Of a stretch of DNA of 64,000 nt, positions 1-64,000 are shown piece after piece; positions within the stretch are counted from its first letter, which is position 1; each line of letters begins with the position of its first letter. The stretch is from Escherichia phage alia. The translations under genes and the position numbers were made by a program. The notes beneath the pieces are model-generated. The model saw only the letters and a list, made by a program, of their open reading frames with translations, was not told where the DNA came from and ran no database searches. Location of the stretch: the sequence record NC_052655.1; one strand, written 5' to 3'.

Positions 1-49
1 TTGTATATAGTGACAATATAATCTCAATAAAACATATATGAGGCAAGAA

Positions 50-451
50 ATGAAAAAATTATTGATCGCTGGTTTAATCTCTTTTGGCATGGTTGGAACA
101 TCTAGCGCGGCGATATCCTCCACAGTAGCAGAATTAAGCGCCGTTGATGCAATGGAAAACGTCATGCTTATTAATAATGCGATCCCCGATGAAATCATGG
201 AGGATTCACACATGATCGCTTATGGTGCTGTTACACAACTAACGGCAAAAATAGATAAATCTATTGCTAATGGCTTAAATGAAGATGTACCATGTGAAAT
301 TATTACCAGTGTGCTAACGACTCAAAATTTTACGCCGTGGTTAAAAAGTATTCAAAAGGTACACAGCACCGCCGCAGATCGTAGCAATGAAAAACTGGTG
401 TCAGCACTTGCAACGTATACCCTAGCAAAATGCACCGAAATAAAAGATTGA
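50..451 (+). CDS. hypothetical secreted/periplasmic protein (N-terminal signal peptide)
   Basis: ORF track 38..451; start moved to ATG 50 (GAGG about 8 nt upstream). N-terminus MKKLLIAGLISFGMVGTSSAA has the charge/hydrophobic/AxA pattern of a Sec signal peptide. Confidence 0.5.
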   Translation: MKKLLIAGLISFGMVGTSSAAISSTVAELSAVDAMENVMLINNAIPDEIMEDSHMIAYGAVTQLTAKIDKSIANGLNEDVPCEIITSVLTTQNFTPWLKSIQKVHSTAADRSNEKLVSALATYTLAKCTEIKD

Positions 452-476
452 CAACATAGAAAGCACGTTATAAGAT
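448..476 (+). promoter_or_regulatory. sigma70-like promoter (TTGACA, 17 nt spacer, TAAGAT)
   Basis: TTGACA at 448-453, 17-nt spacer, TAAGAT at 471-476, followed by AAGGAG RBS and ATG 499. Confidence 0.5.
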
Positions 477-498
477 ACACACAACAAAGGAGAACTAC

Positions 499-801
499 AT
501 GAACGGCATAGCTAAAACGTTTTTTCTTTTTTCTGGTGTAAATAATCCATCAATAAAAGTCGATAGTGTAAAAGAAAACAATACTATCACCGCTAAATTG
601 TTTCAAGATGAAACAAATAACGTGCTAATCATTAATCTTAAAGAAATAACGAAAGGTTATTATACTATTGCTTACCATGCGATCTATCATGCGGGTACTA
701 GTGAGGAAGTGCAAACAAGCAACAACGAAAGCGCGGCGCTACCTGGTGATCTGGTGCTGGGTGTTATCAGTTTAATTGTCAATGATTTTTTTAAGGAGTA
801 A
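499..801 (+). CDS. hypothetical protein (100 aa)
   Basis: ORF track; AAGGAG RBS 7 nt upstream of ATG. Confidence 0.55.
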   Translation: MNGIAKTFFLFSGVNNPSIKVDSVKENNTITAKLFQDETNNVLIINLKEITKGYYTIAYHAIYHAGTSEEVQTSNNESAALPGDLVLGVISLIVNDFFKE

Positions 802-805
802 AACC

Positions 806-901
806 ATGCCCTATTTACATTTATTTTTCGGGATCTTATTGTCAGGATCTTTTTTCTTCTGTATACTTGTTTCTATTGTAAACCACGTTTTAAGACATTA
901 A
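806..901 (+). CDS. small hydrophobic peptide (31 aa), candidate membrane peptide
   Basis: Not in ORF track (too short). AAGGAG 7 nt upstream of ATG 806; translation MPYLHLFFGILLSGSFFFCILVSIVNHVLRH is a single predicted TM helix. Confidence 0.3.
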   Translation: MPYLHLFFGILLSGSFFFCILVSIVNHVLRH

Positions 902-910
902 GGAAACAGC

Positions 911-1030
911 ATGAAAATTATTCCCGTACAATATAGCGTAATAAATCCAGCATACGAGGAAGGAAGGAAAACAAGCATGGCTTTATGTTGTATTGCTACT
1001 ATAGCCATGTTGTTATGCATTGTGTTTTAA
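911..1030 (+). CDS. small hydrophobic peptide (39 aa)
   Basis: Not in ORF track. AAGGAAACAGC precedes ATG 911; translation MKIIPVQYSVINPAYEEGRKTSMALCCIATIAMLLCIVF has a hydrophobic C-terminus. Confidence 0.3.
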   Translation: MKIIPVQYSVINPAYEEGRKTSMALCCIATIAMLLCIVF

Positions 1031-1059
1031 TAGGTTTTATAGTTGTACGCTTTAAAGGC

Positions 1060-1088
1060 TTGACAATTTTTTGTTATGCTTTAAACTA
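1060..1088 (+). promoter_or_regulatory. sigma70-like promoter candidate
   Basis: TTGACA at 1060-1065; weak -10 (AAACTA/TATATC) 17-18 nt downstream. Confidence 0.35.
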
Positions 1089-1130
1089 TATCTTGAAAAC
1101 GGCAAAGGCCGCAAACAAAAGGGTAAAATT

Positions 1131-1454
1131 ATGAAATCTGTGATCGGTGTTTATTTGGATAACTCTGATTTTTTCTATCATCGTGCTCGTTTCCTTGATG
1201 CGATTGAAATGATAGAATCAGGCTTTAAAGAGTATCGCCTTGCACATGATGACCTGGAAGCATTACAGGGCAATAGTGTTTTTACATTGCAAGCTAAAGC
1301 ACTATGCAAAAGCCGGATCGACATTGCGAGCAAAAAGATAGAACGCGGCATGTCCTGGTTACGCACCGCAGAAATCAACATGGGGCAATGGTACGGCGAA
1401 AACTTAGAAAATAAACATGCTTTTGTCAATGTAGAAAATATTGAAGATTATTGA
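1131..1454 (+). CDS. hypothetical protein (107 aa)
   Basis: ORF track 1071..1454; start moved to ATG 1131 because the track start lies inside the promoter. Confidence 0.5.
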   Translation: MKSVIGVYLDNSDFFYHRARFLDAIEMIESGFKEYRLAHDDLEALQGNSVFTLQAKALCKSRIDIASKKIERGMSWLRTAEINMGQWYGENLENKHAFVNVENIEDY

Positions 1455-1516
1455 TTGACAGCACACCTGATAAGGAGTATATTGTATCTCATAGAGCGGG
1501 GAAATGGTTTCCCCGC
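1455..1516 (+). promoter_or_regulatory. promoter plus 5' stem-loop cassette
   Basis: TTGACA 1455-1460, 17-nt spacer, TATATT 1478-1483, then GC-rich hairpin GCGGGG-AAATGGTTT-CCCCGC (1497-1516) with no U-tract, then RBS and ATG 1537. Confidence 0.55.
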
Positions 1517-1536
1517 CTTAACAGAAGAGATAAGAT

Positions 1537-1821
1537 ATGAAGATCACAAAAGCACTTTCCAACTATGCAGCACGTCGCGGATTATGCTTATCCGTTGAAA
1601 ACTTAGGGAAAGAAGATTTTTTGTGCTTTTGGGAGCTTGAGAATGATAATGAGTGGATCTTCTCTTATTCTATCTGCGAAGATCAAAACGGTTGTTTATT
1701 AACCTGGCGCGGTAATATCTATCTACCGGAAGAAATCAAAGAAGAATTGCCAGGCACGATCATGACTGAGAAACAGCTTAAGGAAGTGATTAATTTTGTA
1801 GGGCAAAACATTAAAAAATAA
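1537..1821 (+). CDS. hypothetical protein (94 aa)
   Basis: ORF track; preceded by promoter/stem-loop cassette and purine-rich RBS. Confidence 0.55.
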   Translation: MKITKALSNYAARRGLCLSVENLGKEDFLCFWELENDNEWIFSYSICEDQNGCLLTWRGNIYLPEEIKEELPGTIMTEKQLKEVINFVGQNIKK

Positions 1822-1822
1822 T

Positions 1823-1882
1823 TTGACACTAGGCAAACAACGTAGTAAAGTTTATCACATAGGGCGGGAAATGGTTTCCCGC
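1823..1882 (+). promoter_or_regulatory. promoter plus 5' stem-loop cassette
   Basis: TTGACA 1823-1828, 17-nt spacer, TAAAGT; hairpin GCGGG-AAATGGTTT-CCCGC at 1864-1882, near-identical to the hairpins at 1497 and 3509. Confidence 0.55.
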
Positions 1883-1905
1883 TCACAACAGAAGAGAAAC
1901 ACATC

Positions 1906-2076
1906 ATGATCCCGACTATGTTTTACGTATCGCGCAAAGGTCACAATATTTTTTGGTCTGAAGATTTAAATGAAGCCATGACGTTTGCCCGTGATCGTGT
2001 TGCTATCGGTGGCGTTAACATTACCGTAACCGATGAAAACGGCATTGAATACTATAACGGCGACGATGAAGAGTAA
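1906..2076 (+). CDS. hypothetical protein (56 aa)
   Basis: Not in ORF track (<60 aa). ATG 1906 follows cassette and AGAAGAG RBS; translation MIPTMFYVSRKGHNIFWSEDLNEAMTFARDRVAIGGVNITVTDENGIEYYNGDDEE. Confidence 0.45.
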   Translation: MIPTMFYVSRKGHNIFWSEDLNEAMTFARDRVAIGGVNITVTDENGIEYYNGDDEE

Positions 2077-2084
2077 TTAATAAG

Positions 2085-2105
2085 GCGGGGGAGTATTCCC
2101 CGCCG
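2085..2105 (+). promoter_or_regulatory. intergenic GC-rich stem-loop without promoter (RNA processing/stability element or weak terminator)
   Basis: GGCGGGG-GAGTATT-CCCCGCC hairpin between stop 2076 and ATG 2124; no TTGACA upstream and no U-run downstream. Confidence 0.4.
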
Positions 2106-2123
2106 TCAATAAAGAGGTAAATC

Positions 2124-2393
2124 ATGAAAATATCTTTGGACGTTGCAATCAAGGCCATCGAATCCGGTTACACCCTGGTAAAAGATGATAAGGCTAAAAC
2201 CGTGCACCACGTTAACAAGGAAACAGGCGAAAGCATGATCACATATAAAGCCGCCTACTTTCTCCAATCAGTAGCAGATCCGCGCGTACAACGCCAGGTT
2301 ACAGCGGCTATTGCTAAAAAATTATGTGCTTTACAGGGCACAAGTTTTAACGAGATCGCCCCGTGTTTTGACTGGTCGAGCTTGAAAAAATAG
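2124..2393 (+). CDS. hypothetical protein (89 aa)
   Basis: ORF track; AAGAGG RBS upstream. Confidence 0.55.
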   Translation: MKISLDVAIKAIESGYTLVKDDKAKTVHHVNKETGESMITYKAAYFLQSVADPRVQRQVTAAIAKKLCALQGTSFNEIAPCFDWSSLKK

Positions 2394-2394
2394 T

Positions 2395-2452
2395 TTGACA
2401 ACAATTATAAATCGGGTAGAATGTATTTCGTAGGGCGGCAATAGTGCCGCTC
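2395..2452 (+). promoter_or_regulatory. promoter plus 5' stem-loop cassette
   Basis: TTGACA 2395-2400, TAGAAT -10 near 2417-2422, hairpin GGGCGGCA-ATAG-TGCCGCTC at 2433-2452. Confidence 0.5.
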
Positions 2453-2473
2453 ACAACTAAAAGAGAAATCAGC

Positions 2474-2668
2474 ATGGCGCTTAAAAAACTAACAAGCAAT
2501 ACTCGTTGGGATGAAATCGACGGAGAAGTTTACATTTTCGCCCGTAAACCAGGTGATCAAAAATGGTCAAAGGCTTTTACTTGCCACCCTGCAACAATAG
2601 ATCTAATAAAAAGTAAAGGTTTACGTGAAGCAGTAGCGAGAAGTTTACTGATCCCTTATAAAAAATAG
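2474..2668 (+). CDS. hypothetical protein (64 aa)
   Basis: ORF track 2444..2668 starts at GTG inside the hairpin; ATG 2474 (AAAGAG RBS upstream) chosen instead. Confidence 0.5.
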   Translation: MALKKLTSNTRWDEIDGEVYIFARKPGDQKWSKAFTCHPATIDLIKSKGLREAVARSLLIPYKK

Positions 2669-2669
2669 T

Positions 2670-2731
2670 TTGACAATATGCTGTTATCTGGTAAAGTGTA
2701 CGACATAGGGCGGGGCAATAAGGCAACGCCC
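2670..2731 (+). promoter_or_regulatory. promoter plus 5' stem-loop cassette
   Basis: TTGACA 2670-2675, -10 TAAAGT, imperfect hairpin GGGCGGGGCAATAAGGCAACGCCC at 2708-2731. Confidence 0.5.
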
Positions 2732-2749
2732 ATTAATGAGGGTAGAATC

Positions 2750-2854
2750 ATGTTAGAGAAAATTTTCACGGTTGTAATAGTGGGCCTGGCGTTATCGGTT
2801 GGATTGGTTGCAACTATGGCTAACATGATCCTATCTTCCCACGGTATTGGATAA
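2750..2854 (+). CDS. small membrane peptide (34 aa)
   Basis: Not in ORF track. GAGGGTAGAATC precedes ATG 2750; translation MLEKIFTVVIVGLALSVGLVATMANMILSSHGIG is one hydrophobic helix. Confidence 0.35.
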   Translation: MLEKIFTVVIVGLALSVGLVATMANMILSSHGIG

Positions 2855-2864
2855 GGTGAATCAA

Positions 2865-3080
2865 ATGATCACGAATAAGACAGGTAAAACAGAATTTTTA
2901 CGCGGCTTGCAAATAGGTAAACCTGAGATCTGGCATTGCACTAAATCCGCGCATAATGAAATGAAAGATTTTACCGCTACTTTACAACGTGTTAAAATAT
3001 CTATCACACAGAAAAAAGCCTTGTTAGTAGTAGAAAACGAGATCCCGCAAACCATTATTATTGTCGAGCGTACAGCATGA
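2865..3080 (+). CDS. hypothetical protein (71 aa)
   Basis: ORF track 2847..3080; start moved to ATG 2865 (AAGGTG 6 nt upstream) to avoid overlap with the small upstream ORF. Confidence 0.45.
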   Translation: MITNKTGKTEFLRGLQIGKPEIWHCTKSAHNEMKDFTATLQRVKISITQKKALLVVENEIPQTIIIVERTA

Positions 3081-3463
3081 AAACTGAAATCATTAACGAA
3101 ATGATCAACGGCTATAAAGAAGCCTTTATTTTTGCCGAACCAGCGACGGATCACAATGGGGAATATATTGAGAATCTAGACGATTATGATTTTTCTCCTA
3201 GCGCCCTGAAACGTATTACCAGCGATGTGACCGCCTTTTGTAGTGCCAATGTTGCCGCTATCTCTGAGGCAATGAGCGACGGCGCAACAGCAAACCAGAT
3301 CGGGAATGACTTACATTTCACCCGTAACGGTCACGGCGTAGGCTTTTGGGATCGCCCTGAAATATACACTACTAACACCGCCAACCGCCTAACAAATGCA
3401 GCTAAATTAATGCCATCGGTGCATGCTTACATTGGTGAAGATAATTTGATTTATATTGAATAA
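3077..3463 (+). CDS. hypothetical protein (128 aa)
   Basis: ORF track; start overlaps upstream stop (ATGA coupling). Confidence 0.55.
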   Translation: MKTEIINEMINGYKEAFIFAEPATDHNGEYIENLDDYDFSPSALKRITSDVTAFCSANVAAISEAMSDGATANQIGNDLHFTRNGHGVGFWDRPEIYTTNTANRLTNAAKLMPSVHAYIGEDNLIYIE

Positions 3464-3469
3464 AAAGTA

Positions 3470-3529
3470 TTGACACCGATCCCCAATATGGTATTATTTA
3501 CCACGTAGGCGGGAAATGGTTTCCCGCCA
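3470..3529 (+). promoter_or_regulatory. promoter plus 5' stem-loop cassette
   Basis: TTGACA 3470-3475, 17-nt spacer, ATTATT/TATTAT -10, hairpin GGCGGG-AAATGGTTT-CCCGCC at 3509-3529. Confidence 0.55.
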
Positions 3530-3551
3530 GGTAATCAAAAAGGTAAATACT

Positions 3552-3941
3552 ATGCGCAACCTGGTTTCTGTTTCTAACGTTGAAAAATTCCAATCTTTAC
3601 AGGGTATCGTTAACAACGTAGCGCCTTTTTTAGTAAACGGCTTGATTGCAAAGATGAAAAATAAACATCATGCGGCATGGTCTGCTTATTGCTTTGATAA
3701 TGATGAAAAAGCGGCTGAAATGATGTTAGATATGCTGTTAGATAGTGTAGAAACATCTTTACCGGAAAACATCGCAGAAGAGATCACCTATCGTTATAAT
3801 ATGGCGATCACTTACCAGGAGGTTGCGCAATTCAACATGATGGATGATGACGAACAACAGGATCAAGAAATGTTTTGGGAGTATGCAGATCGTCAATCGG
3901 CTTTTGATGAAAAGTTAGCGATGTATTATAACGAATATTAA
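3552..3941 (+). CDS. hypothetical protein (129 aa)
   Basis: ORF track 3516..3941 begins inside the hairpin; ATG 3552 with AAAAAGG RBS chosen. Confidence 0.55.
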   Translation: MRNLVSVSNVEKFQSLQGIVNNVAPFLVNGLIAKMKNKHHAAWSAYCFDNDEKAAEMMLDMLLDSVETSLPENIAEEITYRYNMAITYQEVAQFNMMDDDEQQDQEMFWEYADRQSAFDEKLAMYYNEY

Positions 3942-3955
3942 TACACGGTAAAAGA

Positions 3956-3982
3956 AAGGGGCGCACTAAGCGCCCTTTTTTG
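3956..3982 (+). terminator. rho-independent terminator
   Basis: GGGGCGC-ACTAA-GCGCCCC hairpin followed by TTTTTT. Confidence 0.6.
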
Positions 3983-4326
3983 TATTCTTTTTTCACGATG
4001 GAAACAACACGTAAAGAATAGGCGTAAAGGTGGCGTAAAACAGTCTAAAACCGATTATAACCGCTTAAACAAGGTAACAATGACTAATCACCTTGCCAGG
4101 ATGAAAAAGCTGTTAGAAAGCTGTTTAGAGCGTTTAAAGCACATAGGAAATAACTTGCTTTTTATCTTGCCTTTTATCCTGCTTTTGATTATTATTATGG
4201 AACGGGCGGCACCTGGGGACAGGGGAAGATAATCACCGGAAGATCTTATCATATATTGATAGCTTCCCCCTATCAAACAACAAAACATTAAAGAGATAAA
4301 CTATCAAATCTTTACAATCCTACCTA

Positions 4327-4361
4327 TTGACCGATAAATCACAACAGTTTAATATTGTTTT
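4327..4361 (+). promoter_or_regulatory. sigma70-like promoter (TTGACC, 17 nt spacer, TAATAT)
   Basis: TTGACC at 4327-4332, 17-nt spacer, TAATAT; about 40 nt upstream of ATG 4404. Confidence 0.45.
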
Positions 4362-4403
4362 TAGAGGTTAGAATATTCCCCAAACGAAAACAGGAAAAAG
4401 AAA

Positions 4404-4640
4404 ATGAAAGAAGTCATGATCCTCAAAAAATCACCTATTTTACGTGGCGGTTTTATCGCTTACTCTGATGATCTGTTAATTGCAACAGTTGCAAAAATAC
4501 TAAAATCAGAAGAGGATAGTAAAAACGGCGTTTATCGTATCTGTTTCACCCGTGGAAAATTACAAGGCAAGATCGCCTATGCCTTTGATTTACAAGATGT
4601 AAATGATAAAATCTGCGCTGTTATTGATTATGCAAAATAA
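4404..4640 (+). CDS. hypothetical protein (78 aa)
   Basis: ORF track; purine-rich leader (ACAGGAAAAAGAAA). Confidence 0.5.
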   Translation: MKEVMILKKSPILRGGFIAYSDDLLIATVAKILKSEEDSKNGVYRICFTRGKLQGKIAYAFDLQDVNDKICAVIDYAK

Positions 4641-4652
4641 TTAACTTTCTTA

Positions 4653-4681
4653 TTGACACCGGATCACGCTTACATTATTAT
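4653..4681 (+). promoter_or_regulatory. sigma70-like promoter (TTGACA, 17 nt spacer, TATTAT)
   Basis: TTGACA 4653-4658, 17-nt spacer, TATTAT 4676-4681. Confidence 0.5.
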
Positions 4682-4727
4682 TTATCACGTAGGGCAAATC
4701 ATTTTAAACGGTAAACGAGGAAACACC

Positions 4728-5111
4728 ATGAGCAATATCATCAACCTGGCGGCTACTGTAAACGGTAAAGATTTTAACGGCGCTGTAGATCGTGATCCTA
4801 TGTGGTGCTTATCAGTGTTTAAAGGCGATCTGGTTGAAGTTAGAACAACCGAAGGGTATAGCGATGATTATAAATGCGAGATCCATTTACATAACTGGTA
4901 CACGGGTAAAACTTATGCGCTGAATCATGCGTTTATCGGGAAAATTGAATATCGCGAGATGATCGACGAAGAAACGGGGCAAGATTTTAGCGAGCATGTT
5001 TATATTCGTTCAGAAACATTAGCCGAACGTTTGATCGAGAAAATGAAAGCAAAAAATAAAATTAATTTATCTCATTGGATTGATATAACAAACGATCCGG
5101 CTTATCAGTAA
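4728..5111 (+). CDS. hypothetical protein (127 aa)
   Basis: ORF track 4653..5111 begins inside the promoter; ATG 4728 with GAGGAAACACC RBS chosen. Confidence 0.55.
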   Translation: MSNIINLAATVNGKDFNGAVDRDPMWCLSVFKGDLVEVRTTEGYSDDYKCEIHLHNWYTGKTYALNHAFIGKIEYREMIDEETGQDFSEHVYIRSETLAERLIEKMKAKNKINLSHWIDITNDPAYQ

Positions 5112-5127
5112 ATAACATTTCATACAA

Positions 5128-5153
5128 GGGCGCTTATTGCGCCCTTTCTTTTT
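5128..5153 (+). terminator. rho-independent terminator
   Basis: GGGCGC-TTATT-GCGCCC hairpin followed by TTTCTTTTT. Confidence 0.6.
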
Positions 5154-5357
5154 ACCTAAATAAAGATGATAGCTTTTACCTATCAAAAACGTTCACCGAA
5201 AAAAGTGAATAGATCGCGGTATCGAGCTAATCAAGGAGCAGATGAACAACCATACCATGAAGATCATAAGGCGCTTACAGCGTGTTTTAGACCGCTTATT
5301 TTTAATTTCTTCATGTAACTATCTGGCAAAAACAGCCTTTTTCTTGTCTTTCCTCTT

Positions 5358-6488
5358 AAATGATAATCATTCTTATTTATAGCTGATTATTTATGCAATA
5401 AACTGCATAATGCAATAATGATAATCATTCTTAACTTAAGACCATCTAACTTATAAAATAATAAGTTATCTAACTAAATTAAAGCTAATTATCTTACTTT
5501 TATTTATAACATACTGTTACTATCTTATTGATAACCTTATATTAAACAACAATAATCAATGTAAATCATTACTAAGCTAACTATAATCTATCTAACCCTT
5601 AAAACTACAATTATAATCTATCAAATTGTTGCACAAAGTAACTATTAAATTGTTAGTAACATTGCTAAATAATTAATATCCTATCTATTTATGATCTAAT
5701 CTTTACCTCCCTATCTATTACCTAAATAACCATTTCATGTGGTAATCATTTCATACAATAACTATAACAAGAAATATAATTCGCAAGCGTATCATTAGCA
5801 GCCTATGCCGGACACATAGGCGGCTAATAATAACGCAACTACACACCCCACATAATAACCATCACCGATAGTTATTATTTGTGCTTATGTAGCTTGCAAC
5901 AATTGCAAGCGCAACAATATACATGGTATATTGTATCCCTTACATTGTTGCGGTGCGTTATTATTAGCTAATGTTTAGAACATTGGCTATAATATAAGCT
6001 AAGTAATAAGCTAGTCAATAATAAACATAATGAATAATGACATTAATGATCATAATGCGCCACCCTCCAGGGGGCGCTATGTGAACACAAAGAAATCATT
6101 CTTGTCAAGAAAAATATCACCCTATTGCGCAAAATTATTTATATCTGAATAGATGATTTTTCATACTATTGCCCCCTATAACATACCTCATTTGTTGAGC
6201 CTACTTTCTTAAAAGCGCAATAAAGTAGAATTATCTTGATTTTTAGTCGGTTTTATAGTACAGAAAGTATGCAAATGATAATCATTATCAGCTATCCTCC
6301 AGGGTGGCACTATTTCACGCCAGATCATTTCATTTGGCAAGGTGTATATAGATGTTTAGAAATGCCAAGCCATTGATTTACTTAGAATTTATCTGTTTTG
6401 TTGTGAGTAGTACCTTTCTTGCTTAGAAAATAATCAAAAGTCTTATAAGTCATTGAATGATAATGCAAATGATAATTATTCTCATTGA
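5358..6488. repeat. AT-rich non-coding region with iteron-like repeats (core AATGATAATCATT) and repeated CCTCCAGGG(G/T)G(C/G)CAC motif
   Basis: Copies of (A)AATGATAATCATT(C/A)T near 5358, 5415, 6269 and 6455 (degenerate copy near 5741); CCTCCAGGGGGCGCTAT at 6064 and CCTCCAGGGTGGCACTAT at 6297. No credible ORF. Confidence 0.55.
5803..5965. repeat. palindrome-rich segment (hairpin GCCTATG...CATAGGC; inverted TAATAATAACGCAAC / GCGTTATTATTAGC)
   Basis: Read directly from sequence: 7-bp inverted repeat at 5803-5826 and longer inverted repeat arms flanking 5830-5960 with the central TTGCAACAATTGCAA palindrome. Confidence 0.45.
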
Positions 6489-6604
6489 TATTTGAGGGGG
6501 ACGGTCGGCAGAAATCGGGGGGCGCTGAAAATCGCGTTAAGCACCTCTCGCAAGCGAGCAGTATTTTGCGGCAAGTTATTGATATTATTGACTTTACGCT
6601 TATG

Positions 6605-6711
6605 AAAAGGGGTGTGTCGAAATAAATCGGGTATACCGGAAAATTTTTTGTGGCATAGATATTTATTTGTCTATATTATGTACAAAGGGGTGTGTTAAAA
6701 ATAATAGGTAT
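6605..6711. repeat. direct repeat AAAGGGGTGTGT-(N)-AAATAA-(N)-GGTAT, two copies
   Basis: AAAAGGGGTGTGTCGAAATAAATCGGGTAT (6605-6634) and CAAAGGGGTGTGTTAAAAATAATAGGTAT (6683-6711). Confidence 0.5.
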
Positions 6712-6779
6712 ATATAGAATAATTGATAGGGAAATCCTATACTAAATCCTTCATTAATGATGTTCCTATGTTGCTGTTC

Positions 6780-6808
6780 TTGTAACAGATGAAAAGACGC
6801 TGTATGAT
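6780..6808 (+). promoter_or_regulatory. candidate promoter for the downstream plus-strand gene array
   Basis: TTGTAA 6780-6785, 17-nt spacer, TATGAT 6803-6808; lies upstream of the first gene of the array (ATG 6932). Confidence 0.35.
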
Positions 6809-6931
6809 GTGTAGCATGAGACGTAAATTTATAAGATGCAAATAATGCTTGCATTGAATAGAAATGTCTGTACACTGTGTTCCATAAGATATGCAATATC
6901 GCGCATAACAAACTACTAATGAGAGGTGTAA

Positions 6932-7249
6932 ATGAGAACCTTAGCTTTGTATATTGATCCTCACTCCATTCGAGAAATGCGAGATGTACAACAGGATTAT
7001 GAATTCTACCCAGAAATTTGTGAACGCTATGAAACTATTCTTAGTTCTGTAGAAGATCCAGATACTAGTGAAACAGGTGCTTCCCACTTACTGTGGATGT
7101 TGAATGAAATTCAGGATGGGTGTAATGATATGTCTGAAACCAAACGCCATCGTTGGCTAGGCTATATTCAGGGTGTTATGGTTATGAAAAACCTTATTAC
7201 AGTGAACGATGAACGTAACGCTACACGCCCCGTCTTTAATGGAGCATAA
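6932..7249 (+). CDS. hypothetical protein (105 aa)
   Basis: ORF track; GAGAGG RBS; first gene of a co-directional packed array. Confidence 0.55.
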   Translation: MRTLALYIDPHSIREMRDVQQDYEFYPEICERYETILSSVEDPDTSETGASHLLWMLNEIQDGCNDMSETKRHRWLGYIQGVMVMKNLITVNDERNATRPVFNGA

Positions 7250-7250
7250 C

Positions 7251-7466
7251 ATGAAAAGCATTCAGGTGTGTATTGAAAATAATTGTGGTTATCTGGGATT
7301 GACACACGTTGCTTTCCCTCTTATGTTAAATGCCGATATCGCTTACAGCGGAGTTGCTTATGTGTCATTCAAGACAATGAGCCAAGTACCTGGCTGGAAG
7401 TGGGAAGTAGTTGATGTTGTTGAAGGAGAAGACTATGTTTTCCTTCCACACGAATATACTGTTTAA
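7251..7466 (+). CDS. hypothetical protein (71 aa)
   Basis: ORF track 7209..7466; start moved to ATG 7251 immediately after the upstream stop (GGAG upstream). Confidence 0.5.
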   Translation: MKSIQVCIENNCGYLGLTHVAFPLMLNADIAYSGVAYVSFKTMSQVPGWKWEVVDVVEGEDYVFLPHEYTV

Positions 7467-7481
7467 AGAGAGGAAAAGCAG

Positions 7482-7664
7482 ATGGATAAACAAACTACTG
7501 TGTACTTAGTAACAAAGAATACCCTAGACTGGAACCAATGCAGCACTGTCCCTTACAAGATCTGTGCAACATTAGAACTAGCACAACGCGCAGAAGCAGA
7601 AGTGGATGCCATGCAAATGCAACACAGCTATGGTGAGATCATTCCTCTTACTCTTGAACAATAA
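7482..7664 (+). CDS. hypothetical protein (60 aa)
   Basis: ORF track; GAGAGGAAAAG leader. Confidence 0.45.
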   Translation: MDKQTTVYLVTKNTLDWNQCSTVPYKICATLELAQRAEAEVDAMQMQHSYGEIIPLTLEQ

Positions 7665-7675
7665 GGATTTGTGTA

Positions 7676-8128
7676 ATGTTTGAAATTGGTAAAGTGTATC
7701 GTTTTAAGAACCCATCTTATATCCGTAAGTTTGCTAACATGTCTGAGTGCAATAGCAGGATTGCTTCTTTTTTAGGTGATTCCTATTTTCGTGTATTAGA
7801 TGTGGATGATTGGTATGGTGTCACTGCTTTGCAATCCTTAGCAGGAGAACAAGAAATTATCGCTCAAAATGAAGGAGACTTTCTTCAGTGTTACACGTTG
7901 CTTGCAAAAAGTGAGTTTGAGTATTTTGTAGAAGTCTTAGAGGAAGCACCAAAAAGTAAACACGAAGAGAAATACCTGCTTGTAGTGGATGGAGTTCCGA
8001 TCATGGAAACCATCTCCCGTGAGGAAGTTGAAAAAGAGGCGAAACGTTACAAGCTGGATCGTACACAGAGTGTAGTTGAAATCTATTCTCTTATTGGTGT
8101 TGCAGATATTAGTGTGAACATCGTATAA
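7676..8128 (+). CDS. hypothetical protein (150 aa)
   Basis: ORF track; AAGGA leader; packed array. Confidence 0.55.
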   Translation: MFEIGKVYRFKNPSYIRKFANMSECNSRIASFLGDSYFRVLDVDDWYGVTALQSLAGEQEIIAQNEGDFLQCYTLLAKSEFEYFVEVLEEAPKSKHEEKYLLVVDGVPIMETISREEVEKEAKRYKLDRTQSVVEIYSLIGVADISVNIV

Positions 8129-8131
8129 TAT

Positions 8132-8344
8132 ATGTGTAATGACAGATACATTCTTCGTGTATCTGATAAGTCTCCTATGTTTGACTGGCGGGGCTGGTGG
8201 CTACTAGCTCCGATGCAAGGTCTGACAGACGTGGAAAAGGAGGCTTATGTGTATACAAAAGAAGAGATAGAAGATAGTCTTTATTTGACAGATAACATTA
8301 AGAATGGTATCTTTGAGTGTAAATTGAAAGGAGAGGAAGAATGA
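8132..8344 (+). CDS. hypothetical protein (70 aa)
   Basis: ORF track; abuts neighbours. Confidence 0.45.
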   Translation: MCNDRYILRVSDKSPMFDWRGWWLLAPMQGLTDVEKEAYVYTKEEIEDSLYLTDNIKNGIFECKLKGEEE

Positions 8345-8640
8345 CTGTTACAGAAAAACTGCGTTGTATTGCAAAGCAAAGTGGAGAAGGCTTATGGTTT
8401 CCTATTGATGAAGTTATTCAGGACTGTTATGATCAGGCTAAGACTGGCAAATATTCCAAAGCATTTAAACCATCTGTTTTCGGTTTGGATGACTATCCGA
8501 CAAATGAACAAGCAAAGAAACGCCAAGTTGATTTGATTGATCTTGCTATGGAAGCACTACGAGAGCGTGGACTTAGTAAGGTGTATGCTTTAAACACCAA
8601 AGAGGGTTTTGTAGATTCAGTGATCGTAGACTGGTATTAA
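8341..8640 (+). CDS. hypothetical protein (99 aa)
   Basis: ORF track; ATGA overlap with upstream stop; GGAGAGGAAG upstream. Confidence 0.55.
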   Translation: MTVTEKLRCIAKQSGEGLWFPIDEVIQDCYDQAKTGKYSKAFKPSVFGLDDYPTNEQAKKRQVDLIDLAMEALRERGLSKVYALNTKEGFVDSVIVDWY

Positions 8641-8649
8641 GGAGAAGTC

Positions 8650-9018
8650 ATGCAAGAAAATAATAAAGTGTGTAACATGAAAAGCAGCCCCTATTTGCTA
8701 CAATTTTATGAGTGGTGGTTAGAACAAGAAGATACAAACTTTAGCAAAAAGCATTATGGTCTTTGCACGTGTCTTGTAGACTTCTTATACAATATTGCTT
8801 GGATAAAAGATGTTGAGAGTGTATCAAAGCTCCAATCCTCTGTACGAGAGGAAATGAAGGAACAATTTAAGAAAGCGGGTTTGAACCATTTACATCCGTT
8901 TAATACGGATTTCTCGCACTACTTTACGGAAACAGAGCTAGGCATTGCACACCTTAATAAAGAACGTGTACAATGGGTGATTGATCGTATTCGTGATATG
9001 GAGGAATACAATGGTTAA
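8650..9018 (+). CDS. hypothetical protein, paralogue family A (122 aa)
   Basis: ORF track; shares LLQFYxxxL...LHPFN...HLNxxRxxWVxxRI pattern with the 9928..10512 product. Confidence 0.55.
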   Translation: MQENNKVCNMKSSPYLLQFYEWWLEQEDTNFSKKHYGLCTCLVDFLYNIAWIKDVESVSKLQSSVREEMKEQFKKAGLNHLHPFNTDFSHYFTETELGIAHLNKERVQWVIDRIRDMEEYNG

Positions 9019-9220
9019 GTTTAAAACTTTCTGTGCAATCACTGTTTGTCTTATTCTTGCATACGTGTTATTCTCTGGTATCGTTCGTTTAGGTGAGTAT
9101 ATGGCAAGAGAAGCTCGTGAAAGTGCAGCTAAAAAAGAACAGTGTATTGTGTTCAAGCATCAAAGAGATGCTGAAAAATTTCTTGAACAGGATTGTGGGC
9201 GCTATGTGAATTATAATTAG
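9011..9220 (+). CDS. hypothetical membrane-anchored protein, paralogue family B (69 aa)
   Basis: ORF track 8981..9220; start moved to ATG 9011 (GGAGG upstream). N-terminal TM helix plus C-terminal C-I-V-F-K-H...AE-F-L...C motif shared with 13379..13603. Confidence 0.5.
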   Translation: MVKFKTFCAITVCLILAYVLFSGIVRLGEYMAREARESAAKKEQCIVFKHQRDAEKFLEQDCGRYVNYN

Positions 9221-9229
9221 GAGGGAGAT

Positions 9230-9478
9230 ATGTTAGATATTTTTACCTTTGATCGTGTTGGTACACCGATTACCGAAGAAGAACGTACCAAAATTGAACA
9301 AGAATTGGATGCTTTACGTGCGTCTCTTACAGACACAGCCTCACTACAACGTGAAGCTGCACATCTCACAGAGATCACTGGTATTCAGTGGAGCACGGAG
9401 TGGGTTGTAATTACAATTGAAGCGGATATTTGGGGACATGAAGAGACGCTACGTACCGGAGTAGTAACGATTTGGTGA
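9230..9478 (+). CDS. hypothetical protein (82 aa)
   Basis: ORF track; GGAGGGAG RBS. Confidence 0.55.
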   Translation: MLDIFTFDRVGTPITEEERTKIEQELDALRASLTDTASLQREAAHLTEITGIQWSTEWVVITIEADIWGHEETLRTGVVTIW

Positions 9479-9524
9479 TAGATGTTATTCTTTTGTGTTT
9501 CTTGATATATAAATAGGAGGACTT

Positions 9525-9749
9525 ATGGTAAAACGTTTGGAATGGGATGCGTGTACTGCTCACGCTTGTCACTGCGATATTGTTGAAGATCCTAATGGAG
9601 AGATGGTGTATTATGAGGATTACGAAGCATTGCACAATGCTGTGATTGCTTTACTGGATGACATTAGCTCACGCTATCCAGGACAACAGTTTACGTGTCC
9701 ACATATCCAACTATTAGCCAAACTTACGGAGTATCCAAGTGTTCCATAA
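9525..9749 (+). CDS. hypothetical protein, paralogue family C (74 aa)
   Basis: ORF track; AGGAGG RBS; shares CDIVxDPxG...YV...DY motif with 14264..14527. Confidence 0.55.
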   Translation: MVKRLEWDACTAHACHCDIVEDPNGEMVYYEDYEALHNAVIALLDDISSRYPGQQFTCPHIQLLAKLTEYPSVP

Positions 9750-9750
9750 T

Positions 9751-9918
9751 ATGGGTGTCCCTGAACAACTGCTCTTTATTGTAGGATTAGTAGGCTTATT
9801 GGCGGCTGGCGCTAAAGCCGCTTCTCACACGCATCACATAATGTTAAGATTTCTATTCCTGCTCCCTTCTATCCTCGTACTACTAGTCATACTGATCGAT
9901 AACATTTTTCACAATTAA
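9751..9918 (+). CDS. small hydrophobic protein (55 aa), candidate membrane protein
   Basis: Not in ORF track. ATG 9751 directly after upstream stop; translation contains LLFIVGLVGLLAAGA and LFLLPSILVLLVILI hydrophobic stretches; no clear SD. Confidence 0.3.
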   Translation: MGVPEQLLFIVGLVGLLAAGAKAASHTHHIMLRFLFLLPSILVLLVILIDNIFHN

Positions 9919-9927
9919 GGAGAGGCT

Positions 9928-10512
9928 ATGAGTAAAATTATACCAAGCAGTTATGAATTATTGCAGTTTTATGTATATTACTTAGACTGGGTTAATAGAT
10001 CGAATGTTAAAGACAATGCGATGTTTAGTAAAAACATCTGTTTAACAGAAAGTATCTTCCGTTATTGGCACACAGGCAGAAAGTGTACACACAGTGAAGC
10101 TATGCGTATTGTAGGTGAATACCTGGAGCAATTGCAAAAAGCAGAACTTCCTGTCCTTCACCCATTCAATGAATCTAAAGAAGAATTAGAACAAGAGTGT
10201 AGAGAAGGTAAGTGCCATTTGAATGAAAAACGTATCGAATGGGTGAGGCAACGTTTAGCCGATGCAGGAAAGACTCCTAGTGACTCTGACTATACGTGGT
10301 ATGATGTAGAGGGTTTAGTTCAAGGTTTTGAGGCTTGTGCTATAGATAATACAAACTTTGCCAAAGTTTTATGCGAGGCGTATGACCTGGCAGATAAAAT
10401 CCGAAATCACGGATGGAAACAAGAGCATAAAGAATCATATGAACGCCTTGACAAGATTTTCAAACAGATCTATTCTAACCACAAGAAGATGTTCCAAATG
10501 GAGGATGTGTAA
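9928..10512 (+). CDS. hypothetical protein, paralogue family A (194 aa)
   Basis: ORF track; AAGGAGAGG RBS; paralogue of 8650..9018. Confidence 0.6.
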   Translation: MSKIIPSSYELLQFYVYYLDWVNRSNVKDNAMFSKNICLTESIFRYWHTGRKCTHSEAMRIVGEYLEQLQKAELPVLHPFNESKEELEQECREGKCHLNEKRIEWVRQRLADAGKTPSDSDYTWYDVEGLVQGFEACAIDNTNFAKVLCEAYDLADKIRNHGWKQEHKESYERLDKIFKQIYSNHKKMFQMEDV

Positions 10513-10578
10513 TGAAAGAGATTATGTTTGAAGGGCATCGCATTGAATTGCTAAAACACGTTAAATAAGGAGAGTAAT

Positions 10579-10983
10579 ATGTGGTCTGTTAAAATCAAAT
10601 ATAATGCGCAGTATTATGGTGGAAAGCCTTACGAAGTTGTTATTTGTGACTGTATCTCTAAAGAAGTTGCACAGCTTTGTGGTGCTGGTGTTAGTGAAGC
10701 TATGAACAAAATGCATAACTCGACTGTGCGTTACCTGGATCAAGATATTCCAGAAGATGTAAATGACTATGCTTACGAAGTTATTTACAGTGAAGGTAAG
10801 AAGCTCTCTATTGAAGATGCACTTAAAGCACTACCTGTTATGTGCAGCCCAACACCAGAAGCAGTTAAAGAGATTTTACCAGAATCCAACCCCGATGAAT
10901 ATGCTTCTATGGTTGCTTCAGATATGTGGAATCTCTGTCGAGAAACTATGATTAAAAATCTTGTGGAAATGGCGCATGAGTAA
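10579..10983 (+). CDS. hypothetical protein (134 aa)
   Basis: ORF track; AAGGAGAG RBS. Confidence 0.55.
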   Translation: MWSVKIKYNAQYYGGKPYEVVICDCISKEVAQLCGAGVSEAMNKMHNSTVRYLDQDIPEDVNDYAYEVIYSEGKKLSIEDALKALPVMCSPTPEAVKEILPESNPDEYASMVASDMWNLCRETMIKNLVEMAHE

Positions 10984-11194
10984 AACACACTTTATACATC
11001 CGTTTGATCCAAAGAACAAGGCGGTTATACACCGCCGTTGGACTGAAACGCGCATTACAAAATGTCCTGTGCCAGCAGCACAGGAATATAACAAAACATA
11101 TAAAGCAGAATTTGTGGAGTACACCTTTGTAAATAACAAAGGGAAGGAGGTTTATGTTCCAGAATACTGCCTTTGGATAAAATGGGAGGAATAA
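10976..11194 (+). CDS. hypothetical protein (72 aa)
   Basis: ORF track 10961..11194; start moved to ATG 10976 overlapping the upstream stop. Confidence 0.45.
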   Translation: MSKTHFIHPFDPKNKAVIHRRWTETRITKCPVPAAQEYNKTYKAEFVEYTFVNNKGKEVYVPEYCLWIKWEE

Positions 11195-11361
11195 TGCAAA
11201 CATTTTTTATCGACAAGTTCAATAAAAGTATGAACACGTGGATGGCAACATTCACTATGCAATTTGCGTCATTTAAAGAAGCTCAAGAATGGTGCGATCA
11301 ACACAAGGATTTTGATTTTTACTATCAAGTTAATGCAAACCTTTCTCCAGAGGAGAAATAA
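11194..11361 (+). CDS. hypothetical protein (55 aa)
   Basis: ORF track 11173..11361; start moved to ATG 11194 (GGGAGG 4-5 nt upstream). Confidence 0.45.
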   Translation: MQTFFIDKFNKSMNTWMATFTMQFASFKEAQEWCDQHKDFDFYYQVNANLSPEEK

Positions 11362-11362
11362 T

Positions 11363-11707
11363 ATGTTAGCTGATATTGAAATCCTTATGTACCGACAAGG
11401 TATGATCAAAATGTGGCTAGATTCTTTTAGCAACATATACTGCACAGTACGATCAGCAGACGAGCGTAAAACGCTTATTTTATCTGCTATTGTTGATAAA
11501 CAACGTTTCTTCAAAGAAATTTTGCAAACAGGCTTCTCCGATGCAGGAGTAGAGATTGCAACGCTTAGTCTTGGAGTGCTGTCTTACTTGGAATCCGTTG
11601 TTTTATATGTCTTCTCTTTAGAAGAACACTTGCAATTTGAAGCATTAAAACTTATCTTAGATGCTGCAATTGACATAGAACAAAATCGAATTGATTCTTT
11701 TGAATAA
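11363..11707 (+). CDS. hypothetical protein (114 aa)
   Basis: ORF track 11264..11707; start moved to ATG 11363 (AGAGGAGAAATAAT upstream), giving a non-overlapping chain. Confidence 0.5.
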   Translation: MLADIEILMYRQGMIKMWLDSFSNIYCTVRSADERKTLILSAIVDKQRFFKEILQTGFSDAGVEIATLSLGVLSYLESVVLYVFSLEEHLQFEALKLILDAAIDIEQNRIDSFE

Positions 11708-11723
11708 AAATAAGGAGGAAACT

Positions 11724-12182
11724 ATGCAAGAGGTTAAACATTATCCACATGGTCGTAGTTTTGTAGCTGTATGGCATGTTCCTGCTCGTAATGAACTATT
11801 TTGTGCATCTTTTCATTACAAAGATGGACAATATTTCACCTATGACGAAACGATGGATGATTTTATCCCAGAGTGCGATCATGGGTATACACCAATGTTC
11901 TTTAAACGTATGAAAGCTCGTTTCTTCGTTACAGATGTTGATGGTGAACCTACTTGGCACATCGAAGAAGATTGGCAAGATTCTGTGGATATTAAAGAAG
12001 CCCCAGAATGGGCTACATTACTGGTACACGTCAAAACCCCTACTCTTGACGTTATGGCGTGGGTTAATCATGATGATACCCATTACCAATACATAAATGG
12101 TAGCACAGAGATTTCTGGTGAGATTATTGGTCGTTGGAAGCCTACGAATCAGGTTGCTATTGTCGGGTATAAGACAGTATAA
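11724..12182 (+). CDS. hypothetical protein (152 aa)
   Basis: ORF track 11691..12182; start moved to ATG 11724 (AAGGAGGAAACT upstream). Confidence 0.55.
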   Translation: MQEVKHYPHGRSFVAVWHVPARNELFCASFHYKDGQYFTYDETMDDFIPECDHGYTPMFFKRMKARFFVTDVDGEPTWHIEEDWQDSVDIKEAPEWATLLVHVKTPTLDVMAWVNHDDTHYQYINGSTEISGEIIGRWKPTNQVAIVGYKTV

Positions 12183-12183
12183 T

Positions 12184-12378
12184 ATGAAAAATAATGTAGA
12201 TTGGGATGATTTATCCGATTTTGAAAAATGGTTCTTAGGTAGTGGTTGTTATGCAGACGGGGATCTCGAAAGAGATCCTTCTGGAAACTACACTATGCCA
12301 TTAACCCAAGGTTTTTATGAGTGCTGGTGCGCAGCACAAAACAACGTACTGAATAAGGAGACAACACAATGCAATTAA
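12184..12378 (+). CDS. hypothetical protein (64 aa)
   Basis: ORF track 12097..12378; start moved to ATG 12184 after the upstream stop; SD weak. Confidence 0.4.
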   Translation: MKNNVDWDDLSDFEKWFLGSGCYADGDLERDPSGNYTMPLTQGFYECWCAAQNNVLNKETTQCN

Positions 12379-12608
12379 ACATCGGACAACCAATTTTTGA
12401 TGCAGATACTGGTCAATATGCAGTGATTGTTGCTCGTATGAGCGGTGATGACCTTATTGTTTCAGAACTACTCGGATCAGATCCGCAACTGCGCGTAGTA
12501 TGTGACCTATATCTTCGAGACGAAAGTGATCGCATTGCACTGAAAGAAGATGGTATGCTCTACTACACCTGGACTAGAGATCCTGGAGTAACGGAGGTAG
12601 AGGTATAA
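12369..12608 (+). CDS. hypothetical protein (79 aa)
   Basis: ORF track; AAGGAGACAAC upstream. Confidence 0.5.
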   Translation: MQLNIGQPIFDADTGQYAVIVARMSGDDLIVSELLGSDPQLRVVCDLYLRDESDRIALKEDGMLYYTWTRDPGVTEVEV

Positions 12609-12907
12609 TGGTAAGGAATAGGGGTTTACATAAAAGAAGACACCTTACTTACTGGCATCGTAAAGTACATGAACCTGTATCAAAGAAAGAATGGCAATAT
12701 CTGCCTTATGGGAAGGAGCGAAGAAAGTATTTGTTAGCTCATTTAAGGGTACATGGTTCTCTTCCTGTTAACAGTAAGTGGCAATTGCAAACAGCTTATG
12801 ACGAAGATATGAAATATCTGTTAAAGAGAGGCATTATTTGCCTTGTTAAGATCGGACGATGGAAATCTCGTCAATCTTATATCGTACTTAAACAGGAGAA
12901 ACGATGA
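12608..12907 (+). CDS. hypothetical basic protein (99 aa)
   Basis: ORF track; GGAGGTAGAGG upstream; K/R-rich. Confidence 0.5.
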   Translation: MVRNRGLHKRRHLTYWHRKVHEPVSKKEWQYLPYGKERRKYLLAHLRVHGSLPVNSKWQLQTAYDEDMKYLLKRGIICLVKIGRWKSRQSYIVLKQEKR

Positions 12908-13155
12908 ATATCAAAGATGTTGTAGCATACGTAGAAGATGAAGTTAAAAACCATACAAGTTTACTGAAAGTAATGGTTGTGGTTAAAGATGGTATTGGAC
13001 AAGTAAACGTACAACATGTCTTATCTGACACTGTATATAATGTGTTTGAATGTAAAGAAACACCTCATGGAGTACGTGTGGTTTATATTGATAACAATTT
13101 CAAAGAATGTGTGAGACATACCTTAGAAAATGAACTAAGGATCACAATCTTATGA
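12904..13155 (+). CDS. hypothetical protein (83 aa)
   Basis: ORF track; ATGA overlap; CAGGAG upstream. Confidence 0.5.
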   Translation: MNIKDVVAYVEDEVKNHTSLLKVMVVVKDGIGQVNVQHVLSDTVYNVFECKETPHGVRVVYIDNNFKECVRHTLENELRITIL

Positions 13156-13325
13156 GTTATTATGTTGTACCTTATGCCAATAAGTGGAGAGTAAGAGAAA
13201 CTTGTTTTCTATTCTCCTGGTGGGCTACGTTCGGAGATGGTTGTGGAAATGATACAGGGAAGCCTGTAGAGTACGACACAAAAGAAGAATGTGAACAGTG
13301 GATAAAATTAACACAAAGATGTTGA
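13152..13325 (+). CDS. hypothetical Cys-containing small protein (57 aa)
   Basis: Not in ORF track. ATGA-coupled to upstream stop; translation MSYYVVPYANKWRVRETCFLFSWWATFGDGCGNDTGKPVEYDTKEECEQWIKLTQRC. Confidence 0.35.
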   Translation: MSYYVVPYANKWRVRETCFLFSWWATFGDGCGNDTGKPVEYDTKEECEQWIKLTQRC

Positions 13326-13378
13326 CACGATCTTAACTTCTTGTTAGTATCAATGTGTACTAACGATAAGGAGGGTTT

Positions 13379-13603
13379 ATGAAGTCTGTAAACAAGTTGC
13401 AACAATTTTTGTTATCAACAGCAATCTTTTTGCTTTTGTTAATTGGTATTCTGTATGGTGCATCTAATTTGTACAATCTACATAATGATGTAGAACAGAA
13501 CAAAGAGAAGTGCATCATTCTAAAACACAATAAACAAGCAGAAGATTTCTTAAAGAATAAGTGTTACAACTACATTGATTATGAGGAGACAAACAATGAT
13601 TAA
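13379..13603 (+). CDS. hypothetical membrane-anchored protein, paralogue family B (74 aa)
   Basis: ORF track; AAGGAGGG RBS; TM helix plus C-I-I-L-K-H...AE-F-L...C motif as in 9011..9220. Confidence 0.55.
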   Translation: MKSVNKLQQFLLSTAIFLLLLIGILYGASNLYNLHNDVEQNKEKCIILKHNKQAEDFLKNKCYNYIDYEETNND

Positions 13604-13838
13604 AGAATTAGGTATGCGAGTATACAGTGAGTGGACTCCAAGCAATGGCCCAGGAGTTGTTGCAGCTAAATGTATCAATGGTCGTATTGAGTACCTGGAA
13701 GGGTATGAAGATAATGAAGAGTTAGTAGATTATGCTAAATCTTTTATTGAAGATGATACAGACTTTATTGTATTATATGATACAGGAGAGTTAGAGTATG
13801 GATATGATGGAGATGGGGATATCTTTGAACTTCAATAA
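13596..13838 (+). CDS. hypothetical protein (80 aa)
   Basis: ORF track 13575..13838; start moved to ATG 13596 (GAGGAG upstream). Confidence 0.5.
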   Translation: MIKELGMRVYSEWTPSNGPGVVAAKCINGRIEYLEGYEDNEELVDYAKSFIEDDTDFIVLYDTGELEYGYDGDGDIFELQ

Positions 13839-14045
13839 GAGTAGTAAGTAAGGTATAAAGAGTATATAGTTAGTTATAGAGTTAGTAACATTACATATAC
13901 TCTTTCCATGTATAACATGGAATATTCTCTACCTCGCTATCGCTCGGTATATAAGATTAGGGTAGCATGTTTTTTACGAAAAGTAAAACTGTTTATACCG
14001 ATTGATAGCAGGTTTTTAATAGATTTTATCTATGAGGAGTAGAAA

Positions 14046-14264
14046 GTGTACAAATTATATAAAGCAAAAGATAAGTTTACGGGTAATACATCTGGTTTCT
14101 ATGTAACACCACGTGGTGTTGCTGTGTTTGATTGGATCTCTGGTACGCCAGATCGTGAAATGATCTCTCTTGTAAAACTGTCAGAACAAGATTATACTTA
14201 CGGTGACATTACAACGTTCTATTCTCGTGCAGAAAATCCAAAACTAATTGCGGAGTGGGAATAA
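14046..14264 (+). CDS. hypothetical protein (72 aa), GTG start
   Basis: ORF track; GAGGAG 7 nt upstream of GTG 14046; follows a 200-nt AT-rich spacer. Confidence 0.45.
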   Translation: MYKLYKAKDKFTGNTSGFYVTPRGVAVFDWISGTPDREMISLVKLSEQDYTYGDITTFYSRAENPKLIAEWE

Positions 14265-14527
14265 TGGTTACACGATATGGCTTAGAGGTGTACAGTCAAG
14301 GTGCTGCTGGTCAATGTGATATTGTACCAGATCCAGAAGGAGATTATGTTCTCCTTGCCGATTACAATAAGCTAGAAGAAAGACTTCTGGCTGTGTATGC
14401 TAAAGAGAACAAAACAATCTGTCCTTATTGCAGTGGCATGGGTTGGGTGGTTGCAGATGTTGGACAAATGTACGAATGTGTACCTTGTAAAACCACAGGC
14501 TTTATTGAAAAGGATACTAACAAATGA
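14264..14527 (+). CDS. hypothetical protein, paralogue family C (87 aa)
   Basis: ORF track 14255..14527 (GTG); ATG 14264 chosen. C-terminal CxxC...CxxC cysteine pairs; shares CDIVPDPEGDYV motif with 9525..9749. Confidence 0.5.
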   Translation: MVTRYGLEVYSQGAAGQCDIVPDPEGDYVLLADYNKLEERLLAVYAKENKTICPYCSGMGWVVADVGQMYECVPCKTTGFIEKDTNK

Positions 14528-14772
14528 CTGTAGCAGATAGAATGAGAGAACTAGCAGAAAACGCAGAACTTAACAAAGCAAAGGATAGTCTACAAAATAT
14601 CTACTCGTATATTGAGAGAGCAGCTAAAGATGGAGACAGAGAAGTTGCTATATACACGCTTTATCCAACTTTTGTAAAAGTTAACTTGGATGCTGAAGGT
14701 TTTTCAACTTTTATTGATACAGAAACATCTCATTACGACGAAAACTTTACTCGAATAGTTATTCGATGGTAA
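14524..14772 (+). CDS. hypothetical protein (82 aa)
   Basis: ORF track; ATGA overlap. Confidence 0.5.
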   Translation: MTVADRMRELAENAELNKAKDSLQNIYSYIERAAKDGDREVAIYTLYPTFVKVNLDAEGFSTFIDTETSHYDENFTRIVIRW

Positions 14773-14877
14773 ATTTCTGACATTTATGCGCCCTGGCTAC
14801 CTGGGCGTAATAAATTCAGCTTATATTTGATCCGCGCCTTCGGCGCTTAGGCAAAGCCACGCCACACAGGAGGGTTT

Positions 14878-15288
14878 ATGTTCAAATGGTTAAAAGGGTT
14901 TCTAACATCTTTGGCAGAACCTAAGCAAGATGTTATTAAAAGCTCTATCACAGGGAAACCGCTTGTTATAGTTACAGGCGGCTTTGGTCATGGGTTTTCT
15001 CTTAAACAAACAGATATAGGCTTACAGGGGTGTCTGATTAGTTTTAGAATCACTCAATTAGGAGATAATAGACAAACAATCTTAGATCTTTTCAATGGGG
15101 AGTTTGATGATTATTTATCTAAGAGTGATAAAGAACGTCTGATCGAGCATATAAAACACCGCTATGAGCGTGGTGGTTACTATTTAGAGACAAAACGTAA
15201 TTCACAAGGTGATCTTGACATAGTTAGCATAGCGTGGGATAATGAATTTAAAACTAAACTTGGTAAACTTCTGGAGGAGTTATGGTAA
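14878..15288 (+). CDS. hypothetical protein (136 aa)
   Basis: ORF track; AGGAGGG RBS; follows GC-rich hairpins at 14790-14850. Confidence 0.55.
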   Translation: MFKWLKGFLTSLAEPKQDVIKSSITGKPLVIVTGGFGHGFSLKQTDIGLQGCLISFRITQLGDNRQTILDLFNGEFDDYLSKSDKERLIEHIKHRYERGGYYLETKRNSQGDLDIVSIAWDNEFKTKLGKLLEELW

Positions 15289-15464
15289 ATATTAAAACAG
15301 GTGATATTGTACGTCTTGCCAGCGAAGAAATGTTAATGACTGTAATGGTATCTACTTACGATACTTGCGAAGTGGTGTGGTTTGATGTTAATGAGCAACT
15401 ACAGAAAGCTACATTTGATAAACGTATGCTTCGTAAAGTTGAAGAAGTGAAGGAGGAAGAATAA
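15282..15464 (+). CDS. hypothetical protein (60 aa)
   Basis: ORF track; GGAGGAG upstream. Confidence 0.45.
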   Translation: MVNIKTGDIVRLASEEMLMTVMVSTYDTCEVVWFDVNEQLQKATFDKRMLRKVEEVKEEE

Positions 15465-15465
15465 T

Positions 15466-15678
15466 ATGGGAATGTTGCTTCGTGTTTTTGTGTTTCTTAT
15501 GTTCTGGATTATCGTTGGTAACGGTATTGTATTTTTGATTTTTCCTGAAGTGATGACAGGTAATGAAAATAAGGCAGTGCCTTACATTATGCTTATCGGT
15601 TACGGTATTGGTACACTTGGACTACTGTTTGCTGATTGGTTAATCAATACTTTGTTCTCTAAGTACAGGAACAACTAA
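15466..15678 (+). CDS. hypothetical membrane protein (70 aa, two predicted TM helices)
   Basis: ORF track; translation has two hydrophobic stretches (VFVFLMFWIIVGNGIVFLIF and YIMLIGYGIGTLGLLFADWLI). Confidence 0.5.
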   Translation: MGMLLRVFVFLMFWIIVGNGIVFLIFPEVMTGNENKAVPYIMLIGYGIGTLGLLFADWLINTLFSKYRNN

Positions 15679-15679
15679 T

Positions 15680-15952
15680 ATGTCGGAAAACTTACCTAAT
15701 GTTTTCTTTTGTTTTGTAGATTGTGTTACACAAGAAATTATAGTTGACGAAGAAGGTATGTTTACTTATTTTGCATCTGAAGAAGAGGCAAAACTATCAG
15801 CTATGAAATGTATAAGCCAAATGTCAGTATCTGCTGTCAACAGGTTCGGTATTGCCCAGGTGTATAAAACAGTAACAGAGTTTACACCAGATCGAAAACT
15901 AACTTTTCTTAACGTTCACTTTGTTTGTAAGTTTAGTGAACTACGACATTAA
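15680..15952 (+). CDS. hypothetical protein (90 aa)
   Basis: ORF track. Confidence 0.5.
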   Translation: MSENLPNVFFCFVDCVTQEIIVDEEGMFTYFASEEEAKLSAMKCISQMSVSAVNRFGIAQVYKTVTEFTPDRKLTFLNVHFVCKFSELRH

Positions 15953-15966
15953 AAGCAGGAGTAAAA

Positions 15967-16566
15967 ATGAAAGAATATTGGAGTGGTGAGAAGGGCTTGC
16001 TAAAGCCAGGGATGCTTTTGCGAGTAAAGAACATGTTGATCACACAAGATTACATAATGCCTAATCCTGGAGCATTAGTAGAATTCCTTACTGCGCGAGA
16101 TCAACCTGGGGTTGGTGAAATGTGGATTGTAACGTGGATATCTCTCGATAGTAAATTGCGCGTTGCTCCTATTGACCCAAAACACTTGGAATCTCCTTAC
16201 GCCAGCATTGATTCTCGGATCATAGATTTGGCTAGAGTTTATAAGGCTAGGACTGGTGTAGAATTAGATGTAGAAATTTTAAATCAATGTATTGACTTCT
16301 TACCTGAAAAAGTGCATAATGCACAACAAGAAGATAGCAGTTTAGAAGTTATTCTTCTGAATGATGGGATGTTCTCTGGTTTGGCATCTGTAGATTTTCC
16401 AATAACATTAAGATTGTTACCTGGAGAATACGTACTAGATGAAGATACTATTGCTATATCCTCTAAAATTTTAGAACTCATTCCAGGTGCAAGGTGTGTT
16501 GGTGATACATCTTCCTTGCTGTTTACTCTGAATGAAGAAGCCGTTATAGTTAAAAAGGAGAAGTAA
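15967..16566 (+). CDS. hypothetical protein (199 aa)
   Basis: ORF track; AGCAGGAG RBS. Confidence 0.6.
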   Translation: MKEYWSGEKGLLKPGMLLRVKNMLITQDYIMPNPGALVEFLTARDQPGVGEMWIVTWISLDSKLRVAPIDPKHLESPYASIDSRIIDLARVYKARTGVELDVEILNQCIDFLPEKVHNAQQEDSSLEVILLNDGMFSGLASVDFPITLRLLPGEYVLDEDTIAISSKILELIPGARCVGDTSSLLFTLNEEAVIVKKEK

Positions 16567-16671
16567 ATGATGACGTTTATTGTTGGTGTTGTTGTTGGTT
16601 ATTTTGGTCACAAGTATCAGGATGTTATCATCGCTAAAGTTGACGAAGTAATCGAAAAATTTAAACACTAA
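16567..16671 (+). CDS. small membrane peptide (34 aa)
   Basis: Not in ORF track. ATG directly after upstream stop with AAGGAGAAG upstream; translation MMTFIVGVVVGYFGHKYQDVIIAKVDEVIEKFKH. Confidence 0.35.
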   Translation: MMTFIVGVVVGYFGHKYQDVIIAKVDEVIEKFKH

Positions 16672-16722
16672 TTTTCTAAAAGGCTGTACTATTGTGCAGC
16701 CTATCTTTCAAAGGAGAGTAAA

Positions 16723-16896
16723 ATGTTCAAAGATACCAATTATAAATGTGTACATTGTGGTAAATCTTTTGGTGATCACCAAGCTAAGACGTTCAATTGT
16801 CCACGAAAAGGGCGAGGTAGCTTTAAAGGTTTTAATCCATCCCACGTTTATTCTCCCAACTACGAGAAACCAGAAGAAGAAAAATTTGTAATCTGA
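16723..16896 (+). CDS. small Cys-pair protein (57 aa), possible zinc-ribbon
   Basis: AAGGAGAG 6 nt upstream of ATG 16723; translation MFKDTNYKCVHCGKSFGDHQAKTFNCPRKG... has CxxC plus a third Cys. Preferred over the overlapping track ORF 16694..16891 (different frame, no RBS). Confidence 0.45.
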   Translation: MFKDTNYKCVHCGKSFGDHQAKTFNCPRKGRGSFKGFNPSHVYSPNYEKPEEEKFVI

Positions 16897-16905
16897 GGAG
16901 GCAAT

Positions 16906-17193
16906 ATGGAACTAGTACAAGAAGTTTATGAAAAACTAAAAGAAGAGAATCTTGATTGGCCTGAACATGCTCTTATTGTCGTCAAAGATACTAATGGTGA
17001 AATAAAATTCTCAAGTGTAAGTGAAGACGATGTTGTTTTAAGTCCTACAGGATATTATATGAGAGGTGTTACGTGTCTATTCAACACCAAAGTGTATCCT
17101 GAAGTTAAACTTAGTTACGGTGAACCTGATCATCCAGAAATCGTTACACGTAATGAATATGAAAATTATTATTTTGCTCGTGAAAGCAAATAA
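16906..17193 (+). CDS. hypothetical protein (95 aa)
   Basis: ORF track; GAGGAGG RBS. Confidence 0.55.
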   Translation: MELVQEVYEKLKEENLDWPEHALIVVKDTNGEIKFSSVSEDDVVLSPTGYYMRGVTCLFNTKVYPEVKLSYGEPDHPEIVTRNEYENYYFARESK

Positions 17194-17201
17194 GGAAAAC
17201 T

Positions 17202-17525
17202 ATGCAAAAAATAAACACTGGTTCTCGTCCTAAACAGAAGCAAACAAAAGCAAGGGTATCTTATGTTGATAACTCTTGTTATAATTTTAAAAATGTTAAA
17301 GAAGTCATCATTGACGAAAAAGAAGGTTTGATTCACATTTCATCTGAACGTTTGAAAGGTAGTGTTACTCTTCGTGAGAATGTATCTATACCTATGAAAG
17401 TTGTGGTTACACTCTGTGTTGATAAGCCAGATGTTGTTAACTATTATGTGTTCCGTGATAGTTGTATTTCATCACATAATAAGATTTTTAAATCTTCGCA
17501 CGTTAAAACAAAACACATTGTATAA
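17202..17525 (+). CDS. hypothetical protein (107 aa)
   Basis: ORF track; AAGGAAAACT upstream; followed by terminator. Confidence 0.55.
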   Translation: MQKINTGSRPKQKQTKARVSYVDNSCYNFKNVKEVIIDEKEGLIHISSERLKGSVTLRENVSIPMKVVVTLCVDKPDVVNYYVFRDSCISSHNKIFKSSHVKTKHIV

Positions 17526-17531
17526 CACATA

Positions 17532-17553
17532 AACCCGCTTCGGCGGGTTTTCT
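17532..17553 (+). terminator. rho-independent terminator
   Basis: AACCCGC-TTCG-GCGGGTT hairpin followed by TTCTTG. Confidence 0.5.
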
Positions 17554-17610
17554 TGTATGTATGCTCTTTATCTGTTATAAACACTTTTAGCATAAACAAT
17601 AGGAGGTATT

Positions 17611-17832
17611 ATGTCTGTAGTTGTAGAAGGTAGTATTGGTTTCTTAGTAGATAATCCTCACCCTTTCGTGGTTAAGGTTCATATTCAAGAAAAGGTAAGC
17701 AACAATACGTGGCTGTGCTTGTTAGATAGTAAGATACACTCTTATACAGAGGTTTATCTTCACACTTGGCAAATTGGTACAATAACAGCAGAGGATGAAT
17801 TGATAATTGAACTATATGAACGAGATCTATAG
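17611..17832 (+). CDS. hypothetical protein (73 aa)
   Basis: ORF track; AGGAGG RBS. Confidence 0.5.
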   Translation: MSVVVEGSIGFLVDNPHPFVVKVHIQEKVSNNTWLCLLDSKIHSYTEVYLHTWQIGTITAEDELIIELYERDL

Positions 17833-17910
17833 ATGACTTTACTAGAGAGTATTGTAGTGTTAATCATCTTTATCATTATTGTCATAGGATATTTTACAGA
17901 AGACTAAAAT

Positions 17911-17946
17911 AAAGCCCCTAGAAGCGATTCTAGGGGCTTTTGTTTG
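17911..17946. terminator. bidirectional rho-independent terminator at the plus/minus strand switch
   Basis: GCCCCTAG-AAGCGATT-CTAGGGGC hairpin flanked by an A-run upstream and a T-run downstream; sits between convergent gene ends 17832(+) and 18008(-). Confidence 0.6.
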
Positions 17947-18007
17947 CATTAGGTAGGGAAACGTATTACTAGAATAAAAAGTGCGTTAGAATGCGTTACA
18001 GGAGGTT

Positions 18008-18265
18008 TTAAGAATGCATAAAATCTTCTTCAGGGCAGGTTGAGAGATAAGAGATGCACGTTGGGACAACAACAACATTATCTTTAAGGTTTTCAACCAA
18101 GCCTTTTGTAATCCCAGCCACTGCCCCGTTAATATCTGCTTGACGGATACCAAAGCCTTGTTGTGCGGATAGATAACAAAATCCCTCACCTTTCTGTTGA
18201 TTGTTATTGAAGTAATAAACGTAGTGCATCATAAAATGGTCTTTAACGATTTGCTCTGTGGTCAT
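18008..18265 (-). CDS. hypothetical protein (85 aa)
   Basis: ORF track; minus-strand AGGAG RBS upstream of ATG; last gene of the minus-strand block. Confidence 0.5.
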   Translation of the reverse strand: MTTEQIVKDHFMMHYVYYFNNNQQKGEGFCYLSAQQGFGIRQADINGAVAGITKGLVENLKDNVVVVPTCISYLSTCPEEDFMHS

Positions 18266-18282
18266 AATATTCTCCTATAAGA

Positions 18283-18300
18283 AAAGGGGCTTTCGCCCCC
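18283..18300 (-). terminator. rho-independent terminator (GGGGCTTTCGCCCC family)
   Basis: Minus-strand RNA would form GGGGGCGAAAGCCCC followed by UUUU; downstream of the Sir2-like gene. The same core recurs at 29567 and 42655. Confidence 0.5.
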
Positions 18301-18309
18301 TTGGTTAAG

Positions 18310-19122
18310 TTATTTAGTCAAATGATCTTCTATCATTTTTATGAAAGCAGGATTGCTAAAAGCATCTGCGGCTTTTTCTCGATAAACAAAGACTCCTCTA
18401 TCTTCGTAAAGAAGAGTTTCTTCGTAATTAATTCCTGGGTTAACAACAATCATTTTTGTACCCATATTAAGTGCAGGGAATAATTCCCAATTAAAATTAA
18501 TAACTTGGTTTGAACATCCTACTACAACAACCAAATCTTGCATGGTCAAAGTATCAAACAAGTGAGCCATATCTGCATACAAAGGTGCAGCCTCACCAAA
18601 AAATACAACATTAGGCTTCACCCAGTTATAATCATCTATGTTTATATTGTTGTAACCGATATCTACCAGTGTCTTGTAATCTCCAGGATGCATACGATAA
18701 ACTACTTCAGGAAGATATCCGTGCACGTGAATAACAGAATTTCTGTCTACACCTGCTCGCTCTAGTAGATCATCAACGTTTGTTGTCAAGTTTACTATTT
18801 GGTTAGGATATTCCTTAAACCACTTTGCTATTTGAATATGTGCAGCATTAGGTTGTACATCTTTAAGCTCAACACGTCTTTTGTTATAAAATTCGTGTGT
18901 TTTGGCATACAAATCCATACCGTTTTCGTCTACACCACCAACCACTGGAAGATCTGGAGATGTTCTCACACGATAACCTGCTTGGAAAGCTCCAATATCG
19001 CAGATCTCTTCTAAATCATATTCTTCCCATAAAGCACGACCACTATCTGTGTCTGTTCGGAATGTTCGAATCCCACTGTCTGCACTTAAACCTGCGCCAC
19101 TGACAAAAATTACTCTTCGCAT
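18310..19122 (-). CDS. Sir2-family NAD-dependent deacylase/ADP-ribosyltransferase-like protein
   Basis: N-terminus VIFVSGAGLSADSGIRTFR matches the Sir2 Rossmann signature GAGIS-x3-GIP-x-FR; 270 aa. Confidence 0.7.
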   Translation of the reverse strand: MRRVIFVSGAGLSADSGIRTFRTDTDSGRALWEEYDLEEICDIGAFQAGYRVRTSPDLPVVGGVDENGMDLYAKTHEFYNKRRVELKDVQPNAAHIQIAKWFKEYPNQIVNLTTNVDDLLERAGVDRNSVIHVHGYLPEVVYRMHPGDYKTLVDIGYNNINIDDYNWVKPNVVFFGEAAPLYADMAHLFDTLTMQDLVVVVGCSNQVINFNWELFPALNMGTKMIVVNPGINYEETLLYEDRGVFVYREKAADAFSNPAFIKMIEDHLTK

Positions 19123-19664
19123 TCAATATCCTCTTCGTAATCATCATACCAAGAAGATGCGTCGTAACGCTCTTCCTCTTCGAAATCCCAATTAATTTCT
19201 ACTCCAAAATCTAAAAACAATTTAACAATGTTTTCTGTAGAGTAGTATTTATCATAAGCATTAGCTAGTTCCCAATACTTATCACTCAATTTTTTATAAT
19301 TAGGATCATTGTAATCATGAGCTACTTTATCACCATAATCATACATCTCTTCTTCAGCTTTAAGCATAGCTTCTGGTGTAAGAAGATTAGGGAACGGACG
19401 ATTTCTTTCTTTTAACTTAGAAGCAATCCAGTTTGCAACATTCGCCACTTCACCATCTCGATTATCACCTAAACAACTTGCATAATCTCCATCTTCGTAA
19501 GTGCCTAAATCCCCACTGACTTCATGTACAATAGATGAATACGATCCACACGTTTCACAATCTGAAAAAGTGTCTACTGTTGTAATATCAATAGATAAAA
19601 CTGGTAAAGCCATAGCTTCTTTCACACAAGCCTCCTCATATAATAACATATCATCAAAACCCAT
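19110..19664 (-). CDS. hypothetical acidic protein (184 aa)
   Basis: ORF track 19110..19679 (TTG start); ATG 19664 with GGAGGA RBS chosen. Very acidic, Tyr/Asp/Glu-rich. Confidence 0.5.
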   Translation of the reverse strand: MGFDDMLLYEEACVKEAMALPVLSIDITTVDTFSDCETCGSYSSIVHEVSGDLGTYEDGDYASCLGDNRDGEVANVANWIASKLKERNRPFPNLLTPEAMLKAEEEMYDYGDKVAHDYNDPNYKKLSDKYWELANAYDKYYSTENIVKLFLDFGVEINWDFEEEERYDASSWYDDYEEDIECEE

Positions 19665-19682
19665 ATATCCTCCAGACAAATA

Positions 19683-19702
19683 AAGCCCCTGGTTGGGGCT
19701 TT
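19683..19702 (-). terminator. rho-independent terminator candidate
   Basis: AAGCCCC-TGGTT-GGGGCTT hairpin; minus-strand transcript has a U-rich tail; the RBS of the next gene follows. Confidence 0.4.
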
Positions 19703-19718
19703 GGTTAAGTTTTATGGA

Positions 19719-20330
19719 TTATACCAGACTTTTAAGGTACTTGTCAAGGGCTTCTTGATCACCTTGACAAACATAGCAACGGAAGTCTTGAGCAGAAGGT
19801 TCTTTATCCTCTTCCCAATCCCAATAGACAGTACCTTTATAGCGTGAGCCTGGGAACTCGAAGTATGCTACATGGGTAATATGGTGTGGGCCACCCCAAA
19901 ACTCTGTAAAAGTAAATTGAGGATACGCTGCTTTAACTGTATTTTCAAACCAAGTTTTACGATCTAATGCTTCGTTTATAAAATAAGCATGGCGTTCCAT
20001 TTCATCCCAATCTTTCCAAACGCATTTTTCATCCAGAGAAAAAACAAAATTCTCACTGTTAAAATCGTCTGTATCTGATTCCAAAATATCATAATCATGT
20101 GCGCTAGGTATCCACCATCCAGCTTCTAATAGGGCTTTCGCAGGTACAAAACCTTTTTCAGCGTATTGATCAAATTCTTTTACTCTACGTACAGTGCAGT
20201 ATTCATCTTCACCACCAATATCCAGTATACAAGCGCCTTTGCGTCTTGCTGCAAGACCATGTGTATCAAAAACTACAACACTACCTTCACCATCTTCACG
20301 ATCTACTTGATATGCAACTTTTTGAGTCAT
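19719..20330 (-). CDS. hypothetical protein (203 aa)
   Basis: ORF track. Confidence 0.55.
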   Translation of the reverse strand: MTQKVAYQVDREDGEGSVVVFDTHGLAARRKGACILDIGGEDEYCTVRRVKEFDQYAEKGFVPAKALLEAGWWIPSAHDYDILESDTDDFNSENFVFSLDEKCVWKDWDEMERHAYFINEALDRKTWFENTVKAAYPQFTFTEFWGGPHHITHVAYFEFPGSRYKGTVYWDWEEDKEPSAQDFRCYVCQGDQEALDKYLKSLV

Positions 20331-20453
20331 ATTACCCCCAATGTATATGGGAAATTAACCAAAAGATAAATTCCCAAAAACACCAACCAAGAAAAGTTAA
20401 TGGAATTATAAAAGCTATCAGAGCAGTCTTCCAGCCTTTCCACAATGTTTCCA

Positions 20454-21443
20454 TCATTCCTCCATACACTTAAGAATATGTGCAATGACAGGTATAGTCC
20501 AACCATTACCTAACATCTTATATGCTTGTGTGTTACTACTCACTTTAAAGTAATCATCAGGAACACCTTGCAAGCGGCAACACTCTTTAACCGTTAACTT
20601 TCTATAATGTACACCTTCACTCAATTTTTCAAAGGCATCCAGATATCTTCCAGGTGGAATGTAAGCTAATAGTACGTCTTTCGGCACAGTCGTGAGGCAA
20701 CGAGTTTTTTCACTGTCCTGAACTTCCAAGCAATGTACCAAACGATCAGTTTTAGATGTACTACGTTTGCCATTTTCATTAATTCTACGCCCATATATTG
20801 CTGCTGGATAAAAAACCAGTTGTCTGCGACTCTTTTCAAAATATTGTTCTATATTACCACCTTTGGCATAATTTGCATCTATGCAATAAGCCTTATCCCT
20901 GTCTACAATACTATCATCTTCAATGATATCTTGCAACACTTCATTGGTAATATCCCAAGGTTTTATTTCCCAATTGCACCAGTATAAACGTTGTCTATTC
21001 TGTGCAGTGAAATCTGCGGAGTTAATGAATACGGGATCAACACCTAAGTAACTTGTGATCACGTTTTCCCACTCCACCTTCATCTTAACGTTTTCAAGCA
21101 TGAACTTAACATTAGGGTTAAACTTTTTAATATGTTCAAGAATTTCAACATATTCAAAGAACAGTTTAGATCGCGGATCTTGAAAGTTCAAACCCTTACC
21201 AGAAGAAGAGAAGCCTTGGCACGGGCTACCACCTAACAAAAGATCAATTTCTCCCCACGGGATATCCCATTCTCTCCATTTTGTAACATCACCTAATTGA
21301 ATAATATCTGGAAAATTGGCTTGGCTTTCAGCTATGGCAAATTTATCCAATTCTGAGGCATAATACTTATCTACTTCAATACCTGCACTTTTTAGTGCAA
21401 GCATTCCTCCTGACATACCATCAAAAAGACTTAAAACTTTCAT
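20454..21443 (-). CDS. DNA cytosine-5 methyltransferase
   Basis: Motif I LSLFDGMSGG (FxGxG), motif IV GGSPCQGFSSSG (PCQ), motif VI ENV, motif VIII QNRQRLYW and motif X GNGWTIPV seen in order in the translation. Confidence 0.85.
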   Translation of the reverse strand: MKVLSLFDGMSGGMLALKSAGIEVDKYYASELDKFAIAESQANFPDIIQLGDVTKWREWDIPWGEIDLLLGGSPCQGFSSSGKGLNFQDPRSKLFFEYVEILEHIKKFNPNVKFMLENVKMKVEWENVITSYLGVDPVFINSADFTAQNRQRLYWCNWEIKPWDITNEVLQDIIEDDSIVDRDKAYCIDANYAKGGNIEQYFEKSRRQLVFYPAAIYGRRINENGKRSTSKTDRLVHCLEVQDSEKTRCLTTVPKDVLLAYIPPGRYLDAFEKLSEGVHYRKLTVKECCRLQGVPDDYFKVSSNTQAYKMLGNGWTIPVIAHILKCMEE

Positions 21444-21856
21444 TATTGCTTCTTCTCCTTAACACTAGCTGGTAATTCTGCCTTAAGGCAGAAGTTTAAA
21501 CGGTAAGCCTCATTTTCATTTAAAAGTACAGATTCACACGACAACCAGAACAAGAGATCCTCAATACTAGGACTGTGAAGCCAACAGTGCAGAAGAGAAT
21601 GTTGTTCTATATCAATGTAATTTAGCAACAAGCCTTGTAAGGCGTAACTAGTTCCTGTCGTTTTTGCTTTTTCAAGGATGATATTGTGTTTACTAACAAC
21701 CTTCTTTCTAAGACCAAACCATTTACTAACAACAACAGTTTCTTCTTGTAGTTGTTTTCTTATTTTCTCACATTCTTTAACTACAATCTGCATCTTATCC
21801 ACTGCTGATTGAAGTTGTTCTTTTGTTGGGTTTACAAAATAGTCACTATAATACAT
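21443..21856 (-). CDS. hypothetical protein (137 aa)
   Basis: ORF track; ATGA-type overlap with the MTase gene. Confidence 0.5.
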   Translation of the reverse strand: MYYSDYFVNPTKEQLQSAVDKMQIVVKECEKIRKQLQEETVVVSKWFGLRKKVVSKHNIILEKAKTTGTSYALQGLLLNYIDIEQHSLLHCWLHSPSIEDLLFWLSCESVLLNENEAYRLNFCLKAELPASVKEKKQ

Positions 21857-21879
21857 GCTAATCTCCTCTTCTGTTTTTG

Positions 21880-21935
21880 TGTAGTTTATTCGAAAAGACT
21901 GGTGTTGTCAACAAAAAACCCGCCGAAGCGGGTTT
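21880..21935 (-). promoter_or_regulatory. intrablock terminator hairpin followed by candidate minus-strand promoter
   Basis: Minus-strand AACCCGC-TTCG-GCGGGTT plus U-run (plus 21911-21935), then minus-strand TTGACA, 17-nt spacer, TAAACT within plus 21880-21910. Confidence 0.4.
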
Positions 21936-21938
21936 ATA

Positions 21939-22196
21939 TTATTCTACAGGAATTTCTTCACCAAGAGAAACTTCCAAACGGAATGCTTTACTTTCAATAC
22001 ATTCACTACCTTTTAAGAAATCGAATTGCACTATAGACTGACTTAATAGAATAGATAGAATCACATCGCAATCTTCACTAGGAGCCAGATGTTTGTATTC
22101 TTCCTTCAAGGTAACATCATAAAAACATAAATCCCCTACTCCTAGTTCATCCCATCCTTCCCACGCATCTACAAAGTTAAACTCTAAACCTTTCAT
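21939..22196 (-). CDS. hypothetical protein (85 aa)
   Basis: ORF track. Confidence 0.5.
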   Translation of the reverse strand: MKGLEFNFVDAWEGWDELGVGDLCFYDVTLKEEYKHLAPSEDCDVILSILLSQSIVQFDFLKGSECIESKAFRLEVSLGEEIPVE

Positions 22197-22717
22197 ACAA
22201 CCTCCTCGTAATTGTTATTGTGTTTTACTGTCTCAACATACAATAAAGATTCCATCTGTAAGACATTACCAGAAATAATAAACCCATAAGCCATTTCAGA
22301 TGTGTCTATATCATACGCCCCGTCTTCCGGTTTGGCAAAGTGTAAAACTATTTCATCTGGGTTTTCTTCATCCCATATTTTAGAAATTTTCCGAACCAGA
22401 ATATTAGCTAAAATAGTTGACATTCGGGATAAAGCTGTATCCTCGTATCTTTTAAAACCTAACCAATAGAGATTAAGAATTTCTACTTCTTCTTGTGTTA
22501 AGTTTTTGTCTAAAGTAATCAGATCTGTAGGATACATCGTTTTTGTTGAATCTACTATTACAAAACCTGGAGTGTTATGAAAAACAATCTTAACTTTATC
22601 ACGTATGAAGTTTAAACCTTGTGCCTCAACTATGTATTGTATTGTAGGTACAATATCGTTTGTTACATCAATAAAGCTATCTTTAATGACGCTTATATTA
22701 TTTCTGGACAAGACCAT
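22193..22717 (-). CDS. hypothetical protein (174 aa)
   Basis: ORF track. Confidence 0.55.
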   Translation of the reverse strand: MVLSRNNISVIKDSFIDVTNDIVPTIQYIVEAQGLNFIRDKVKIVFHNTPGFVIVDSTKTMYPTDLITLDKNLTQEEVEILNLYWLGFKRYEDTALSRMSTILANILVRKISKIWDEENPDEIVLHFAKPEDGAYDIDTSEMAYGFIISGNVLQMESLLYVETVKHNNNYEEVV

Positions 22718-23276
22718 TCTCCTCTAAAATAGGTTTAATAAATTCGAAGATTTGTTTTTTACTTTTACCTCGAATATTAAAACAAGGAACATTAAACTTT
22801 TTAGCCAACATCCAAGCTGTTCTTGTACCACCTAAAGGATCTCCATTTTTATCTGTATTTGCACAAGCTAAAAGAAAACAAGATGGTTTTGGATTCTCAA
22901 GATCTCTGCCAAGAACTTGGTGGATATTCCTTTGATGTAATTTTTTAGCACCTTGGGATAATCTGTCCCAAGCTGGATGCAATTCTTTTGCATATTGCAA
23001 AGTTAGAGCATAGTTCACACTGTCTGGTCTGTCAAGAACAATAACCTCTCCCTCTATCTCATTACCTTTAAACGAAGGCCAAGGAATGTATATTTCTTTC
23101 TTTGTATTGTTTCCACTATCATATACCCCGCATTCAAATGCGGAATCTGCACCTTCTGCTTTACCAGATCGCAAAATGAACCATGTAGATAACCATTTTG
23201 CAACAGCTACCATAGTGTCCCATTCTTCGTCTGTAATATCTCTGCTACCAACACCTGTGTAGAATAAATCGCTCAT
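22698..23276 (-). CDS. SLOG/DprA-like Rossmann-fold protein
   Basis: ORF track 22698..23393; start moved to the internal ATG (MSDLFYTGVGSRD...). GxGSR...SGxAxGADxA pattern resembles the DprA/Smf/LOG (SLOG) nucleotide-binding fold. Confidence 0.45.
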   Translation of the reverse strand: MSDLFYTGVGSRDITDEEWDTMVAVAKWLSTWFILRSGKAEGADSAFECGVYDSGNNTKKEIYIPWPSFKGNEIEGEVIVLDRPDSVNYALTLQYAKELHPAWDRLSQGAKKLHQRNIHQVLGRDLENPKPSCFLLACANTDKNGDPLGGTRTAWMLAKKFNVPCFNIRGKSKKQIFEFIKPILEENGLVQK

Positions 23277-23286
23277 GGTTTTCTCC

Positions 23287-23607
23287 TTAACAAGTAATAT
23301 TAGGAATAATACTGGGAGTAACAATTGGAGTAATAGGGTACGTAAACCAAGGGCTTCCAATTTCCCAAGGACTATAAGGTGTACGAGGATCAAATGGAGG
23401 CGTTACTTGAGGCTTTTTCCAAATCTCCGCTAGTTGTTTCTTCCATTTATCCCTTGCTGTATCGTTATCTTCATCCAACTGTTCGTCATTATCTTTTATT
23501 TCTGATTTTGGAAATAAAAGCTCTTTGACTAACTCAACGTCTTCCGTTTCAATAGTAGTTTCTTTCGTAATATTCCCTACCGTCTCTTTAATTGTGACTT
23601 TATACAT
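23287..23607 (-). CDS. hypothetical protein (106 aa)
   Basis: ORF track. Confidence 0.45.
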   Translation of the reverse strand: MYKVTIKETVGNITKETTIETEDVELVKELLFPKSEIKDNDEQLDEDNDTARDKWKKQLAEIWKKPQVTPPFDPRTPYSPWEIGSPWFTYPITPIVTPSIIPNITC

Positions 23608-24353
23608 TAGTCCTCCTCTAAAGTAGAATAAAATTGTAACGTATTTGAATCATCAAAATATGCAAAGGTTAAATTACCATTGAAGCAAGATCCTGTATCC
23701 ATATATACCCTATTACTGCTAATTACAGGTTTAGGAACATAAGAATGCCCGTGAAATACATAATCTACTCCTGAAACTCTAGGAAGAAGAATCCCTTCAA
23801 GGGCGCAATCTATCATATCACGATCCCACATTAAAGATTCTGTGAATCGAGATACTTGTTCTTTATTCATATTCGAACAAAATGGCAAAACTTCCGTCAC
23901 TGGTAGATGTTCCAAAACTGAAGGATATCCTCCGTGAATAAAGCCTAGTTTCATATTACGATAATTGACAACAAGTACAACAGGTAAGTCTTCTAGCATC
24001 AAAGCAAGAGCAGTTGCACCTTCTTCTCCACACTCGTTTAGAACTGTATGGCCTCCGTTCTGAAACCAACATTCGTAATATCGCCTATCACCTTCTAGCA
24101 ACCCTTTAATCATCATATCTTCGTGATTTCCACGAATAGCATAGCGATTTAGCTTTCTGGTGAATTCAACGGTACAACGAAAATTCTGCTTGCCGCGATC
24201 TGTAAGATCTCCTAAAGATACAACAACATCTTGATCTCGAATACCTAAAGTATTAACACCTTTCTGGTATAAATCAAAGCAACCATGTAAATCACCAATA
24301 ATAAACAGGTCTTGATCATCTTTTACACTAATTTCTTGATATACTAGCATCAA
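23607..24353 (-). CDS. Ser/Thr protein phosphatase (calcineurin-like metallophosphatase, PPP family)
   Basis: GDLHG, GDLTDRG and GNHE metal-binding motifs in canonical order and spacing. Confidence 0.8.
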   Translation of the reverse strand: MMLVYQEISVKDDQDLFIIGDLHGCFDLYQKGVNTLGIRDQDVVVSLGDLTDRGKQNFRCTVEFTRKLNRYAIRGNHEDMMIKGLLEGDRRYYECWFQNGGHTVLNECGEEGATALALMLEDLPVVLVVNYRNMKLGFIHGGYPSVLEHLPVTEVLPFCSNMNKEQVSRFTESLMWDRDMIDCALEGILLPRVSGVDYVFHGHSYVPKPVISSNRVYMDTGSCFNGNLTFAYFDDSNTLQFYSTLEED

Positions 24354-24676
24354 CTCTCCTCAAAATCCATAAGTATAAAGATATTAACTTTACCTTCTAT
24401 ATTATGTTCTACAACAAGATCTGCAAATTCTTTGTAGGCTTTTTCTTCTATTTGTTCAATGTGAGACGCTACATCTTTGTATATAGCGTCACCATCTACT
24501 TTAACAAGGAGGAATAGAGATCTTACCTCAATCTCTTTATTTTTGCGGGGTAGAAAATCGACGGCTTCTTGTATACGCCAGCCGAGATACCCTGGAGTCC
24601 TTTGAATATCCTCCAAATGACTTTCTAAGATTTCCCTTCCTTTGTCTATTAAAGCCTGTTCTGTCGTTATTTTCAT
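24350..24676 (-). CDS. hypothetical protein (108 aa)
   Basis: ORF track; ATGA overlap. Confidence 0.5.
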   Translation of the reverse strand: MKITTEQALIDKGREILESHLEDIQRTPGYLGWRIQEAVDFLPRKNKEIEVRSLFLLVKVDGDAIYKDVASHIEQIEEKAYKEFADLVVEHNIEGKVNIFILMDFEES

Positions 24677-24686
24677 CCCCTTCTCC

Positions 24687-25259
24687 TTAATGTGTTAATG
24701 AAACTGCGTAACTAAACACAGGTTCAGATATTACATCGGCTACAGTAATAAAAACGTCCTCATCTTGCGTTGTTTCTACACGACATACAGTTACACCATT
24801 TACTACAAATTCAACGCAATGTGGAATATCTTCACAAACGAATGTAGTGTAAGTAACACCCAAAGCATCATACAAAGATTTAACAGTATTTGCAAGTGCC
24901 GCAGTTTCTTCTTTTTCTGAGACAATGAATGCTGTAACAACAAGATTGTTTGCATAGTTTAGACTGTCCTCTATAGCCAATGATTTACAAGGTAGTAATG
25001 CAAAATATTTACCTGGTTTAATCAGACCTGCTTCCCATTGATTCAAAATTGCCTGGGATGGTTTAGTAATATAAAACAGATTTTCACTTGGGTTATCAAT
25101 ATTACTTCTGGCGATACAACGTGAAGGATTATTAATATCAAACACATGATCAAAATCTACACAAACTGGTAAACTGAAAGGTGTAAATTTTTTACCTAAT
25201 AATCCTACTGCTGACAATATGTTTGCTGTGCTTATCTTCCCGTTAAAAGCTAAACGCAT
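24687..25259 (-). CDS. hypothetical protein (190 aa)
   Basis: ORF track. Confidence 0.55.
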   Translation of the reverse strand: MRLAFNGKISTANILSAVGLLGKKFTPFSLPVCVDFDHVFDINNPSRCIARSNIDNPSENLFYITKPSQAILNQWEAGLIKPGKYFALLPCKSLAIEDSLNYANNLVVTAFIVSEKEETAALANTVKSLYDALGVTYTTFVCEDIPHCVEFVVNGVTVCRVETTQDEDVFITVADVISEPVFSYAVSLTH

Positions 25260-25270
25260 ATTTAACTCCT

Positions 25271-25474
25271 TTAACTAGCAACCGTAACTTCCGAACTTTC
25301 TTCTTTCGTACTGTCTACGATATGCCTGGTGGCAATATACGAGACTTGCCAGTTACCATCTGGTGTAGTCTCAATAAGTACCCTATCTACTTCGAGAAAA
25401 TGCAAAAATTCAACCATCGCTCGCTTCGATAGGAATTGTTTTTTAACAGTCTCCTCAAAAGATTGAACTGCCAT
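25271..25474 (-). CDS. hypothetical protein (67 aa)
   Basis: ORF track. Confidence 0.45.
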   Translation of the reverse strand: MAVQSFEETVKKQFLSKRAMVEFLHFLEVDRVLIETTPDGNWQVSYIATRHIVDSTKEESSEVTVAS

Positions 25475-25483
25475 GTTTCCTCC

Positions 25484-26146
25484 TTATTTAATATTCAATT
25501 TTGCACAAAGACGTTGTACCGCTTTGGCATCGAACAAACTCCCACGAATAGTTCTCTTTCCTGATTCATTCAGATGCTTTGCAATCGTCATATATGGCGT
25601 TTTACAAGCTCTGTATGCAACTAAAGAATCTTTTAAAGAAAGTGCAAACTCTTTTGAGCGTTTTGCTTCTTCCGTTTTCGTATAATCTGTTCTTTTGTAT
25701 TTAGGGTTTGCTGCACCAAGAAGCGTTCCCTTCGCTTTTGCTACCTTAAGGCTCTTCTTAACACGATCAGATATTGCACGAGCCTCTTCTTCTGCCAGAA
25801 CTGCTAAAATATTTATTATCATATTTTCAGCGGAGGGCATAGTGGCTATCCGTACATTAATCATCTCTAACAAGGTTGCAACAGAAGCTGTGTTACGTCC
25901 AAGACGGTCAACCTTAGCAACAACAAGTGTAGCACCTGTTTCTTTGCAAAGATTAACAGCTTTTACAAGCTCTCTACGTTGCTTCCAATCGCCTTTACCA
26001 GAATAAAACTCTGCAAAGCTACCTACAATAGTATAATTTTCTTGTGAATCCAGGAAGCGTTGGATATCTGCTTCCTGTGATTCTATACCATACTGGTTGC
26101 CTTGTTGTTTCTTCTTAGAAAGTCGATGATACAGTACAAACTTCAT
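25484..26146 (-). CDS. serine recombinase (resolvase/invertase family) with C-terminal HTH
   Basis: ORF track 25484..26200; start moved to ATG 26146 (AGGAGG upstream). Catalytic YHRLSKKKQ (Y-x-R-x-S) and ATLVVAKVDRLGRN motifs. Confidence 0.7.
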   Translation of the reverse strand: MKFVLYHRLSKKKQQGNQYGIESQEADIQRFLDSQENYTIVGSFAEFYSGKGDWKQRRELVKAVNLCKETGATLVVAKVDRLGRNTASVATLLEMINVRIATMPSAENMIINILAVLAEEEARAISDRVKKSLKVAKAKGTLLGAANPKYKRTDYTKTEEAKRSKEFALSLKDSLVAYRACKTPYMTIAKHLNESGKRTIRGSLFDAKAVQRLCAKLNIK

Positions 26147-26203
26147 AATACCCTCCTGTTCTGTTGCAGGAAGTATGCACGACCTTAACGCTAAAGTCAA
26201 CAG

Positions 26204-26407
26204 TTAAGTAGTGGTAATATCATCTTCTTGAATATCAGGGTCAACTTCTGCAAAGATAGCCTCTACAGGAATTTCTTCACCTGCTATTCTAGAAAGAAGC
26301 ACTGAACCAATAGCTTTTGCGTGTTCTTCGGATTCCGCATAAACATTAGTTCCTGTGTCTTTTTTCTTAGTTTCGTTAAAATATACCAGATAGTAATTGT
26401 ATGCCAT
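26204..26407 (-). CDS. hypothetical protein (67 aa)
   Basis: ORF track. Confidence 0.45.
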   Translation of the reverse strand: MAYNYYLVYFNETKKKDTGTNVYAESEEHAKAIGSVLLSRIAGEEIPVEAIFAEVDPDIQEDDITTT

Positions 26408-26658
26408 TATTCATCCCAATCGTTGTTGCGAGCACTTTCAAGAACCTTGACAACTTCTGCGTACTCTACAGCTAAACCAGCACACACTTCAGCTTGTTTT
26501 GCAATTGCTTGCTTAAAGAACATAGCGATTGCAACACTCTGTGTTGTGTGAATGTTATCTGCTTTAGTTGATACATGAAGATCAAAATCTTCTTCATCAA
26601 AGGTGAGTTCCATAGTAACAATAAATTTCTCGGTCATAAAAATGCTCCTCTTAAACAA
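26407..26658 (-). CDS. hypothetical protein (83 aa)
   Basis: ORF track. Confidence 0.45.
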   Translation of the reverse strand: MFKRSIFMTEKFIVTMELTFDEEDFDLHVSTKADNIHTTQSVAIAMFFKQAIAKQAEVCAGLAVEYAEVVKVLESARNNDWDE

Positions 26659-27160
26659 AATAGAAAGGTTGAGTTAAACCCAGCCTGTTTTTTGGGTCGT
26701 AGACGTACCAAGCATATGCTGTCTTATCAGTACCACCTGCAACAAAAGATGGTCGTTCAGAAAGAACAATCAAATTTGTTGGTGGGTTCTGTTTATGGAA
26801 TTCCCTTCGTTTAATAGACTCTAGGAATCCAAGACGCAACAAGTATATGCAAACGTCTGCTTCTTTTAAGCTCTTTTGCAAGAACTCAAGTGCAAGTCTG
26901 AATGGTGGATTTGTGATTATAATATCCGGCTTAGTATGCCATTCGTGGTTAAAATAATCCTTCCCCTCTTCTAACTCACAATATTCTGATCCTTCTGGAA
27001 AATGTTGATAAATTGCAGCAGCAGCGCCTTTACACGGTTCTGCAAAAATAAAACCTTCTTCTTTAAGGTTATTAAAATCTATTACACTAAATAATGCATT
27101 TATACATTTTTGTGGAGTAGGATAGTAATCAGTTGGTGGACGATCATACTTATTTGCCAC
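26651..27160 (-). CDS. DNA N6-adenine (or N4-cytosine) methyltransferase, small
   Basis: DYYPTP near N-terminus and TNPPF (D/NPPY/F catalytic motif IV) in a 169-aa protein. Confidence 0.65.
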   Translation of the reverse strand: MANKYDRPPTDYYPTPQKCINALFSVIDFNNLKEEGFIFAEPCKGAAAAIYQHFPEGSEYCELEEGKDYFNHEWHTKPDIIITNPPFRLALEFLQKSLKEADVCIYLLRLGFLESIKRREFHKQNPPTNLIVLSERPSFVAGGTDKTAYAWYVYDPKNRLGLTQPFYFV

Positions 27161-27578
27161 TACTTAAAATCTCCTCTTTTGTGATTTCAGGGTTTTCTTC
27201 AAAAACCATAATATCTCTTAAGAATGTTAATTCTTCCATAGATACTGGTATTGTATCTTCTTCTGTTTTTCGTTTACATAAGTCGTCAAGAAAGTTTTTA
27301 ACGCTTTCTGACACATCGTAAAATTTCAACAGTTGATAATCACAGGAGGAGATCCTATCTAGTTCTAACATTCTTTCTAAGATATTTTCTGTGTTGCCGT
27401 ACAACACACGAACTTCTCCGAAAGGGTTGACTAAATATTGTGAAGTTCTGAACCATCCCTTTTTAGATACAGTGTAACGCTGTTCTGCTAAACTTTCAAT
27501 AAAATTTTTAGCCCTTTTACAGTTTTGTTCTAAAGAGTAGTAGGCTTTTTCTACAAAGATTACAGGTACTGGTAACAT
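27150..27578 (-). CDS. hypothetical protein (142 aa)
   Basis: ORF track. Confidence 0.5.
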   Translation of the reverse strand: MLPVPVIFVEKAYYSLEQNCKRAKNFIESLAEQRYTVSKKGWFRTSQYLVNPFGEVRVLYGNTENILERMLELDRISSCDYQLLKFYDVSESVKNFLDDLCKRKTEEDTIPVSMEELTFLRDIMVFEENPEITKEEILSSGK

Positions 27579-27617
27579 ATCTCCTCCTAATAACCCCGTG
27601 AGGGGGTTTATGTTAGA

Positions 27618-28271
27618 TTAATTATCAGAGGATACTTTATCAAGTTTTTCAGAGACTGTCAATACTTTTTCTTGTGATTCTTTCATTTCTGCTAAAATAC
27701 TTTCAGCTTCATCACTATCAGGATCACCAGTCAACAGCATACTAATTAGTTGCTCCTTGCTGAAGTTCAGAATATCTTCCGCTGTTAGCTCCAGTTGTTC
27801 TTCGATCTCTTCGACAAAAGTTTCACCGCCTGAAAAAGCATCTCGTAGTTTTGCAACTTCCATCGCTTCTTCTGGGGTTGCCCCAGCGTCTAAAGCTGCT
27901 AAAGCAAAATCTGCCCCACTACCAACAGCATAGTAATCTTCAGTTAAAGGATATGCTCGCGTTGGATTATTACCCTCGTGCATATAAATTTTACCGTCTG
28001 GGTGAACAACCAATGCCACAAACTCTTCATCTTCTTTATCAGGATCTGACTGGATCACCAAACCTGGGATTGTCTCTTGTGCTGCCTGGCACTGTAAGTT
28101 TTGTTCGAACCAAGAAAAGAAAGTCAGGATAGAAGACAGACGTCCTGCACCACCAACAAGGTAATCCCCAATTTTACGCACTTTCTTGAAATTTAAAGTG
28201 TCTACTCGATTACCTACTGTTACTTTACCATCAGATAGAATTTTGTTATGTGTTGCAATAATTGTTGTCAT
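27618..28271 (-). CDS. HslV-like N-terminal-threonine peptidase with acidic C-terminal extension
   Basis: Begins MTTIIA (Thr2 as candidate nucleophile, as in HslV MTTIVSV); KKVRKIG and AVGSGADFALAA align by eye with HslV KKVRRL and AIGSGGPYAQAA; acidic tail of about 50 aa. Confidence 0.6.
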   Translation of the reverse strand: MTTIIATHNKILSDGKVTVGNRVDTLNFKKVRKIGDYLVGGAGRLSSILTFFSWFEQNLQCQAAQETIPGLVIQSDPDKEDEEFVALVVHPDGKIYMHEGNNPTRAYPLTEDYYAVGSGADFALAALDAGATPEEAMEVAKLRDAFSGGETFVEEIEEQLELTAEDILNFSKEQLISMLLTGDPDSDEAESILAEMKESQEKVLTVSEKLDKVSSDN

Positions 28272-28762
28272 TGTACTTCCTCCTGTAGTGTTTTAAGGAC
28301 TGCTTTACCACCGCTTACATACTTACGTAGGTAATCAATAGCTCTTAGTGTTTCTTTATCCACAAGAATCTTATTAGTTCTTGTCAATGGGTGATTCAGT
28401 AAGTCACTGCAATTTCTTACTAACATAGATTTCTTGTGAAAGATACTGCTAAGAAAAAGAAGTTTAGAATCTTCTTCATCAATCAGGAGTAGTTCTGAAT
28501 TAGACCCAGCTACATTTATTATACACTCAAACAAGCCTTCTTGACTATCAGATAATTCCTGGTAATATTTAGTTAGCCAATCCTCTCCTTTTAACCAACT
28601 AAAAAACATCTGAACTTTTTGCAAAGTTGTCATGTTCTCTAAACGAAGAGATATTTCTTTTTCAATCTTGTCAATATAAATCTGTCTAAACTCATTCGGC
28701 TTAACTAAGCCAGCTTGATAGCATTCATCAATACCATTGCGATCAATCTCAATTAGCGTCAT
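28268..28762 (-). CDS. hypothetical protein (164 aa)
   Basis: ORF track; ATGA overlap. Confidence 0.5.
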   Translation of the reverse strand: MTLIEIDRNGIDECYQAGLVKPNEFRQIYIDKIEKEISLRLENMTTLQKVQMFFSWLKGEDWLTKYYQELSDSQEGLFECIINVAGSNSELLLIDEEDSKLLFLSSIFHKKSMLVRNCSDLLNHPLTRTNKILVDKETLRAIDYLRKYVSGGKAVLKTLQEEVQ

Positions 28763-28798
28763 TTAACCTCCATAACAGGCATCCTTGCCTTGTAATTA

Positions 28799-29551
28799 TT
28801 AATATACTTCCGTGATGAACTGAGACAAACGGGAACGTTGGTTATCAGCAGTTGTCATTTCAACATAACCAATAAAATCTACAATAGCTTCCCTTTCTCC
28901 TTCTTCGTTAATAGGAACAACACGATCTAACAAATCACCTAACCCGTTAGCTCTTCGTTTAATTGCATATGTTTGATTAACATCACCCATAATGACAATA
29001 CGTGTATTAAGACCTGCTCGCTCAAGGAGAAGTTTTACTGTGTTTGGTGACATAAGTTGAACTTCATCAATAAGAATAATGCTGTTATCCCACGTAGCAC
29101 CTAGTGCATAGTTCGGAATATTAAGTTCAATTTTTCCACTTGCAATATCGTTTTCCAATTTATTTGCAGTCATAAACTGTTGGAAAATTCTTTTAGTTGA
29201 CTCGTAGTGTGCTGCTAGTTTATCAGTCTTATCTCCAGATAAGAAACCGATTTGGTCATCACCTACTTCTGTCGGGTTTTTAAGGAAAATCAACTTTCTG
29301 AAGTCACCAGCTTTAAGCATTTGCAATGCTTTCCATAGTGCTGTTGTCGTTTTTCCTGTTCCTGCTGGGGCATTAACAATGGTTAAATCATTCCAAACCA
29401 TGCTTCTTACAATAGCTTCTTGATTCCCAACAGGGGTAAATTCATCAAGACGGTAATCATCATTTCCTACTGCTTTAGCCGCATAACGACTGGCACGTTT
29501 GTCATCATTGGCTGCTGATTGACGACGAGCCTTTGCGGTTTTATTTCCCAT
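28799..29551 (-). CDS. phoH: PhoH-like ATPase
   Basis: Walker A NAPAGTGKTT, Walker B IILIDEVQ, and MGDVNQT motif typical of the PhoH family. Confidence 0.85.
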   Translation of the reverse strand: MGNKTAKARRQSAANDDKRASRYAAKAVGNDDYRLDEFTPVGNQEAIVRSMVWNDLTIVNAPAGTGKTTTALWKALQMLKAGDFRKLIFLKNPTEVGDDQIGFLSGDKTDKLAAHYESTKRIFQQFMTANKLENDIASGKIELNIPNYALGATWDNSIILIDEVQLMSPNTVKLLLERAGLNTRIVIMGDVNQTYAIKRRANGLGDLLDRVVPINEEGEREAIVDFIGYVEMTTADNQRSRLSQFITEVY

Positions 29552-29566
29552 GTTTGCACTCCTTAT

Positions 29567-29588
29567 AAAAGGGGCTTTCGCCCCTTTG
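29567..29588 (-). terminator. terminator hairpin (GGGGCTTTCGCCCC family) directly followed by RBS
   Basis: AAAGGGGC-TTTC-GCCCCTTT between lysozyme stop and phoH start; minus-strand U-run then AAGGAG RBS. Confidence 0.45.
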
Positions 29589-29589
29589 T

Positions 29590-30090
29590 TTAGTTATAAG
29601 CGTCTAATGTTCCAGTTTTAAGCACCTGAATTACACGCTCTGCGCGATTAGGCGTTTGGCGATACCATTTACTTTTACGTAAATTTATAGAGGCTTGAGT
29701 ATAATATGAATTACTCACTAAAGTCAAGCTATTTTTGAAAGATTCTGCACCTTTCAATCCCATTTGAAATACCATATTAATAATAGCCATTTTACGATTA
29801 GGACTTACTTTATCGTAAATAGGAGATAGTATGGTACTTGAATGGATTTGTTGTATCGCTTTCTTTACGTCACCCTCAAAGATTTTTCTAGCTTCCGCTT
29901 CAGTAATAACCCCATTAGTTTTTCTACCTACTAAGTTATCAAGAATGCGTATAGCTTCTGATTTATCTTTAAGTTTTGTCAGAAGGTGTCCAATACCAAC
30001 CGTCCAATACCCTTCGGTATCAGTATATACAGTTAGCTTTAGTCCTTCATCAAAACGTAACATATCAAACACATCAACTACTTTAGCCAT
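29590..30090 (-). CDS. T4-type lysozyme (GH24 endolysin)
   Basis: MLRFDEGLKLTVYTDTEGYWTVGIGHLLT and C-terminal KSKWYRQTPNRAERVI are near-identical in pattern to phage T4 lysozyme (catalytic Glu/Asp/Thr triad positions conserved). Confidence 0.9.
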   Translation of the reverse strand: MAKVVDVFDMLRFDEGLKLTVYTDTEGYWTVGIGHLLTKLKDKSEAIRILDNLVGRKTNGVITEAEARKIFEGDVKKAIQQIHSSTILSPIYDKVSPNRKMAIINMVFQMGLKGAESFKNSLTLVSNSYYTQASINLRKSKWYRQTPNRAERVIQVLKTGTLDAYN

Positions 30091-30102
30091 GTTTTCCTTA
30101 TA

Positions 30103-30246
30103 TTAGTCGCCCTCCCCATGATCTAGCTCTTGAAACAGTAGGTGTTCAGGAGACATTTCACGTTTAGGCTTCGTCTTTTTAGTTTGGGACTTAAGCTCTG
30201 TTGCCAAAGCACGAGAAAAGATCTTACGTTTCTGTTTACCTTTCAT
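30103..30246 (-). CDS. small basic protein (47 aa)
   Basis: Not in ORF track. Minus-strand GGAG RBS then ATG; translation MKGKQKRKIFSRALATELKSQTKKTKPKREMSPEHLLFQELDHGEGD. Confidence 0.35.
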   Translation of the reverse strand: MKGKQKRKIFSRALATELKSQTKKTKPKREMSPEHLLFQELDHGEGD

Positions 30247-30250
30247 ATTG

Positions 30251-30517
30251 TTACTCCGCAATCTGAGCCATGAATTCACGTAGTTCAGAAAAACCTCCTA
30301 CGTGGGTTAGCTGTTCACCATCTTCCACAAAAATCTGAGGGAATGTGCGTGGTAGAACACCTGTTTTCTCTAAAACCAGATTCTGAAGCTGATCTAAAGA
30401 ATAGTCTTCATCTAAGGTAAGATATTTAAAATCCTGTTCACGCTGTTCCAGTAGAATCTTAGCGTTAGTGCAGAAAGGACAATTTGGTTTACCGTAGATA
30501 ATAAAATTCATTTTCAC
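30251..30517 (-). CDS. glutaredoxin/NrdH-like redoxin
   Basis: Active-site CPFC at residues 13-16 in an 88-aa thioredoxin-fold-sized protein; located beside the nucleotide-metabolism genes. Confidence 0.8.
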   Translation of the reverse strand: MKMNFIIYGKPNCPFCTNAKILLEQREQDFKYLTLDEDYSLDQLQNLVLEKTGVLPRTFPQIFVEDGEQLTHVGGFSELREFMAQIAE

Positions 30518-31344
30518 TCCTTGTTTAAAAGTATAGTTAAAGTTCTTACAATACCGCTATCAACACTTCGCGGATTTAAAGTAGGATCTGTTTTTAAATA
30601 AGATGTTGCTGGTCTGACTGCTTTAGAATTATAGGTTGAAGCAGATACAGGATTAACTGTAACAGATAAATCTATAACAAGAAATATCTTACGTGCAAAA
30701 TCATACCAAGAAATATAATCTGCACCTGCATAGTGTACAATTTTACTATTTACACCATCTTTTACAAGTTTAAAAATTGTTTCTGCCAGATCAGGTGCAT
30801 AAGTAGGACATGATAAATGATCACATACTACATTAAATTCTTTTTGACCACCGTTGTAGCGTTCCAACATAGTTTTCAAAAAGTTATGTCCAAATTCACT
30901 ATAAACAGAAGCTGTTCTGATAATAAGTGCTGTAGGACAAACTGTTTGTACTAAAGTTTCACCTAATTGTTTACTGTAACCGTAGGTGTTCAAGGGGTTT
31001 GTTTCACTATCTTCTGTGCCAGCAACATGCCCATCAAAAACATAGTCTGTTGAAATATGTACAAACTGTATCAGTAAATCATTACATGCTTTGGCAATGT
31101 TTGTTGCACCGTATGCATTAACATTTATACAGGTGTTAACATCTTCTTCAGCTTTATCTACTGCTGTGTAAGCCGCACAATTCACAACAACATCAGGCAC
31201 ATGCTGTACAAGACTATTCATAACATCTTTAAAGTTGGTAATGTCTACATCACTTGCTTCAATCAAAATAACATCTTCGGGCGCAACTTTTGCCAAAGAC
31301 TGTCCTAATTGACCTTTTGAACCAAAGATTAAAAATTTTGTCAA
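30514..31344 (-). CDS. rmlD: dTDP-4-dehydrorhamnose reductase
   Basis: N-terminal FLIFGSKGQLGQ Rossmann motif, length 276 aa, last gene of the rmlB-A-C-D order. Confidence 0.8.
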   Translation of the reverse strand: MTKFLIFGSKGQLGQSLAKVAPEDVILIEASDVDITNFKDVMNSLVQHVPDVVVNCAAYTAVDKAEEDVNTCINVNAYGATNIAKACNDLLIQFVHISTDYVFDGHVAGTEDSETNPLNTYGYSKQLGETLVQTVCPTALIIRTASVYSEFGHNFLKTMLERYNGGQKEFNVVCDHLSCPTYAPDLAETIFKLVKDGVNSKIVHYAGADYISWYDFARKIFLVIDLSVTVNPVSASTYNSKAVRPATSYLKTDPTLNPRSVDSGIVRTLTILLNKE

Positions 31345-31895
31345 AATATGATCTCCTTTAGTGTTTTGGCTTGCTGATCTTTTTGTGACAAGATAGGTTT
31401 AAAATTAATATCATTAAAGATTAAATCAAAACCCCAATCTATATTGATATCTGGATCATTCCACGCAAGACTACACTCTGAAGTCGGATCGTAATATTCT
31501 GTACATTTATATTCAAAATCAGCAATGTCGCTAATCACAACAAAGCCATGAGCGAAACCAGGAGGAATCCAAAATTGTGTTTTATTCTTTTCAGATAAGA
31601 GAACACCTACCCATTCTCCAAATGTTGGACTACCAACCCTAATATCTACAGCAACATCATAAACTTCACCACGAACACAACGTACTAACTTCCCTTGTGG
31701 GTTTTTCTTTTGAAAATGAAGCCCACGTAGAACTCCTCGAATAGAACGTGAATGGTTATCTTGGACAAAGTTTTGTTTACCTATGTATTGATCATATAAA
31801 GCCTGATTAAAACTTTCTAAGAAAAAACCACGTTCATCTCCGTAAACGTCAGGTTGAATGATCAACAAATCTTCGATTTTTGTTGCTTGAATCAT
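31341..31895 (-). CDS. rmlC: dTDP-4-dehydrorhamnose 3,5-epimerase
   Basis: 184-aa cupin; ERGFFLESF and LRGLHFQ motifs characteristic of RmlC. Confidence 0.85.
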   Translation of the reverse strand: MIQATKIEDLLIIQPDVYGDERGFFLESFNQALYDQYIGKQNFVQDNHSRSIRGVLRGLHFQKKNPQGKLVRCVRGEVYDVAVDIRVGSPTFGEWVGVLLSEKNKTQFWIPPGFAHGFVVISDIADFEYKCTEYYDPTSECSLAWNDPDINIDWGFDLIFNDINFKPILSQKDQQAKTLKEIIF

Positions 31896-31906
31896 TTAAT
31901 TCCCCC

Positions 31907-32776
31907 TTATTTTAATTTAAGTAAATACTTACCGTAGTCTGTTTTACTTAAAACCTCTCCAGAACTTTTTACAGAGTCTAAAGTAATCCATTCATTTTTA
32001 AAAGCAATCTCTTCTAGGCATGCAACCTTCATACCTTGTTGCTTTTCTATTGCATGAACAAATTGAGATGCTTCCATAAGACTTTCATGTGTTCCTGTAT
32101 CCAGCCAAGTGAAACCTCTTCCTAGTTTACAGACACGTAAAGCCTTTTCTTTCCAGTACATCTCATTTATATCTGTAATCTCTAACTCCCCTCTAGCAGA
32201 AGGTTTAACGCTCTTAGCTTTCTGTATAACAGAATTATCGTAAAAGTACAAGCCTGTAATTGCATAGTTGCTTTTTGGTGCTTTTGGTTTTTCCTCAATA
32301 CTCACCACTGTACCTTCAGAATCAAACTCAACAACACCAAATCTTTCAGGATCATTTACGTGATACCCAAAAATATTAGCTCCACCATTCTTTTCAATAT
32401 GTTCTTTAGCAGAATCTAAAATGCTACCAAAACTCTGACCAAAGAATAAATTATCACCTAGCACAAGTGCTACAGAATCTTCACCAATAAAGTTCTCACC
32501 AATAATAAAGGCTTCTGCTAAACCTTTTGGACTGTTCTGTACTGCATACTGTAGGGAAACACCAAAAGAAGAACCATCACCTAAAAGATTTACAAAATTA
32601 ATTTGATCTTCTGGTGTTGTAATTATTAGTATTTCCCTAATTCCAGAAAGCATTAGGACAGAGAGTGGATAATAAATCATAGGCTTATCGTAAATTGGTA
32701 ATAGTTGTTTACTAACCCCTTTAGTAACTGGGTAAAGTCTTGTTCCGCTACCACCTGCTAAGATAATACCTTTCAT
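31907..32776 (-). CDS. rmlA: glucose-1-phosphate thymidylyltransferase
   Basis: N-terminal [18 protein letters not shown] (G-x-G-T-R-L nucleotidyltransferase signature), 289 aa. Confidence 0.9.
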
Positions 32777-32784
32777 ACTCCTCC

Positions 32785-33774
32785 TTAAACTTTATTTTCC
32801 CACCACTCTTTGTTATCTACATACCAATCAATGGTTGAATAAAGTTTTTCTTCAAATGTGCCTTTAGCTTTCCACCCTAATTCCTTTTCGATCTTATAAG
32901 GATTCACTTCATATCTCAGATCATGCCCAGGTCTATCTGTAACCATCTCAATTAGGCTACAAGCATCTGTTTCAGATGGATACACCGCATCCATATAATC
33001 ACAAATCATATAGATTACATCAATATTAGTTCTAGGGTTTCTGCTCCCAATATTATATGTTTCTCCAGATTTGCCTTTAGTTACTACTAGGTGTAATGCT
33101 TCTGCGTGATCGTCAACGTATAACCAGTCTCTTACTTGAAGACCATTGCCATAAACAGGGATTGGTTTATTCATCAAGATATTTGTTATCGTTTTAGGTA
33201 TTAGTTTTTCTGGATGATGATATGCTCCAAAATTATTTGAACAATTTGTTAGAACTGTCGGAATACCATAAGTACGATGCCACGCTCTTACCAAATGATC
33301 GCTTGCTGCCTTAGATGCAGCATATGGACTACTTGGCTTATAAGGATTCTGTTCTGTAAACGGATAATCCCCCTCTTCCATATCACCATATACTTCATCT
33401 GTTGAAATATGATGGAACATTTTAAGATTTGATTTATCTCCCATTAAACGAACAGCTTCTAGGAGATTAAATGTCCCAACAATATTTGAATTTATAAAAA
33501 CACTCGGTGATGCTATTGAATTATCTACGTGACTTTCTGCTGCAAGATGCATTATATAATCTGGATTAACATCTGCCACAATCTTAGCAGTTAACTGCGC
33601 ATTTGTCAAGTCAACACGACAAAACTTTACATTGGGTGTTTCTGATAAATTTCTAGGGTCTGAAGCGTAACCCCATTTATCTATAACGTAAATATCATTT
33701 TTAGTATTTTTAGCCAGGAAACGAACTACCGCACTTCCAATAAAGCCTAAACCACCTGTTACTAAGTATTTCAT
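32785..33774 (-). CDS. rmlB: dTDP-glucose 4,6-dehydratase
   Basis: N-terminal [12 protein letters not shown] Rossmann motif; SDR Tyr/Lys catalytic pair (YAASKAA); 329 aa. Confidence 0.85.
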
Positions 33775-33968
33775 TTAGTCTCCTTCCAATTATTCCCTTC
33801 AGTAAAAATAATACCTTCATAAAACAACCATCTGGAACCTTTTTCAACAGGAACAGGAATCTCTTCTTCAGTAAAGTTATAAACCTCTCTAGCATCTTCT
33901 AAAAGTGATGCAAATGTTTTTGGACTTACTGTTACGCGAGGAGCATTGATCAGTTGATCTAGCATCAT
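33771..33968 (-). CDS. hypothetical protein (65 aa)
   Basis: ORF track 33771..34061; start moved to the internal ATG-ATG preceded by minus-strand AAGGAGG. Confidence 0.4.
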   Translation of the reverse strand: MMLDQLINAPRVTVSPKTFASLLEDAREVYNFTEEEIPVPVEKGSRWLFYEGIIFTEGNNWKETK

Positions 33969-33981
33969 TCTACTATCCTCC

Positions 33982-34308
33982 TTACCAAACGTGTTGAGAA
34001 ATAATAGTTTCCGTTTCAATGTTATATTTTTCAAGAAGTTGTGCGTAGGCTTCTTTTGCATTCTTATTTAGTTGCTCAAGATCTACAGCTATACTTCCTT
34101 CGCCACCTTCTAAATAAATGCCATATATGCAATAAGATTCATCAGCATCATAGAAAGGAGAGATACGGCTTAAATCAAGACCTTCTTGTAAGAACCAATT
34201 AAGATCTCCATCAAATTCTTCTTCAATTCTAGGATCTTCTCCTACAGCCTCTTCCCATTTATTAAAAGGTGCACCCTGTAACATACGCCATGCAATATCA
34301 ACCCCCAC
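33982..34308 (-). CDS. hypothetical acidic protein (about 100-108 aa)
   Basis: ORF track (GTG start at 34308); the alternative in-frame ATG at 34284 would remove the overlap with the small upstream ORF. Confidence 0.45.
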   Translation of the reverse strand: MGVDIAWRMLQGAPFNKWEEAVGEDPRIEEEFDGDLNWFLQEGLDLSRISPFYDADESYCIYGIYLEGGEGSIAVDLEQLNKNAKEAYAQLLEKYNIETETIISQHVW

Positions 34309-34443
34309 TATCTTCCTCCTCTTCTTTTTCTTCTATATGAACGAAACCTAAACCGTTACAATTCCAACAAGGAATAAATTGTTCCATACTAACAATAAAA
34401 TTCCCAGTGCCGCCGCAGATAGGACAAATACTTACATCGTCCA
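34297..34443 (-). CDS. small zinc-ribbon protein (48 aa)
   Basis: Not in ORF track. Minus-strand GAGGAG RBS then ATG; translation MDDVSICPICGGTGNFIVSMEQFIPCWNCNGLGFVHIEEKEEEEDSGG has CxxC...CxxC. Confidence 0.4.
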
Positions 34444-34446
34444 TTA

Positions 34447-34629
34447 TTAAAGCTCCTCAATCTTTTCTAACATCTGTTTTAACTCATTCTCTGTTAACAG
34501 AATTTCTGTGATACCATCATAAGTTTCTACCATCAGAGTAAAACATTTCTCTCCATCTGAACACACAAAAGCACCACCTTCATCTTCTGTTAAGTCAGAA
34601 TTAATATCTACATCAACAAAATCAATCAT
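34447..34629 (-). CDS. hypothetical protein (60 aa)
   Basis: ORF track 34447..34653; start moved to the internal ATG preceded by AAGGAG. Confidence 0.45.
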   Translation of the reverse strand: MIDFVDVDINSDLTEDEGGAFVCSDGEKCFTLMVETYDGITEILLTENELKQMLEKIEEL

Positions 34630-34840
34630 CTTTTTCTCCTTTGATAATTTCAAACTTGGCTACACCATTAACTATAATATGACCGCAAGACATAACTCCT
34701 AGCCAATGATCACCATTCTTTTTTAAACGTTTGCCGTAAACATCACAGAAACCATTCTGTAATTCGGAAGCCTCATAAGAGGCTCCCTTTTCGAAAACGT
34801 CTTTGAAGTCAGAAATTAATCCAACACAAAGTAGTTTCAT
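34622..34840 (-). CDS. hypothetical protein (72 aa)
   Basis: ORF track; start abuts the nrdB stop. Confidence 0.45.
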   Translation of the reverse strand: MKLLCVGLISDFKDVFEKGASYEASELQNGFCDVYGKRLKKNGDHWLGVMSCGHIIVNGVAKFEIIKGEKDD

Positions 34841-35925
34841 TAGAAGTCTAACTCCTCGTCATCACTTACATCTTTATTTGCTGAATTCAGTTTGTAAGCT
34901 GTAATTTGGATCTCTTGTGCTGCTGCTTGAATTTGGTCTGGATTTAACCAAACATCCATCCAAGGCAGTGGACTTTTCTTCGGTGCACGGAATTTGTGTT
35001 TCATTTTCAGTCTGCGATAGATAGGCGCAGCATTGAAGTAAACCCAAAGTTTGAACAACTCTGCGTTACCACCAACGATAATCCTTCCTTCACTAAACAG
35101 ATAGTCACACCAATCTTCCTCTTGTCCAACTACCGTGTCAAGAATTTCTGTCAGAACGTCGATATTATCTTCGTATACTTTTCTCCAGACAGGATCTTTC
35201 AGCAGTGCATCAATAATAGCATAATCCATTTTAACGTGCAATAGTTCATCCAACATAATTTTTTGAATGAGTTTAGCTGCACCTACAAACAGTTGCTGCT
35301 CTGCTAAGGCAAATGTTGCAGCAAAAGATGATATGAATTGAATGCCTTCCAGACCGATAAGTGCAATCATTCCTTTCAGAATCAGTAGACGAAGGTTATC
35401 ATCCTTCTCAATCAGACCTAGAGCATATTTATGTCCTGCCTCTGCCAGATCACTCATTATCTCTTCAACTATACCCATCCTCTGGAAGATTCTTTCGTTC
35501 TCCATAATCTGATCGATAACTTCATTTGGATTAGGGATACACTGACGAATAATTTCAGAATATGTCAAAGCGTGTAAAACTTCCATTTCTGATTGCTTCA
35601 TCATCATTGCACATGCTTCGTTGTTGCTTAAAAATGGTGCAAACAAAGTGATGATTGATTTAGCAAGTGAATCATTTTCCCATTGGAAGGATAGGTTTTT
35701 GATCATAACATCATAGTTGCTTTTAGAACAAGCTACGAAATCTTTTCGTGTCTGATCTAAGTTTACTTCGTTTTCATCCCAATCTTGCTGTTTTTGTAGT
35801 TTGTACAGACGATGCATTTCTGGGTATGTTACATTAATAGAATCAAAAATACCTAACTGTTCTCCCAAAAATACAGGATAGAAACCTTCTTTGTAAGTGT
35901 CGTTGTATAAATTAATCGCTGCCAT
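34840..35925 (-). CDS. nrdB: ribonucleotide reductase class Ia small (beta) subunit
   Basis: 361 aa; di-iron ligand pattern (EVLHALTYSE...; ExxH motifs) and acidic C-terminal tail (DDEELDF) typical of NrdB; directly downstream of nrdA. Confidence 0.85.
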   Translation of the reverse strand: MAAINLYNDTYKEGFYPVFLGEQLGIFDSINVTYPEMHRLYKLQKQQDWDENEVNLDQTRKDFVACSKSNYDVMIKNLSFQWENDSLAKSIITLFAPFLSNNEACAMMMKQSEMEVLHALTYSEIIRQCIPNPNEVIDQIMENERIFQRMGIVEEIMSDLAEAGHKYALGLIEKDDNLRLLILKGMIALIGLEGIQFISSFAATFALAEQQLFVGAAKLIQKIMLDELLHVKMDYAIIDALLKDPVWRKVYEDNIDVLTEILDTVVGQEEDWCDYLFSEGRIIVGGNAELFKLWVYFNAAPIYRRLKMKHKFRAPKKSPLPWMDVWLNPDQIQAAAQEIQITAYKLNSANKDVSDDEELDF

Positions 35926-36247
35926 TTAAATCCTCCACAATATCACACATTGCTTTTATTGTATCAATGTGTTTTCTCTCCATACCATTCTCTATGTAAG
36001 CCTTCTCTAATGCGTTCCATACACTCTTTGTGAGTAGTACAGTAACCTCTCCATCATATCTTGCCCTGGTTAAAGCATACCAGGTAGCTTCTGGATCATT
36101 GGAAGCCCATATTTCAACACTGGAAAATTGAAAACCTGCAATATGATGACAACACCAATCGAATGTAAAATCTTTACTATCTACCAGTGTATAATTGCCC
36201 CAACGCCTTTGTGGTGTTGCCCCAGGTAATACAACTAATGTAGGCAT
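35912..36247 (-). CDS. hypothetical protein (111 aa)
   Basis: ORF track 35912..36289; start moved to the internal ATG preceded by AAGGAGG and located after the terminator-like hairpin GGGGGCTTTGTCCCCC. Confidence 0.5.
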   Translation of the reverse strand: MPTLVVLPGATPQRRWGNYTLVDSKDFTFDWCCHHIAGFQFSSVEIWASNDPEATWYALTRARYDGEVTVLLTKSVWNALEKAYIENGMERKHIDTIKAMCDIVEDLNGSD

Positions 36248-36288
36248 ATTCCTCCTTAAGAAATGGGGGACAAAGCCCCCTAGCTTCA

Positions 36289-38550
36289 TTACATCTTACA
36301 AGCCTCACAACCGGATTCTTCATCCTCTTGAGCGAGTGAGGTTGCTGATTTTGTTCGACTATTTAGATAGTACAAAGATTTACCACCAAGTTTTGCAAAC
36401 TGAAGGATATATTGCATTTCTGATTTAATGGATAAACGACCACCTTCCATCTTAGAATAGTCAATCCACTTGTCACATGATGCACCTTGATCTAAGAATT
36501 TAGTCAACAGTCCATATGCTTCAGCCATATCTTTATCTGGCGTATCCCAAGCCGATTGGTAAATATCTTTTAGTTTATCGTAATCTGGCACAATAAACAA
36601 GACATTACCTTTTTGGCTTTGTTTATAAACTATAGTATCACGTACAGGATACACAGAGTTAGTCGTATTACTTACAAGACTACTGGACTCATTCGGAGCA
36701 ATAGCTGCTAATACACTATTTCGGATACCACCTTGTGCAATTATATCTTGTCGTAAACCTTCCCAATCCATTTTAAGTTTAAAATTGCCAATATCGTCTA
36801 CAGCTTTAGCGTAGGTATCAATAGGCAACCATCCTTCAGGCCATTTGGTTTTATGCATCCATTCTGCATTACCTTTCTCTTTTGCCAAACGAAGAGAAGC
36901 TCTTGCTAACCAGTAATAATGTCTTTCTGCTAATTCGTGAATTAGTTTTTTGCCGTAAGGATCTGAATAAGTAACAAAATTACTTGCCAGATAATGTGCC
37001 AGGTTTGTAATACCTACACCGATAGACCTACGTGCTTTAGCAGTGATTTCGTTATGTTTGAACGGATACTGCATTGTTTCAATAACATTATCAATAGTTA
37101 GAACGGTATAATATGCAACATCTTCATATTCTTCTGGTGTAACACGACCAGCTACAATAGAAGACAGGAAGCATAATGCCAATTCTTGATCTTCTGTATT
37201 CTCACCTGTGAAAAGATCAGTCATACTGTGAAATGCTTTCGTAGGTAAGAAAATTTCTTGGCACAAGTTTGACTGATAAATAACATCCTTAAACGGAGTA
37301 TGCTTATTAGCATTATCCGCAAAGAACATATAAATACGTCCTGTCTCTGCTCTTTGTGTAATAATTTCTGCCAGAAGATCTCGTGCTTTTACAAACTTCT
37401 TCTTAATTCGTTTGCGACTAACTTTTTCATATACTTCTTCAAACTCTTCCTCGCTTTTATAAAGCGCCTCATAGAGTTCTGGTGCTTCGTCATAACTGAC
37501 TAGCATCCAATCTTTGCCTTTTGCTGCACGGCGCAGGAAAGCATTGTTTACTACAATAGAGTAATCAAGTTTATCTACTCGTTTTTCACTAACAGTAGTT
37601 GGGTTTTTCAAACGTACCAGATCTTCAAAATCAGGTTCTAATATTGTAAACGTTACTGTTGCACTTCCACCACGACTTGCTTGTTTTGATGCTCCAACAC
37701 TTGTTTCCATCCATTTCAGATATGGTAAAAGACCACCGTGAACGATACGGTTGTTCTTAACACCTTGTCCTGTAGCACGGGTTTGTAGGTTAACACCAAT
37801 ACCTGCATTATTCAAGGTATATTCATGAGCAAGATAGTTAGCAATTGCTAAAGATTCTGCTGTATCATCTGCTCTAAACAGACAACAAGAAGCACTACCT
37901 TTAATCTTAGTACGCAAAGTTGTTAAATAAGGTGATGGTAAATTAATCTTAAGATCACTTACGTAGGTATATAGACGTTTAATGTCTTCTACTCTGCGAT
38001 CTTTTGGTTGGATTTCCATTACCTTCATTGCTACACCAATGAATAAAAACTGTGGTGATTCAAAAACCACATCATTGATCGCATCTTTCACAAGATACTT
38101 ATCAACCATCTGACGCAGTACGGAATAACCATAAGTTAGGTTTTTATCATGATTGATAATTTTACCAATCTCAATAATTTCTTCTTCTGTATAATCCATT
38201 TTCCCCCAATAGCCTTTACTTACAGACATATTGTAGAAATCCAGGAGGGAGGGGATATTGTGATATCCCCCATGAGCCTGTTTATAGATCATACCAAGAA
38301 GTAACCGACCTGCCATATCACTATATGCCTGATCTTTCTTATCAATACATGCTGCTATCATAGCTTTATGTAAATCACGAGTAGGCACACCGTCGTAACA
38401 ACGTTTAACAGCTTCGAGTTCTATTTCAGACCAATTTAATTTACCAGCAGCAAACTCTGACCATTTACGAAGTTTTTCTGGATTAAATTCTTCTTTCTTG
38501 CCGTTTGTTTTTGTTACATAACGGATAGATTTGCTTAGATACTGAGTCAC
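36289..38550 (-). CDS. nrdA: ribonucleotide reductase class Ia large (alpha) subunit
   Basis: 753 aa; N-terminal ATP-cone-like region (VTKTNGKKEEFNPEKL), active-site Cys/Asn/Glu context (NLCQEIFLP) and C-terminal redox cysteine pair (SGCEACKM). Confidence 0.9.
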   Translation of the reverse strand: MTQYLSKSIRYVTKTNGKKEEFNPEKLRKWSEFAAGKLNWSEIELEAVKRCYDGVPTRDLHKAMIAACIDKKDQAYSDMAGRLLLGMIYKQAHGGYHNIPSLLDFYNMSVSKGYWGKMDYTEEEIIEIGKIINHDKNLTYGYSVLRQMVDKYLVKDAINDVVFESPQFLFIGVAMKVMEIQPKDRRVEDIKRLYTYVSDLKINLPSPYLTTLRTKIKGSASCCLFRADDTAESLAIANYLAHEYTLNNAGIGVNLQTRATGQGVKNNRIVHGGLLPYLKWMETSVGASKQASRGGSATVTFTILEPDFEDLVRLKNPTTVSEKRVDKLDYSIVVNNAFLRRAAKGKDWMLVSYDEAPELYEALYKSEEEFEEVYEKVSRKRIKKKFVKARDLLAEIITQRAETGRIYMFFADNANKHTPFKDVIYQSNLCQEIFLPTKAFHSMTDLFTGENTEDQELALCFLSSIVAGRVTPEEYEDVAYYTVLTIDNVIETMQYPFKHNEITAKARRSIGVGITNLAHYLASNFVTYSDPYGKKLIHELAERHYYWLARASLRLAKEKGNAEWMHKTKWPEGWLPIDTYAKAVDDIGNFKLKMDWEGLRQDIIAQGGIRNSVLAAIAPNESSSLVSNTTNSVYPVRDTIVYKQSQKGNVLFIVPDYDKLKDIYQSAWDTPDKDMAEAYGLLTKFLDQGASCDKWIDYSKMEGGRLSIKSEMQYILQFAKLGGKSLYYLNSRTKSATSLAQEDEESGCEACKM

Positions 38551-38561
38551 TTCCTCTCCTA

Positions 38562-38822
38562 TTAATTGTGCATGTTTAGAACATCTACATCATAACCGCC
38601 ACGCATCTCATTATATAAGCCATTTGCGTATAGAAAACCTTCAAAATGATCTATACCTTCAAAACCTTTTGCCTTTGCTTTGCGGTCTGCTTCTTGTCTT
38701 TTTGGGGATAATCTTTTAGATGTATCAAGGATAACTGTTACATTGCAACCTAATGTTTCATCAAAATAGACTTCAATTTCACAGCCTTCATATTTATTAC
38801 TTTCTGTCATTTGGCCTCTCAA
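38562..38822 (-). CDS. hypothetical protein (86 aa)
   Basis: ORF track. Confidence 0.5.
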   Translation of the reverse strand: MRGQMTESNKYEGCEIEVYFDETLGCNVTVILDTSKRLSPKRQEADRKAKAKGFEGIDHFEGFLYANGLYNEMRGGYDVDVLNMHN

Positions 38823-39233
38823 TTAGAATTCAGAATCATCATCTCGTGATGGATCATGTTCATTTCCGAAGTCTTCCATTTTGATATGAGAGCTACCCCA
38901 ACCTGTAAAATCTTCTTCTCCAAAGTGCAAAATATCTACACCTTGATAGATTCGCTTATATTTATAGTCTTGTCGAACTGGGAAAGTATACAATGTAGTA
39001 TTTGCAAACACCACACGTCGATTATTGTTACTACGAATATTAACACCACGTTCTACTGTATAATGTCCATCGGTAGACATACCAAGCATTACTAATGCTG
39101 CTCGCAATGTAGTGTTATGATACTCGTGAGGAATTTTTCCTCCGTGCTTTTTAGCCATTTCTTTCCAGATCGGTGTAGCCTTAATGGTAGACATACTTAC
39201 GGTCGCCCAAATGGTTGTATTAATTAGTGACAT
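38823..39233 (-). CDS. hypothetical protein (136 aa)
   Basis: ORF track. Confidence 0.5.
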   Translation of the reverse strand: MSLINTTIWATVSMSTIKATPIWKEMAKKHGGKIPHEYHNTTLRAALVMLGMSTDGHYTVERGVNIRSNNNRRVVFANTTLYTFPVRQDYKYKRIYQGVDILHFGEEDFTGWGSSHIKMEDFGNEHDPSRDDDSEF

Positions 39234-39330
39234 AAATTCTCCTTCTCTCTTTTAAGGAGAGCATAGCTCTCCTAACGTTAGCCTATACTACACGAATCTC
39301 AATTAAAAGTCAACTATAATTTTAAGTTGA

Positions 39331-40302
39331 TTACCATTTTGTATGGTTAGTCAAAAGTTGACGATGTTGAATCCAACCACAGAAGTTTCCACTCCACAAA
39401 CGATGTTTACGATCCATATGTGTAATACCTTCTTCCCAAGAAGTAGGGAACGGAGGAATATTAATACCACCTTTCTGTTGTTTTAATCCTGACAAATCCA
39501 TTTCTTTCATTGGCGTTGCCTGGTGTTCAAACGGAGATGCATGTACCTTTTGTCCAGACAGCAAACGAGAATAGATATCCAATGCTTTATCTTTAGTATC
39601 ATTCAATTTACGATAACTTACCTGAGCGCAACAAGAAGCTGAAATAGCTTTTGCTTCCTCTTCTGTCAACATTTTCTCGTTGGAGAAGGTTTCACCTAAG
39701 AAATAACGGATCATACCAGTTTCTGGATCTCGATCACGATTAACGTAAGGTGTATGCCATTCCCCTGGGAAAAGAAGATATGGTTCAGAAGATTCATACA
39801 GTTTTTTAATTTCTTTAGCAAGAGCCTCAATAGTAGGATCTGCATCAGCATCTACGCGCAACCACAAGAAGTTTTCTAGCTCTGTAGCGGTGACTACAGT
39901 CTTCATACGCTGGAATGGTTCTAGTAGGCGGTTTGCAACCTGTTTATGATAACCAGCAAGGGCAAACTCTTCTGCAAAACGTGCAGCACTTAGTGCAGCC
40001 AAGTCCCACCATTCTTTTGCAGTGTAACCTGCATCAATCAGGGCATCGTGATCTGTGCCTTTATCTTGCATACCTGGTTGGTTAGCACCAAAACGATAAG
40101 GACGTGCTGGAGATTGCCGTACCATTTCAATTAGAGTTTTAACAGGGATAGCTCGACTTGATGCAGCATTACGAGAAAACAAACGATGCGTCATCAATTC
40201 AGAGTGAATGATTCGGGGATATTCAAGTTCAAAGGTAACAATATCCTTACCTTCAGATGTTTGAGAGTGTGCAATAATTTTTGCTGAAATAGAGTTTGTC
40301 AT
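39331..40302 (-). CDS. ThyX-like flavin-dependent thymidylate synthase family protein
   Basis: THRLFSRNAASSR segment fits the ThyX signature (R/T)HR-x7-S-x-R; 323 aa, longer than typical ThyX; lies next to tdk and nrdAB. Confidence 0.6.
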   Translation of the reverse strand: MTNSISAKIIAHSQTSEGKDIVTFELEYPRIIHSELMTHRLFSRNAASSRAIPVKTLIEMVRQSPARPYRFGANQPGMQDKGTDHDALIDAGYTAKEWWDLAALSAARFAEEFALAGYHKQVANRLLEPFQRMKTVVTATELENFLWLRVDADADPTIEALAKEIKKLYESSEPYLLFPGEWHTPYVNRDRDPETGMIRYFLGETFSNEKMLTEEEAKAISASCCAQVSYRKLNDTKDKALDIYSRLLSGQKVHASPFEHQATPMKEMDLSGLKQQKGGINIPPFPTSWEEGITHMDRKHRLWSGNFCGWIQHRQLLTNHTKW

Positions 40303-40311
40303 TATTTCTCC

Positions 40312-40902
40312 TTAAGGTAGTAAAATACTTTCAATTTCTTCCCACTGATTATCTAAACCAGTGATAATTACATTAGGAAGTTTCTTTAACTCTTCCAAGT
40401 ATGGATCTTCGTAAATAGTGTTGAAATATATTTTCAACGTTTCATCTGGAAATAGGACAAGATTTTCAGCCCTATCGTCAATAGTTACGTCGCAAGGTAA
40501 TAAGTATTTTTCTTTTGTTGCGAAAAAGCCATTACCAGATGTTCTACTAAAGTCCACTTTATCTAAAGATCGTGTTACGTGTCTATATTTAGAACTAAGG
40601 TGTCCACCCTTAGTGTGGCTTGCTATAGATATATTAGCTCCATTTGCAATTATACGATGAACAACATCTGTACTATTAGGTACTACTCCCATAGTATCAT
40701 ATAGATGTTGGTTATCCCAAAAAGAGTAAGGATCTACACCAAATTGCTTTTTAAAATCAGGAAAATATTTCGTAATATCATAATGCACAGTCTTTTGTGC
40801 CTTATCAAACTTGATATTAGATCTACTTACCGCATTTAACCAACTCAACCATTCTATATCGGCAGGAGCTATTACTAAATCCCAATCACATACTAGACGC
40901 AT
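40312..40902 (-). CDS. putative 5'(3')-deoxyribonucleotidase-like HAD-family protein
   Basis: ORF track 40312..41016; start moved to ATG 40902 to limit overlap with tdk. N-terminal LVCDWDLVIAPAD resembles the DxD nucleophile motif of HAD-type deoxynucleotidases. Weak call. Confidence 0.4.
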   Translation of the reverse strand: MRLVCDWDLVIAPADIEWLSWLNAVSRSNIKFDKAQKTVHYDITKYFPDFKKQFGVDPYSFWDNQHLYDTMGVVPNSTDVVHRIIANGANISIASHTKGGHLSSKYRHVTRSLDKVDFSRTSGNGFFATKEKYLLPCDVTIDDRAENLVLFPDETLKIYFNTIYEDPYLEELKKLPNVIITGLDNQWEEIESILLP

Positions 40903-41449
40903 TATTTCTCCTGTTATAACATTTTCTACACATTGTTTCGTAAATGTCTTCTCCTCCAATAACAATCTGTTCTTTAGAGTCGATAAGTCTAGCATTGAAA
41001 ATAGCTTTTCTTCCACATTTACAAATGCTTTTCAATTCTGTAATTGAATCTGCTATGGCTAATAACCGTTCAGAACCTTCAAACAATTCTGTAGCAAAAT
41101 CTGTTTTAAGCCCATAACAGAATACAGGAATATCGTAATTATCTACCACATCTCCAAGAATGTCAACCATATCTTTAGTTAGGAATTGTGATTCGTCCAC
41201 AAATACTGCATCTACTGGATTTTCTTTAAGCTGTGTATAAATTTCCAGCATATCTTCTTTTGTTTTAACTGGTTTTGCTTCCTCTTTAATACCTATCCTA
41301 GAAGCAATAGCACAACCAGATCTGGTATCTAAAGCTGAAGTTAAAAGAAGAACTTTCATATTTCTTTCTTTATAGTTCCAAGCTGTTTGTAGCAGATGTG
41401 TGCTTTTACCACTGTTCATCGGACTATATCGGAAATAAAGTTTAGCCAT
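40886..41449 (-). CDS. tdk: thymidine kinase
   Basis: MAKLYFRYSPMNSGKSTHLLQ (P-loop), VFVDESQFL, and C-terminal zinc-ribbon cysteines (CxCG...C..C) align position by position with bacterial/T4 Tdk. Confidence 0.9.
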   Translation of the reverse strand: MAKLYFRYSPMNSGKSTHLLQTAWNYKERNMKVLLLTSALDTRSGCAIASRIGIKEEAKPVKTKEDMLEIYTQLKENPVDAVFVDESQFLTKDMVDILGDVVDNYDIPVFCYGLKTDFATELFEGSERLLAIADSITELKSICKCGRKAIFNARLIDSKEQIVIGGEDIYETMCRKCYNRRNNASSM

Positions 41450-41494
41450 ATTTTCTCCTCTAACGCTCCCATTTGTGGGAGCGATAATACTTTA

Positions 41495-42070
41495 TTATTT
41501 CTCTTCGTCAAGAAGAATTTTTACTATTTGTTTTCTTCGCTTACTTACTGTACTTTCTGGTGAAATTCCGCGCTTCGTTAGCCAATTTTTATCCTTTTTA
41601 GACTGGCATAAAGCTATCGCTTCCTTCTCCGCTTTTGCTTCCCTGAATGTCATATCGTGCTTGTCAGCATAAGCCAGGATAGCGTTACACTGCTTACAAA
41701 CTACACGCAGGTCGTCTTCTGTTACATACAATAGGCGTAAAACAAAACTTGGGATATCTTCATAACAGGTTAATGTACCTGCTGCATTGATATGGTCTAC
41801 TTGAAAGTCTTTCATACCTCCTGTGTGTCCACACAATTCACACTTACAATTCCAAACCTGTTTCGGTTTGCCTGTTTTCTTATCTAAAACTACATTGCCA
41901 TCTTTGTCCAACCTATCGGCTTTAAATCGTACAGATTGGATCTTTTTTATCTTATTCGGGTGTCTCACCCATGCTTTCCTTAAGCAACCCCTTAAATATG
42001 TATAAAAGGCTGCTTGAGTTTTCCAAGGTGTTCCATCTCCCCAAATAACTTTAGGTTCTTTATTTTCCAA
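41495..42070 (-). CDS. HNH endonuclease family protein
   Basis: CKCELCGHTG...QVDHINAAG...CKQCN: the Cys pairs and His-Asn-His spacing of an HNH nuclease. Confidence 0.65.
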   Translation of the reverse strand: MENKEPKVIWGDGTPWKTQAAFYTYLRGCLRKAWVRHPNKIKKIQSVRFKADRLDKDGNVVLDKKTGKPKQVWNCKCELCGHTGGMKDFQVDHINAAGTLTCYEDIPSFVLRLLYVTEDDLRVVCKQCNAILAYADKHDMTFREAKAEKEAIALCQSKKDKNWLTKRGISPESTVSKRRKQIVKILLDEEK

Positions 42071-42254
42071 TAGTGCTCACCTTTTTAGCTACATAATCTC
42101 CAGGTGGGATGTTATATTTAAAGAAAAGCATACGGTCTAAACCAGCCTTACACATGTTTTCTGGGATTGTGATTGTATATAGGAGTTTATCTCCACGTTT
42201 ATTGTATATTTTATATACTTCACCCTCTCCGTATTGTTTACCGTGAGAAGCCAT
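42060..42254 (-). CDS. hypothetical protein (64 aa)
   Basis: ORF track. Confidence 0.4.
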   Translation of the reverse strand: MASHGKQYGEGEVYKIYNKRGDKLLYTITIPENMCKAGLDRMLFFKYNIPPGDYVAKKVSTIGK

Positions 42255-42639
42255 CTACACTCTCCTTCAATTGTTCAATAGCATCTGCTGCTTCAATGTA
42301 CTTACCTTTATACATTGCTTTTAAAGCCTTACGAACAAGATCATCGTCTGTGTATAAATCAATTAGCTGATTAGCTAACTCAATTTTTACAGGGTTTTTT
42401 AGATTAGGGTAGGCTTCATACAACATATTGTAATACTTATCACTTAATTCTTTTTCAATATGAATAACGTGAATCGCTTTGTTTAGGTTGATCACACGAT
42501 CACCTTTGTTTCGACAAGCATACTTAGCTAACTTAGTGAAACAAGGAGTTGCACCAATTAGATATGCAAGTTCCAGAGGTTGCATACGCATACGTTTGTA
42601 GTGATCACCATCAATTTGAATATCCAGTGCTGTAGTCAT
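42238..42639 (-). CDS. hypothetical protein (133 aa)
   Basis: ORF track. Confidence 0.5.
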   Translation of the reverse strand: MTTALDIQIDGDHYKRMRMQPLELAYLIGATPCFTKLAKYACRNKGDRVINLNKAIHVIHIEKELSDKYYNMLYEAYPNLKNPVKIELANQLIDLYTDDDLVRKALKAMYKGKYIEAADAIEQLKESVDGFSR

Positions 42640-42654
42640 AAATCCTCCAAAAAT

Positions 42655-42675
42655 AAAGGGGCTTTCGCCCCTTTT
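42655..42675 (-). terminator. terminator hairpin (GGGGCTTTCGCCCC family)
   Basis: AAAGGGGC-TTTC-GCCCCTTTT; on the minus strand it follows the stop of the exonuclease gene and precedes the RBS of the next gene. Confidence 0.45.
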
Positions 42676-42677
42676 TA

Positions 42678-43640
42678 TTAAATTCCAATAACAGTATTTA
42701 CACGCTTCTCTTTGCTACGCAAATTAACACGTCCACGAGACAGGCTATTACATGATGTGCATCTTAGCACTTGGAATGTACTAACCGCTGTTGTGTAAAC
42801 CTTACCAGGAACAACTTCAAGGTGCTCTTTACCGCAACGAGGACAACGAAGTTTTTCATCGTCATAGAATGCAGATACGTTAGGATGTTGTGGAATCCAT
42901 GCACGAAGTTTGATGTAAAGATCTCTAAGAGAAACAACATCACCATCATTGTATGTTTGCATACGGAAGAAGGCATGTCTATCTCCTTCACAACATGCTT
43001 TCCACAAAGGAAAACCTTCATTATCAAGTTTAAAGTTTTCTGTATCAAAATACAAACACATTTCTTTAAGCGCATTAGAAGGTAGTGCAAACTGCTTCTT
43101 AGCTGCCTTGAGTGTATCAATTACAACATAATGTGATGGTGGCTCCATACCGTGAAAAGCAAAACGTTGGTTAATATAAGCCTTATCAAACTTAATACCG
43201 TTGTGCGCGATCACAATATCTGCATCGTCAAGCAAGTGCCAGAGATCTTGACATAATTCCCAATCATCTGTATGATCTATGTCAAACAAAGGGTAATTAC
43301 TAAGGTTCTTACCTTCTACTTCCCCTGTTTCTAAATCAGCAGATGAATAGGAAAGCAAGTAACCTCGACGAATAACTTGTTCAGGCGCAATAAAGGCTTT
43401 GAAACGTGAGAAGCTATACACAATCTCCGGTGCTGTCTCTACGTCAATAATTTTAATTACTGGCCCACCTTTATCTTGCGGAGCACCTCGATGTGGTGAA
43501 TTTACACGAGCTAAGTAATCATTTACTGTGCTCTTCTTAGTAGAACTTCCCAACACCTCTTGTGCAATCTTACGCGAAGAATAACCTTGTGCTTTCATAG
43601 ATACAATCAAGGCTTTCTGTTCGTCTGTTAATTTACTCAA
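42678..43640 (-). CDS. DnaQ-like (DEDD) 3'-5' exonuclease with N-terminal HTH
   Basis: N-terminal HTH-like segment (GYSSRKIAQEV); Exo I IIDVETAP (DxE), Exo II IVIAHNGIKFD; C-terminal Cys cluster (CPRCG...CTSC). Confidence 0.6.
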   Translation of the reverse strand: MSKLTDEQKALIVSMKAQGYSSRKIAQEVLGSSTKKSTVNDYLARVNSPHRGAPQDKGGPVIKIIDVETAPEIVYSFSRFKAFIAPEQVIRRGYLLSYSSADLETGEVEGKNLSNYPLFDIDHTDDWELCQDLWHLLDDADIVIAHNGIKFDKAYINQRFAFHGMEPPSHYVVIDTLKAAKKQFALPSNALKEMCLYFDTENFKLDNEGFPLWKACCEGDRHAFFRMQTYNDGDVVSLRDLYIKLRAWIPQHPNVSAFYDDEKLRCPRCGKEHLEVVPGKVYTTAVSTFQVLRCTSCNSLSRGRVNLRSKEKRVNTVIGI

Positions 43641-44671
43641 TGTTCCTCCTGCTCTGAAATATATGCTTGTAGCATACTTTCAAAAGTTGTTTCATCATTC
43701 GCCCAACGTTTCATATATACCAACTGAAAAATTGTCTCTATCCATTCATCAGTTGTCATTTCTACTTCTTCACCATCCCAAGAAGTAAATTTAACGCCAT
43801 CTGGGAACCATTCATAATACTGATCTTTAACTGTCTGAAAAAGTTCAGCCTGTGTTTTACATTTGGAAATAAGATTAAAGCAAGTAATATCTCCAAACTT
43901 AACATCGAAATCTTGGTAAGGTCGAATACTATCTGTCTTATCGCCCATTAGCATTTGATAAGCTAACCAGTAACTACCCCAACCCTTAACTTCTTTTTTC
44001 TTACCTTTTTCTACGATCCAGATATCACCGATAGATTCATCAATCAGAATAACACAAGGATTTTTATAAACACCATCCTCTTTATAAAAGTTAAAGAGTA
44101 AACTTGGTGTGTGTAAGCTATCTTTGTCGATAGATGCTACAATATGAGAAAACTTACCAGTTTCCTTGTAGGCTTTATACCCTGCATATCCATAGATTTC
44201 TAAAGCATCATCTGCCTCAATACCAGTAACAACGTCACCGTTATGTTTTTCAACTAGATAATCTTTAGTATCTGATAATTGGATTGGTCTTAAATCTGAT
44301 CGTTCTGATTTATATTCTTTTGGCATTTTGAAAGAATGCCGGAAGGTTTTTCCTACCCCGATGACACCGCAATACTTTTGAAGTTTTAGGTGATCCACCA
44401 TCTGGGTTATTTTTGTCTTTGCAGCTTGAAACGTAAAAGAAATATTCTCTGGGACTATTTGAACATCTTTTATTTCAAAATCTTCCTTGGAGAACAACTT
44501 CTTACCAGCAGCTTCGCGTTGCGCGTTAAGTGCTCCTAACCATCCCCCAATATTTTTTGAAGATTTACCCCAAAAATCTGTTCTTGTTTCAAACTCTTTT
44601 ACATTACCGGAAGCCTTGTGTACAGCGTGGATTTTTCTTTGTTCTAAAGCTGAAGATGCTTGGAACGCCAC
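43637..44671 (-). CDS. 5'-3' exonuclease / flap endonuclease (FEN/RNase H-like)
   Basis: VTGIEADDALEIYGYAG matches the G-x-EADD motif of Pol I-type 5' nucleases and phage RNase H/FEN; 344 aa. Confidence 0.65.
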   Translation of the reverse strand: MAFQASSALEQRKIHAVHKASGNVKEFETRTDFWGKSSKNIGGWLGALNAQREAAGKKLFSKEDFEIKDVQIVPENISFTFQAAKTKITQMVDHLKLQKYCGVIGVGKTFRHSFKMPKEYKSERSDLRPIQLSDTKDYLVEKHNGDVVTGIEADDALEIYGYAGYKAYKETGKFSHIVASIDKDSLHTPSLLFNFYKEDGVYKNPCVILIDESIGDIWIVEKGKKKEVKGWGSYWLAYQMLMGDKTDSIRPYQDFDVKFGDITCFNLISKCKTQAELFQTVKDQYYEWFPDGVKFTSWDGEEVEMTTDEWIETIFQLVYMKRWANDETTFESMLQAYISEQEEH

Positions 44672-44763
44672 TTGATCGTAGTCTATTGCAAGAATTGTGT
44701 TCTCGTCAACATATTTGTGCAGGTCTTCCGGTTGGATTAAAATGTAACCGCTAATATTACCTC

Positions 44764-44976
44764 CTATTCATCATCTGAACTCTCTGTTGAGAATGTTCGT
44801 GTGTAGGGACACTGACGACTTGCAGAAACCTCTATAACCTTGTCGTACATACCGTTAGAGTAAAAACAGTATTTTGTACTTCCAGAAACTTGTTCTCTAG
44901 AATTAATTAAAGTTATTTGACCAGCATAAGAATAAGAACTGATTACTAAAAGTAAACCGACAAGAAGTTTTTTCAT
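44764..44976 (-). CDS. small secreted protein (signal peptide)
   Basis: MKKLLVGLLLVISSYSYAGQ N-terminus; no Cys at the cleavage region, so probably not a lipoprotein. Confidence 0.5.
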   Translation of the reverse strand: MKKLLVGLLLVISSYSYAGQITLINSREQVSGSTKYCFYSNGMYDKVIEVSASRQCPYTRTFSTESSDDE

Positions 44977-45051
44977 TGGTGTGTCTCCTTAAAAGCCCAC
45001 CTAACTAAGTAGGTAGGCATATTAACACATATTAAATTAGTAAGTCAAGTA

Positions 45052-45936
45052 TTATTTTTGAATAGTTGACTTAATAAGGTCTTGCATAATACCACGGATT
45101 TCATTAAAGCACAGAAGGACAGATGCTTCAAAAGATCCTTCTTCATCGTTAAAGTATTTAGGGAATTTAATACCACTCAACTTAAATTCTTTATCAACAA
45201 TAAAGTTAACGAAACCGTCATATTCCAGGCCAATGGCAACAACGTGCTTACCATCTTCCATAAGTTCTACTGCACGAGATTCATAAAGGGATTCTTTACT
45301 CCATACAACCACACCTTCAGAATCTTCAAGTTTAATATAGTTACCAAGGGTCAGTCGTTCAGCCTCATGTTCTTCTAAGATGGTATCAAAACCTTTAATA
45401 ATGGCTTCTTCGTGTACACTAAACGGCAGGACTGGGAAAGTACCCAACACCTCACGAAGAAACACAGCAATATCTTCACTAATTTTCTTAGTACCATTAA
45501 GAACGTAGGTAATACTGTTTTCAGTGTCTACAACAACATAGTTATAGAAATCATCTGCCTCTGTTTCTGGGAGCAGAGAAAACACGATATCAGCCTCAAT
45601 TGCTTTTTTACTTTCTTTGTCCAAGAAGAACTCTTTAGTAGGATTTGCAGCAATAAACTCTTGTTCCATCTCTTGGAGTTTTTCATTAAGAATGCGTTTA
45701 ACTTTTTTCTTGTTAACTTTCTTAACAGATTGCCCTACTTTAATAACCTCTAAACCAGAGAACACTTTTACATAGGAACCATCATCTTCAAAACGAACAA
45801 GACCAATGGTATGTGCTTGTTGACCCTGTGCCACAACAAAATCCAGCGGTTTGTCTGTTACTGTGTTCAGTGCGGAAATAGACAGACCATCACCAGAAAT
45901 CAGGGTTACGCAAGATTTGAAATTTTTAGCAAACAT
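45052..45936 (-). CDS. rdgC: RdgC-like recombination-associated protein
   Basis: 294 aa; MFAKNF N-terminus and central LPETEADDFY...VVDTENS...GTFPVLPFSVHEE region parallel E. coli RdgC (MLWFKNL...IDTVNG...GSLPVVPLSMENP). Confidence 0.65.
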   Translation of the reverse strand: MFAKNFKSCVTLISGDGLSISALNTVTDKPLDFVVAQGQQAHTIGLVRFEDDGSYVKVFSGLEVIKVGQSVKKVNKKKVKRILNEKLQEMEQEFIAANPTKEFFLDKESKKAIEADIVFSLLPETEADDFYNYVVVDTENSITYVLNGTKKISEDIAVFLREVLGTFPVLPFSVHEEAIIKGFDTILEEHEAERLTLGNYIKLEDSEGVVVWSKESLYESRAVELMEDGKHVVAIGLEYDGFVNFIVDKEFKLSGIKFPKYFNDEEGSFEASVLLCFNEIRGIMQDLIKSTIQK

Positions 45937-45946
45937 AGTTTTCTCC

Positions 45947-46225
45947 TCAAATAATAACTACAAAATATTTTACACCATCATATTCGACAATATGATCAGG
46001 ATATTTAAATCCTTTATAAGATTTACCAAACAGACTAACAGCCTCATTAGCTTTGTTTTGCGGATTACTCAGCCACTGTTCTTCTGTGTAAAACTTAAAC
46101 TCTGTTCTCTTACCTTCTTTTTCTAAACCAACAATTTCCTGTGTGATATCTTCAATACCTGCATTCTTCAAGGATTTGATTACCTGACGCAAACCGTGTT
46201 TAAAGATATCTTCTGCTGTTAACAT
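45947..46225 (-). CDS. hypothetical protein (92 aa)
   Basis: ORF track; preceded on the minus strand by hairpin and GGAGG RBS. Confidence 0.5.
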   Translation of the reverse strand: MLTAEDIFKHGLRQVIKSLKNAGIEDITQEIVGLEKEGKRTEFKFYTEEQWLSNPQNKANEAVSLFGKSYKGFKYPDHIVEYDGVKYFVVII

Positions 46226-46261
46226 AATACCTCCAATAAGCCCCCGAAGGGGCTTTATTTC

Positions 46262-46984
46262 TTAAGCAATGATTGCTGCGATATTAGGTTTAACAAAGGT
46301 AGATGGTTTCATAATTTTACCTTTGTCATCAAAGAATACGTACACCTTTTGAACTTCGTTATATACAGCATGTACCCCAGTATAAGAACCTTCTGCACGA
46401 TCTTTGCTTCGCATCTCGATAGCATCGCACTCTTTTTCAAGAGCTTCAATAATATCCTTAGTTTCCCAAATAGCCAGGAGTTGCTTCTTGGTAGGATACT
46501 TGGACTCATTGCTATTCAACACTTCACGCATAACCTTCTTCTCGTTATAAACAGAACGCACCAAAGTATCTCGTGCCATACGGGTAAGTGTAAGAGACAT
46601 TAAGGCAAATTGCAAGTCATTTTCTACCATTTTATCAAATTCAATGATAACATCGTAAATGTTCTCTGCCAGAACATCTCCTGTCGGCATTTCCAGAGCT
46701 TTATCAACACCTTCTTTACCAAAGAACATAAACGCCAGGTAGGATGCTACCACAAAAATATCTGCTGCTGCATCAAGTAATTCAACGTGATCATTTTCCT
46801 GTGCTGCTGCTTGAAACTCTTTAAGTTCTTCTCGTACAAAAGAAAGTTGAGCTTCAAACATCTCTTGAGTAAATTCTGGAGTTACTCCACCACGCGCCTT
46901 AGCATTCCAAGCAACAATTTGATCGGCAGCTTTGATAAAGAAGCTATTGTCCACTTTTACTTGTTTGAAAAAATTCTCGATCAT
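46262..46984 (-). CDS. MazG-like nucleoside triphosphate pyrophosphohydrolase
   Basis: REELKEF...ELLDAAADIFVVA fits the EExxE-x(n)-ExxD metal-binding pattern of all-alpha MazG/dUTPase-like NTP pyrophosphatases. Confidence 0.5.
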   Translation of the reverse strand: MIENFFKQVKVDNSFFIKAADQIVAWNAKARGGVTPEFTQEMFEAQLSFVREELKEFQAAAQENDHVELLDAAADIFVVASYLAFMFFGKEGVDKALEMPTGDVLAENIYDVIIEFDKMVENDLQFALMSLTLTRMARDTLVRSVYNEKKVMREVLNSNESKYPTKKQLLAIWETKDIIEALEKECDAIEMRSKDRAEGSYTGVHAVYNEVQKVYVFFDDKGKIMKPSTFVKPNIAAIIA

Positions 46985-46993
46985 TGTTTCTCC

Positions 46994-47200
46994 TTATTTA
47001 AAATATTGTTCTAACAAAACACTAATGCGAACTACCGATTCGCCCATATACGCCCCAGCACAAAGGAAAACAACAAATCTACAAAAATTGCAGTACCATT
47101 TGTCCACTGGAAACGAGGCTAACATTATAATTGCAATAGCAATTAACATCATAAGAACTGTTACTAATACCATATTACCTCTTACTCTGCTGGTTCCCAA
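46994..47200 (-). CDS. hypothetical membrane protein (68 aa)
   Basis: ORF track; hydrophobic stretch VLVTVLMMLIAIAIIMLASF. Confidence 0.4.
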   Translation of the reverse strand: MGTSRVRGNMVLVTVLMMLIAIAIIMLASFPVDKWYCNFCRFVVFLCAGAYMGESVVRISVLLEQYFK

Positions 47201-48297
47201 GTACCTGGAATCATCTTACGTACACGTACCCCAACAGGTTTGGTAGGAATACCTTCGTCTGAAAATTCTTCGTACTCAATTTCAACAAATTGACCAATAA
47301 GTGTCAAAGCATTTTCTTCTTTACGATAGTTAATGGTTTCATCTGAATCCTTACGCATCAGGAATTCGACTACTTTACCATTTTCCATCTCTCCTGTCAA
47401 TACCCCGTCACCATTTTTATCACGCTTTGCACTTACCACTTTAACTTCAAGCGTCTGACGTGGTTTACGTTTAATAACATCATAAGAACGTTTATCGAAT
47501 TCGTAAACACCTTTTGCGTTACGATACACCACACCTTCCGCTTTCTCATGTAGGGCTTTTGCATAGAAAGCATCAAACTGTTCTTGGTTTTCAATGTACT
47601 CTGTATGTACTACACAAATAAGTTCATCTAAACCTTTATCTTCAACAACTTCTTTTAGAGCAGCCAAAACTTGAACCCTCTTCTCAAATGGTACAGATGC
47701 CACAGGAACATCATATACATAGTATTTAAGAAGCGGTGTGTTAGCATTATGCTTTTTCCACGCACTATTAATTTGTTGAAGGCTAAGGACACCCAAGCCA
47801 GCAAAAACTTCACCGTCAAGAGGATGACCAACTACTTCTTTAATGAAGGTTGGAATTTCTTCCCAGTGAGGTGGAAGTTTATATACCTCCCCAGCTTTAG
47901 ATAAACATTCACCTTGCATGTTAATCATTGAACGTAGACCATTCAATTTATATTGTGCATAACCTGGGAACAAAACACGATCAGCATAATCTTTATAATC
48001 CTGACATTTCATGGGTGTGGAAGGAACATGGTTTTCAGCTTCCTCTTTTGTTTTATAATACCCATTCTTAAGTTGCTTTGTCCATTTGGCAAGAGCTTCT
48101 ATTTCAGCTTGTTCTTCTGCTGTTGTTTCATTTGAGCGACCAATATTTTTAGGTTCTGCTGTATAAGATTTGCTAGTAATTTTTCCACCTAATTGACCAT
48201 GAGCAACAGTTACAACACTACCTTCGGTATAGACTGACCACTGTTTAATTTTACCTGTAGAAGTTTTACCATATAATGTAGGATTAGTTTGTTTCAT
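47182..48297 (-). CDS. ATP-dependent nucleic acid ligase (likely DNA ligase)
   Basis: ORF track 47182..48345; start moved to ATG 48297 (GGAGG upstream). Nucleotidyltransferase motif I KLNGLR (KxNGxR), motif IV EGVVYRN, motif V-like VIKRK. Confidence 0.6.
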   Translation of the reverse strand: MKQTNPTLYGKTSTGKIKQWSVYTEGSVVTVAHGQLGGKITSKSYTAEPKNIGRSNETTAEEQAEIEALAKWTKQLKNGYYKTKEEAENHVPSTPMKCQDYKDYADRVLFPGYAQYKLNGLRSMINMQGECLSKAGEVYKLPPHWEEIPTFIKEVVGHPLDGEVFAGLGVLSLQQINSAWKKHNANTPLLKYYVYDVPVASVPFEKRVQVLAALKEVVEDKGLDELICVVHTEYIENQEQFDAFYAKALHEKAEGVVYRNAKGVYEFDKRSYDVIKRKPRQTLEVKVVSAKRDKNGDGVLTGEMENGKVVEFLMRKDSDETINYRKEENALTLIGQFVEIEYEEFSDEGIPTKPVGVRVRKMIPGTWEPAE

Positions 48298-48487
48298 CTT
48301 TAACCTCCAGTTGCGAAAGAACCCATTTAGCCATTTCAATTTCACCGTGCAGTCTGCCTAGTTCATAGGCATCATCAATATTACCACCAGTGTAATCATC
48401 CACCATAAAGTAAGGATCTTCGCTACTGTTAGGTGCGTTTGCAATTCTCGTTAGTTCTTCAATAAATGTCATAGTTACCCTTACCAA
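48284..48487 (-). CDS. hypothetical protein (67 aa)
   Basis: ORF track. Confidence 0.4.
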   Translation of the reverse strand: MVRVTMTFIEELTRIANAPNSSEDPYFMVDDYTGGNIDDAYELGRLHGEIEMAKWVLSQLEVKDETN

Positions 48488-48705
48488 TTATACACAAGAG
48501 TTTGAATCTCTTCCATCAAGTCTTCAAGATCTGTATCAACGTATTCAGAAGATGTTGCCATAAAGTATGTAATCATTGTGAACCCTTCCGAAGAAAGGGC
48601 ATCAAGGATATCATTAAACATATCTTCCATTTCAGTATTCTCACCAAATGAGAATAACATTTGTTGATCTTCGCTTACACCTTTAACATAGATAGCTGTA
48701 CTCAT
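48481..48705 (-). CDS. hypothetical acidic protein (74 aa)
   Basis: ORF track. Confidence 0.45.
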   Translation of the reverse strand: MSTAIYVKGVSEDQQMLFSFGENTEMEDMFNDILDALSSEGFTMITYFMATSSEYVDTDLEDLMEEIQTLVYNW

Positions 48706-48708
48706 ATA

Positions 48709-49029
48709 TTAATCCTTAAGACGTTCATTTAAATCTGCAATAACATCACCTAAATCTTCACATTCCAGTGTTAACTCTGAAACTTGTTCATTCAAACAAG
48801 AAACTTCTTCGTTTAGATCTGAAATAATATTTTCTAATGAATCTACTTGGTCATCATATGCACGTTTTGTTTCTTCAAGTTCTTCCGTAAGATCATTAAT
48901 CAAACGGAGCAAAGATAAGATATAGCCGTCTCCTGTCTCGTTCCTCCACTCACTTCCGTAGCGATAAATAATAATTTCACCATCATCGACTACTGTAAAA
49001 TACTTACCTTCACCAGAATAAATTTCCAT
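48709..49029 (-). CDS. hypothetical coiled-coil protein (106 aa)
   Basis: ORF track; C-terminal heptad-like acidic repeats (LEETKRAYDDQVDSLENIISDLNEEVSCLNEQVSELTLE). Confidence 0.5.
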   Translation of the reverse strand: MEIYSGEGKYFTVVDDGEIIIYRYGSEWRNETGDGYILSLLRLINDLTEELEETKRAYDDQVDSLENIISDLNEEVSCLNEQVSELTLECEDLGDVIADLNERLKD

Positions 49030-49038
49030 ACACTCTCC

Positions 49039-49443
49039 TTATTGTAGCTTAAGTGAACTGCGAAGACGTTTCTCTTGCTGATCACGAATATGTTGTGGAA
49101 CATCATGAATTGAGTCGTTACCGTGCCTATTTTCAACAACTAAAGAGATAACTTGATAACCAAACTCTTCAGCAAGAGTTAAATAAGGTTTAAGTTCTTT
49201 CTCTGTGGTTGAAGTGTTAGAGACAATAATCTTTTCAACACCATACTGCATATATTTTTGTACTTTGACACGACACCATTGGTGTGCTTTATGGATATTC
49301 TCTTCCTTCCACTCATACACACCATCTTCAGTGTAGTGGTATTGATCTGCCTCACAAATAGGCCAATGATTTTCAGAAATAATTTCTGCTACTGTAGATT
49401 TACCTGCACCTGAAACACCACGTAAAATGATAAGTTGTTTCAT
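49039..49443 (-). CDS. P-loop kinase, polynucleotide 5'-kinase-like
   Basis: ILRGVSGAGKSTVAE Walker A and IIVSNTSTT parallel the T4 Pnk kinase domain (ILTIGCPGSGKSTWA...VIISDTNL); 134 aa, kinase only. Confidence 0.65.
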   Translation of the reverse strand: MKQLIILRGVSGAGKSTVAEIISENHWPICEADQYHYTEDGVYEWKEENIHKAHQWCRVKVQKYMQYGVEKIIVSNTSTTEKELKPYLTLAEEFGYQVISLVVENRHGNDSIHDVPQHIRDQQEKRLRSSLKLQ

Positions 49444-50376
49444 TTAGCCTCCAAAGAAGTTTTCTATTTCTTTACGTCGCTCTTGTGGATCTAGAGCAGC
49501 CCATTGAACCTTCGTAAAGTTATTTCGAAGCCATTCTAGCAAAGTATAATATTCTTCGTCAACAATTTGTTTAGCATTGTTTGGGTTGTCCCAAATCATA
49601 TCCCACTTCTTATTGCCACCACGCATAAGGAATTTCTTAGCAAGATAGTATGGTGACTTAATCTTTAAGAGTAAGTTAAACGGATAGTTTGTTTCACGAA
49701 CAACAAAGCCTTCGTGTCTACAATGTTTAGACATTTCAACAACATCTGAAAATTTAATCATCGGATAAACTTCAGGACGTTTAAACTTTGTAACAGATGC
49801 AATCCCATCAAGAACACCTTCAGGTAACATGAAACTTGTCCCATCAAGATTTTGAATTCTTGCTCCAATTAAGTATGCGCCTGGTTCTTCTTCGACAATA
49901 TGTGGATCAGAAGGATCACAGATTTCAAAAAGGAAAGTTGCTTTTGCACTTTCTGTCCACTTAATGAAATACTCTATGTCGTCACACTCGGAAACAATAC
50001 GGTTCTTTGCCATAATTGCAAAATCTGATTCTAGGCTCCCTGTTGTTGATACAACAAGTTTCCCTTTGTACACACCTACAGATGCCATAAAACCGTTTAC
50101 TTTACGGACAGCATCTACAAGTTCATCTGCTGGAAGATCTGTACCATTCTCAAAACGATTAAAGATTTTAGTAAAAGGCCAAACAACAACATTGTCTTCT
50201 GAGTCAACAACCAACCCACGACAATCTAGAAGTCGTTTGTCAACGTTCCACAAATTATCCCAGAATACATTGTTTTTGTATTTAAGTACAGCAAGACCAG
50301 CATACTCTCCAGATTTAACTTCTTTTTTATGCACTAAACCTTTTGCAATCAGGTCATCACAATTGAACTTAGCCAC
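49444..50376 (-). CDS. RNA ligase (Rnl-type nucleotidyltransferase)
   Basis: Motif I RKVNGF (KxNG), motif IV EGFVVRE, motif V LLLKIK; 310 aa; immediately between the kinase and phosphoesterase genes. Confidence 0.65.
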   Translation of the reverse strand: MAKFNCDDLIAKGLVHKKEVKSGEYAGLAVLKYKNNVFWDNLWNVDKRLLDCRGLVVDSEDNVVVWPFTKIFNRFENGTDLPADELVDAVRKVNGFMASVGVYKGKLVVSTTGSLESDFAIMAKNRIVSECDDIEYFIKWTESAKATFLFEICDPSDPHIVEEEPGAYLIGARIQNLDGTSFMLPEGVLDGIASVTKFKRPEVYPMIKFSDVVEMSKHCRHEGFVVRETNYPFNLLLKIKSPYYLAKKFLMRGGNKKWDMIWDNPNNAKQIVDEEYYTLLEWLRNNFTKVQWAALDPQERRKEIENFFGG

Positions 50377-50377
50377 C

Positions 50378-50929
50378 TTAATCTCCTTTGATTATCTTAT
50401 GATGGTCTACAACAACAATATCACGTTTATCCATAATAGAGATGATTTCGTCAAAATGCAAGATTTTTCCGTGTGCATCCCAACCAACATCCAACATTTT
50501 CCCATACAAATGATCAGGGAATGATCCGTGAGAGTGTCCGTGTAGCATGATTGATCCATGCCCTTGTTTATTCCAGGCAGCCATAGGGTAATGGCTTAAG
50601 ACGAAAAACAGCTTCTGATATTTCACTTCGTCATAATAAATCACTTCTCCATACTCTGCAAGCACTTTTCTGTGTTTACTGTAATCATGATTCCCAACAC
50701 AGTAAGTAATATCCCCTTGGAGACGGGAAGCAATCTTACGGGTATCTTCTTCAGTCCCGAAACAGAAGTCCCCAAGATGGTACATCTTTACTCCTGGTGT
50801 TGTGGCACATTTATTCCATGCTTCGATCAGTGCTTCTGTCATATGTTCCATATCTTCCCACGGGCGATATTCAGGAGCAAACTCTCGAATACGTTTGTGC
50901 ATAAAATGCAAATCACTTGTAATAAACAT
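50378..50929 (-). CDS. calcineurin-like metallophosphoesterase
   Basis: DLHFMH...GDFCFG...GNHD...GHSH metal-ligand motifs; 183 aa. Confidence 0.75.
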   Translation of the reverse strand: MFITSDLHFMHKRIREFAPEYRPWEDMEHMTEALIEAWNKCATTPGVKMYHLGDFCFGTEEDTRKIASRLQGDITYCVGNHDYSKHRKVLAEYGEVIYYDEVKYQKLFFVLSHYPMAAWNKQGHGSIMLHGHSHGSFPDHLYGKMLDVGWDAHGKILHFDEIISIMDKRDIVVVDHHKIIKGD

Positions 50930-51288
50930 TAGTATAATCCCTCGCTGAATAGTTCACTGTCGTGACCATTTCTTTCATAGTTAATTTGTTTGGCGTTATC
51001 TGCAATGATATAAGCATCTTTGCGACTCCACCAATTATAATACTGATCAATAAACCCTTGATTATCAGGTAAGCAAAACAGTTTATCGATCAATCCTGCA
51101 TCTTTTAAAACATTAAGTTGTGCAGATAGTACAGGATTTGCATGCCTAACACAAGGAATAATTAACTCTTCGCCATTGTTGAGAATATACTTATTCGCAG
51201 CGCAGACTATAACACGTTGAGCATAGTGATCCTCACCAATCCAAGTAAGAGGTTGGTAACAAATATCATGTTGATTAGTAGCGCACAT
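50929..51288 (-). CDS. hypothetical protein (119 aa)
   Basis: ORF track 50929..51291 (alternative start); ATG 51288 chosen. Confidence 0.5.
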   Translation of the reverse strand: MCATNQHDICYQPLTWIGEDHYAQRVIVCAANKYILNNGEELIIPCVRHANPVLSAQLNVLKDAGLIDKLFCLPDNQGFIDQYYNWWSRKDAYIIADNAKQINYERNGHDSELFSEGLY

Positions 51289-51446
51289 CAATTTTCTCCA
51301 TACTCTTTTAATTTATCAGCGAAAAAACTGTAATCAGGAAGTAAAAGATCATTACTCGTATCGCTCCAGTTTTCTTCCTCTCTATAGATAAAATGCCCTT
51401 CATCCTCTTCTTGCTCTGACCAAACTGAGTAATGCATAACACCTAC

Positions 51447-51821
51447 TTAGTAGTTAACACGTTTAATTTCAACACCATAGGATGAAATAAAATTTTCCTT
51501 GGCTAACATATATTTACCAGCAGCAGAAGGATTTGATGTATGAACATAGATAGTTTTAAGAGCATCCCATTCACCCGCGTACAACATACATTCTACGTCT
51601 AAGAACGCATGATATCCTTCTTGATCTTCTCCAAGATCATTATCGAAGTGTATCTCTGAGATATTATTGAAATTATCTTCATCTGAAACAAAAGATGACC
51701 AATCCCCAAAAGATTTTAACCAAATGGCATCCTCATAACCATAATCTTTAGGATCTCTTAAATCGTCTAACCAAAGAATTTTAGCCACTATCAACCCCCT
51801 TCCTGTTTCTCTTCTTTCCAA
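51447..51821 (-). CDS. hypothetical protein (124 aa)
   Basis: ORF track. Confidence 0.5.
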   Translation of the reverse strand: MERRETGRGLIVAKILWLDDLRDPKDYGYEDAIWLKSFGDWSSFVSDEDNFNNISEIHFDNDLGEDQEGYHAFLDVECMLYAGEWDALKTIYVHTSNPSAAGKYMLAKENFISSYGVEIKRVNY

Positions 51822-51982
51822 GTTTTACCTTTATCTACCAATTGCTTAGAAACAGCAAATCTTTCTCCATTGACATAAAACAGATAAAGAATAAAGGATT
51901 TTCCTATAGTTACAGTATCTACTACTTCTACACGCTTTACACCTTGCATGTATTTGGCTTTACCTGAATAAATAAGGAACAT
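51791..51982 (-). CDS. hypothetical protein (63 aa)
   Basis: ORF track; overlaps downstream start by 31 nt. Confidence 0.4.
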   Translation of the reverse strand: MFLIYSGKAKYMQGVKRVEVVDTVTIGKSFILYLFYVNGERFAVSKQLVDKGKTWKEEKQEGG

Positions 51983-52260
51983 TATTTATTCCTTTTGTTG
52001 TTGATTACATCTAAAGCTGTGTAAGGTTTGTTTGTACCGCTGTATTCAAGAATAATTGGTGCATGTTCATAGACAAACTCAAAAGTACCATACACAGAAT
52101 CTGCAACTGAAATAAGCATTTCAGTGTCTTCATCGTTCTTAATTAATGAAAACCTTGCCCCTGGTTTATTGAGCACTTCATATTTCTTACCTGCTGTCAG
52201 CAAACCTGAATACCATTCATTTTGCACAACAGACAAACACTTCAGATAGGTTTTTCTCAT
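51982..52260 (-). CDS. hypothetical protein (92 aa)
   Basis: ORF track. Confidence 0.5.
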   Translation of the reverse strand: MRKTYLKCLSVVQNEWYSGLLTAGKKYEVLNKPGARFSLIKNDEDTEMLISVADSVYGTFEFVYEHAPIILEYSGTNKPYTALDVINNKRNK

Positions 52261-52598
52261 TTCTTTTTGCTCCTTCTTTTAGGCTTCTCGTATAAACCTA
52301 ACACAGCAGACTCTTTTGCACAGATAGGAACTGACTTCATTCCTCGTTTTTTGGCTTCTGGTAGATTCAAAACCCACCAGCCAAACCAATACAATTCATC
52401 TTCTGTGAAAGGATCTGCCATAGGATCTGCATCACGTTCTTCAAATTTAGCAAGAGCTTCTTCTATCTTTTCTATTGGAGTGTCAAAGACAAAAGCCTCT
52501 GTGTCAAATTTTTGTTTCTTAGGAGCGGCCTTTGCCGCCCCATCTTTAGATGCGTGCTTTGTTACGGATCGCTTCTTCGGTGTTTTCGCCATCAACAA
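52257..52598 (-). CDS. hypothetical basic protein (113 aa)
   Basis: ORF track; Lys-rich N- and C-termini. Confidence 0.45.
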   Translation of the reverse strand: MLMAKTPKKRSVTKHASKDGAAKAAPKKQKFDTEAFVFDTPIEKIEEALAKFEERDADPMADPFTEDELYWFGWWVLNLPEAKKRGMKSVPICAKESAVLGLYEKPKRRSKKK

Positions 52599-52785
52599 CC
52601 TCCATACGGTGTAAGAAATCTTGCTGGAATCGCCAATACTGTTGACCAGTCCTTACATCTTCGTAGATCACAACAGGATCAAACACTTTAGATACACCCG
52701 CTGGTTTAGGAAAACCAACTACACGATATAAACCACCTTTACTAATACAAGAATATGTTACATCAGTTAAAATTTCTTTTTTCAT
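52546..52785 (-). CDS. hypothetical protein (79 aa)
   Basis: ORF track. Confidence 0.45.
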   Translation of the reverse strand: MKKEILTDVTYSCISKGGLYRVVGFPKPAGVSKVFDPVVIYEDVRTGQQYWRFQQDFLHRMEVVDGENTEEAIRNKARI

Positions 52786-52979
52786 TTTTTAATAAACTCC
52801 AAAACAGGTACGTGATCAGCAGTCAAAGTTACACAATTGTAACTTACCTTTTCAACTTCAGAGAATGCTTCAACCCAAAGCAAGAAATTCTCTTTAGCTT
52901 CTTCATAATTCAATGTTGACTTAACAACATGGAACTCACCAAGAATTACTCTATAGATTGTTTGCATAGTTTGATTCAT
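52782..52979 (-). CDS. hypothetical protein (65 aa)
   Basis: ORF track. Confidence 0.45.
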   Translation of the reverse strand: MNQTMQTIYRVILGEFHVVKSTLNYEEAKENFLLWVEAFSEVEKVSYNCVTLTADHVPVLEFIKK

Positions 52980-53045
52980 TTATTTTTCCTTTGTTTAAAA
53001 TGTGTTAAACAATCGCAAATGCTTGTGACGCACTTTGTGATCCCA

Positions 53046-53414
53046 CTAATTAACGTCAGCACTATGATTGTTGAGAGTATAGGATACTCCATCGCCCAAG
53101 TCAACATGAATCTCAACTCCTAACTGTCTGTCTAATGGTAAACGTTTTGAGAATTGATAATTACAAAGTTTGCAATCTAAGTCAAGCAACTCATGTTTGC
53201 TTAGGCCTGGAATGATAACTTTGCTTCCCACTGTCCACTCAATACCTTCAAAGTTATCTCTTCTTTTCAAAATGTCAAGTAAGAAGATGATTTGTTGCCA
53301 TTCCGTAGACAAGTCTTCTTCATAGAATGCTGAACAAAAAGTTTTATCATCGTAGAAAGCATACATTATGCCTCCATCTATTGTTTCACTTCTAACGTAA
53401 CGTGTGACCCTCAT
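53046..53414 (-). CDS. hypothetical protein (122 aa)
   Basis: ORF track; first gene of the minus-strand block. Confidence 0.5.
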   Translation of the reverse strand: MRVTRYVRSETIDGGIMYAFYDDKTFCSAFYEEDLSTEWQQIIFLLDILKRRDNFEGIEWTVGSKVIIPGLSKHELLDLDCKLCNYQFSKRLPLDRQLGVEIHVDLGDGVSYTLNNHSADVN

Positions 53415-53545
53415 TATTCCCTCCTGTATGGCTCTGTAACGAGCTAATAGCCTCTAAGATATGCAATCACCTTACCTCACAGTAAAACTCGTTACAATCG
53501 TTTTTAGGAGGTTTAGGTTGTACTTAAAAATAATCCAAAAAGGTG

Positions 53546-53606
53546 TTGACAAACGCAAAAAAGTATGCTACCCTAACCCCCGAAAAACGCCGAGCGCAGC
53601 GAGGGG
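53546..53606 (+). promoter_or_regulatory. promoter plus 5' stem-loop with no downstream ORF
   Basis: TTGACA 53546-53551, 17-nt spacer, TACCCT; hairpin CCCCC-GAAAAACGCCGAGCGCAGCGA-GGGGG at 53576-53606; the next 150 nt are AT-rich with no ORF before the promoter at 53756. Confidence 0.35.
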
Positions 53607-53755
53607 GTGTTATCTAATCTTGTGATACATGATCTAACAGACAACTGAGTAGTCTACATATAGCACTATGTTATGTCTATAATACTAACATACGTACTCT
53701 ATACTAACAATAGATTCTTTATTAATTTTATTATTAATTAAATAATAAATATCTA

Positions 53756-53784
53756 TTGACTTTAGATCTATCTGTATGTAGAGT
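53756..53784 (+). promoter_or_regulatory. sigma70-like promoter (TTGACT, 17 nt spacer, TAGAGT)
   Basis: TTGACT 53756-53761, 17-nt spacer, TAGAGT; AAGGAG RBS then ATG 53824. Confidence 0.5.
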
Positions 53785-53823
53785 AGAGAACATAAAGTCC
53801 TAACTCAACTAAGGAGATAAACA

Positions 53824-54717
53824 ATGAAAGTTAGTATTCTACATGGTGTTGACTGTTATGTTACTGATGTAGACGTTAAAGTCTTTACATTCTCTGGTGG
53901 AGAACAACATGTTCAACTAGACACGAATCTATCAGGTTTCAATCATGCTACAGACAGAATCTTACTCTCTTTAGAAGTAAGATCTGCTAAAGACTTGATG
54001 ACTTTGGTTATGACTAAGAATGCATTGGACAATATGCTATATCATAAACCATATTGTGTTGATTTGCTCATGTTGTATGTGCCATATGCACGACAAGACA
54101 GAGTGTGTGAACCTGGGGAAGCATTCGGAGTTAAAGCATTTGCTTCTATAATTAATTCATTAAATTTCTCACGTGTTATCGTTGCTGATCCACATAGTGA
54201 TGTTACTCCAGCGGTGTTTGACAGACTCTGTGTAATACCTCAAGAAGAGATTGCTTACGAAACTTTAAAGTGGAAGTTACGTATGGAGAATTTTGCTCTT
54301 GTTAGTCCTGATGGTGGTGCTCTTAAGAAAATATTTAAATTATCTAAGAAAATGTCTTTAGATGTGTTCTGTGCAGAGAAGGTTAGAGATACTGCAACAG
54401 GTGCTATTGTTCGTACAGACATTTCTGTACAGGATTTCAATAAGCGTAACCTGATGATCGTAGATGATATCTGTGACGGCGGTAGAACTTTTATTGAATT
54501 GGCTAAAGTGCTACGTGCTCGTAACGCAGGTAAGATTGAGTTATATGTTACACACGGTATCTTTTCTAAAGGTCTTAAAGAGTTAAGTGAGCACTTTGAC
54601 TGCATTCATTCTCTTAATGTGTGGGAAGATAACATCCAAGAAGATTCCGGTGTTCTTGTTAAGAATCAGTCAGATTTGCAACAACAAATTGTATCTCCAT
54701 ACGTGTGGAATTTTTAA
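53824..54717 (+). CDS. ribose-phosphate pyrophosphokinase (PRPP synthetase)-like protein
   Basis: 297 aa; phosphoribosyl-binding loop MIVDDICDGGRT (compare Prs VDD-x-x-DTGGT); N-terminal half parallels Prs. Confidence 0.7.
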   Translation: MKVSILHGVDCYVTDVDVKVFTFSGGEQHVQLDTNLSGFNHATDRILLSLEVRSAKDLMTLVMTKNALDNMLYHKPYCVDLLMLYVPYARQDRVCEPGEAFGVKAFASIINSLNFSRVIVADPHSDVTPAVFDRLCVIPQEEIAYETLKWKLRMENFALVSPDGGALKKIFKLSKKMSLDVFCAEKVRDTATGAIVRTDISVQDFNKRNLMIVDDICDGGRTFIELAKVLRARNAGKIELYVTHGIFSKGLKELSEHFDCIHSLNVWEDNIQEDSGVLVKNQSDLQQQIVSPYVWNF

Positions 54718-54727
54718 ATAATAAGTG

Positions 54728-54762
54728 TTGACAATAGGGAGTATGCTTAGTAAGATACTCCC
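54728..54762 (+). promoter_or_regulatory. promoter overlapping a stem-loop
   Basis: TTGACA 54728-54733, 17-nt spacer, TAAGAT 54751-54756; inverted repeat GGGAGTAT...ATACTCCC (54737-54762) encloses the -10. Confidence 0.45.
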
Positions 54763-54788
54763 ACACTAACAAACAAGGAGACATAACT

Positions 54789-56522
54789 ATGAATATTTTT
54801 GCACCTTTTGCTACTGATTGGTATAAACCTGGTCACAAGCAGATGTACAACCAAAATACAAAACTTATTTTCTCTAATTTAACTCCTCGTAATGATAAAA
54901 ACTTTGCACACTATGCAGATCGTGAAGCACGTGGTGTAATTGTTTTAGGTATTCGTCGAGCAGTTACTGATGCTCTTGTAACTATGTGGGATAGCTTCTT
55001 TAAAATGTCTCGTAGTGCAGCAGTAAATAAGTTTTATCGTATGTCTAAAAATGCATTAGGTGCTTCTGCTCCTTCTGCTGAATGTTGGGGAGAATTGCAC
55101 GATTTAGGTTATCTTCCGCTGGAAGTTCGATCTCTGCCAGAAGGTGTTTTGTGTCCTATTGGTGTTCCTGTGTTTACTGTGCATAATACTTTAGAAAAAT
55201 TCTTTTGGTTAACTAACTATGTGGAAACACTATTGTCAGATGAAACTTGGAAGACAATGACTAATGCTACAGCAGCTTTTCAGTATAAGCGTATTGCTAT
55301 GGCATATGCGATGGCAACGTGTGATAATATTGATCACGTTAACTTCCAGTGTCATGATTTTAGCCTACGTGGTTTAAGTAATATCGAAGATGGTTATAAG
55401 AGTGGTATCGCTCATTTGGCATCTTTCACAGGAACAGATAACATTCTGGCTATTGAGACTGTGCATGATTATTATGGTATTGATTATGATCAGTTTGTTG
55501 CAGGTTCTATTCCGGCAACAGAACATTCAGTAGCAACGACTAACATTGGAGCTATTGTTGAAGATCTGAAGAAACATTTCCCACATCTTAAAGATGATGT
55601 TGATGGGCTTCGTTATGTAGCAGAGAAAGAGTTTCTTCGCCGCTATATCGAAGAAATTGTTCCAGAAGGTTTTTGTTCATATGTAGCAGATTCTTATGAC
55701 TACTGGGCTGTCTTGACTCGCATTCTGGTAGAATTGAAAGAATCCATTATGTCACGAAATGGTCGTCTTGTTATTCGTCCAGATTCAGGAGATCCGGTTA
55801 AAGTTGTTGCAGGATACAATGTTGAATCTTTTGATAACTATGAAGACCTTTTAAATAATGGTATTGCTACAGCCACTGAAGTAGTTCATTTGGCTGATGT
55901 TAATAAGTATTACAATGTTCTTCAGGATTGCAGTGTTGCTGATTGTATTGATGAAACTTATGAGATTCCTTATTGTGAAGCAGTAGGTTCTATTCAAATC
56001 CTTTGGGAAGTGTTTGGTGGTACTATCAACCGAAAAGGCTACAAGGTTCTTGATCAGCACATCGGTATGATTTATGGTGATTCTATTACTGTTGAACGAG
56101 AACACGAGATCTTACGCCGACTGAAGAAGAAAGGTTTTGCAGCTTCCAATATTGTATTTGGTGTTGGTAGTTATACTTATCAGTTCAATACACGAGATAC
56201 TTTTGGTTTTGCTGTTAAAGCAACAGGTAGTATCATCGGTGAACACGAAATTTTGGTAAGTAAGGAGCCTAAAACTGATCCTGGTAAACGTTCTGCAAAA
56301 GGTTTTATTAAGGTTGTTAAGGATACAAACGGTAAACTTTCTCTCGTGGATAATCTTTCTTTTAAAGATATTCAAGATGAAGACAATGAGTTAAAAGTTA
56401 TCTTCAGGGATGGTACGGTTATTACACCACAAGTAGAAGGACGTGATGAAACATTTACGGATATCCGCAACCGTGTTGATGTAGAGGTTCTTCGTACTAT
56501 GGGAACCATCCAGGTTGACTAA
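54789..56522 (+). CDS. nicotinamide phosphoribosyltransferase (NAMPT/NadV)-like protein
   Basis: 577 aa; N-terminal FATDWYKPGHKQMY parallels the NAMPT TDSYK-x-x-H motif; size and glycine-rich central segments are consistent with the type II phosphoribosyltransferase fold. Confidence 0.7.
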   Translation: MNIFAPFATDWYKPGHKQMYNQNTKLIFSNLTPRNDKNFAHYADREARGVIVLGIRRAVTDALVTMWDSFFKMSRSAAVNKFYRMSKNALGASAPSAECWGELHDLGYLPLEVRSLPEGVLCPIGVPVFTVHNTLEKFFWLTNYVETLLSDETWKTMTNATAAFQYKRIAMAYAMATCDNIDHVNFQCHDFSLRGLSNIEDGYKSGIAHLASFTGTDNILAIETVHDYYGIDYDQFVAGSIPATEHSVATTNIGAIVEDLKKHFPHLKDDVDGLRYVAEKEFLRRYIEEIVPEGFCSYVADSYDYWAVLTRILVELKESIMSRNGRLVIRPDSGDPVKVVAGYNVESFDNYEDLLNNGIATATEVVHLADVNKYYNVLQDCSVADCIDETYEIPYCEAVGSIQILWEVFGGTINRKGYKVLDQHIGMIYGDSITVEREHEILRRLKKKGFAASNIVFGVGSYTYQFNTRDTFGFAVKATGSIIGEHEILVSKEPKTDPGKRSAKGFIKVVKDTNGKLSLVDNLSFKDIQDEDNELKVIFRDGTVITPQVEGRDETFTDIRNRVDVEVLRTMGTIQVD

Positions 56523-56593
56523 ATAAAAACTTCGTGATAAGATTAAGGTAAGGAGAGCCTGCAACTGCCCTGGATGGGCTTCACGAAGGATTT

Positions 56594-56815
56594 ATGAAAC
56601 AACATAATTTTTATTTTCGTTGCCGAGCCTGTAACAGACACTTGACTAATCATTCCCGTAGAGACAGGAATGGTAATATTCAAGAGTCGGATCTATGCTC
56701 GATTTGTACAAGTTTGGCATTCGACGACAGTCCCGAAAGGGTTTATCAACATCAAAGTGTAACTGATCTTCTTCTAAATTACACAGCACCAGAGGAGGAA
56801 TTAGATTTCACATAA
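56594..56815 (+). CDS. small zinc-finger-like protein (73 aa)
   Basis: ORF track; CRACNRH...CSICTS Cys pairs. Confidence 0.45.
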   Translation: MKQHNFYFRCRACNRHLTNHSRRDRNGNIQESDLCSICTSLAFDDSPERVYQHQSVTDLLLNYTAPEEELDFT

Positions 56816-56828
56816 TTAAGGAAACAGT

Positions 56829-56936
56829 ATGTCTACAGAAATTATTTTTGGCTTATCTGTTTTTATTGCTATTGTATCTTTTGTATGCGGTTATACACTA
56901 GGTTACAGATCAAGAAAAAATATTGTAAAAAACTAG
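56829..56936 (+). CDS. small membrane peptide (35 aa)
   Basis: Not in ORF track. AAGGAAACAGT precedes ATG; translation MSTEIIFGLSVFIAIVSFVCGYTLGYRSRKNIVKN. Confidence 0.3.
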   Translation: MSTEIIFGLSVFIAIVSFVCGYTLGYRSRKNIVKN

Positions 56937-56966
56937 TTGACAACATAGCTAGTTATTTGCTAAGAT
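56937..56966 (+). promoter_or_regulatory. sigma70-like promoter (TTGACA, 18 nt spacer, TAAGAT)
   Basis: TTGACA 56937-56942; TAAGAT -10; AAAGGAG RBS then ATG 56997. Confidence 0.45.
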
Positions 56967-56996
56967 AAGCACAAGTTAAACAAAAAGGAGAAAACT

Positions 56997-57263
56997 ATGA
57001 CAGAAAAGACTTATGGTAAAGAATTGATTGAGAAGCACGTATTGATTGATAATAAAGGTGGAGCAATCTTTATTTTTGAACCTGAATCAGTTCTTACTGA
57101 AAACGAAAATGGTAGCGTTAGCCTTAAAACAGAAAGTTTGGTAATTGACTTCCTTGCTCTTCTGGATGAAATGGGGCTTCCTCACGAAGAAGAAGCAGCT
57201 ATTGCTTTGATTGCAGTTCTTCTGGAGAAACGCGAAGCTGGTGAAATGACCCAGTATGCTTAA
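56997..57263 (+). CDS. hypothetical acidic protein (88 aa)
   Basis: ORF track; AAGGAG RBS. Confidence 0.55.
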   Translation: MTEKTYGKELIEKHVLIDNKGGAIFIFEPESVLTENENGSVSLKTESLVIDFLALLDEMGLPHEEEAAIALIAVLLEKREAGEMTQYA

Positions 57264-57271
57264 TATTCAAG

Positions 57272-57347
57272 GTTCCATAGCTCACTGACGAGAGCGCACA
57301 CCTCATAAGTGTCGAGGGCAGGGATTGTAACCCTGGGGAACCACCAT
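57272..57347 (+). tRNA. tRNA-Met/Ile2 (anticodon CAT)
   Basis: Hand-folded cloverleaf: acceptor GGTTCCA/GGGAACC (one mismatch), anticodon loop CTCATAA, 3' CCA encoded. Confidence 0.55.
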
Positions 57348-57377
57348 TTAAAAGGAGGTGCTATGCATCTCCTATAT

Positions 57378-57463
57378 GCAAGTGTGGTGGAATTGGTGAT
57401 ACACATTGTGCTTAAAACGCAACGCTTAAATGCTTGAGGGTTCGAATCCCTCCACTTGCACCA
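57378..57463 (+). tRNA. tRNA-Leu (anticodon TAA)
   Basis: Acceptor GCAAGTG/CACTTGC, anticodon stem TTGTG/CGCAA with loop CTTAAAA, long variable arm, T-loop GGTTCGAATCC, CCA encoded. Confidence 0.7.
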
Positions 57464-57478
57464 ACACCTAAAAATATC

Positions 57479-57507
57479 TTGACATTTACTTAGTTTTTTG
57501 TTATAGT
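57479..57507 (+). promoter_or_regulatory. sigma70-like promoter inside the tRNA cluster
   Basis: TTGACA 57479-57484, 17-nt spacer, TATAGT. Confidence 0.5.
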
Positions 57508-57518
57508 CGTTATGAAAA

Positions 57519-57600
57519 CGGGGTGTATCTCACCTGACTTCTAATCAGGCGTTAACCGAGTAATTGGAGTATGCAGGTTCGAATCCTGTCACCCCGGCCA
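57519..57600 (+). tRNA. atypical tRNA-like gene (possible anticodon TCT)
   Basis: Perfect acceptor CGGGGTG/CACCCCG and T-arm GCAGG-TTCGAAT-CCTGT with CCA, but only one internal hairpin (CCTGA-CTTCTAA-TCAGG) and no recognisable D-arm; isotype uncertain. Confidence 0.4.
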
Positions 57601-57618
57601 AAAAGTTTTAAAAACTAC

Positions 57619-57647
57619 TTGACAAGCAAGATAGTTTTATGTTAGAT
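57619..57647 (+). promoter_or_regulatory. sigma70-like promoter inside the tRNA cluster
   Basis: TTGACA 57619-57624, 17-nt spacer, TTAGAT. Confidence 0.45.
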
Positions 57648-57663
57648 TTAAAGTATGATAACG

Positions 57664-57753
57664 GGAAGGTAGGGCGCAGCGGTGCGCAACCAGGTTTGAA
57701 CCCTGGCCCATTGTAGCGATACGGTGATGGTTCGACTCCATTATCTTCCTCCA
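57664..57753 (+). tRNA. tRNA-Ser (anticodon TGA)
   Basis: Acceptor GGAAGGT/ATCTTCC (G-U at pair 6), anticodon stem CCAGG/CCTGG with loop TTTGAAC, long variable arm, T-loop GGTTCGACTCC, CCA encoded. Confidence 0.65.
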
Positions 57754-57798
57754 AATTCAATTAGTAACAGATTCAGGTTGTTTTGAATAATTAAAAAT

Positions 57799-57884
57799 GG
57801 TAGATTGGTGAAATGGTAGCCACAACAGTTTGCTAAACTGTCGTCGGAAACGGCGTGTAGGTTCAAGTCCTACATCTACCGCCA
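57799..57884 (+). tRNA. tRNA-Ser (anticodon GCT)
   Basis: Acceptor GGTAGAT/ATCTACC, anticodon stem ACAGT/ACTGT with loop TTGCTAA, long variable arm, T-loop GGTTCAAGTCC, CCA encoded. Confidence 0.7.
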
Positions 57885-58054
57885 AGTTATCTTTAATGTA
57901 GCTTGTTGCTCTTAGTTGCTTGGTGTAACTTTTTGGAAGAATGGCTGCAACCATCTTACTTTAATAGAGTAAACTTTCGGCAGATGGCCCCCACCATCTT
58001 ACCGATACCTCATAGTCAGTGGTGCGAACACTGGCTATTTTAAAGATAATTTAT

Positions 58055-58129
58055 ACATCGTTAGCCAAGCGGTAAGGCACTTGACTTTTAATCAAGGGAG
58101 CGAAGGTTCGAATCCTTCACGATGTACCA
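58055..58129 (+). tRNA. tRNA-Lys (anticodon TTT)
   Basis: Acceptor ACATCGT/ACGATGT, anticodon stem CTTGA/TCAAG with loop CTTTTAA, T-loop GGTTCGAATCC, CCA encoded. Confidence 0.65.
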
Positions 58130-58134
58130 AACAC

Positions 58135-58221
58135 GTAGGTATCGCATAGCGGCAATTGCTGGAGACTGTAAATCTCCTGCCCTTCGGGGCTTCGTTGGTT
58201 CGAGTCCAACTACCTGCACCA
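58135..58221 (+). tRNA. tRNA-Tyr (anticodon GTA)
   Basis: Acceptor GTAGGTA/TACCTGC (one G-U), anticodon stem GGAGA/TCTCC with loop CTGTAAA, long variable arm, T-loop GGTTCGAGTCC, CCA encoded. Confidence 0.65.
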
Positions 58222-58228
58222 AATTAAA

Positions 58229-58313
58229 GATGGATTGGCCTAGTGGTTGGGCGACGGACTGTTAATCCGTGAACGAAAGTTCTAGCAAGGTTCAAATCCT
58301 TGATCCATCGCCA
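58229..58313 (+). tRNA. tRNA-Asn (anticodon GTT) with unusually long variable region
   Basis: Acceptor GATGGAT/ATCCATC, anticodon stem ACGGA/TCCGT with loop CTGTTAA, extra hairpin GAAC-GAAA-GTTC in the variable region, T-loop GGTTCAAATCC, CCA encoded. Confidence 0.55.
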
Positions 58314-58392
58314 AATAGTGCTTGTAGAGTTAATAGAAACCTCTAGAATTTTCTAGAATTGTAGGTATCAAACCCTACCAAGCAAATATTTT

Positions 58393-58467
58393 GCTCCTAT
58401 CGTATAACGGCTATTACGGTTGCCTTGTAAGCAACTTATCAGGGTTCGAGTCCTTGTGGGAGCACCA
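58393..58467 (+). tRNA. tRNA-Thr (anticodon TGT)
   Basis: Acceptor GCTCCTA/TGGGAGC (one G-U), anticodon stem GTTGC/GCAAC with loop CTTGTAA, T-loop GGTTCGAGTCC, CCA encoded. Confidence 0.7.
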
Positions 58468-58489
58468 ATTTAACTCTAAAGGAGTGTAT

Positions 58490-58813
58490 GTGACAGAAAA
58501 AGAGTTAGAGAAATATTTTAATATCAATGTTTTCGATGGTTTTGATGCTATTGAAGATGTTGAAAGATATTATGAAGTAGAGTTAGATAAGGATAACATT
58601 GTAATTCTTTCTGCCACTTATGATTGTGCATATTATGAAGGCGAATCTCACGTTTATTTCTATGATATGAAAACATCTTTGTTTTATGAAGTACACGCAT
58701 ATCATTGTTCTTGTTATGGCTTAGAAGGTCAGTGGGAACCTGAAGAAATAGGTGATTTGAGCTTTACGGTTGCATATCTAAACAGACGTGGCGCATCTAC
58801 TATTTTAAAATAA
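58490..58813 (+). CDS. hypothetical Cys-rich protein embedded in the tRNA cluster (107 aa, GTG start)
   Basis: ORF track 58391..58813 overlaps tRNA-Thr; start moved to GTG 58490, 5 nt after AAGGAG. C-terminal YHCSCYG cysteines. Confidence 0.5.
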   Translation: MTEKELEKYFNINVFDGFDAIEDVERYYEVELDKDNIVILSATYDCAYYEGESHVYFYDMKTSLFYEVHAYHCSCYGLEGQWEPEEIGDLSFTVAYLNRRGASTILK

Positions 58814-58827
58814 ATATTAAAAGCCTC

Positions 58828-58856
58828 TTGACAAAGGGGCTAATAATATGTTAGAG
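58828..58856 (+). promoter_or_regulatory. sigma70-like promoter inside the tRNA cluster
   Basis: TTGACA 58828-58833, 17-nt spacer, TTAGAG (TAATAT alternative). Confidence 0.45.
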
Positions 58857-58868
58857 TAATATTGTTAA

Positions 58869-58943
58869 GCGGGTATAGTGTTAATGGTAGCATATGAGGT
58901 TTCCACCCTCCAGGTGCAGGTTCAAGTCCTGTTACTCGCTCCA
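58869..58943 (+). tRNA. tRNA-Gly (anticodon TCC)
   Basis: Acceptor GCGGGTA/TACTCGC (one G-U), anticodon loop TTTCCAC, T-loop GGTTCAAGTCC, CCA encoded. Confidence 0.6.
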
Positions 58944-59042
58944 AGATTATTTAAATGGAATCGCTAGAGAAAATTTCTCTTTTCGCTCATGGTTTTCTCC
59001 TTCAAACTCTAGCGGTTCTTTTTAAGTGATTTTTAGTTTTAT

Positions 59043-59117
59043 TGGAGATTAGCCTAGTGGGAAGGCAACGGCCTTTGAAGTCGTGATGACTAGGTTCGAT
59101 TCCTAGATCTCCAGCCA
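59043..59117 (+). tRNA. tRNA-Gln (anticodon TTG)
   Basis: Acceptor TGGAGAT/ATCTCCA, anticodon stem ACGGC/GTCGT with loop CTTTGAA, T-loop GGTTCGATTCC, CCA encoded. Confidence 0.65.
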
Positions 59118-59124
59118 ATATTTA

Positions 59125-59200
59125 CAGTGCGTAGCGCAGTTGGTAGCGTGGGAGCTTTGGATGCTTCGGGTCGCAGGTTCGAGTCCTGCCGCACTGACCA
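59125..59200 (+). tRNA. tRNA-Pro (anticodon TGG)
   Basis: Acceptor CAGTGCG/CGCACTG, anticodon stem GGAGC/GCTTC with loop TTTGGAT, T-loop GGTTCGAGTCC, CCA encoded. Confidence 0.7.
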
Positions 59201-59205
59201 AATTT

Positions 59206-59280
59206 GCAGAGATAGCTGAGACGGATTAGTGCTACCCTGAAAAGGTAGAAAGGATGGATCGTTACCATCTCTCTGCACCA
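59206..59280 (+). tRNA. tRNA-Phe (anticodon GAA) with non-canonical T-loop
   Basis: Acceptor GCAGAGA/TCTCTGC, anticodon stem CTACC/GGTAG with loop CTGAAAA, T-arm GATGG-ATCGTTA-CCATC (not the usual TTCGAAT), CCA encoded. Confidence 0.55.
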
Positions 59281-59357
59281 AATAACACCATCCAAGGAGT
59301 AGACTTGGTTAACTGTCAATAGCACATTGAGGCTTCTTACAGTGGTGTACTTATTAT

Positions 59358-59442
59358 GGCTAAGTGGTGGAATGGTATACACGATACGCTTAGAACGTAT
59401 TGCCCCAAGGGATTGTGAGTTCGAGTCTCACCTTAGCTACCA
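59358..59442 (+). tRNA. tRNA-Leu (anticodon TAG)
   Basis: Acceptor GGCTAAG/CTTAGCT (G1-U72), anticodon stem ATACG/CGTAT with loop CTTAGAA, long variable arm, T-loop GAGTTCGAGTCTC, CCA encoded. Confidence 0.65.
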
Positions 59443-59457
59443 AATTATTACAGGTTT

Positions 59458-59536
59458 CGCGGGATAGAGGAGTCTGGTCGTCCTCGCCAGTTTCATATGC
59501 TGGAGATCATCGGTTCGAATCCGATTTCCGCCTCCA
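59458..59536 (+). tRNA. tRNA-Met/Ile (anticodon CAT), C1/C72 mismatch
   Basis: Anticodon stem CCAGT/GCTGG with loop TTCATAT, T-arm ATCGG-TTCGAAT-CCGAT, CCA encoded; first acceptor pair is C-C, and D-loop is long. Confidence 0.5.
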
Positions 59537-59613
59537 ATAAATACCTCCATTCTGGTGTAATGATTAAATTACATTGACACTTCAAGGAACTCATAGCCGG
59601 GTAGATTTAAAAG

Positions 59614-59680
59614 AGTATGGTACTCAATATGGCTCCAAACCATAGATCAGGGGGTTCGATTCCTCACCTTGCTGCCAATT
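59614..59680 (+). tRNA. degenerate or D-arm-less tRNA-like element (possible anticodon CCA, Trp)
   Basis: Canonical T-loop GGTTCGATTCC and 3' GCCA, internal hairpin TATGG-CTCCAAA-CCATA, but acceptor pairing is imperfect and no D-arm fits; only about 64 nt before CCA. Confidence 0.3.
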
Positions 59681-59682
59681 AT

Positions 59683-59758
59683 TGTGGTATCGTACAGATG
59701 GTTAGTACACTCGACCGATAATCGAGAAACAACGGTTCGACTCCGTTTACCACGACCA
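59683..59758 (+). tRNA. tRNA-Ile (anticodon GAT)
   Basis: Acceptor TGTGGTA/TACCACG (T1-G72), anticodon stem CTCGA/TCGAG with loop CCGATAA, T-loop GGTTCGACTCC, CCA encoded. Confidence 0.6.
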
Positions 59759-59869
59759 AACTCCGTGCCAGCGGTGTCTTCGAAGAACAAGCCTAGTTCC
59801 TTCTGAGATGGAGGGGTGCGACTCCTTAACGCACAACATACTACTACTAAATACTTATCAGGAGATATC

Positions 59870-60139
59870 ATGTATACTTTAAAAGTAATTCGCAAGTTTC
59901 CTCAAGAAGAGGAAGTAAGAATTTATAACACTGTACCATTCGTAGTAAATGAAGAAGAATTCTTTTATTGCTTAGAAGATGAAGTAATTATTCAATATCA
60001 TTGGGAAGGTTACGACAGACAAGATGGTGTTGTAGCTTCTGTGCTTGCTGGTGACAGAGTGTTATTCATTCACAAAACTGAATCAGCATATTTAATGAAT
60101 GATAAAGGACAAACTGTTAAAGTAATTAACAGACCATAA
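59870..60139 (+). CDS. hypothetical protein (89 aa)
   Basis: ORF track 59816..60139; start moved to ATG 59870 (CAGGAG upstream) to clear the tRNA region. Confidence 0.5.
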   Translation: MYTLKVIRKFPQEEEVRIYNTVPFVVNEEEFFYCLEDEVIIQYHWEGYDRQDGVVASVLAGDRVLFIHKTESAYLMNDKGQTVKVINRP

Positions 60140-60149
60140 AGAATTTTAT

Positions 60150-60176
60150 AAAAGCCTCCTTTTTGGAGGTTTTTTA
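60150..60176 (+). terminator. rho-independent terminator
   Basis: AAAGCCTCC-TTTTT-GGAGGTTTTTT. Confidence 0.6.
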
Positions 60177-60245
60177 TTATCTATAAAATAAAGATCTTTA
60201 CAAAACGTATAAAATATGTTATCCTTAAGTAAGGAGGTGCATATT

Positions 60246-60536
60246 ATGCCTAAATTGAAAAGAGGTCGAGGTAGACCTACAGCCGAAATGCAACAGATTT
60301 ATGCTATGGATGCTGCACAGGCGCAAGTAAAAGAAATTTTTGCTGGTCGTTATTTAGATGCTATGCGTTACATTGCAGATCTTGTTGTAGATGAAAAGGC
60401 TTCTGCTAATATTAAGTTGACTGCTTCTAAGATCATCAAAGAACAAGTAGAAGAATGGCTGGAAGAACATTATGAATCTATGGAAGAAGAAGATATTCTT
60501 CCAGAAAATTCTCCCCCTCAAAAAATCGTTATCTAA
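60246..60536 (+). CDS. hypothetical protein with AT-hook-like basic N-terminus (96 aa)
   Basis: ORF track 60216..60536; start moved to ATG 60246 (AAGGAGG 8 nt upstream). N-terminal PKLKRGRGRPT resembles an AT-hook. Confidence 0.5.
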   Translation: MPKLKRGRGRPTAEMQQIYAMDAAQAQVKEIFAGRYLDAMRYIADLVVDEKASANIKLTASKIIKEQVEEWLEEHYESMEEEDILPENSPPQKIVI

Positions 60537-60584
60537 TTCTCCTCTCTTGGGAACTTTGTTCCCCCTCTCCTTGTTAATTAACAC

Positions 60585-60612
60585 CCCTTTCCGAAAGGTT
60601 AGGGGGTTTTTT
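60585..60612 (+). terminator. rho-independent terminator candidate
   Basis: CCTTT-CCG-AAAGG hairpin then TTAGGGGGTTTTTTATTTT. Confidence 0.45.
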
Positions 60613-60674
60613 ATTTTATACCTATTGCTTTTATATATGTTTTTATGATATGATTAATACAGGAGGACTATAAA

Positions 60675-60848
60675 ATGAGAAACTATGTAGCTAAACACGA
60701 TTTTAATAGGGCTTCTTATCACAGAGATAAGAAGAACAGTTATTCGCGTAAATGGGATCTGGAGGAAGAGTTAGATTATGATTACAGAAGAACAATGGAA
60801 GGAGATTTTGGAGAATGCACAACCGATGGTAGTGAAGAAGATAGTTAA
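60675..60848 (+). CDS. hypothetical protein (57 aa)
   Basis: Not in ORF track. AGGAGGA 8 nt upstream of ATG 60675; translation MRNYVAKHDFNRASYHRDKKNSYSRKWDLEEELDYDYRRTMEGDFGECTTDGSEEDS. Confidence 0.4.
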   Translation: MRNYVAKHDFNRASYHRDKKNSYSRKWDLEEELDYDYRRTMEGDFGECTTDGSEEDS

Positions 60849-60883
60849 TAATTCACCAAATCTGCCTAAAGTAAAATTTAAAG

Positions 60884-61315
60884 ATGATGATACTGACTAT
60901 GTTAATAAACCTACTGAAGAATAAATGGGTTAGGTATTTTGTTCTTATTATAGCACTGTTTGGTGGTTTGTATGTTGGTTTAAACAAATTACACGATGAC
61001 GTGTATGCACAAGGCTACAACGCAGGTATTGCTAAACAAGAACAAATATTACAACAAAACCAAATTAAAGCAAAACAGCAATTCGATATCTTACAAGCAA
61101 AAGCAGATTCAGAAAGATCTAAATTGAATGAAAAAATTCATTCACTAACGAAAGAAAGAAATGATCTTCTTACACAACTGGATAAGAAGAGTAATAACAT
61201 AACACAAGAGAGAATAGATTATGCGAAAACATCTTCTGGCGCTATGTCTTGTTTTAGCCCTAATGATGACGGGTTGCGCATCATCAACAACAGCTTCCCA
61301 GCCTCTACTGATTGA
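60884..61315 (+). CDS. i-spanin-like (Rz-like) inner-membrane-anchored coiled-coil protein
   Basis: N-terminal TM segment (WVRYFVLIIALFGGLYVGL), then Q/K-rich coiled-coil region; the downstream lipoprotein ORF is embedded in its 3' end in another frame. Confidence 0.55.
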   Translation: MMILTMLINLLKNKWVRYFVLIIALFGGLYVGLNKLHDDVYAQGYNAGIAKQEQILQQNQIKAKQQFDILQAKADSERSKLNEKIHSLTKERNDLLTQLDKKSNNITQERIDYAKTSSGAMSCFSPNDDGLRIINNSFPASTD

Positions 61316-61550
61316 GCAGTGTAAAGCTGTAGCAACACAACAAATAAAAGCCCCTGATTCTGTCAGTATGGAAAAACCATCTACCCCTGTTTTATATACC
61401 CCTAATCAAATAAAGAAAGGAGTTACAAGATCAGAGGTAGTTGATAATCAAACTTTAAACAACGCTTTGTGGGAAAAAGATAGGATAAAACTTATCAGTT
61501 TACAAAACTATATTAAAACATTACAAAGTGAAGGAATAATTTCTAATTAG
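61221..61550 (+). CDS. o-spanin-like (Rz1-like) outer-membrane lipoprotein
   Basis: Lipobox LALMMTGC in MRKHLLALCLVLALMMTGCASS; starts 95 nt inside the i-spanin gene in a different frame. Confidence 0.6.
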   Translation: MRKHLLALCLVLALMMTGCASSTTASQPLLIEQCKAVATQQIKAPDSVSMEKPSTPVLYTPNQIKKGVTRSEVVDNQTLNNALWEKDRIKLISLQNYIKTLQSEGIISN

Positions 61551-61558
61551 GAGGAGAT

Positions 61559-63643
61559 GTGGCAAGGAAACCTGTCAAACAATCTTTTGAAAATGTAGAT
61601 ATTGAAGTTAAAGCCCAACCTGGCAAACAAACACTAGCTATGGATCTTATGCCTGAAGTAATGATTTATGGTGGTGCGGCAGGTTGTGTTTCAGCAGAAA
61701 CAGAATACCTAACAAGAGACGGTTGGAAACAAATAAGTGAATATGATGGTGAGGATATTTATCAATACAATCCAAGAAATAAACGTCTTGAATTAGTTAC
61801 ACCATCTTTTGTAGAATACGATGCTAAAGATAATCTGTATTGTATCACAAACGGAGTAGGTGTCTTCCAAGAATTAAGTATGGAACATCGCTTTGTTTTC
61901 TACAAGAAGAAAAAATCCAAAAAACATTTTGAAATTCTTGTTGGGGATCTTATTGCACTACAGCAAGCAGGACACCCATTACGAGGATATATTGAAAATC
62001 CTTTTGGTAAACGTGTTCCGTTTAACATTCAAGGTAAACCTAACACATACCTAAAAATTCATGAGGTAATGACAAGTGATGATAAGAAATATTGCTTTGA
62101 AACTCCAAGCAGTTATGTCGTGTTTAGACGTGGCGATCACATCTTCGTTACTGGGAATAGCGGCAAAAGCCGTCTGCTACTTCTAAAGGCACTTAAATAC
62201 GCATATAAAGATCCCCTGTTTGGTGGTATTCTTTTCCGTAAAAATACAACAGCTTTGCGTAAATCTGGTGGTTTGTTTACTGAAGCTAAAAAACTTTATC
62301 TACCATTAAAGCCTCACGTAAGAGAACAAGCTATGGAGATGGAGTTCAGAGCCACAAAAGGTGGTACACTTAAATTTGACCATCTTGAAAATGATAACGT
62401 AACTGCTGAAACTAACCATCAAGGTACACAGTATTCGATGGTGGGGTTTGACGAACTTACACATTTTACACAATATGAAATGCTATATCTGTTAGGGCGT
62501 ATGCGTTCCGAATCAGAAACGTCTTTTATGCTGTGTACTTGTAACCCTGATGCGGATAGTTGGGTGTTAAAGTGGGTACTTCCTTATTTGGATGAAGCTG
62601 GTTATCCACGAGAAGATATGTGTGGCAAACAGTTATACTTCCTTATTGTGCAAGATGAACCAGTATTTGCTGAAACAGCAGAAGAGTTGAAAGAAAAGTA
62701 TCCTGAAAACTGTTTTATGCAAAACCCAAACACAGGTGAAACAGTGGTTATTGAACCACAAACATTTGTGTTCATTGGTGGTACTATCTTTGATAACCCT
62801 GAACTAATAAGACTTAACCCTAAATACTTAGCTTCTTTGAAGGCTCAAACCGCCGTTAAGAGAGCACAGCTTTTAGATGGTTGTTGGTTTGCTCGTGCAC
62901 AAGAAGAGAGTTTCTTTAATAGAGAATGGTTACACGTTATCAAGTTTAAAGATTTACCAAACAATCTTAAATATATGCGAGCGTGGGATAAAGCAGTATC
63001 TGTTCCAACAGAATCTTATCGTTATCCTGACTACACAACATCTGTTAAAATGGCTAAAGACTCTGATGGAAATTATTACATTTTTGGTGATTATGATTAT
63101 GATGCTCACGATGAAGGTAGTAAAATTTTTGGTAGATTCAGAAGACTACCAGGTGATCGAGATAATTTAATTCTAAACCAATGTAAGATTGATGGAGATG
63201 AAGTTACAGTTGTATTGCCAAAAGATCCTTCTGGTGCTGGTTTGATTGAATATACAGAATCAGCTAAAAAACTAATTGCTGAAGGGTTTGTTGTTAAACC
63301 AGATGCTATGCCTGGTAACAAGAAAAAATTACAACGCTTTATGCCATTTAGTAGTGCTTGTCAAAATGGTTTTGTTTATATTGTAGAAGAATCTTTCCCT
63401 AACAAAGAAACTCTTGATCATTTCTATAAAGAGATGGAGTCATTTAATGGAGAAAGATCTACGGCAACATTAAAAGATGATATTCCAGATGCTGCTGCAT
63501 CTTGCTTTAATACTTTGTCAAAAGAACAGATGTTTAAAGCAGTAGCAATACCTTCTGCAACAAATGCATTAACAGGGTACGGTAAGATGGGTGGAAGATC
63601 AAGAAACTCTTTATCTTCTCCATATAGTATCAGAGGAAGATAA
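61559..63643 (+). CDS. terL: terminase large subunit (ATPase + nuclease), interrupted by a putative mini-intein
   Basis: Walker A split as YGGAAG | (158-aa insert) | SGKSRLLL; Walker B MVGFDELTHF; C-terminal acidic nuclease-like motifs. GGAGGAG RBS upstream. Confidence 0.75.
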   Translation: MARKPVKQSFENVDIEVKAQPGKQTLAMDLMPEVMIYGGAAGCVSAETEYLTRDGWKQISEYDGEDIYQYNPRNKRLELVTPSFVEYDAKDNLYCITNGVGVFQELSMEHRFVFYKKKKSKKHFEILVGDLIALQQAGHPLRGYIENPFGKRVPFNIQGKPNTYLKIHEVMTSDDKKYCFETPSSYVVFRRGDHIFVTGNSGKSRLLLLKALKYAYKDPLFGGILFRKNTTALRKSGGLFTEAKKLYLPLKPHVREQAMEMEFRATKGGTLKFDHLENDNVTAETNHQGTQYSMVGFDELTHFTQYEMLYLLGRMRSESETSFMLCTCNPDADSWVLKWVLPYLDEAGYPREDMCGKQLYFLIVQDEPVFAETAEELKEKYPENCFMQNPNTGETVVIEPQTFVFIGGTIFDNPELIRLNPKYLASLKAQTAVKRAQLLDGCWFARAQEESFFNREWLHVIKFKDLPNNLKYMRAWDKAVSVPTESYRYPDYTTSVKMAKDSDGNYYIFGDYDYDAHDEGSKIFGRFRRLPGDRDNLILNQCKIDGDEVTVVLPKDPSGAGLIEYTESAKKLIAEGFVVKPDAMPGNKKKLQRFMPFSSACQNGFVYIVEESFPNKETLDHFYKEMESFNGERSTATLKDDIPDAAASCFNTLSKEQMFKAVAIPSATNALTGYGKMGGRSRNSLSSPYSIRGR
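61685..62158 (+). other. putative mini-intein within the terminase P-loop
   Basis: Insert begins with Cys (CVSAETEYLTRDG, block-A-like), contains SMEH (block-B-like T/S-x-x-H), ends ...DHIFVTGN with Ser as the +1 residue; removing it restores GGAAGSGKS. No homing-endonuclease domain (158 aa). Confidence 0.5.
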
Positions 63644-63646
63644 ATC

Positions 63647-63708
63647 TTGACAAAACTATTTAAAATATGTTAAAGTAGCATTATATGTCTACCCCTTCAA
63701 TGGGGTAG
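63647..63708 (+). promoter_or_regulatory. promoter plus 5' stem-loop cassette
   Basis: TTGACA 63647-63652, 17-nt spacer, TTAAAG/TAAAGT; hairpin TCTACCCC-TTCAA-TGGGGTAGA at 63687-63708; then GGAGG RBS. Confidence 0.5.
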
Positions 63709-63740
63709 AGTCATTTGTCCAGCATTAGCGGAGGTTCTGA

Positions 63741-64000
63741 GTGTCTACAGGTAAGCGTAAGTACACTAAAAGATCGGATTACTGGAACAAAGGCTCAACT
63801 GAAAAAGCTGCACTGTCTCCAACACAAAGTGCAACTAAAGAGAAGAACTTGGTACTTTCACCAGAAATAGGTACTATTGGTCTTAATTCGATTAAAGCCT
63901 TTACGAACTTCATGCAACCGTATGAAACTCGCTTCCCAGAAAACATCCGAACATACAAAGAAATGGGTGAAGACCCTGACGTAGCTACTGCTCTTGATGC
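63741..64000 (+). CDS. hypothetical protein, 3'-truncated by window end (position after terminase suggests portal)
   Basis: GTG 63741 seven nt after GGAGG; open to the end of the window (86 codons). Functional guess is positional only. Confidence 0.4.
   Translation, partial: MSTGKRKYTKRSDYWNKGSTEKAALSPTQSATKEKNLVLSPEIGTIGLNSIKAFTNFMQPYETRFPENIRTYKEMGEDPDVATALD

Follow-up and report, generated by a model that had tools for sequence, protein, structure and literature searches.

A conserved small serine recombinase with a large-serine-recombinase-type DNA-binding domain in phi92-like virulent myophages

The window, a 64,000-nt stretch from Escherichia phage alia (NC_052655.1), is a Justusliebigvirus (phi92-like) genome. 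Sequence comparisons and a structure model indicate that its ORF at 25484 to 26146 is orthologous to Phi92_gp053 and encodes a genuine small serine recombinase, which is intact and very probably a functional enzyme. The recombinase is an ordinary, already annotated member of a known family, and its identification is not new, since many GenBank records carry the label "DNA invertase/resolvase/recombinase." What is added here is the type of its C-terminal domain, its fixed synteny and own promoter-like sequence down to approximately 50% identity, the purifying selection acting on it, and the restriction of its close relatives to phages. Our best guess about its role, a tentative one, is a resolution or cyclization reaction on the phage's own genome, which has short direct terminal repeats (DTR).

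The recombinase gene and the domains of its product

The recombinase gene has exactly the coordinates given by an earlier, sequence-only reading. The mechanical ORF is longer (25484..26200, minus strand) and begins with TTG, but the true start is the ATG at 26146, because a Shine-Dalgarno sequence precedes it, all homologues have an equivalent Met, and a conserved promoter lies within the TTG extension. The features of the region are as follows.

25484..26146, minus strand: recombinase coding sequence, stop codon included, 220 aa according to the ORF list
26146-25724, minus strand: catalytic domain and helix E (approximately aa 1 to 141)
26119-26117, minus strand: codon of Ser10
25909-25895, minus strand: D80-R81-L-G-R84
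25678-25499, minus strand: C-terminal four-helix DNA-binding domain (aa 157 to 216)
26151..26157, minus strand (read 26157-26151): Shine-Dalgarno sequence AGGAGGG, read from the sequence, 4 nt ahead of the ATG at 26146
26172..26200, minus strand: sigma70-like promoter of the recombinase, with -35 TTGACT (26200-26195), a 17-nt spacer, and -10 CATACT (26177-26172)
26204..26407, minus strand: conserved 67-aa ORF directly upstream of the promoter, PHROG 15892, function unassigned
25271..25474, minus strand: conserved 67-aa ORF beginning 9 nt past the recombinase stop, weak match to PHROG 27804

In Pfam, residues 4 to 141 matched PF00239 (Resolvase) with an E value of 8.4e-22 (78.3 bits; cut-off, 23.3). 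The protein matched PHROG 125, "DNA invertase" (E = 1.3e-31), and also PHROG 95, "integrase" (E = 1.5e-25). The motifs YHRLS (Y6, R8, and S10) and VDRLGRN (D80, R81, and R84), from which a small serine recombinase had been recognized, paired in an alignment with Y6/R8/S10 and D67/R68/R71 of gamma-delta resolvase. Further pairs were S49/S39, R57/R45, E121/E118, and R128/R125. No loss of a catalytic Ser or Arg was seen; these residues are intact in 35 relatives, in whose alignment the catalytic residues are invariant or nearly so. The AlphaFold2 model (mean pLDDT, 88.6) has an alpha/beta catalytic domain followed by a long helix E (residues 108 to 138) and a four-helix C-terminal domain (residues 157 to 216), and a Foldseek search with it retrieved at E <= 0.001 serine recombinases only, including Sin, gamma-delta, Bxb1, and PhiC31. 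Pfam, PHROG, the gamma-delta alignment, and the structure thus all bear out the assignment.

The C-terminal HTH noted earlier corresponds to a real DNA-binding domain, but it is of the large-serine-recombinase type and not of the Hin/resolvase type. PF07508, the large-serine-recombinase "Recombinase" domain, was matched by the C-terminal domain in 22 of 35 family members. The Hin/resolvase-type HTH_7 gave no match at E <= 1 for the window protein and was not among the Pfam families reported for the 35 members. With PF07508 in place of HTH_7, the narrow Hin/Tn3 label "resolvase/invertase type" does not hold. The best Foldseek match was the large serine recombinase Bxb1 (247 aligned columns), and the best NCBIfam match, far below threshold, was CcrB; a weak, sub-threshold likeness to the Mpi master invertase extended over nearly the full length (33.5 bits; cut-off, 272). 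We conclude that the C-terminal domain is a cut-down "Recombinase" domain of the large-serine-recombinase type, not a Hin/gamma-delta HTH, and that its four helices are homologous to the first part of this domain in large serine integrases.

What the window protein shares with the large serine recombinases (the Bxb1, PhiC31, TP901-1, and A118-type integrases and CcrB) is a catalytic domain followed by helix E and the initial helical part of the "Recombinase" domain, with an IAxxLNxxGxxTxxG-like motif. However, those enzymes have 450 to 600 aa instead of 220, and the window protein has neither the rest of their recombinase domain nor a zinc ribbon or coiled coil. With the Tn3, gamma-delta, and Sin resolvases and the Hin and Gin invertases, it shares the catalytic residues, the fold, and a similar size. 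These classical small serine recombinases have the classical Hin/resolvase HTH, whereas the window protein is PF07508-like; in the alignment with gamma-delta, it has 10 additional residues following the Ser10 motif, and its loop ahead of helix E is shorter. IS607-type transposases, in contrast, have an N-terminal MerR-like HTH and a TnpB partner, while the window protein is catalytic from residue 1. No TnpB was detected near the gene, the neighbors of which are small phage ORFs.

Conservation, synteny, and predicted expression

Phi92_gp053 and its Justusliebigvirus orthologues are the same gene, with 99 to 100% protein identity in 54 phage records, the same neighbors, and no difference. They are labeled variously, for example "DNA invertase" (PD06 gp191), "recombinase, resolvase family/DNA invertase" (ECGD1), and "putative site-specific recombinase" (PaulScherrer). 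The gene was found in every phi92-like and phAPEC8-like record examined. Furthermore, the protein search returned 105 "Escherichia" records, the same count as in two DNA searches of neighboring conserved regions, which is consistent with universal presence. The hosts of homologue-bearing phages are Escherichia, Klebsiella, Citrobacter, Pseudomonas, Shewanella, and Vibrio, and Cellulophaga phages also have homologues. Across genera, the position of the gene is fixed and syntenic, not patchy: the order PhoH, HslV, methyltransferase, 67-aa ORF, recombinase, 63-aa ORF, 190-aa ORF, phosphatase is kept, and broadly so even at 50 to 57% recombinase identity.

Comparison of five relatives (72 to 100% identity) yielded 128 codons for invariant residues, only 11 of which were identical in all five. 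Synonymous sites are thus saturated while the protein is held, a pattern indicating strong purifying selection. In line with this, the recombinase gene was the best-conserved stretch of its own neighborhood in a four-relative alignment. We conclude that the phi92-like and phAPEC8-like virulent myophages and their relatives inherit the gene vertically and keep it under strong constraint.

Relatives above approximately 41% identity were found in phages only. Outside phages, the closest relatives are plasmid-borne, full-length "recombinase family proteins" (34 to 36% identity), among them Marinovum pMaD11 (5.8 kb), Phaeobacter pP18_i (7.3 kb), and Synechococcus pIITB3_2 (6.4 kb), with many in Hymenobacter, Spirosoma, and Paracoccus. 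These small-plasmid proteins match the window protein in length and two-domain architecture over the full length. They are, however, only approximately 35% identical to it, reside on circular plasmids and not in a virulent phage, and have a putative function only. On pMaD11 and pP18_i (5.8 to 7.3 kb), Rep and ParA are the only other recognizable genes beside the recombinase, which places it in the maintenance backbone of these plasmids, and the neighborhood of Rep/ParA is the usual place of plasmid multimer-resolution genes. The plasmid relatives beside Rep and ParA suggest a resolution-type ancestry, "multimer resolution" being a reading of their context.

The intergenic space upstream of the recombinase gene comprises 57 nt. 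In a consensus promoter scan, the number of matches of this kind in the region was not by itself above chance; a TTGAC(A/T)-17/18-xAxAxT element was present just upstream of the gene in 8/8 diverged relatives inspected. In the four-relative alignment, little of the intergenic DNA was conserved besides the promoter hexamers and part of the ribosome-binding site. The predicted promoter is of the host sigma70 type, and the recombinase is therefore probably expressed early. In the literature, we found no transcriptome report for the phi92-like phage group. The 67-aa ORF upstream (26204..26407) accompanies the recombinase gene in relatives down to approximately 50% recombinase identity. The ORF downstream (25271..25474) is probably cotranscribed with it and might encode an accessory factor of the recombinase.

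Candidate substrates and roles

The resolution of concatemers or multimers, one of the two roles suggested by the sequence-only reading, is still our preferred guess, in the form of resolution or cyclization of the short-DTR genome. A recombinase dimer would synapse into a tetramer, which would cut both strands with a phosphoserine link, rotate its subunits, and religate. Two directly repeated copies of one short site in the phage DNA would thereby be joined. The site pair might lie at the two termini of the infecting genome, whose direct terminal repeats are 343 bp long, or in consecutive units of multimers formed during replication. Circular monomers would result, much as plasmid multimer-resolution systems and P1 Cre/lox generate them. 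Direct terminal repeats are annotated in phi92 (343 bp, corresponding to window positions 6198-6540) and were reported for BME3 (342 bp; PMC12210895) and FKP3 (317 bp; PMC11663894), which makes a site-specific route to a circle conceivable. Tn3-, gamma-delta-, Sin-, and beta-type resolvases reside on transposons or plasmids, whose multimers or cointegrates they resolve, whereas the window gene is in a virulent phage and only its distant relatives are plasmid borne. Three points of general background also count against resolution or cyclization: classical resolvases act on supercoiled circles only, T7-like phages, which have short terminal repeats, do not circularize in order to replicate, and packaging requires concatemers, not monomers.

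A more specific version seems distinctly unlikely. It holds that a strictly virulent phage makes the enzyme early and uses it in the manner of Cre/lox, recombining a site in or near the 343-bp repeats (6198-6540) and thereby circularizing the genome or cutting circular monomers from replicating DNA. P1 Cre/loxP, which is phage encoded, cyclizes a terminally redundant genome, and resolves multimers, can serve as a functional model only, since Cre is a tyrosine recombinase of an unrelated family and P1 is temperate and plasmid maintained. No lox-like site was identified in the window phage.

No res-like site, which for resolvases comprises several dimer-binding subsites and usually lies upstream, was found adjoining the recombinase gene or elsewhere. 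Upstream of the gene, where a res site might lie, little is conserved beyond the promoter hexamers. A site hidden inside the coding sequence was also rejected, as synonymous positions are saturated throughout and no suppressed stretch was seen. In noncoding footprinting, a comparison with the first 50 kb of Klebsiella phage KP13-26, whose recombinase is 78% identical, revealed conserved dyad-rich DNA only at the genome end. Crossover sites of serine recombinases have an even, 2-bp center. The dyads in the DTR are Fur-box-like (17/19 and 15/19 consensus matches) and have an odd center, and they were discarded as recombinase sites. The multi-hairpin element at 5785-5980, whose three or four dyads were considered as a possible res-like cluster, has odd centers as well; its unrelated arm sequences and its loops of 3 or 7 nt mark it as a set of stem-loops, not repeated protein-binding half-sites, and it had no Rfam match. 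A genome-wide scan for dyads with 12-nt arms detected 13 sites, which form no repeated family. In the phiWec187 record, a 148-bp sequence found at both ends corresponds to window 786-933; it lies off the terminal repeat of phi92 and BME3, and an assembly overlap is its probable origin. As far as the tools can see, there is thus no invertible or resolvable substrate site. This does not settle the matter, since a single short site in each genome would suffice for multimer resolution.

The second role suggested from the sequence alone, a DNA inversion switch, is disfavored, and we consider it highly improbable. As do Gin, Cin, Hin, and Mpi, the enzyme would flip a phage segment (tail-fiber genes or a promoter) for host range or expression. 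The name "DNA invertase" used by PHROG 125 and many GenBank records, the weak Mpi similarity, and the presence of many tail-fiber genes with a Mu S/U-like short-fiber pair (PMC8594841) would fit such a switch. However, no Hin-type C-terminal domain was detected in the recombinase, the tail-fiber genes are single copy, and an alternative S'/U' set is absent. Invertases of the Hin/Gin/Cin/Pin type act on two inverted crossover sites of ~26 bp that flank the invertible segment, usually next to the gene. A whole-genome self-comparison of the close relative PD06 revealed no inverted repeat fit for crossover sites, and the inverted repeats of the window gave the same picture, none being hix-like; the gene thus differs from those of classical small serine recombinases in having neither an adjoining res site nor hix-like inverted repeats. 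The only sizeable inverted repeats are ATPase paralogues and terminator hairpins. The sole long one in the genome (PD06 15307-15628/31687-32008) consists of paralogous ATPase genes with 67% identity. Identical 23-nt hairpins at 17529-17551 and 21915-21937 were rejected as inversion sites, being a convergent pair of intrinsic terminators that enclose 4.4 kb with one orientation in 54/54 relatives. The perfect 19-nt inverted pair at 24408-24426/60373-60391 is a coding coincidence (ADLVV(E/D) in unrelated genes) and is absent from relatives; the 47-nt inverted pair at 3947/5110 and further pairs at short range reflect terminator hairpins or chance matches. A double match of the tail region in phage J-01 was also followed up, and the 50-kb stretch there has the gene order and orientation of PD06, with no inversion. 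Row-by-row examination of three regions, namely, the tail-fiber region, the 16.5- to 23-kb region, and the gene's own region (24 to 28 kb), detected no orientation polymorphism among the 54 sequenced close relatives, all of which are collinear there. From 10.5 to 57.9 kb of the window, at least 50 of the 54 showed no large rearrangement, the criterion being one match that spans 80% or more of each 25-kb query; inversions below approximately 5 kb are invisible to this check. For stable isomers, inversion is largely refuted.

Integration is likewise disfavored and appears extremely improbable. On this view, an integrase or transposase would place the phage, or a small gene-bearing element, in the chromosome of a host or phage, and the outcome would be a hidden lysogen or a mobile cassette. 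The PHROG 95 match, the large-serine-integrase type of the DNA-binding domain, and the moron-like possession of its own promoter-like sequence point in this direction. Yet megablast of the 4 kb at window 24000-28000 against 5,426 complete E. coli genomes, plasmids included, gave no match, and 185,579 bacterial and archaeal species (one genome each) contained no relative above approximately 41% identity, both in agreement with the lytic look of the genome remarked on earlier. The syntenic position is fixed across genera, the catalytic domain is N-terminal, unlike in IS607 TnpA, and TnpB is not nearby. In large serine integrases, zinc-ribbon and coiled-coil domains set att-site choice and directionality; the 220-aa protein is without them. 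Those integrases have attP/attB and prophages, whereas neither an attachment site nor a prophage copy was found for the window phage.

Two further readings place the function elsewhere. The recombinase could rearrange or cut foreign DNA at some conserved site, be it on the chromosome of the host, on a plasmid or prophage residing there, or on a second phage infecting the same cell, and thus serve take-over, anti-defense, or exclusion. Its probable early expression from a host-type promoter fits this, as does its location within an accessory block of the take-over/counter-defense kind (Sir2, Dcm-like and N6 methyltransferases, DprA-like, HslV-like, PhoH, and Ser/Thr phosphatase), and the failure to find a site in the phage genome would agree with a target elsewhere. 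We nevertheless regard it as unlikely: we know of no precedent, a site shared by such diverse hosts would have to be very conserved, and PADLOC matched no defense-system family. That the protein no longer recombines DNA and has been domesticated to bind it for regulation, whether as a repressor or in an architectural role, is very doubtful. Resolvases such as Tn3 TnpR do repress their own promoters, and the missing substrate sites would suit a regulator, but the catalytic residues are all invariant or nearly so in relatives diverged to 30 to 50% identity, which is unexpected if binding alone mattered, and at the recombinase's own promoter, only the hexamers are conserved and no operator is visible.

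Implications for phi92-like phages

Recombinase and integrase genes are "temperate" warning flags in phage therapy screening. In the phi92-like/phAPEC8-like group, valued for its very broad host range, the recombinase is a predictable false alarm, because it is present in every such record examined and no sign of lysogeny was found. Its minimal architecture, a catalytic domain with a four-helix remnant, could also interest serine recombinase engineers. The related rV5-like phages, which are reported to be circularly permuted, appear to be without the gene; if the Cre/lox-like reading were true, it would explain retention of the recombinase in the short-DTR phi92/phAPEC8 lineage versus this apparent absence. 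The recombinase is strongly conserved and apparently catalytic in a virulent lineage, and its site would show whether short-DTR myophages pass via a circular intermediate.

Start, catalytic residues, and fold

The recombinase gene was called mechanically as a longer open reading frame (ORF).

25484..26200 (-), recombinase ORF, mechanical call with TTG start

The true start is an internal ATG at 26146, since inspection of the sequence revealed an AGGAGGG ribosome-binding site 4 nt 5' of it, the equivalent methionine is the first residue in all homologues of the family alignment, and the conserved promoter falls within the TTG extension. Thus, the coordinates 25484-26146, proposed from the sequence alone, are exact.

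The sequence-only reading had also recognized a serine recombinase by its catalytic motifs, and this was borne out by domain, alignment, and fold analyses. In the 220-aa product, residues 4-141 match Pfam PF00239 (Resolvase, N-terminal domain; E 8.4e-22; score, 78 bits; cut-off, 23 bits), and PHROG 125 (DNA invertase) matches with E 1.3e-31. The solved serine recombinases Sin, Tn3, gamma-delta, and Gin-type invertases are distant sequence relatives. In the alignment with gamma-delta resolvase, Y6, R8, S10, S49, R57, D80, R81, R84, E121, and R128 correspond to Y6, R8, S10, S39, R45, D67, R68, R71, E118, and R125, respectively. All ten positions, including the catalytic Ser and Arg residues, are fully or almost fully conserved in 35 relatives with identity down to 30%.

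An AlphaFold2 model built from the 35-relative alignment was confident (mean pLDDT, 88.6). In it, the alpha/beta catalytic domain is followed by a long helix E (108-138), and four helices make up the C-terminal domain (157-216). Foldseek against the PDB returned 26 matches at E <= 0.001, exclusively serine recombinases, with the large serine recombinase Bxb1 on top. For the sequence alone, the Pfam match is confined to the catalytic domain, and the best NCBIfam matches (CcrB, Mpi master invertase, and YneB) were all far below threshold. In a Pfam scan of the 35 family members, however, 22 matched PF07508 (Recombinase; best E, 3.3e-7), which in large serine integrases is the DNA-binding domain C-terminal to helix E, and HTH_7, the Hin/resolvase-type helix-turn-helix, was absent from the families reported. 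The C-terminal DNA-binding domain noticed earlier is therefore present, but not as a Hin/resolvase-type helix-turn-helix. Compared to gamma-delta resolvase, the protein has ~10 extra residues behind the Ser10 motif, and the loop leading to helix E is shortened. Unlike large serine integrases, it has neither the zinc ribbon nor the coiled coil, which give those enzymes site choice and directionality. The best description is that of a minimal serine recombinase, in which the catalytic domain is joined to the leading helical module of the DNA-binding domain of integrases.

Distribution, gene neighborhood, and promoter

The 4 kb around the gene are 95-99.6% identical to 54 phage records, nearly all of them from Escherichia phages in the phi92-like genus Justusliebigvirus (subfamily Stephanstirmvirinae). 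PD06 is a close relative, and its RefSeq record lists the gene as gp191, with the product name "DNA invertase" and the note "Phi92_gp053"; other records use "putative resolvase," "recombinase family protein," "putative site-specific recombinase," or "hypothetical protein." Since existing records already name it as invertase, resolvase, or recombinase, its identification as an annotated gene of a known enzyme family is public. Our literature search found no experimental work on the gene; two papers touch on such genes, but only in passing. A further paper, which places ESCO5 and ESCO37 in the phAPEC8-like group, states that no recombinase genes were predicted in these phages (PMC10269720); several phAPEC8-like records label the homologue merely "hypothetical protein."

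Among 5.8 billion proteins, 83 relatives were found, and those above ~45% identity sit on contigs of up to ~157 kb, i.e., phage genomes. A phage collection contained 160 records with a homologue: 54 at >=99% identity, 5 at 60-80% (including Klebsiella phage KP13-26, 78%), and 101 lower, among them phAPEC8-like (57%), Pseudomonas, Citrobacter, Shewanella, Vibrio, and Cellulophaga phages. The protein search and two DNA searches of flanking conserved regions each gave 105 Escherichia records, which fits the presence of the gene in every member of the group. At 72-88% identity, the gene order is PhoH, 16x-aa ORF, HslV-like peptidase, 14x-aa ORF, 169-aa methyltransferase, 67-aa ORF, recombinase, 63-aa ORF, 190-aa ORF, and Ser/Thr phosphatase, and this neighborhood is still recognizable at 50-57%. 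In five relatives, just 11 of the 128 codons for invariant residues are the same throughout; synonymous sites are saturated, whereas the protein is kept. The gene is functional and vertically inherited, rather than a recent mobile insertion or a decaying remnant.

The following features adjoin the gene.

26204-26407 (-), 67-aa ORF, upstream flank
26200-26195 (-), TTGACT, promoter hexamer
26177-26172 (-), CATACT, -10-like promoter hexamer
25271-25474 (-), 67-aa ORF, downstream flank, starting 9 nt past the recombinase stop
24687-25259 (-), 190-aa ORF, "histidyl tRNA synthetase" in RefSeq, PHROG 4806

Both small ORFs accompany the gene down to ~50% recombinase identity and evolve faster (66% and 45% identity versus 88% for the recombinase); they may encode accessory factors. 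The synthetase label looks unreliable, because 190 aa are far too short and the ORF has no Pfam match. PD06 carries a second 190-aa gene with this label, gp050, elsewhere in its genome. In a 135-kb metagenomic relative (L006; recombinase 50% identical), a 665-aa tailspike gene (3676-5673; Tail_spike_N, pectate-lyase fold) lies in the early region, far from the normal place of tail genes. It precedes the recombinase gene by ~330 nt, and the two are separated by a 64-aa ORF.

A TTGAC(A/T) motif, a spacer of 17-18 nt, and a -10-like hexamer precede the gene at constant distance in all eight diverged relatives inspected; a consensus scan by itself was not above chance, and the case for this promoter rests on its conservation. 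In a four-relative intergenic alignment, little is kept beyond the hexamers except part of the ribosome-binding site, and in one relative a terminator directly precedes the promoter. We infer transcription by unmodified host RNA polymerase, and expression is therefore probably early. No transcriptome data for this phage group were found in the literature.

Inversion, integration, and the search for a site

A serine invertase requires two inverted crossover sites, and an inversion switch, for example for host range, had been considered from the sequence alone. This idea is unsupported, since no crossover-type repeats were found and orientation is the same among relatives in the regions compared. 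PD06 is 97.8% identical to the window over 47 kb, all of it collinear. Its whole-genome self-comparison yielded one substantial inverted repeat, namely paralogous ATPase genes (67% identity), and otherwise palindromic terminators only. A scan for dyads with 12-nt arms gave 13 sites, mutually unrelated. In the window, a 19-nt perfect inverted pair (24408/60373) was rejected as a coding coincidence missing from relatives. A 23-nt perfect pair (17529-17551/21915-21937) consists of facing identical intrinsic-terminator hairpins at a strand-switch point; the 4.4-kb cassette between them, with Sir2 and Dcm-like methyltransferase genes, has the same orientation in 54/54 records. JohannJBalmer is ~2.1 kb shorter over window 16500-23000, and its record has no annotated methyltransferase there.

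A host-range switch would most obviously lie in the tail-fiber region, which is collinear in all 54 relatives. The few records with two tail-fiber matching places are mostly split at record ends; J-01, one of two whose best match is not cut by a record end, was collinear on checking. Over window 10.5-57.9 kb, at least 50 of the 54 records match each 25-kb query at a single place with >=80% coverage, a check blind to inversions below ~5 kb, and consensus assemblies cannot reveal rare isomers within a phage population.

Integration into the host genome is likewise disfavored. Megablast of the 4-kb region against 5,426 complete E. coli genomes and their plasmids gave no match. Among 185,579 bacterial and archaeal species (one genome each), there was no close relative, and a family-profile scan found nothing above ~41%, with matches in Planctomycetota, Verrucomicrobiota, and Alphaproteobacteria. 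Neither data set gave any sign of lysogeny or a plasmid-prophage state, in agreement with the lytic appearance of the genome noted previously. PADLOC matched no defense family.

Beside the gene, no site was found in the 57-nt intergenic space, where little is kept beyond the promoter hexamers, and inside it no stretch shows suppressed synonymous change. For multimer resolution or cyclization, one site per genome suffices. Conserved noncoding DNA was therefore sought by comparing the 45 intergenic gaps of the window with the first 50 kb of KP13-26. Besides terminators, promoters, and one 61-nt block, it is concentrated at the genome end. Elements noted there, that block, and a tRNA cluster noticed separately are as follows.

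5359-5371 and 5417-5429, further Fur-box-like copies, genome end
5785-5980, hairpin cluster, ~190 nt, noncoding, about 220-400 bp before the terminal repeat
6198-6540, terminal repeat, single copy, mapped from the 343-bp repeat of phi92
6271-6289, Fur-box match, 17/19 (very good), within the terminal repeat
6463-6481 (also given as 6463-6486), Fur-box match, 15/19 (very good), within the terminal repeat, in a block conserved in Klebsiella relatives
13929-13989, noncoding block, 61 nt, 93% identical to KP13-26 in an otherwise diverged early region
57271-59758 (+), single cluster of fifteen tRNA genes

The phi92 record annotates 343-bp direct terminal repeats (DTR-L/DTR-R). Because this repeat maps as a single copy, the window spans the joined physical genome ends, with the right arm at 1-6197 and the left arm from 6198. 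The repeat ends fall in Klebsiella-conserved blocks (TGTTGAGCC... at the left boundary and GAAAATCGCGTTAAGCACCTCTCGCAAGCGAGC at the right). Terminal repeats of 342 bp and 317 bp were reported for BME3 (PMC12210895) and FKP3 (PMC11663894), respectively. In phiWec187, 148-bp identical record ends correspond to window 786-933, not to the phi92/BME3 repeat; they probably stem from an overlap in the assembly and not from true termini.

Fur boxes were scored against the E. coli consensus, GATAATGATAATCATTATC; the core, AATGATAATCATT, occurs in three exact copies within 1 kb. These sites may point to regulation by iron or to a phage protein whose specificity resembles that of Fur. PD06 has a denser Fur-like array at 12500-12640, ~12.5 kb into the right arm and outside the window, followed by three AT-rich direct repeats with ~70-nt spacing; it looks origin-like. 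The hairpin cluster contains four or five perfect or near-perfect hairpins within a long-range stem (single-stranded DNA folding, -43 kcal/mol versus -20 for shuffles; z = -8.4). Parts are 87-96% conserved in KP13-26, and Rfam gave no match; the cluster may serve as a packaging signal or an origin, or encode a noncoding RNA. Crossover sites have even centers, built around a 2-bp overlap, and the subsites of res have a half-site consensus in common. The Fur-like dyads were rejected as recombinase sites by their odd-numbered centers, and the cluster by its odd centers and mutually unrelated arms. Gene flank, gene interior, and the 45 gaps thus yielded no candidate substrate.

Favored reaction and significance

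The catalytic residues are conserved, which argues that recombination matters. We infer that standard serine-recombinase chemistry applies: dimers would synapse into a tetramer, which would cleave both strands through phosphoserine links, and a 180-degree subunit rotation would precede religation. Since these residues are kept while inversion and integration are disfavored, we tentatively favor a resolution or cyclization reaction on phage DNA. The closest cellular relatives, which look like plasmid resolution genes, also point this way, as do the short terminal repeats, which a site-specific enzyme could join. The best matches in a plasmid collection are full-length, 34-36% identical, and annotated "recombinase family protein"; several sit on very small plasmids. 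In Marinovum pMaD11 (5.8 kb) and Phaeobacter pP18_i (7.3 kb), Rep and ParA are the sole other recognizable genes, and this is the usual setting of a plasmid multimer-resolution recombinase; the remaining genes of Synechococcus pIITB3_2 (6.4 kb) carry no annotation. From this context, the plasmid relatives may be multimer-resolution recombinases, and their setting is the sole positive hint on the reaction type of the subfamily.

Against resolution or cyclization, no site was found, T7 and similar phages with short direct terminal repeats do not circularize, and concatemers are required for packaging. Action on a target outside the phage genome is a serious rival, albeit an unlikely one, and the remaining probability belongs to something not thought of. 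The original observation of the enzyme is correct, and its interpretation is right in part: resolution is possible, and inversion is unsupported.

In summary, the recombinase is intact and strongly constrained, has a minimal integrase-like architecture, and is fixed in a virulent phage lineage. Beyond its public identification, this analysis contributes negative evidence on both inversion and integration, the reassignment of the DNA-binding domain, and data on conservation and the promoter.

Follow-up and report, generated by a model that had tools for sequence, protein, structure and literature searches.

Introduction

Genes for dTDP-L-rhamnose synthesis are familiar from the O-antigen clusters of E. 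coli, Salmonella and Pseudomonas (rfbBDAC or rmlABCD). Viruses can also handle this sugar: chloroviruses and Mimivirus have rhamnose-containing virion glycans made with virus-encoded sugar-nucleotide enzymes. The T-even phages, lytic coliphage myoviruses with glycosyltransferases (GTs) of the GT-B type, glycosylate their DNA, which carries glucosyl-hydroxymethylcytosine (hmC) in T4 and arabinosyl-hmC in RB69 and Mosigvirus, and RB69 itself encodes enzymes for synthesis of the activated sugar. Cluster-F mycobacteriophages of the Che8 type encode their own GTs away from the structural genes, and these have been linked to capsid glycosylation (PMC11256854).

The four-gene rml set of the phi92 group of lytic E. 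coli phages is already annotated and in the literature. Published Stephanstirmvirinae, including phi92, phAPEC8, PaulScherrer/Bas60, Paula, W22 and PD114, carry the same cluster, which has been discussed repeatedly (PMC7552041, PMC8594841, PMC10269720, PMC10844046). Here we analysed 64,000 nucleotides of Escherichia phage alia (NC_052655.1; the window), which share ~99% identity with known Justusliebigvirus (phi92-like) coliphages. Positions 30000-34500 match 52 records at 98–99% nucleotide identity, with the four genes already annotated as rml in GenBank, and PaulScherrer is 98.4% identical over the rml region. The window thus comes from another isolate of a known genus, with no material difference from the published clusters. 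The original prediction for this locus raised the idea that the phage might attach the sugar to its DNA, an idea that Olsen et al. 2020 had proposed in nearly identical wording (PMC7552041).

Results

The four rml genes

Four contiguous minus-strand ORFs occupy exactly positions 30514-33774, as originally predicted, and all four score above the cut-offs of the corresponding NCBIfam equivalog models. rmlB (32785..33774, minus strand, 329 aa), for dTDP-glucose 4,6-dehydratase, scores 441 bits against TIGR01181 (cut-off 365); rmlA (31907..32776, minus strand, 289 aa), for glucose-1-phosphate thymidylyltransferase, 473 bits against TIGR01207 (cut-off 361); rmlC (31341..31895, minus strand, 184 aa), for dTDP-4-dehydrorhamnose 3,5-epimerase, 260 bits against TIGR01221 (cut-off 156); and rmlD (30514..31344, minus strand, 276 aa), for dTDP-4-dehydrorhamnose reductase, 254 bits against TIGR01214 (cut-off 224). 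Pfam matches were consistent with these assignments, RmlB matching both GDP_Man_Dehyd and Epimerase.

Motifs were checked by alignment with solved enzymes from Salmonella, E. coli and Clostridium. The GxxGxxG, STDE and YxxxK motifs of RmlB are intact (aligned to Salmonella RmlB, 1g1a), as are GGSGTRL, LGDN, EEKP and WLDTGT in a full-length alignment of RmlA to the Salmonella enzyme (1iim). RmlC retains His63, Lys73 and Tyr133 (numbering of Salmonella 1dzr), and RmlD retains GxxGxxG, STDYVF and YGxSK. In these alignments the closest matches of RmlA, RmlB and RmlC are the enzymes of Salmonella and E. coli; the best solved relatives of RmlD are Clostridium and Bacillus enzymes (1vl0, 3sc6) and not Salmonella 1kbz. 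The enzyme families and catalytic residues are those of the bacterial clusters and, on this evidence, rmlB-A-C-D is a complete gene set for the dTDP-L-rhamnose pathway. The phage RmlA–D would probably be active in making dTDP-L-rhamnose from glucose-1-phosphate and dTTP.

Gene packing and neighbourhood

The genes are tightly packed: rmlB and the ORF upstream of it overlap by 4 nt, as do rmlC and rmlD (the TTG start of rmlD overlaps the rmlC stop), and the gaps elsewhere in the set are 8 nt and 11 nt. Immediately downstream of rmlD, and outside the pathway, is a glutaredoxin gene (30251..30511, minus strand; Pfam Glutaredoxin, E=1.4e-11). Its ATG at 30511, 3 nt past the rmlD stop, is preceded by GGAG, and from this arrangement the gene is translationally coupled to rmlD. 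The glutaredoxin has the same position in phAPEC8, Tr1, KP13-26 and ESCO37. Upstream of rmlB is a run of small minus-strand ORFs (33771..34840) without Pfam matches, which fall in PHROGs 27883, 15453, 22146 and 4448, families to which no function has been assigned; a 108-aa ORF like that of PHROG 15453 directly adjoins rmlC in ESCO37 and KP13-26. The same gene train contains nrdB (34840-35925, minus strand; Pfam Ribonuc_red_sm) and nrdA (36289-38550, minus strand; named from the annotation of relatives), with one small ORF between them, the whole block running over 34840..38550 on the minus strand. Further neighbours are a divergent ThyX-like protein, Tdk, an NT5C-like protein (22.7 bits, under the Pfam cut-off of 24.8) and a MazG-like protein (46262-46984).

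These neighbours agree with the original description, which was right to call the placement of rml among nucleotide-metabolism genes unusual. Its orientation needs correction: the glutaredoxin does lie downstream of rml, but nrdAB, thyX and tdk lie 5' of it, and the only genes downstream on the minus strand are those for the glutaredoxin, a lysozyme and PhoH. Of the two DNA methyltransferases it mentioned, one is a Dcm-like C5 enzyme (20454-21443); the second (26651-27160) has no Pfam match and takes its name from the GenBank annotation of relatives.

Unlike the bacterial clusters, the phage set lies between nrdB and a glutaredoxin gene in a lytic myovirus, in the order B-A-C-D, with no adjacent wzx/wzy, rhamnosyltransferase or other O-antigen genes. 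Serotype conversion of the kind carried out by temperate Gtr or O-antigen modules was considered and rejected, as the Pfam scans run here gave no integral-membrane GtrA, GtrB or GtrC families. The records of relatives describe lytic myoviruses, and the only recombinase seen was a small resolvase-type protein.

Conservation of rml in the Stephanstirmvirinae

The order nrdA, one ORF, nrdB, small ORFs, rml, glutaredoxin, lysozyme, phoH is common to Justusliebigvirus (represented by the window), phAPEC8, Citrobacter phage Tr1 and Klebsiella phage KP13-26, and rmlC was found in all four Stephanstirmvirinae lineages examined. Among 'Escherichia phage' records, RmlC was present in 104 and RmlD in 105, compared to 86 for RmlA and 88 for RmlB. 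Both rmlB and rmlA are missing in ~17 of 105 such records and in a Klebsiella lineage, and in this optional character of rmlBA within the clade, as in the affinity of RmlD to Clostridium and Bacillus enzymes, the phage set again differs from the bacterial clusters. ESCO37 and KP13-26 lack rmlBA and still have rmlCD and GTs. rmlBA has thus been lost in some lineages with viability kept, and ESCO37 shows that the pair is dispensable.

The gene set could be a passenger that does nothing for the phage life cycle, acquired lately from the rfb cluster of a host. The closeness of RmlA, RmlB and RmlC to host enzymes would fit such a capture, as would the loss of rmlBA in lineages that stayed viable, and the laboratory host K-12 has its own rfbC. 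However, position and order are identical in four lineages, the synonymous sites of rml are saturated between lineages (pS 0.65–0.86) with pN well below (0.14–0.31), and every ORF is intact. No E. coli genome has an rml copy above 80% nucleotide identity, and the affinity of RmlD argues against a simple host fragment. The enterobacterial order is rfbBDAC, which also differs from the phage order. The GC content of rml (34–36%; GC3 19–23%) is near that of the flanking phage genes. These comparative data weigh heavily against a passenger, which we consider highly improbable; they suggest instead that the pathway has been vertically inherited under purifying selection in the subfamily.

Glycosyltransferases outside the window

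No GT had been recognised within the window, and indeed there is none. A search beyond it, in near-identical relatives, found four GT-like genes, located at 47580-50756 in PaulScherrer (PHROGs 7162, twice, 2456 and 14179). They encode one GT-A protein of the DxD type, two GT-B (GT4-like) paralogues and a fourth GT-like protein. In the relatives' genomes the cluster lies ~70 kb from rml, directly upstream of the primase/helicase and DNA polymerase genes, and the phage from which the window comes probably carries it too, in the region outside the window. The GT-A and GT-B genes were each found in 105 'Escherichia phage' records. New here are these GT-like genes and the finding that rmlC, rmlD and the GTs co-occur across the Stephanstirmvirinae, with rmlB and rmlA as accessory genes. 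This co-occurrence is limited to one clade and may stem from common descent, not from a functional link. In a distant relative, metagenomic contig L011, an RmlB-like 4,6-dehydratase gene lies ~0.8 kb upstream of orthologous GT-A and GT-B genes, which again precede the primase/helicase gene. The dehydratase is 31% identical to RmlB, with STDE and YxxxK intact, and the GT-A is 47% identical to its counterpart.

The GT-A protein has several distant relatives. It scores 23.3 bits against Pfam TAGT (PF20691; gathering cut-off 27.5, E=6.7e-5) over residues 16-75 only, and weakly matches PHROG 842, the beta-glucosyl-HMC-alpha-glucosyltransferase family. By tblastn it is detectably but weakly homologous to GTs of cluster-F mycobacteriophages (25–27% identity, E=1e-6 to 1e-8), with a generic fold that is common to unrelated GT2-like enzymes. 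We know of no glycosylated virion protein in a coliphage, and no Ser/Thr-rich tail was evident in the capsid protein.

DNA as the acceptor

Several features would fit dTDP-rhamnose as the donor for a GT that adds rhamnose to a base of the phage DNA. The rml genes lie inside the nucleotide-metabolism train, and the GT cluster is directly upstream of the replisome genes, a synteny kept in distant metagenomic relatives. The GT-A protein weakly resembles the TAGT and PHROG 842 families, the GT-B fold includes both the alpha- and beta-glucosyltransferases of T4, and a Dcm-like C5 methyltransferase is encoded. There is also a precedent for a phage-made sugar nucleotide used on DNA in the arabinosyl-hmC of RB69 and Mosigvirus (PMC8056088; PMC13390438).

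However, an enzyme that would make the acceptor base, whether a ThyA-type hydroxymethylase, a TET/JBP protein or another 2OG oxygenase, was not found. The proteins scanned were ~75 non-structural ones of 120 aa or longer, drawn from the window and PaulScherrer; none matched Thymidylat_synt, TET_JBP or a 2OG-Fe(II) oxygenase family at E<=0.05, at the sensitivity of Pfam. The ThyX-like, Tdk and Nrd genes point to canonical dNTPs, C5/N6 DNA methyltransferases have been kept as well, the TAGT match is under its cut-off and spans only 60 residues, and DNA monoglycosylation would not call for as many as four GTs. Six-base palindromes are strongly avoided, with 13 of 64 at z<-2 and 7 absent from the window, compared to two of 64 and none absent in the T4 control. 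GATC occurs at about its expected frequency (O/E 1.02), consistent with protection by methylation. The BASEL phages Bas60-62, which carry the same operon, are 'exceptionally susceptible' to restriction-modification (RM) systems (PMC8594841), and BREX blocks the Durham phage Pau, probably the same as Paula, by ~10^7-fold, with no targeting of this phage by the modification-dependent BrxU (PMC8565348).

Glycosylated hydroxymethyl-pyrimidine DNA of the T-even type is unlikely on these grounds: unlike the T-evens, these phages have no dCMP hydroxymethylase that we could find, their relatives are sensitive to RM and BREX and insensitive to BrxU, and restriction sites are strongly avoided. A TET/JBP-TAGT system shares the C5 cytosine methyltransferase and the PF20691 match, but is unlikely as well, given a score of 23.3 against the required 27.5 bits and no detected TET/JBP dioxygenase. 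The evidence therefore weighs against a bulk or protective modification, and we regard DNA rhamnosylation as decidedly unlikely. A little more doubtful still is a sparse or site-restricted form, whose rarity or chemistry would leave the DNA unprotected against the RM, BREX and BrxU systems tried to date. The GT-A/GT-B cluster beside the replisome genes would install it with phage-made dTDP-rhamnose, and the acceptor would come from an enzyme of an unrecognised family. Such an acceptor could arise after the action of the Dcm-like C5 methyltransferase or through the divergent ThyX-like protein. If true, it would be the first case of a rhamnosylated DNA base, and also the first of a DNA modification that depends on a dTDP-sugar.

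Discussion

The original prediction also raised interference with host dTDP-sugar pools, and the pathway could indeed act on the host with no glycosyl transfer at all. RmlC and RmlD would divert dTDP-4-keto-6-deoxyglucose from the synthesis of enterobacterial common antigen (ECA) or O-antigen, and a build-up of dTDP-rhamnose would feedback-inhibit host RmlA/RffH and lead to shutdown of envelope glycans or to sparing of dTTP. RmlA is allosterically inhibited by dTDP-rhamnose, rml lies among genes for dNTP supply, and the conserved unit is rmlCD alone, dependent on a host-made substrate. These phages also recognise wecB-dependent surface glycans, identified as ECA in BASEL-1 and, on revision, as the NGR glycan in BASEL-2. 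However, most members also have rmlA and rmlB, which would raise the use of dTTP. Since dTDP is recycled after transfer, the nucleotide saving would be small. Pool manipulation leaves the subfamily-wide co-occurrence with four GTs and the dehydratase–GT linkage in the metagenomic contig unexplained, and we keep it only as an unlikely alternative.

We hypothesize instead, with a probability of roughly 55%, that the phages have a functional dTDP-L-rhamnose pathway that feeds their own GTs, with an acceptor other than DNA. The observations behind this proposal are the family membership and intact motifs of the enzymes, their conservation and synteny, and their co-distribution with the GTs. An infected cell would gain dTDP-L-rhamnose independently of the host, as a donor substrate that the GTs probably use. 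The conserved core would be rmlC, rmlD and the GTs: RmlC and RmlD would turn dTDP-4-keto-6-deoxy-D-glucose, which RffH/RffG of the ECA pathway should provide in every enterobacterial host, into dTDP-L-rhamnose, and rmlB and rmlA, both present in the window, would be an accessory booster. Self-supply might be needed because, among 5426 complete E. coli genomes, only 2138 have a detectable rfbC (at least 39%, a lower bound at the sensitivity of blastn), so that up to ~61% may lack it. The rhamnose would then be passed to a virion protein or a host envelope glycan, either of which is a more likely acceptor than DNA, the least likely. A possible precedent for a protein acceptor is given by the cluster-F mycobacteriophages, whose GTs, weakly homologous to GT-A, are like those of the present group encoded at a distance from the structural genes. 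The location of the GT cluster beside replisome genes and the sub-threshold TAGT match count against an acceptor other than DNA and thus keep DNA in play.

As annotation the gene set is ordinary. The comparative result is that the core consists of rmlCD and the GTs, that rmlBA is optional and that no enzyme making a DNA acceptor was found in the proteins searched. More than 100 sequenced coliphages of broad host range, several being candidates for therapy, would carry their own dTDP-rhamnose supply together with four GTs. If the acceptor is DNA, this would be a new base modification, and if it is a host glycan, a form of surface remodelling by lytic phages. With a virion protein as the acceptor, they would to our knowledge be the first glycosylated coliphages, a point of relevance to immune recognition during phage therapy.

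Four intact Rml enzymes in a conserved phage neighbourhood

The dTDP-L-rhamnose genes rmlB-rmlA-rmlC-rmlD are contiguous on the minus strand of the window, at exactly the span originally predicted (30514-33774). All four proteins exceeded the curated equivalog cut-offs of NCBIfam: rmlB (32785-33774; TIGR01181, 441 bits vs cut-off 365), rmlA (31907-32776; TIGR01207, 473 vs 361), rmlC (31341-31895; TIGR01221, 260 vs 156) and rmlD (30514-31344; TIGR01214, 254 vs 224). The Pfam assignments agree, and the rml observation is confirmed. Alignment to solved enzymes showed intact motifs in RmlA (GGSGTRL, LGDN, EEKP, WLDTGT), RmlB (GxxGxxG, STDE, YxxxK) and RmlD (GxxGxxG, STD, YxxxK), and RmlC keeps His63, Lys73 and Tyr133 (Salmonella numbering). 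RmlA, RmlB and RmlC are nearest to their Salmonella and E. coli counterparts, whereas RmlD is nearest to those of Clostridium and Bacillus (1vl0, 3sc6), and these mixed affinities suggest that the cluster may be of mosaic origin. Adjacent genes overlap by 4 nt or are 8-11 nt apart; rmlD starts with TTG, and the glutaredoxin gene begins 3 nt past the rmlD stop, preceded by GGAG. A promoter and terminator scan of 27500-41500 returned 47 promoters and 8 terminators, at the shuffled expectations of 48.7 and 6.4, and therefore defines no transcription unit around the cluster.

The surroundings do encode the expected nucleotide-metabolism proteins, namely Grx, NrdB, NrdA, a ThyX-like protein, Tdk, an NT5C-like protein (a sub-threshold match), a MazG-like protein (46262-46984) and a Dcm-like methyltransferase (20454-21443). 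However, the rml genes are not upstream of this block as had been proposed: nrdAB, thyX and tdk are upstream of rml, and downstream there are only grx, a lysozyme gene and phoH. The ThyX-like protein (39331-40302, minus strand; 323 aa) is very divergent, matching Pfam Thy1 over residues 22-170 with 38 bits and the large family PHROG 85 with 364 bits, and giving no significant match among PDB sequences; its role as a dTMP synthase is putative.

Across its whole length the rml region shares 98-99% identity with 52 phage records of Justusliebigvirus (subfamily Stephanstirmvirinae), including W22, PD114, phi92, PaulScherrer (Bas60, MZ501100) and Paula, in which the four genes already carry rml annotations. 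By coordinates, the window corresponds to PaulScherrer from ~88.7 kb to its end plus the first 3 kb. Four records named 'Campylobacter phage' (A150, A145, C3 and A110a; MG065639, MG065645, MG065656 and MG065689) are 98.6% identical to the rml region and probably represent Justusliebigvirus genomes that were mislabelled or entered as contaminants.

Several other features of the window were recorded. Fifteen tRNA genes, including two each for Met, Leu and Ser, are clustered at 57271-59758 (plus strand). A Sir2-family protein (18310-19122, minus strand), a PRPP-synthetase-like protein (53824-54717, plus strand) and an NAPRTase-family protein (54789-56522, plus strand), along with the macro-domain, ComF-like PRTase, HAD and NADAR proteins that the genome encodes at other positions, suggest a module for NAD/ADP-ribose metabolism or counter-defence. 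An RNA-repair-like set on the minus strand (49039-51821) comprises a polynucleotide kinase (AAA_33), a T4-type RNA ligase, a metallophosphoesterase and a protein with a cREC_REC 'cyclic-phosphate processing receiver' domain. Also on the minus strand of this phage, described as strictly lytic, are genes for a small serine recombinase of the resolvase type (25484-26200) and an HslV/proteasome-like subunit (27618-28271).

An old cluster with a core and an accessory part

The gene order nrdA-x-nrdB-small ORFs-rml-grx-small-lysozyme-phoH is kept in phAPEC8, Citrobacter phage Tr1 and Klebsiella phage KP13-26 (OP617743). Between these lineages all rml ORFs are intact, with pS saturated at 0.65-0.86 and pN at only 0.14-0.31, and Rml protein identities of 55-79% stand beside 56-82% for PhoH, Grx and ThyX and 80-90% for NrdA/NrdB. 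GC and GC3 of the rml genes are in line with those of the flanking phage genes, and E. coli genomes held no copy of the cluster above 80% nucleotide identity. The synteny, the low pN relative to pS, the intact ORFs and the lack of a close E. coli copy together indicate an old, selected resident, and they contradict the very improbable alternative that the cluster is a neutral passenger with no role.

Not all four genes are equally retained. In ESCO37 (OM386659; 32824-34562) and KP13-26 this locus holds rmlC-rmlD alone: rmlB and rmlA are cleanly missing, and the glycosyltransferases (GTs) are kept; ESCO37, a Phapecoctavirus, had been reported to lack rmlA and rmlB (PMC10269720). RmlC and RmlD were found in 104 and 105 'Escherichia phage' records and in 8 'Klebsiella phage' records each, and GT-A and GT-B, the two GT types described below, in 105 of the former each and in 9 and 10 of the latter. 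RmlA and RmlB were found in 86 and 88 'Escherichia phage' records, with no Klebsiella phage among the ten names listed for either. The rmlBA-less state thus covers ~17 of 105 Escherichia-phage records and the Klebsiella lineage.

This pattern has a plausible metabolic basis. RffH and RffG make dTDP-4-keto-6-deoxyglucose in all Enterobacterales, for enterobacterial common antigen (ECA), and with this intermediate as substrate RmlC and RmlD would carry out the rhamnose-committed steps. Supply of the first two steps by the host would explain a core rmlCD and an accessory rmlBA. Of 5426 complete E. coli genomes only 2138 had an rfbC detectable by blastn, whose sensitivity makes this count a minimum, and therefore a very broad-host-range phage needing dTDP-rhamnose could not trust its host for the last two.

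Glycosyltransferases outside the window

As originally predicted, the window holds no glycosyltransferase. The suggested search of the rest of the genome was productive in PaulScherrer, which carries four GT-like genes on the minus strand (47580-50756; L004:2580-5756 in our PaulScherrer locus), from which we infer a similar cluster in the window's own genome. Immediately downstream of them come a small ORF, the primase/helicase and the DNA polymerase, and the cluster is retained throughout Stephanstirmvirinae as well as in distant relatives known from metagenomes. The proteins are two GT-B paralogues (PHROG 7162) with weak Pfam GT group-1 matches, a GT-A with a DxD motif (PHROG 2456; Pfam TAGT sub-threshold, 23.3 bits vs cut-off 27.5) and a fourth GT-like protein of 187 aa (PHROG 14179). 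None of the four matched NCBIfam, and the GT-A and GT-B family profiles gave only noise against PDB sequences. AlphaFold models built from homologue alignments were confident, although the acceptor is not readable from the folds. Just upstream of the cluster is a tellurite-resistance-type set (TelA, TerC, TerD, vWA-TerF-like) with a SleB-like cell-wall hydrolase, present in L004 (PaulScherrer 52-59 kb) and in the metagenomic relatives L013 and L014, and thus kept in distant relatives.

In another metagenomic relative, L011, an RmlB-like 4,6-dehydratase (31% identical, catalytic motifs intact) is encoded ~0.8 kb upstream of orthologous GT-A/GT-B genes, in a cluster that again precedes the primase/helicase and whose GT-A is 47% identical. 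This arrangement ties 6-deoxyhexose synthesis physically to the GT cluster. The sole NCBIfam hit was a negligible 'rhamnosyltransferase' match (E=3.4e-4) on the L011 GT orthologue. The most economical use of the pathway product would be as donor for the co-inherited GTs. The phage might instead alter host dTDP-sugar pools with no glycosyl transfer, but we consider this unlikely, as it leaves unexplained both the GTs and the presence of rmlA and rmlB. One version, in which rmlCD starves ECA since ECA is the phage receptor, is weakened because BASEL-2 moves Bas60-62 to the NGR glycan.

With dTDP-rhamnose as the probable GT donor, we rank a virion protein and a host envelope glycan about equally as candidate acceptors, both ahead of DNA. 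A tblastn search matched GT-A, at 25-27% identity and E about 1e-7, to GTs encoded at the right genome end of cluster-F mycobacteriophages; in Che8 these have been linked to capsid glycosylation (PMC11256854). Ser/Thr-rich C-terminal tails of capsid and tail proteins were an unconvincing hint of O-glycosylation, with only the sheath ending in ...NSQNSNSSTVSS.

Evidence against DNA as the acceptor

Olsen et al. proposed rhamnose glycosylation of hydroxymethylated nucleotides, with T4 as a parallel (PMC7552041). Maffei et al. 2021 described these phages as 'exceptionally susceptible' to restriction-modification (RM) systems 'despite a putative dTDP glycosylation machinery' (PMC8594841), and Vitt et al. 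2024 restated both points (PMC10844046). The rml cluster is therefore an already known feature of these phages, and the DNA-hypermodification hypothesis is also in the literature. Our search for LC-MS of Justusliebigvirus DNA yielded a 2026 Durham Collection modification paper confined to BrxU-sensitive T-even-like phages.

Rhamnosylation of a base in the phage DNA appears still less probable than pool manipulation. When ~75 non-structural proteins (≥120 aa) encoded in the window or in the remainder of PaulScherrer were scanned against Pfam, neither a hydroxymethylase of the ThyA type nor a TET/JBP or 2OG oxygenase emerged, even at E<=0.05. The divergent ThyX-like protein was the sole thymidylate-synthase-like one among them, and its presence beside Tdk and NrdAB implies that the dNTP pools are canonical.

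Six-base palindromes are also strongly avoided. In the 64-kb window 13 of 64 had z<-2 and 7 were absent (zero copies with ≥5 expected), compared with 0.3% of non-palindromic hexamers at z<-2; in PaulScherrer (143 kb) the numbers were 23 and 10, and in a 50-kb T4 control 2 and 0, with no palindrome at z>2 in any of the three. PaulScherrer has 0 HindIII sites vs 46 expected, 1 PstI vs 31, 0 PvuII vs 21 and 0 KpnI vs 21. This avoidance marks the DNA as cleavable by restriction enzymes. GATC is at expectation (O/E 1.02), which fits a Dam-like methyltransferase.

Work on relatives points the same way. Besides the RM sensitivity of the BASEL phages, BREX reduces phage Pau ~10^7-fold, and Pau is not among the phages sensitive to BrxU, whose substrates are DNA with 5mC, 5hmC or glucosyl-5hmC (Picton et al. 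2021, PMC8565348). From PMC12210895 we infer that Pau is Escherichia phage Paula, the genome of which carries the rml operon. The acceptor-enzyme search, the palindrome signature and the RM, BREX and BrxU data thus make bulk or protective glycosylation of the phage DNA unlikely, though sparse modification may occur. The DNA-sugar route of the original prediction, like its published forerunner, is disfavoured.

What this analysis adds is the core/accessory structure of the rml cluster, its link to the GTs, the finding that the Pfam scan of the window and PaulScherrer shows no enzyme that would make a DNA acceptor, and the restriction-avoidance signature. The question of what becomes rhamnosylated is now cleanly testable.
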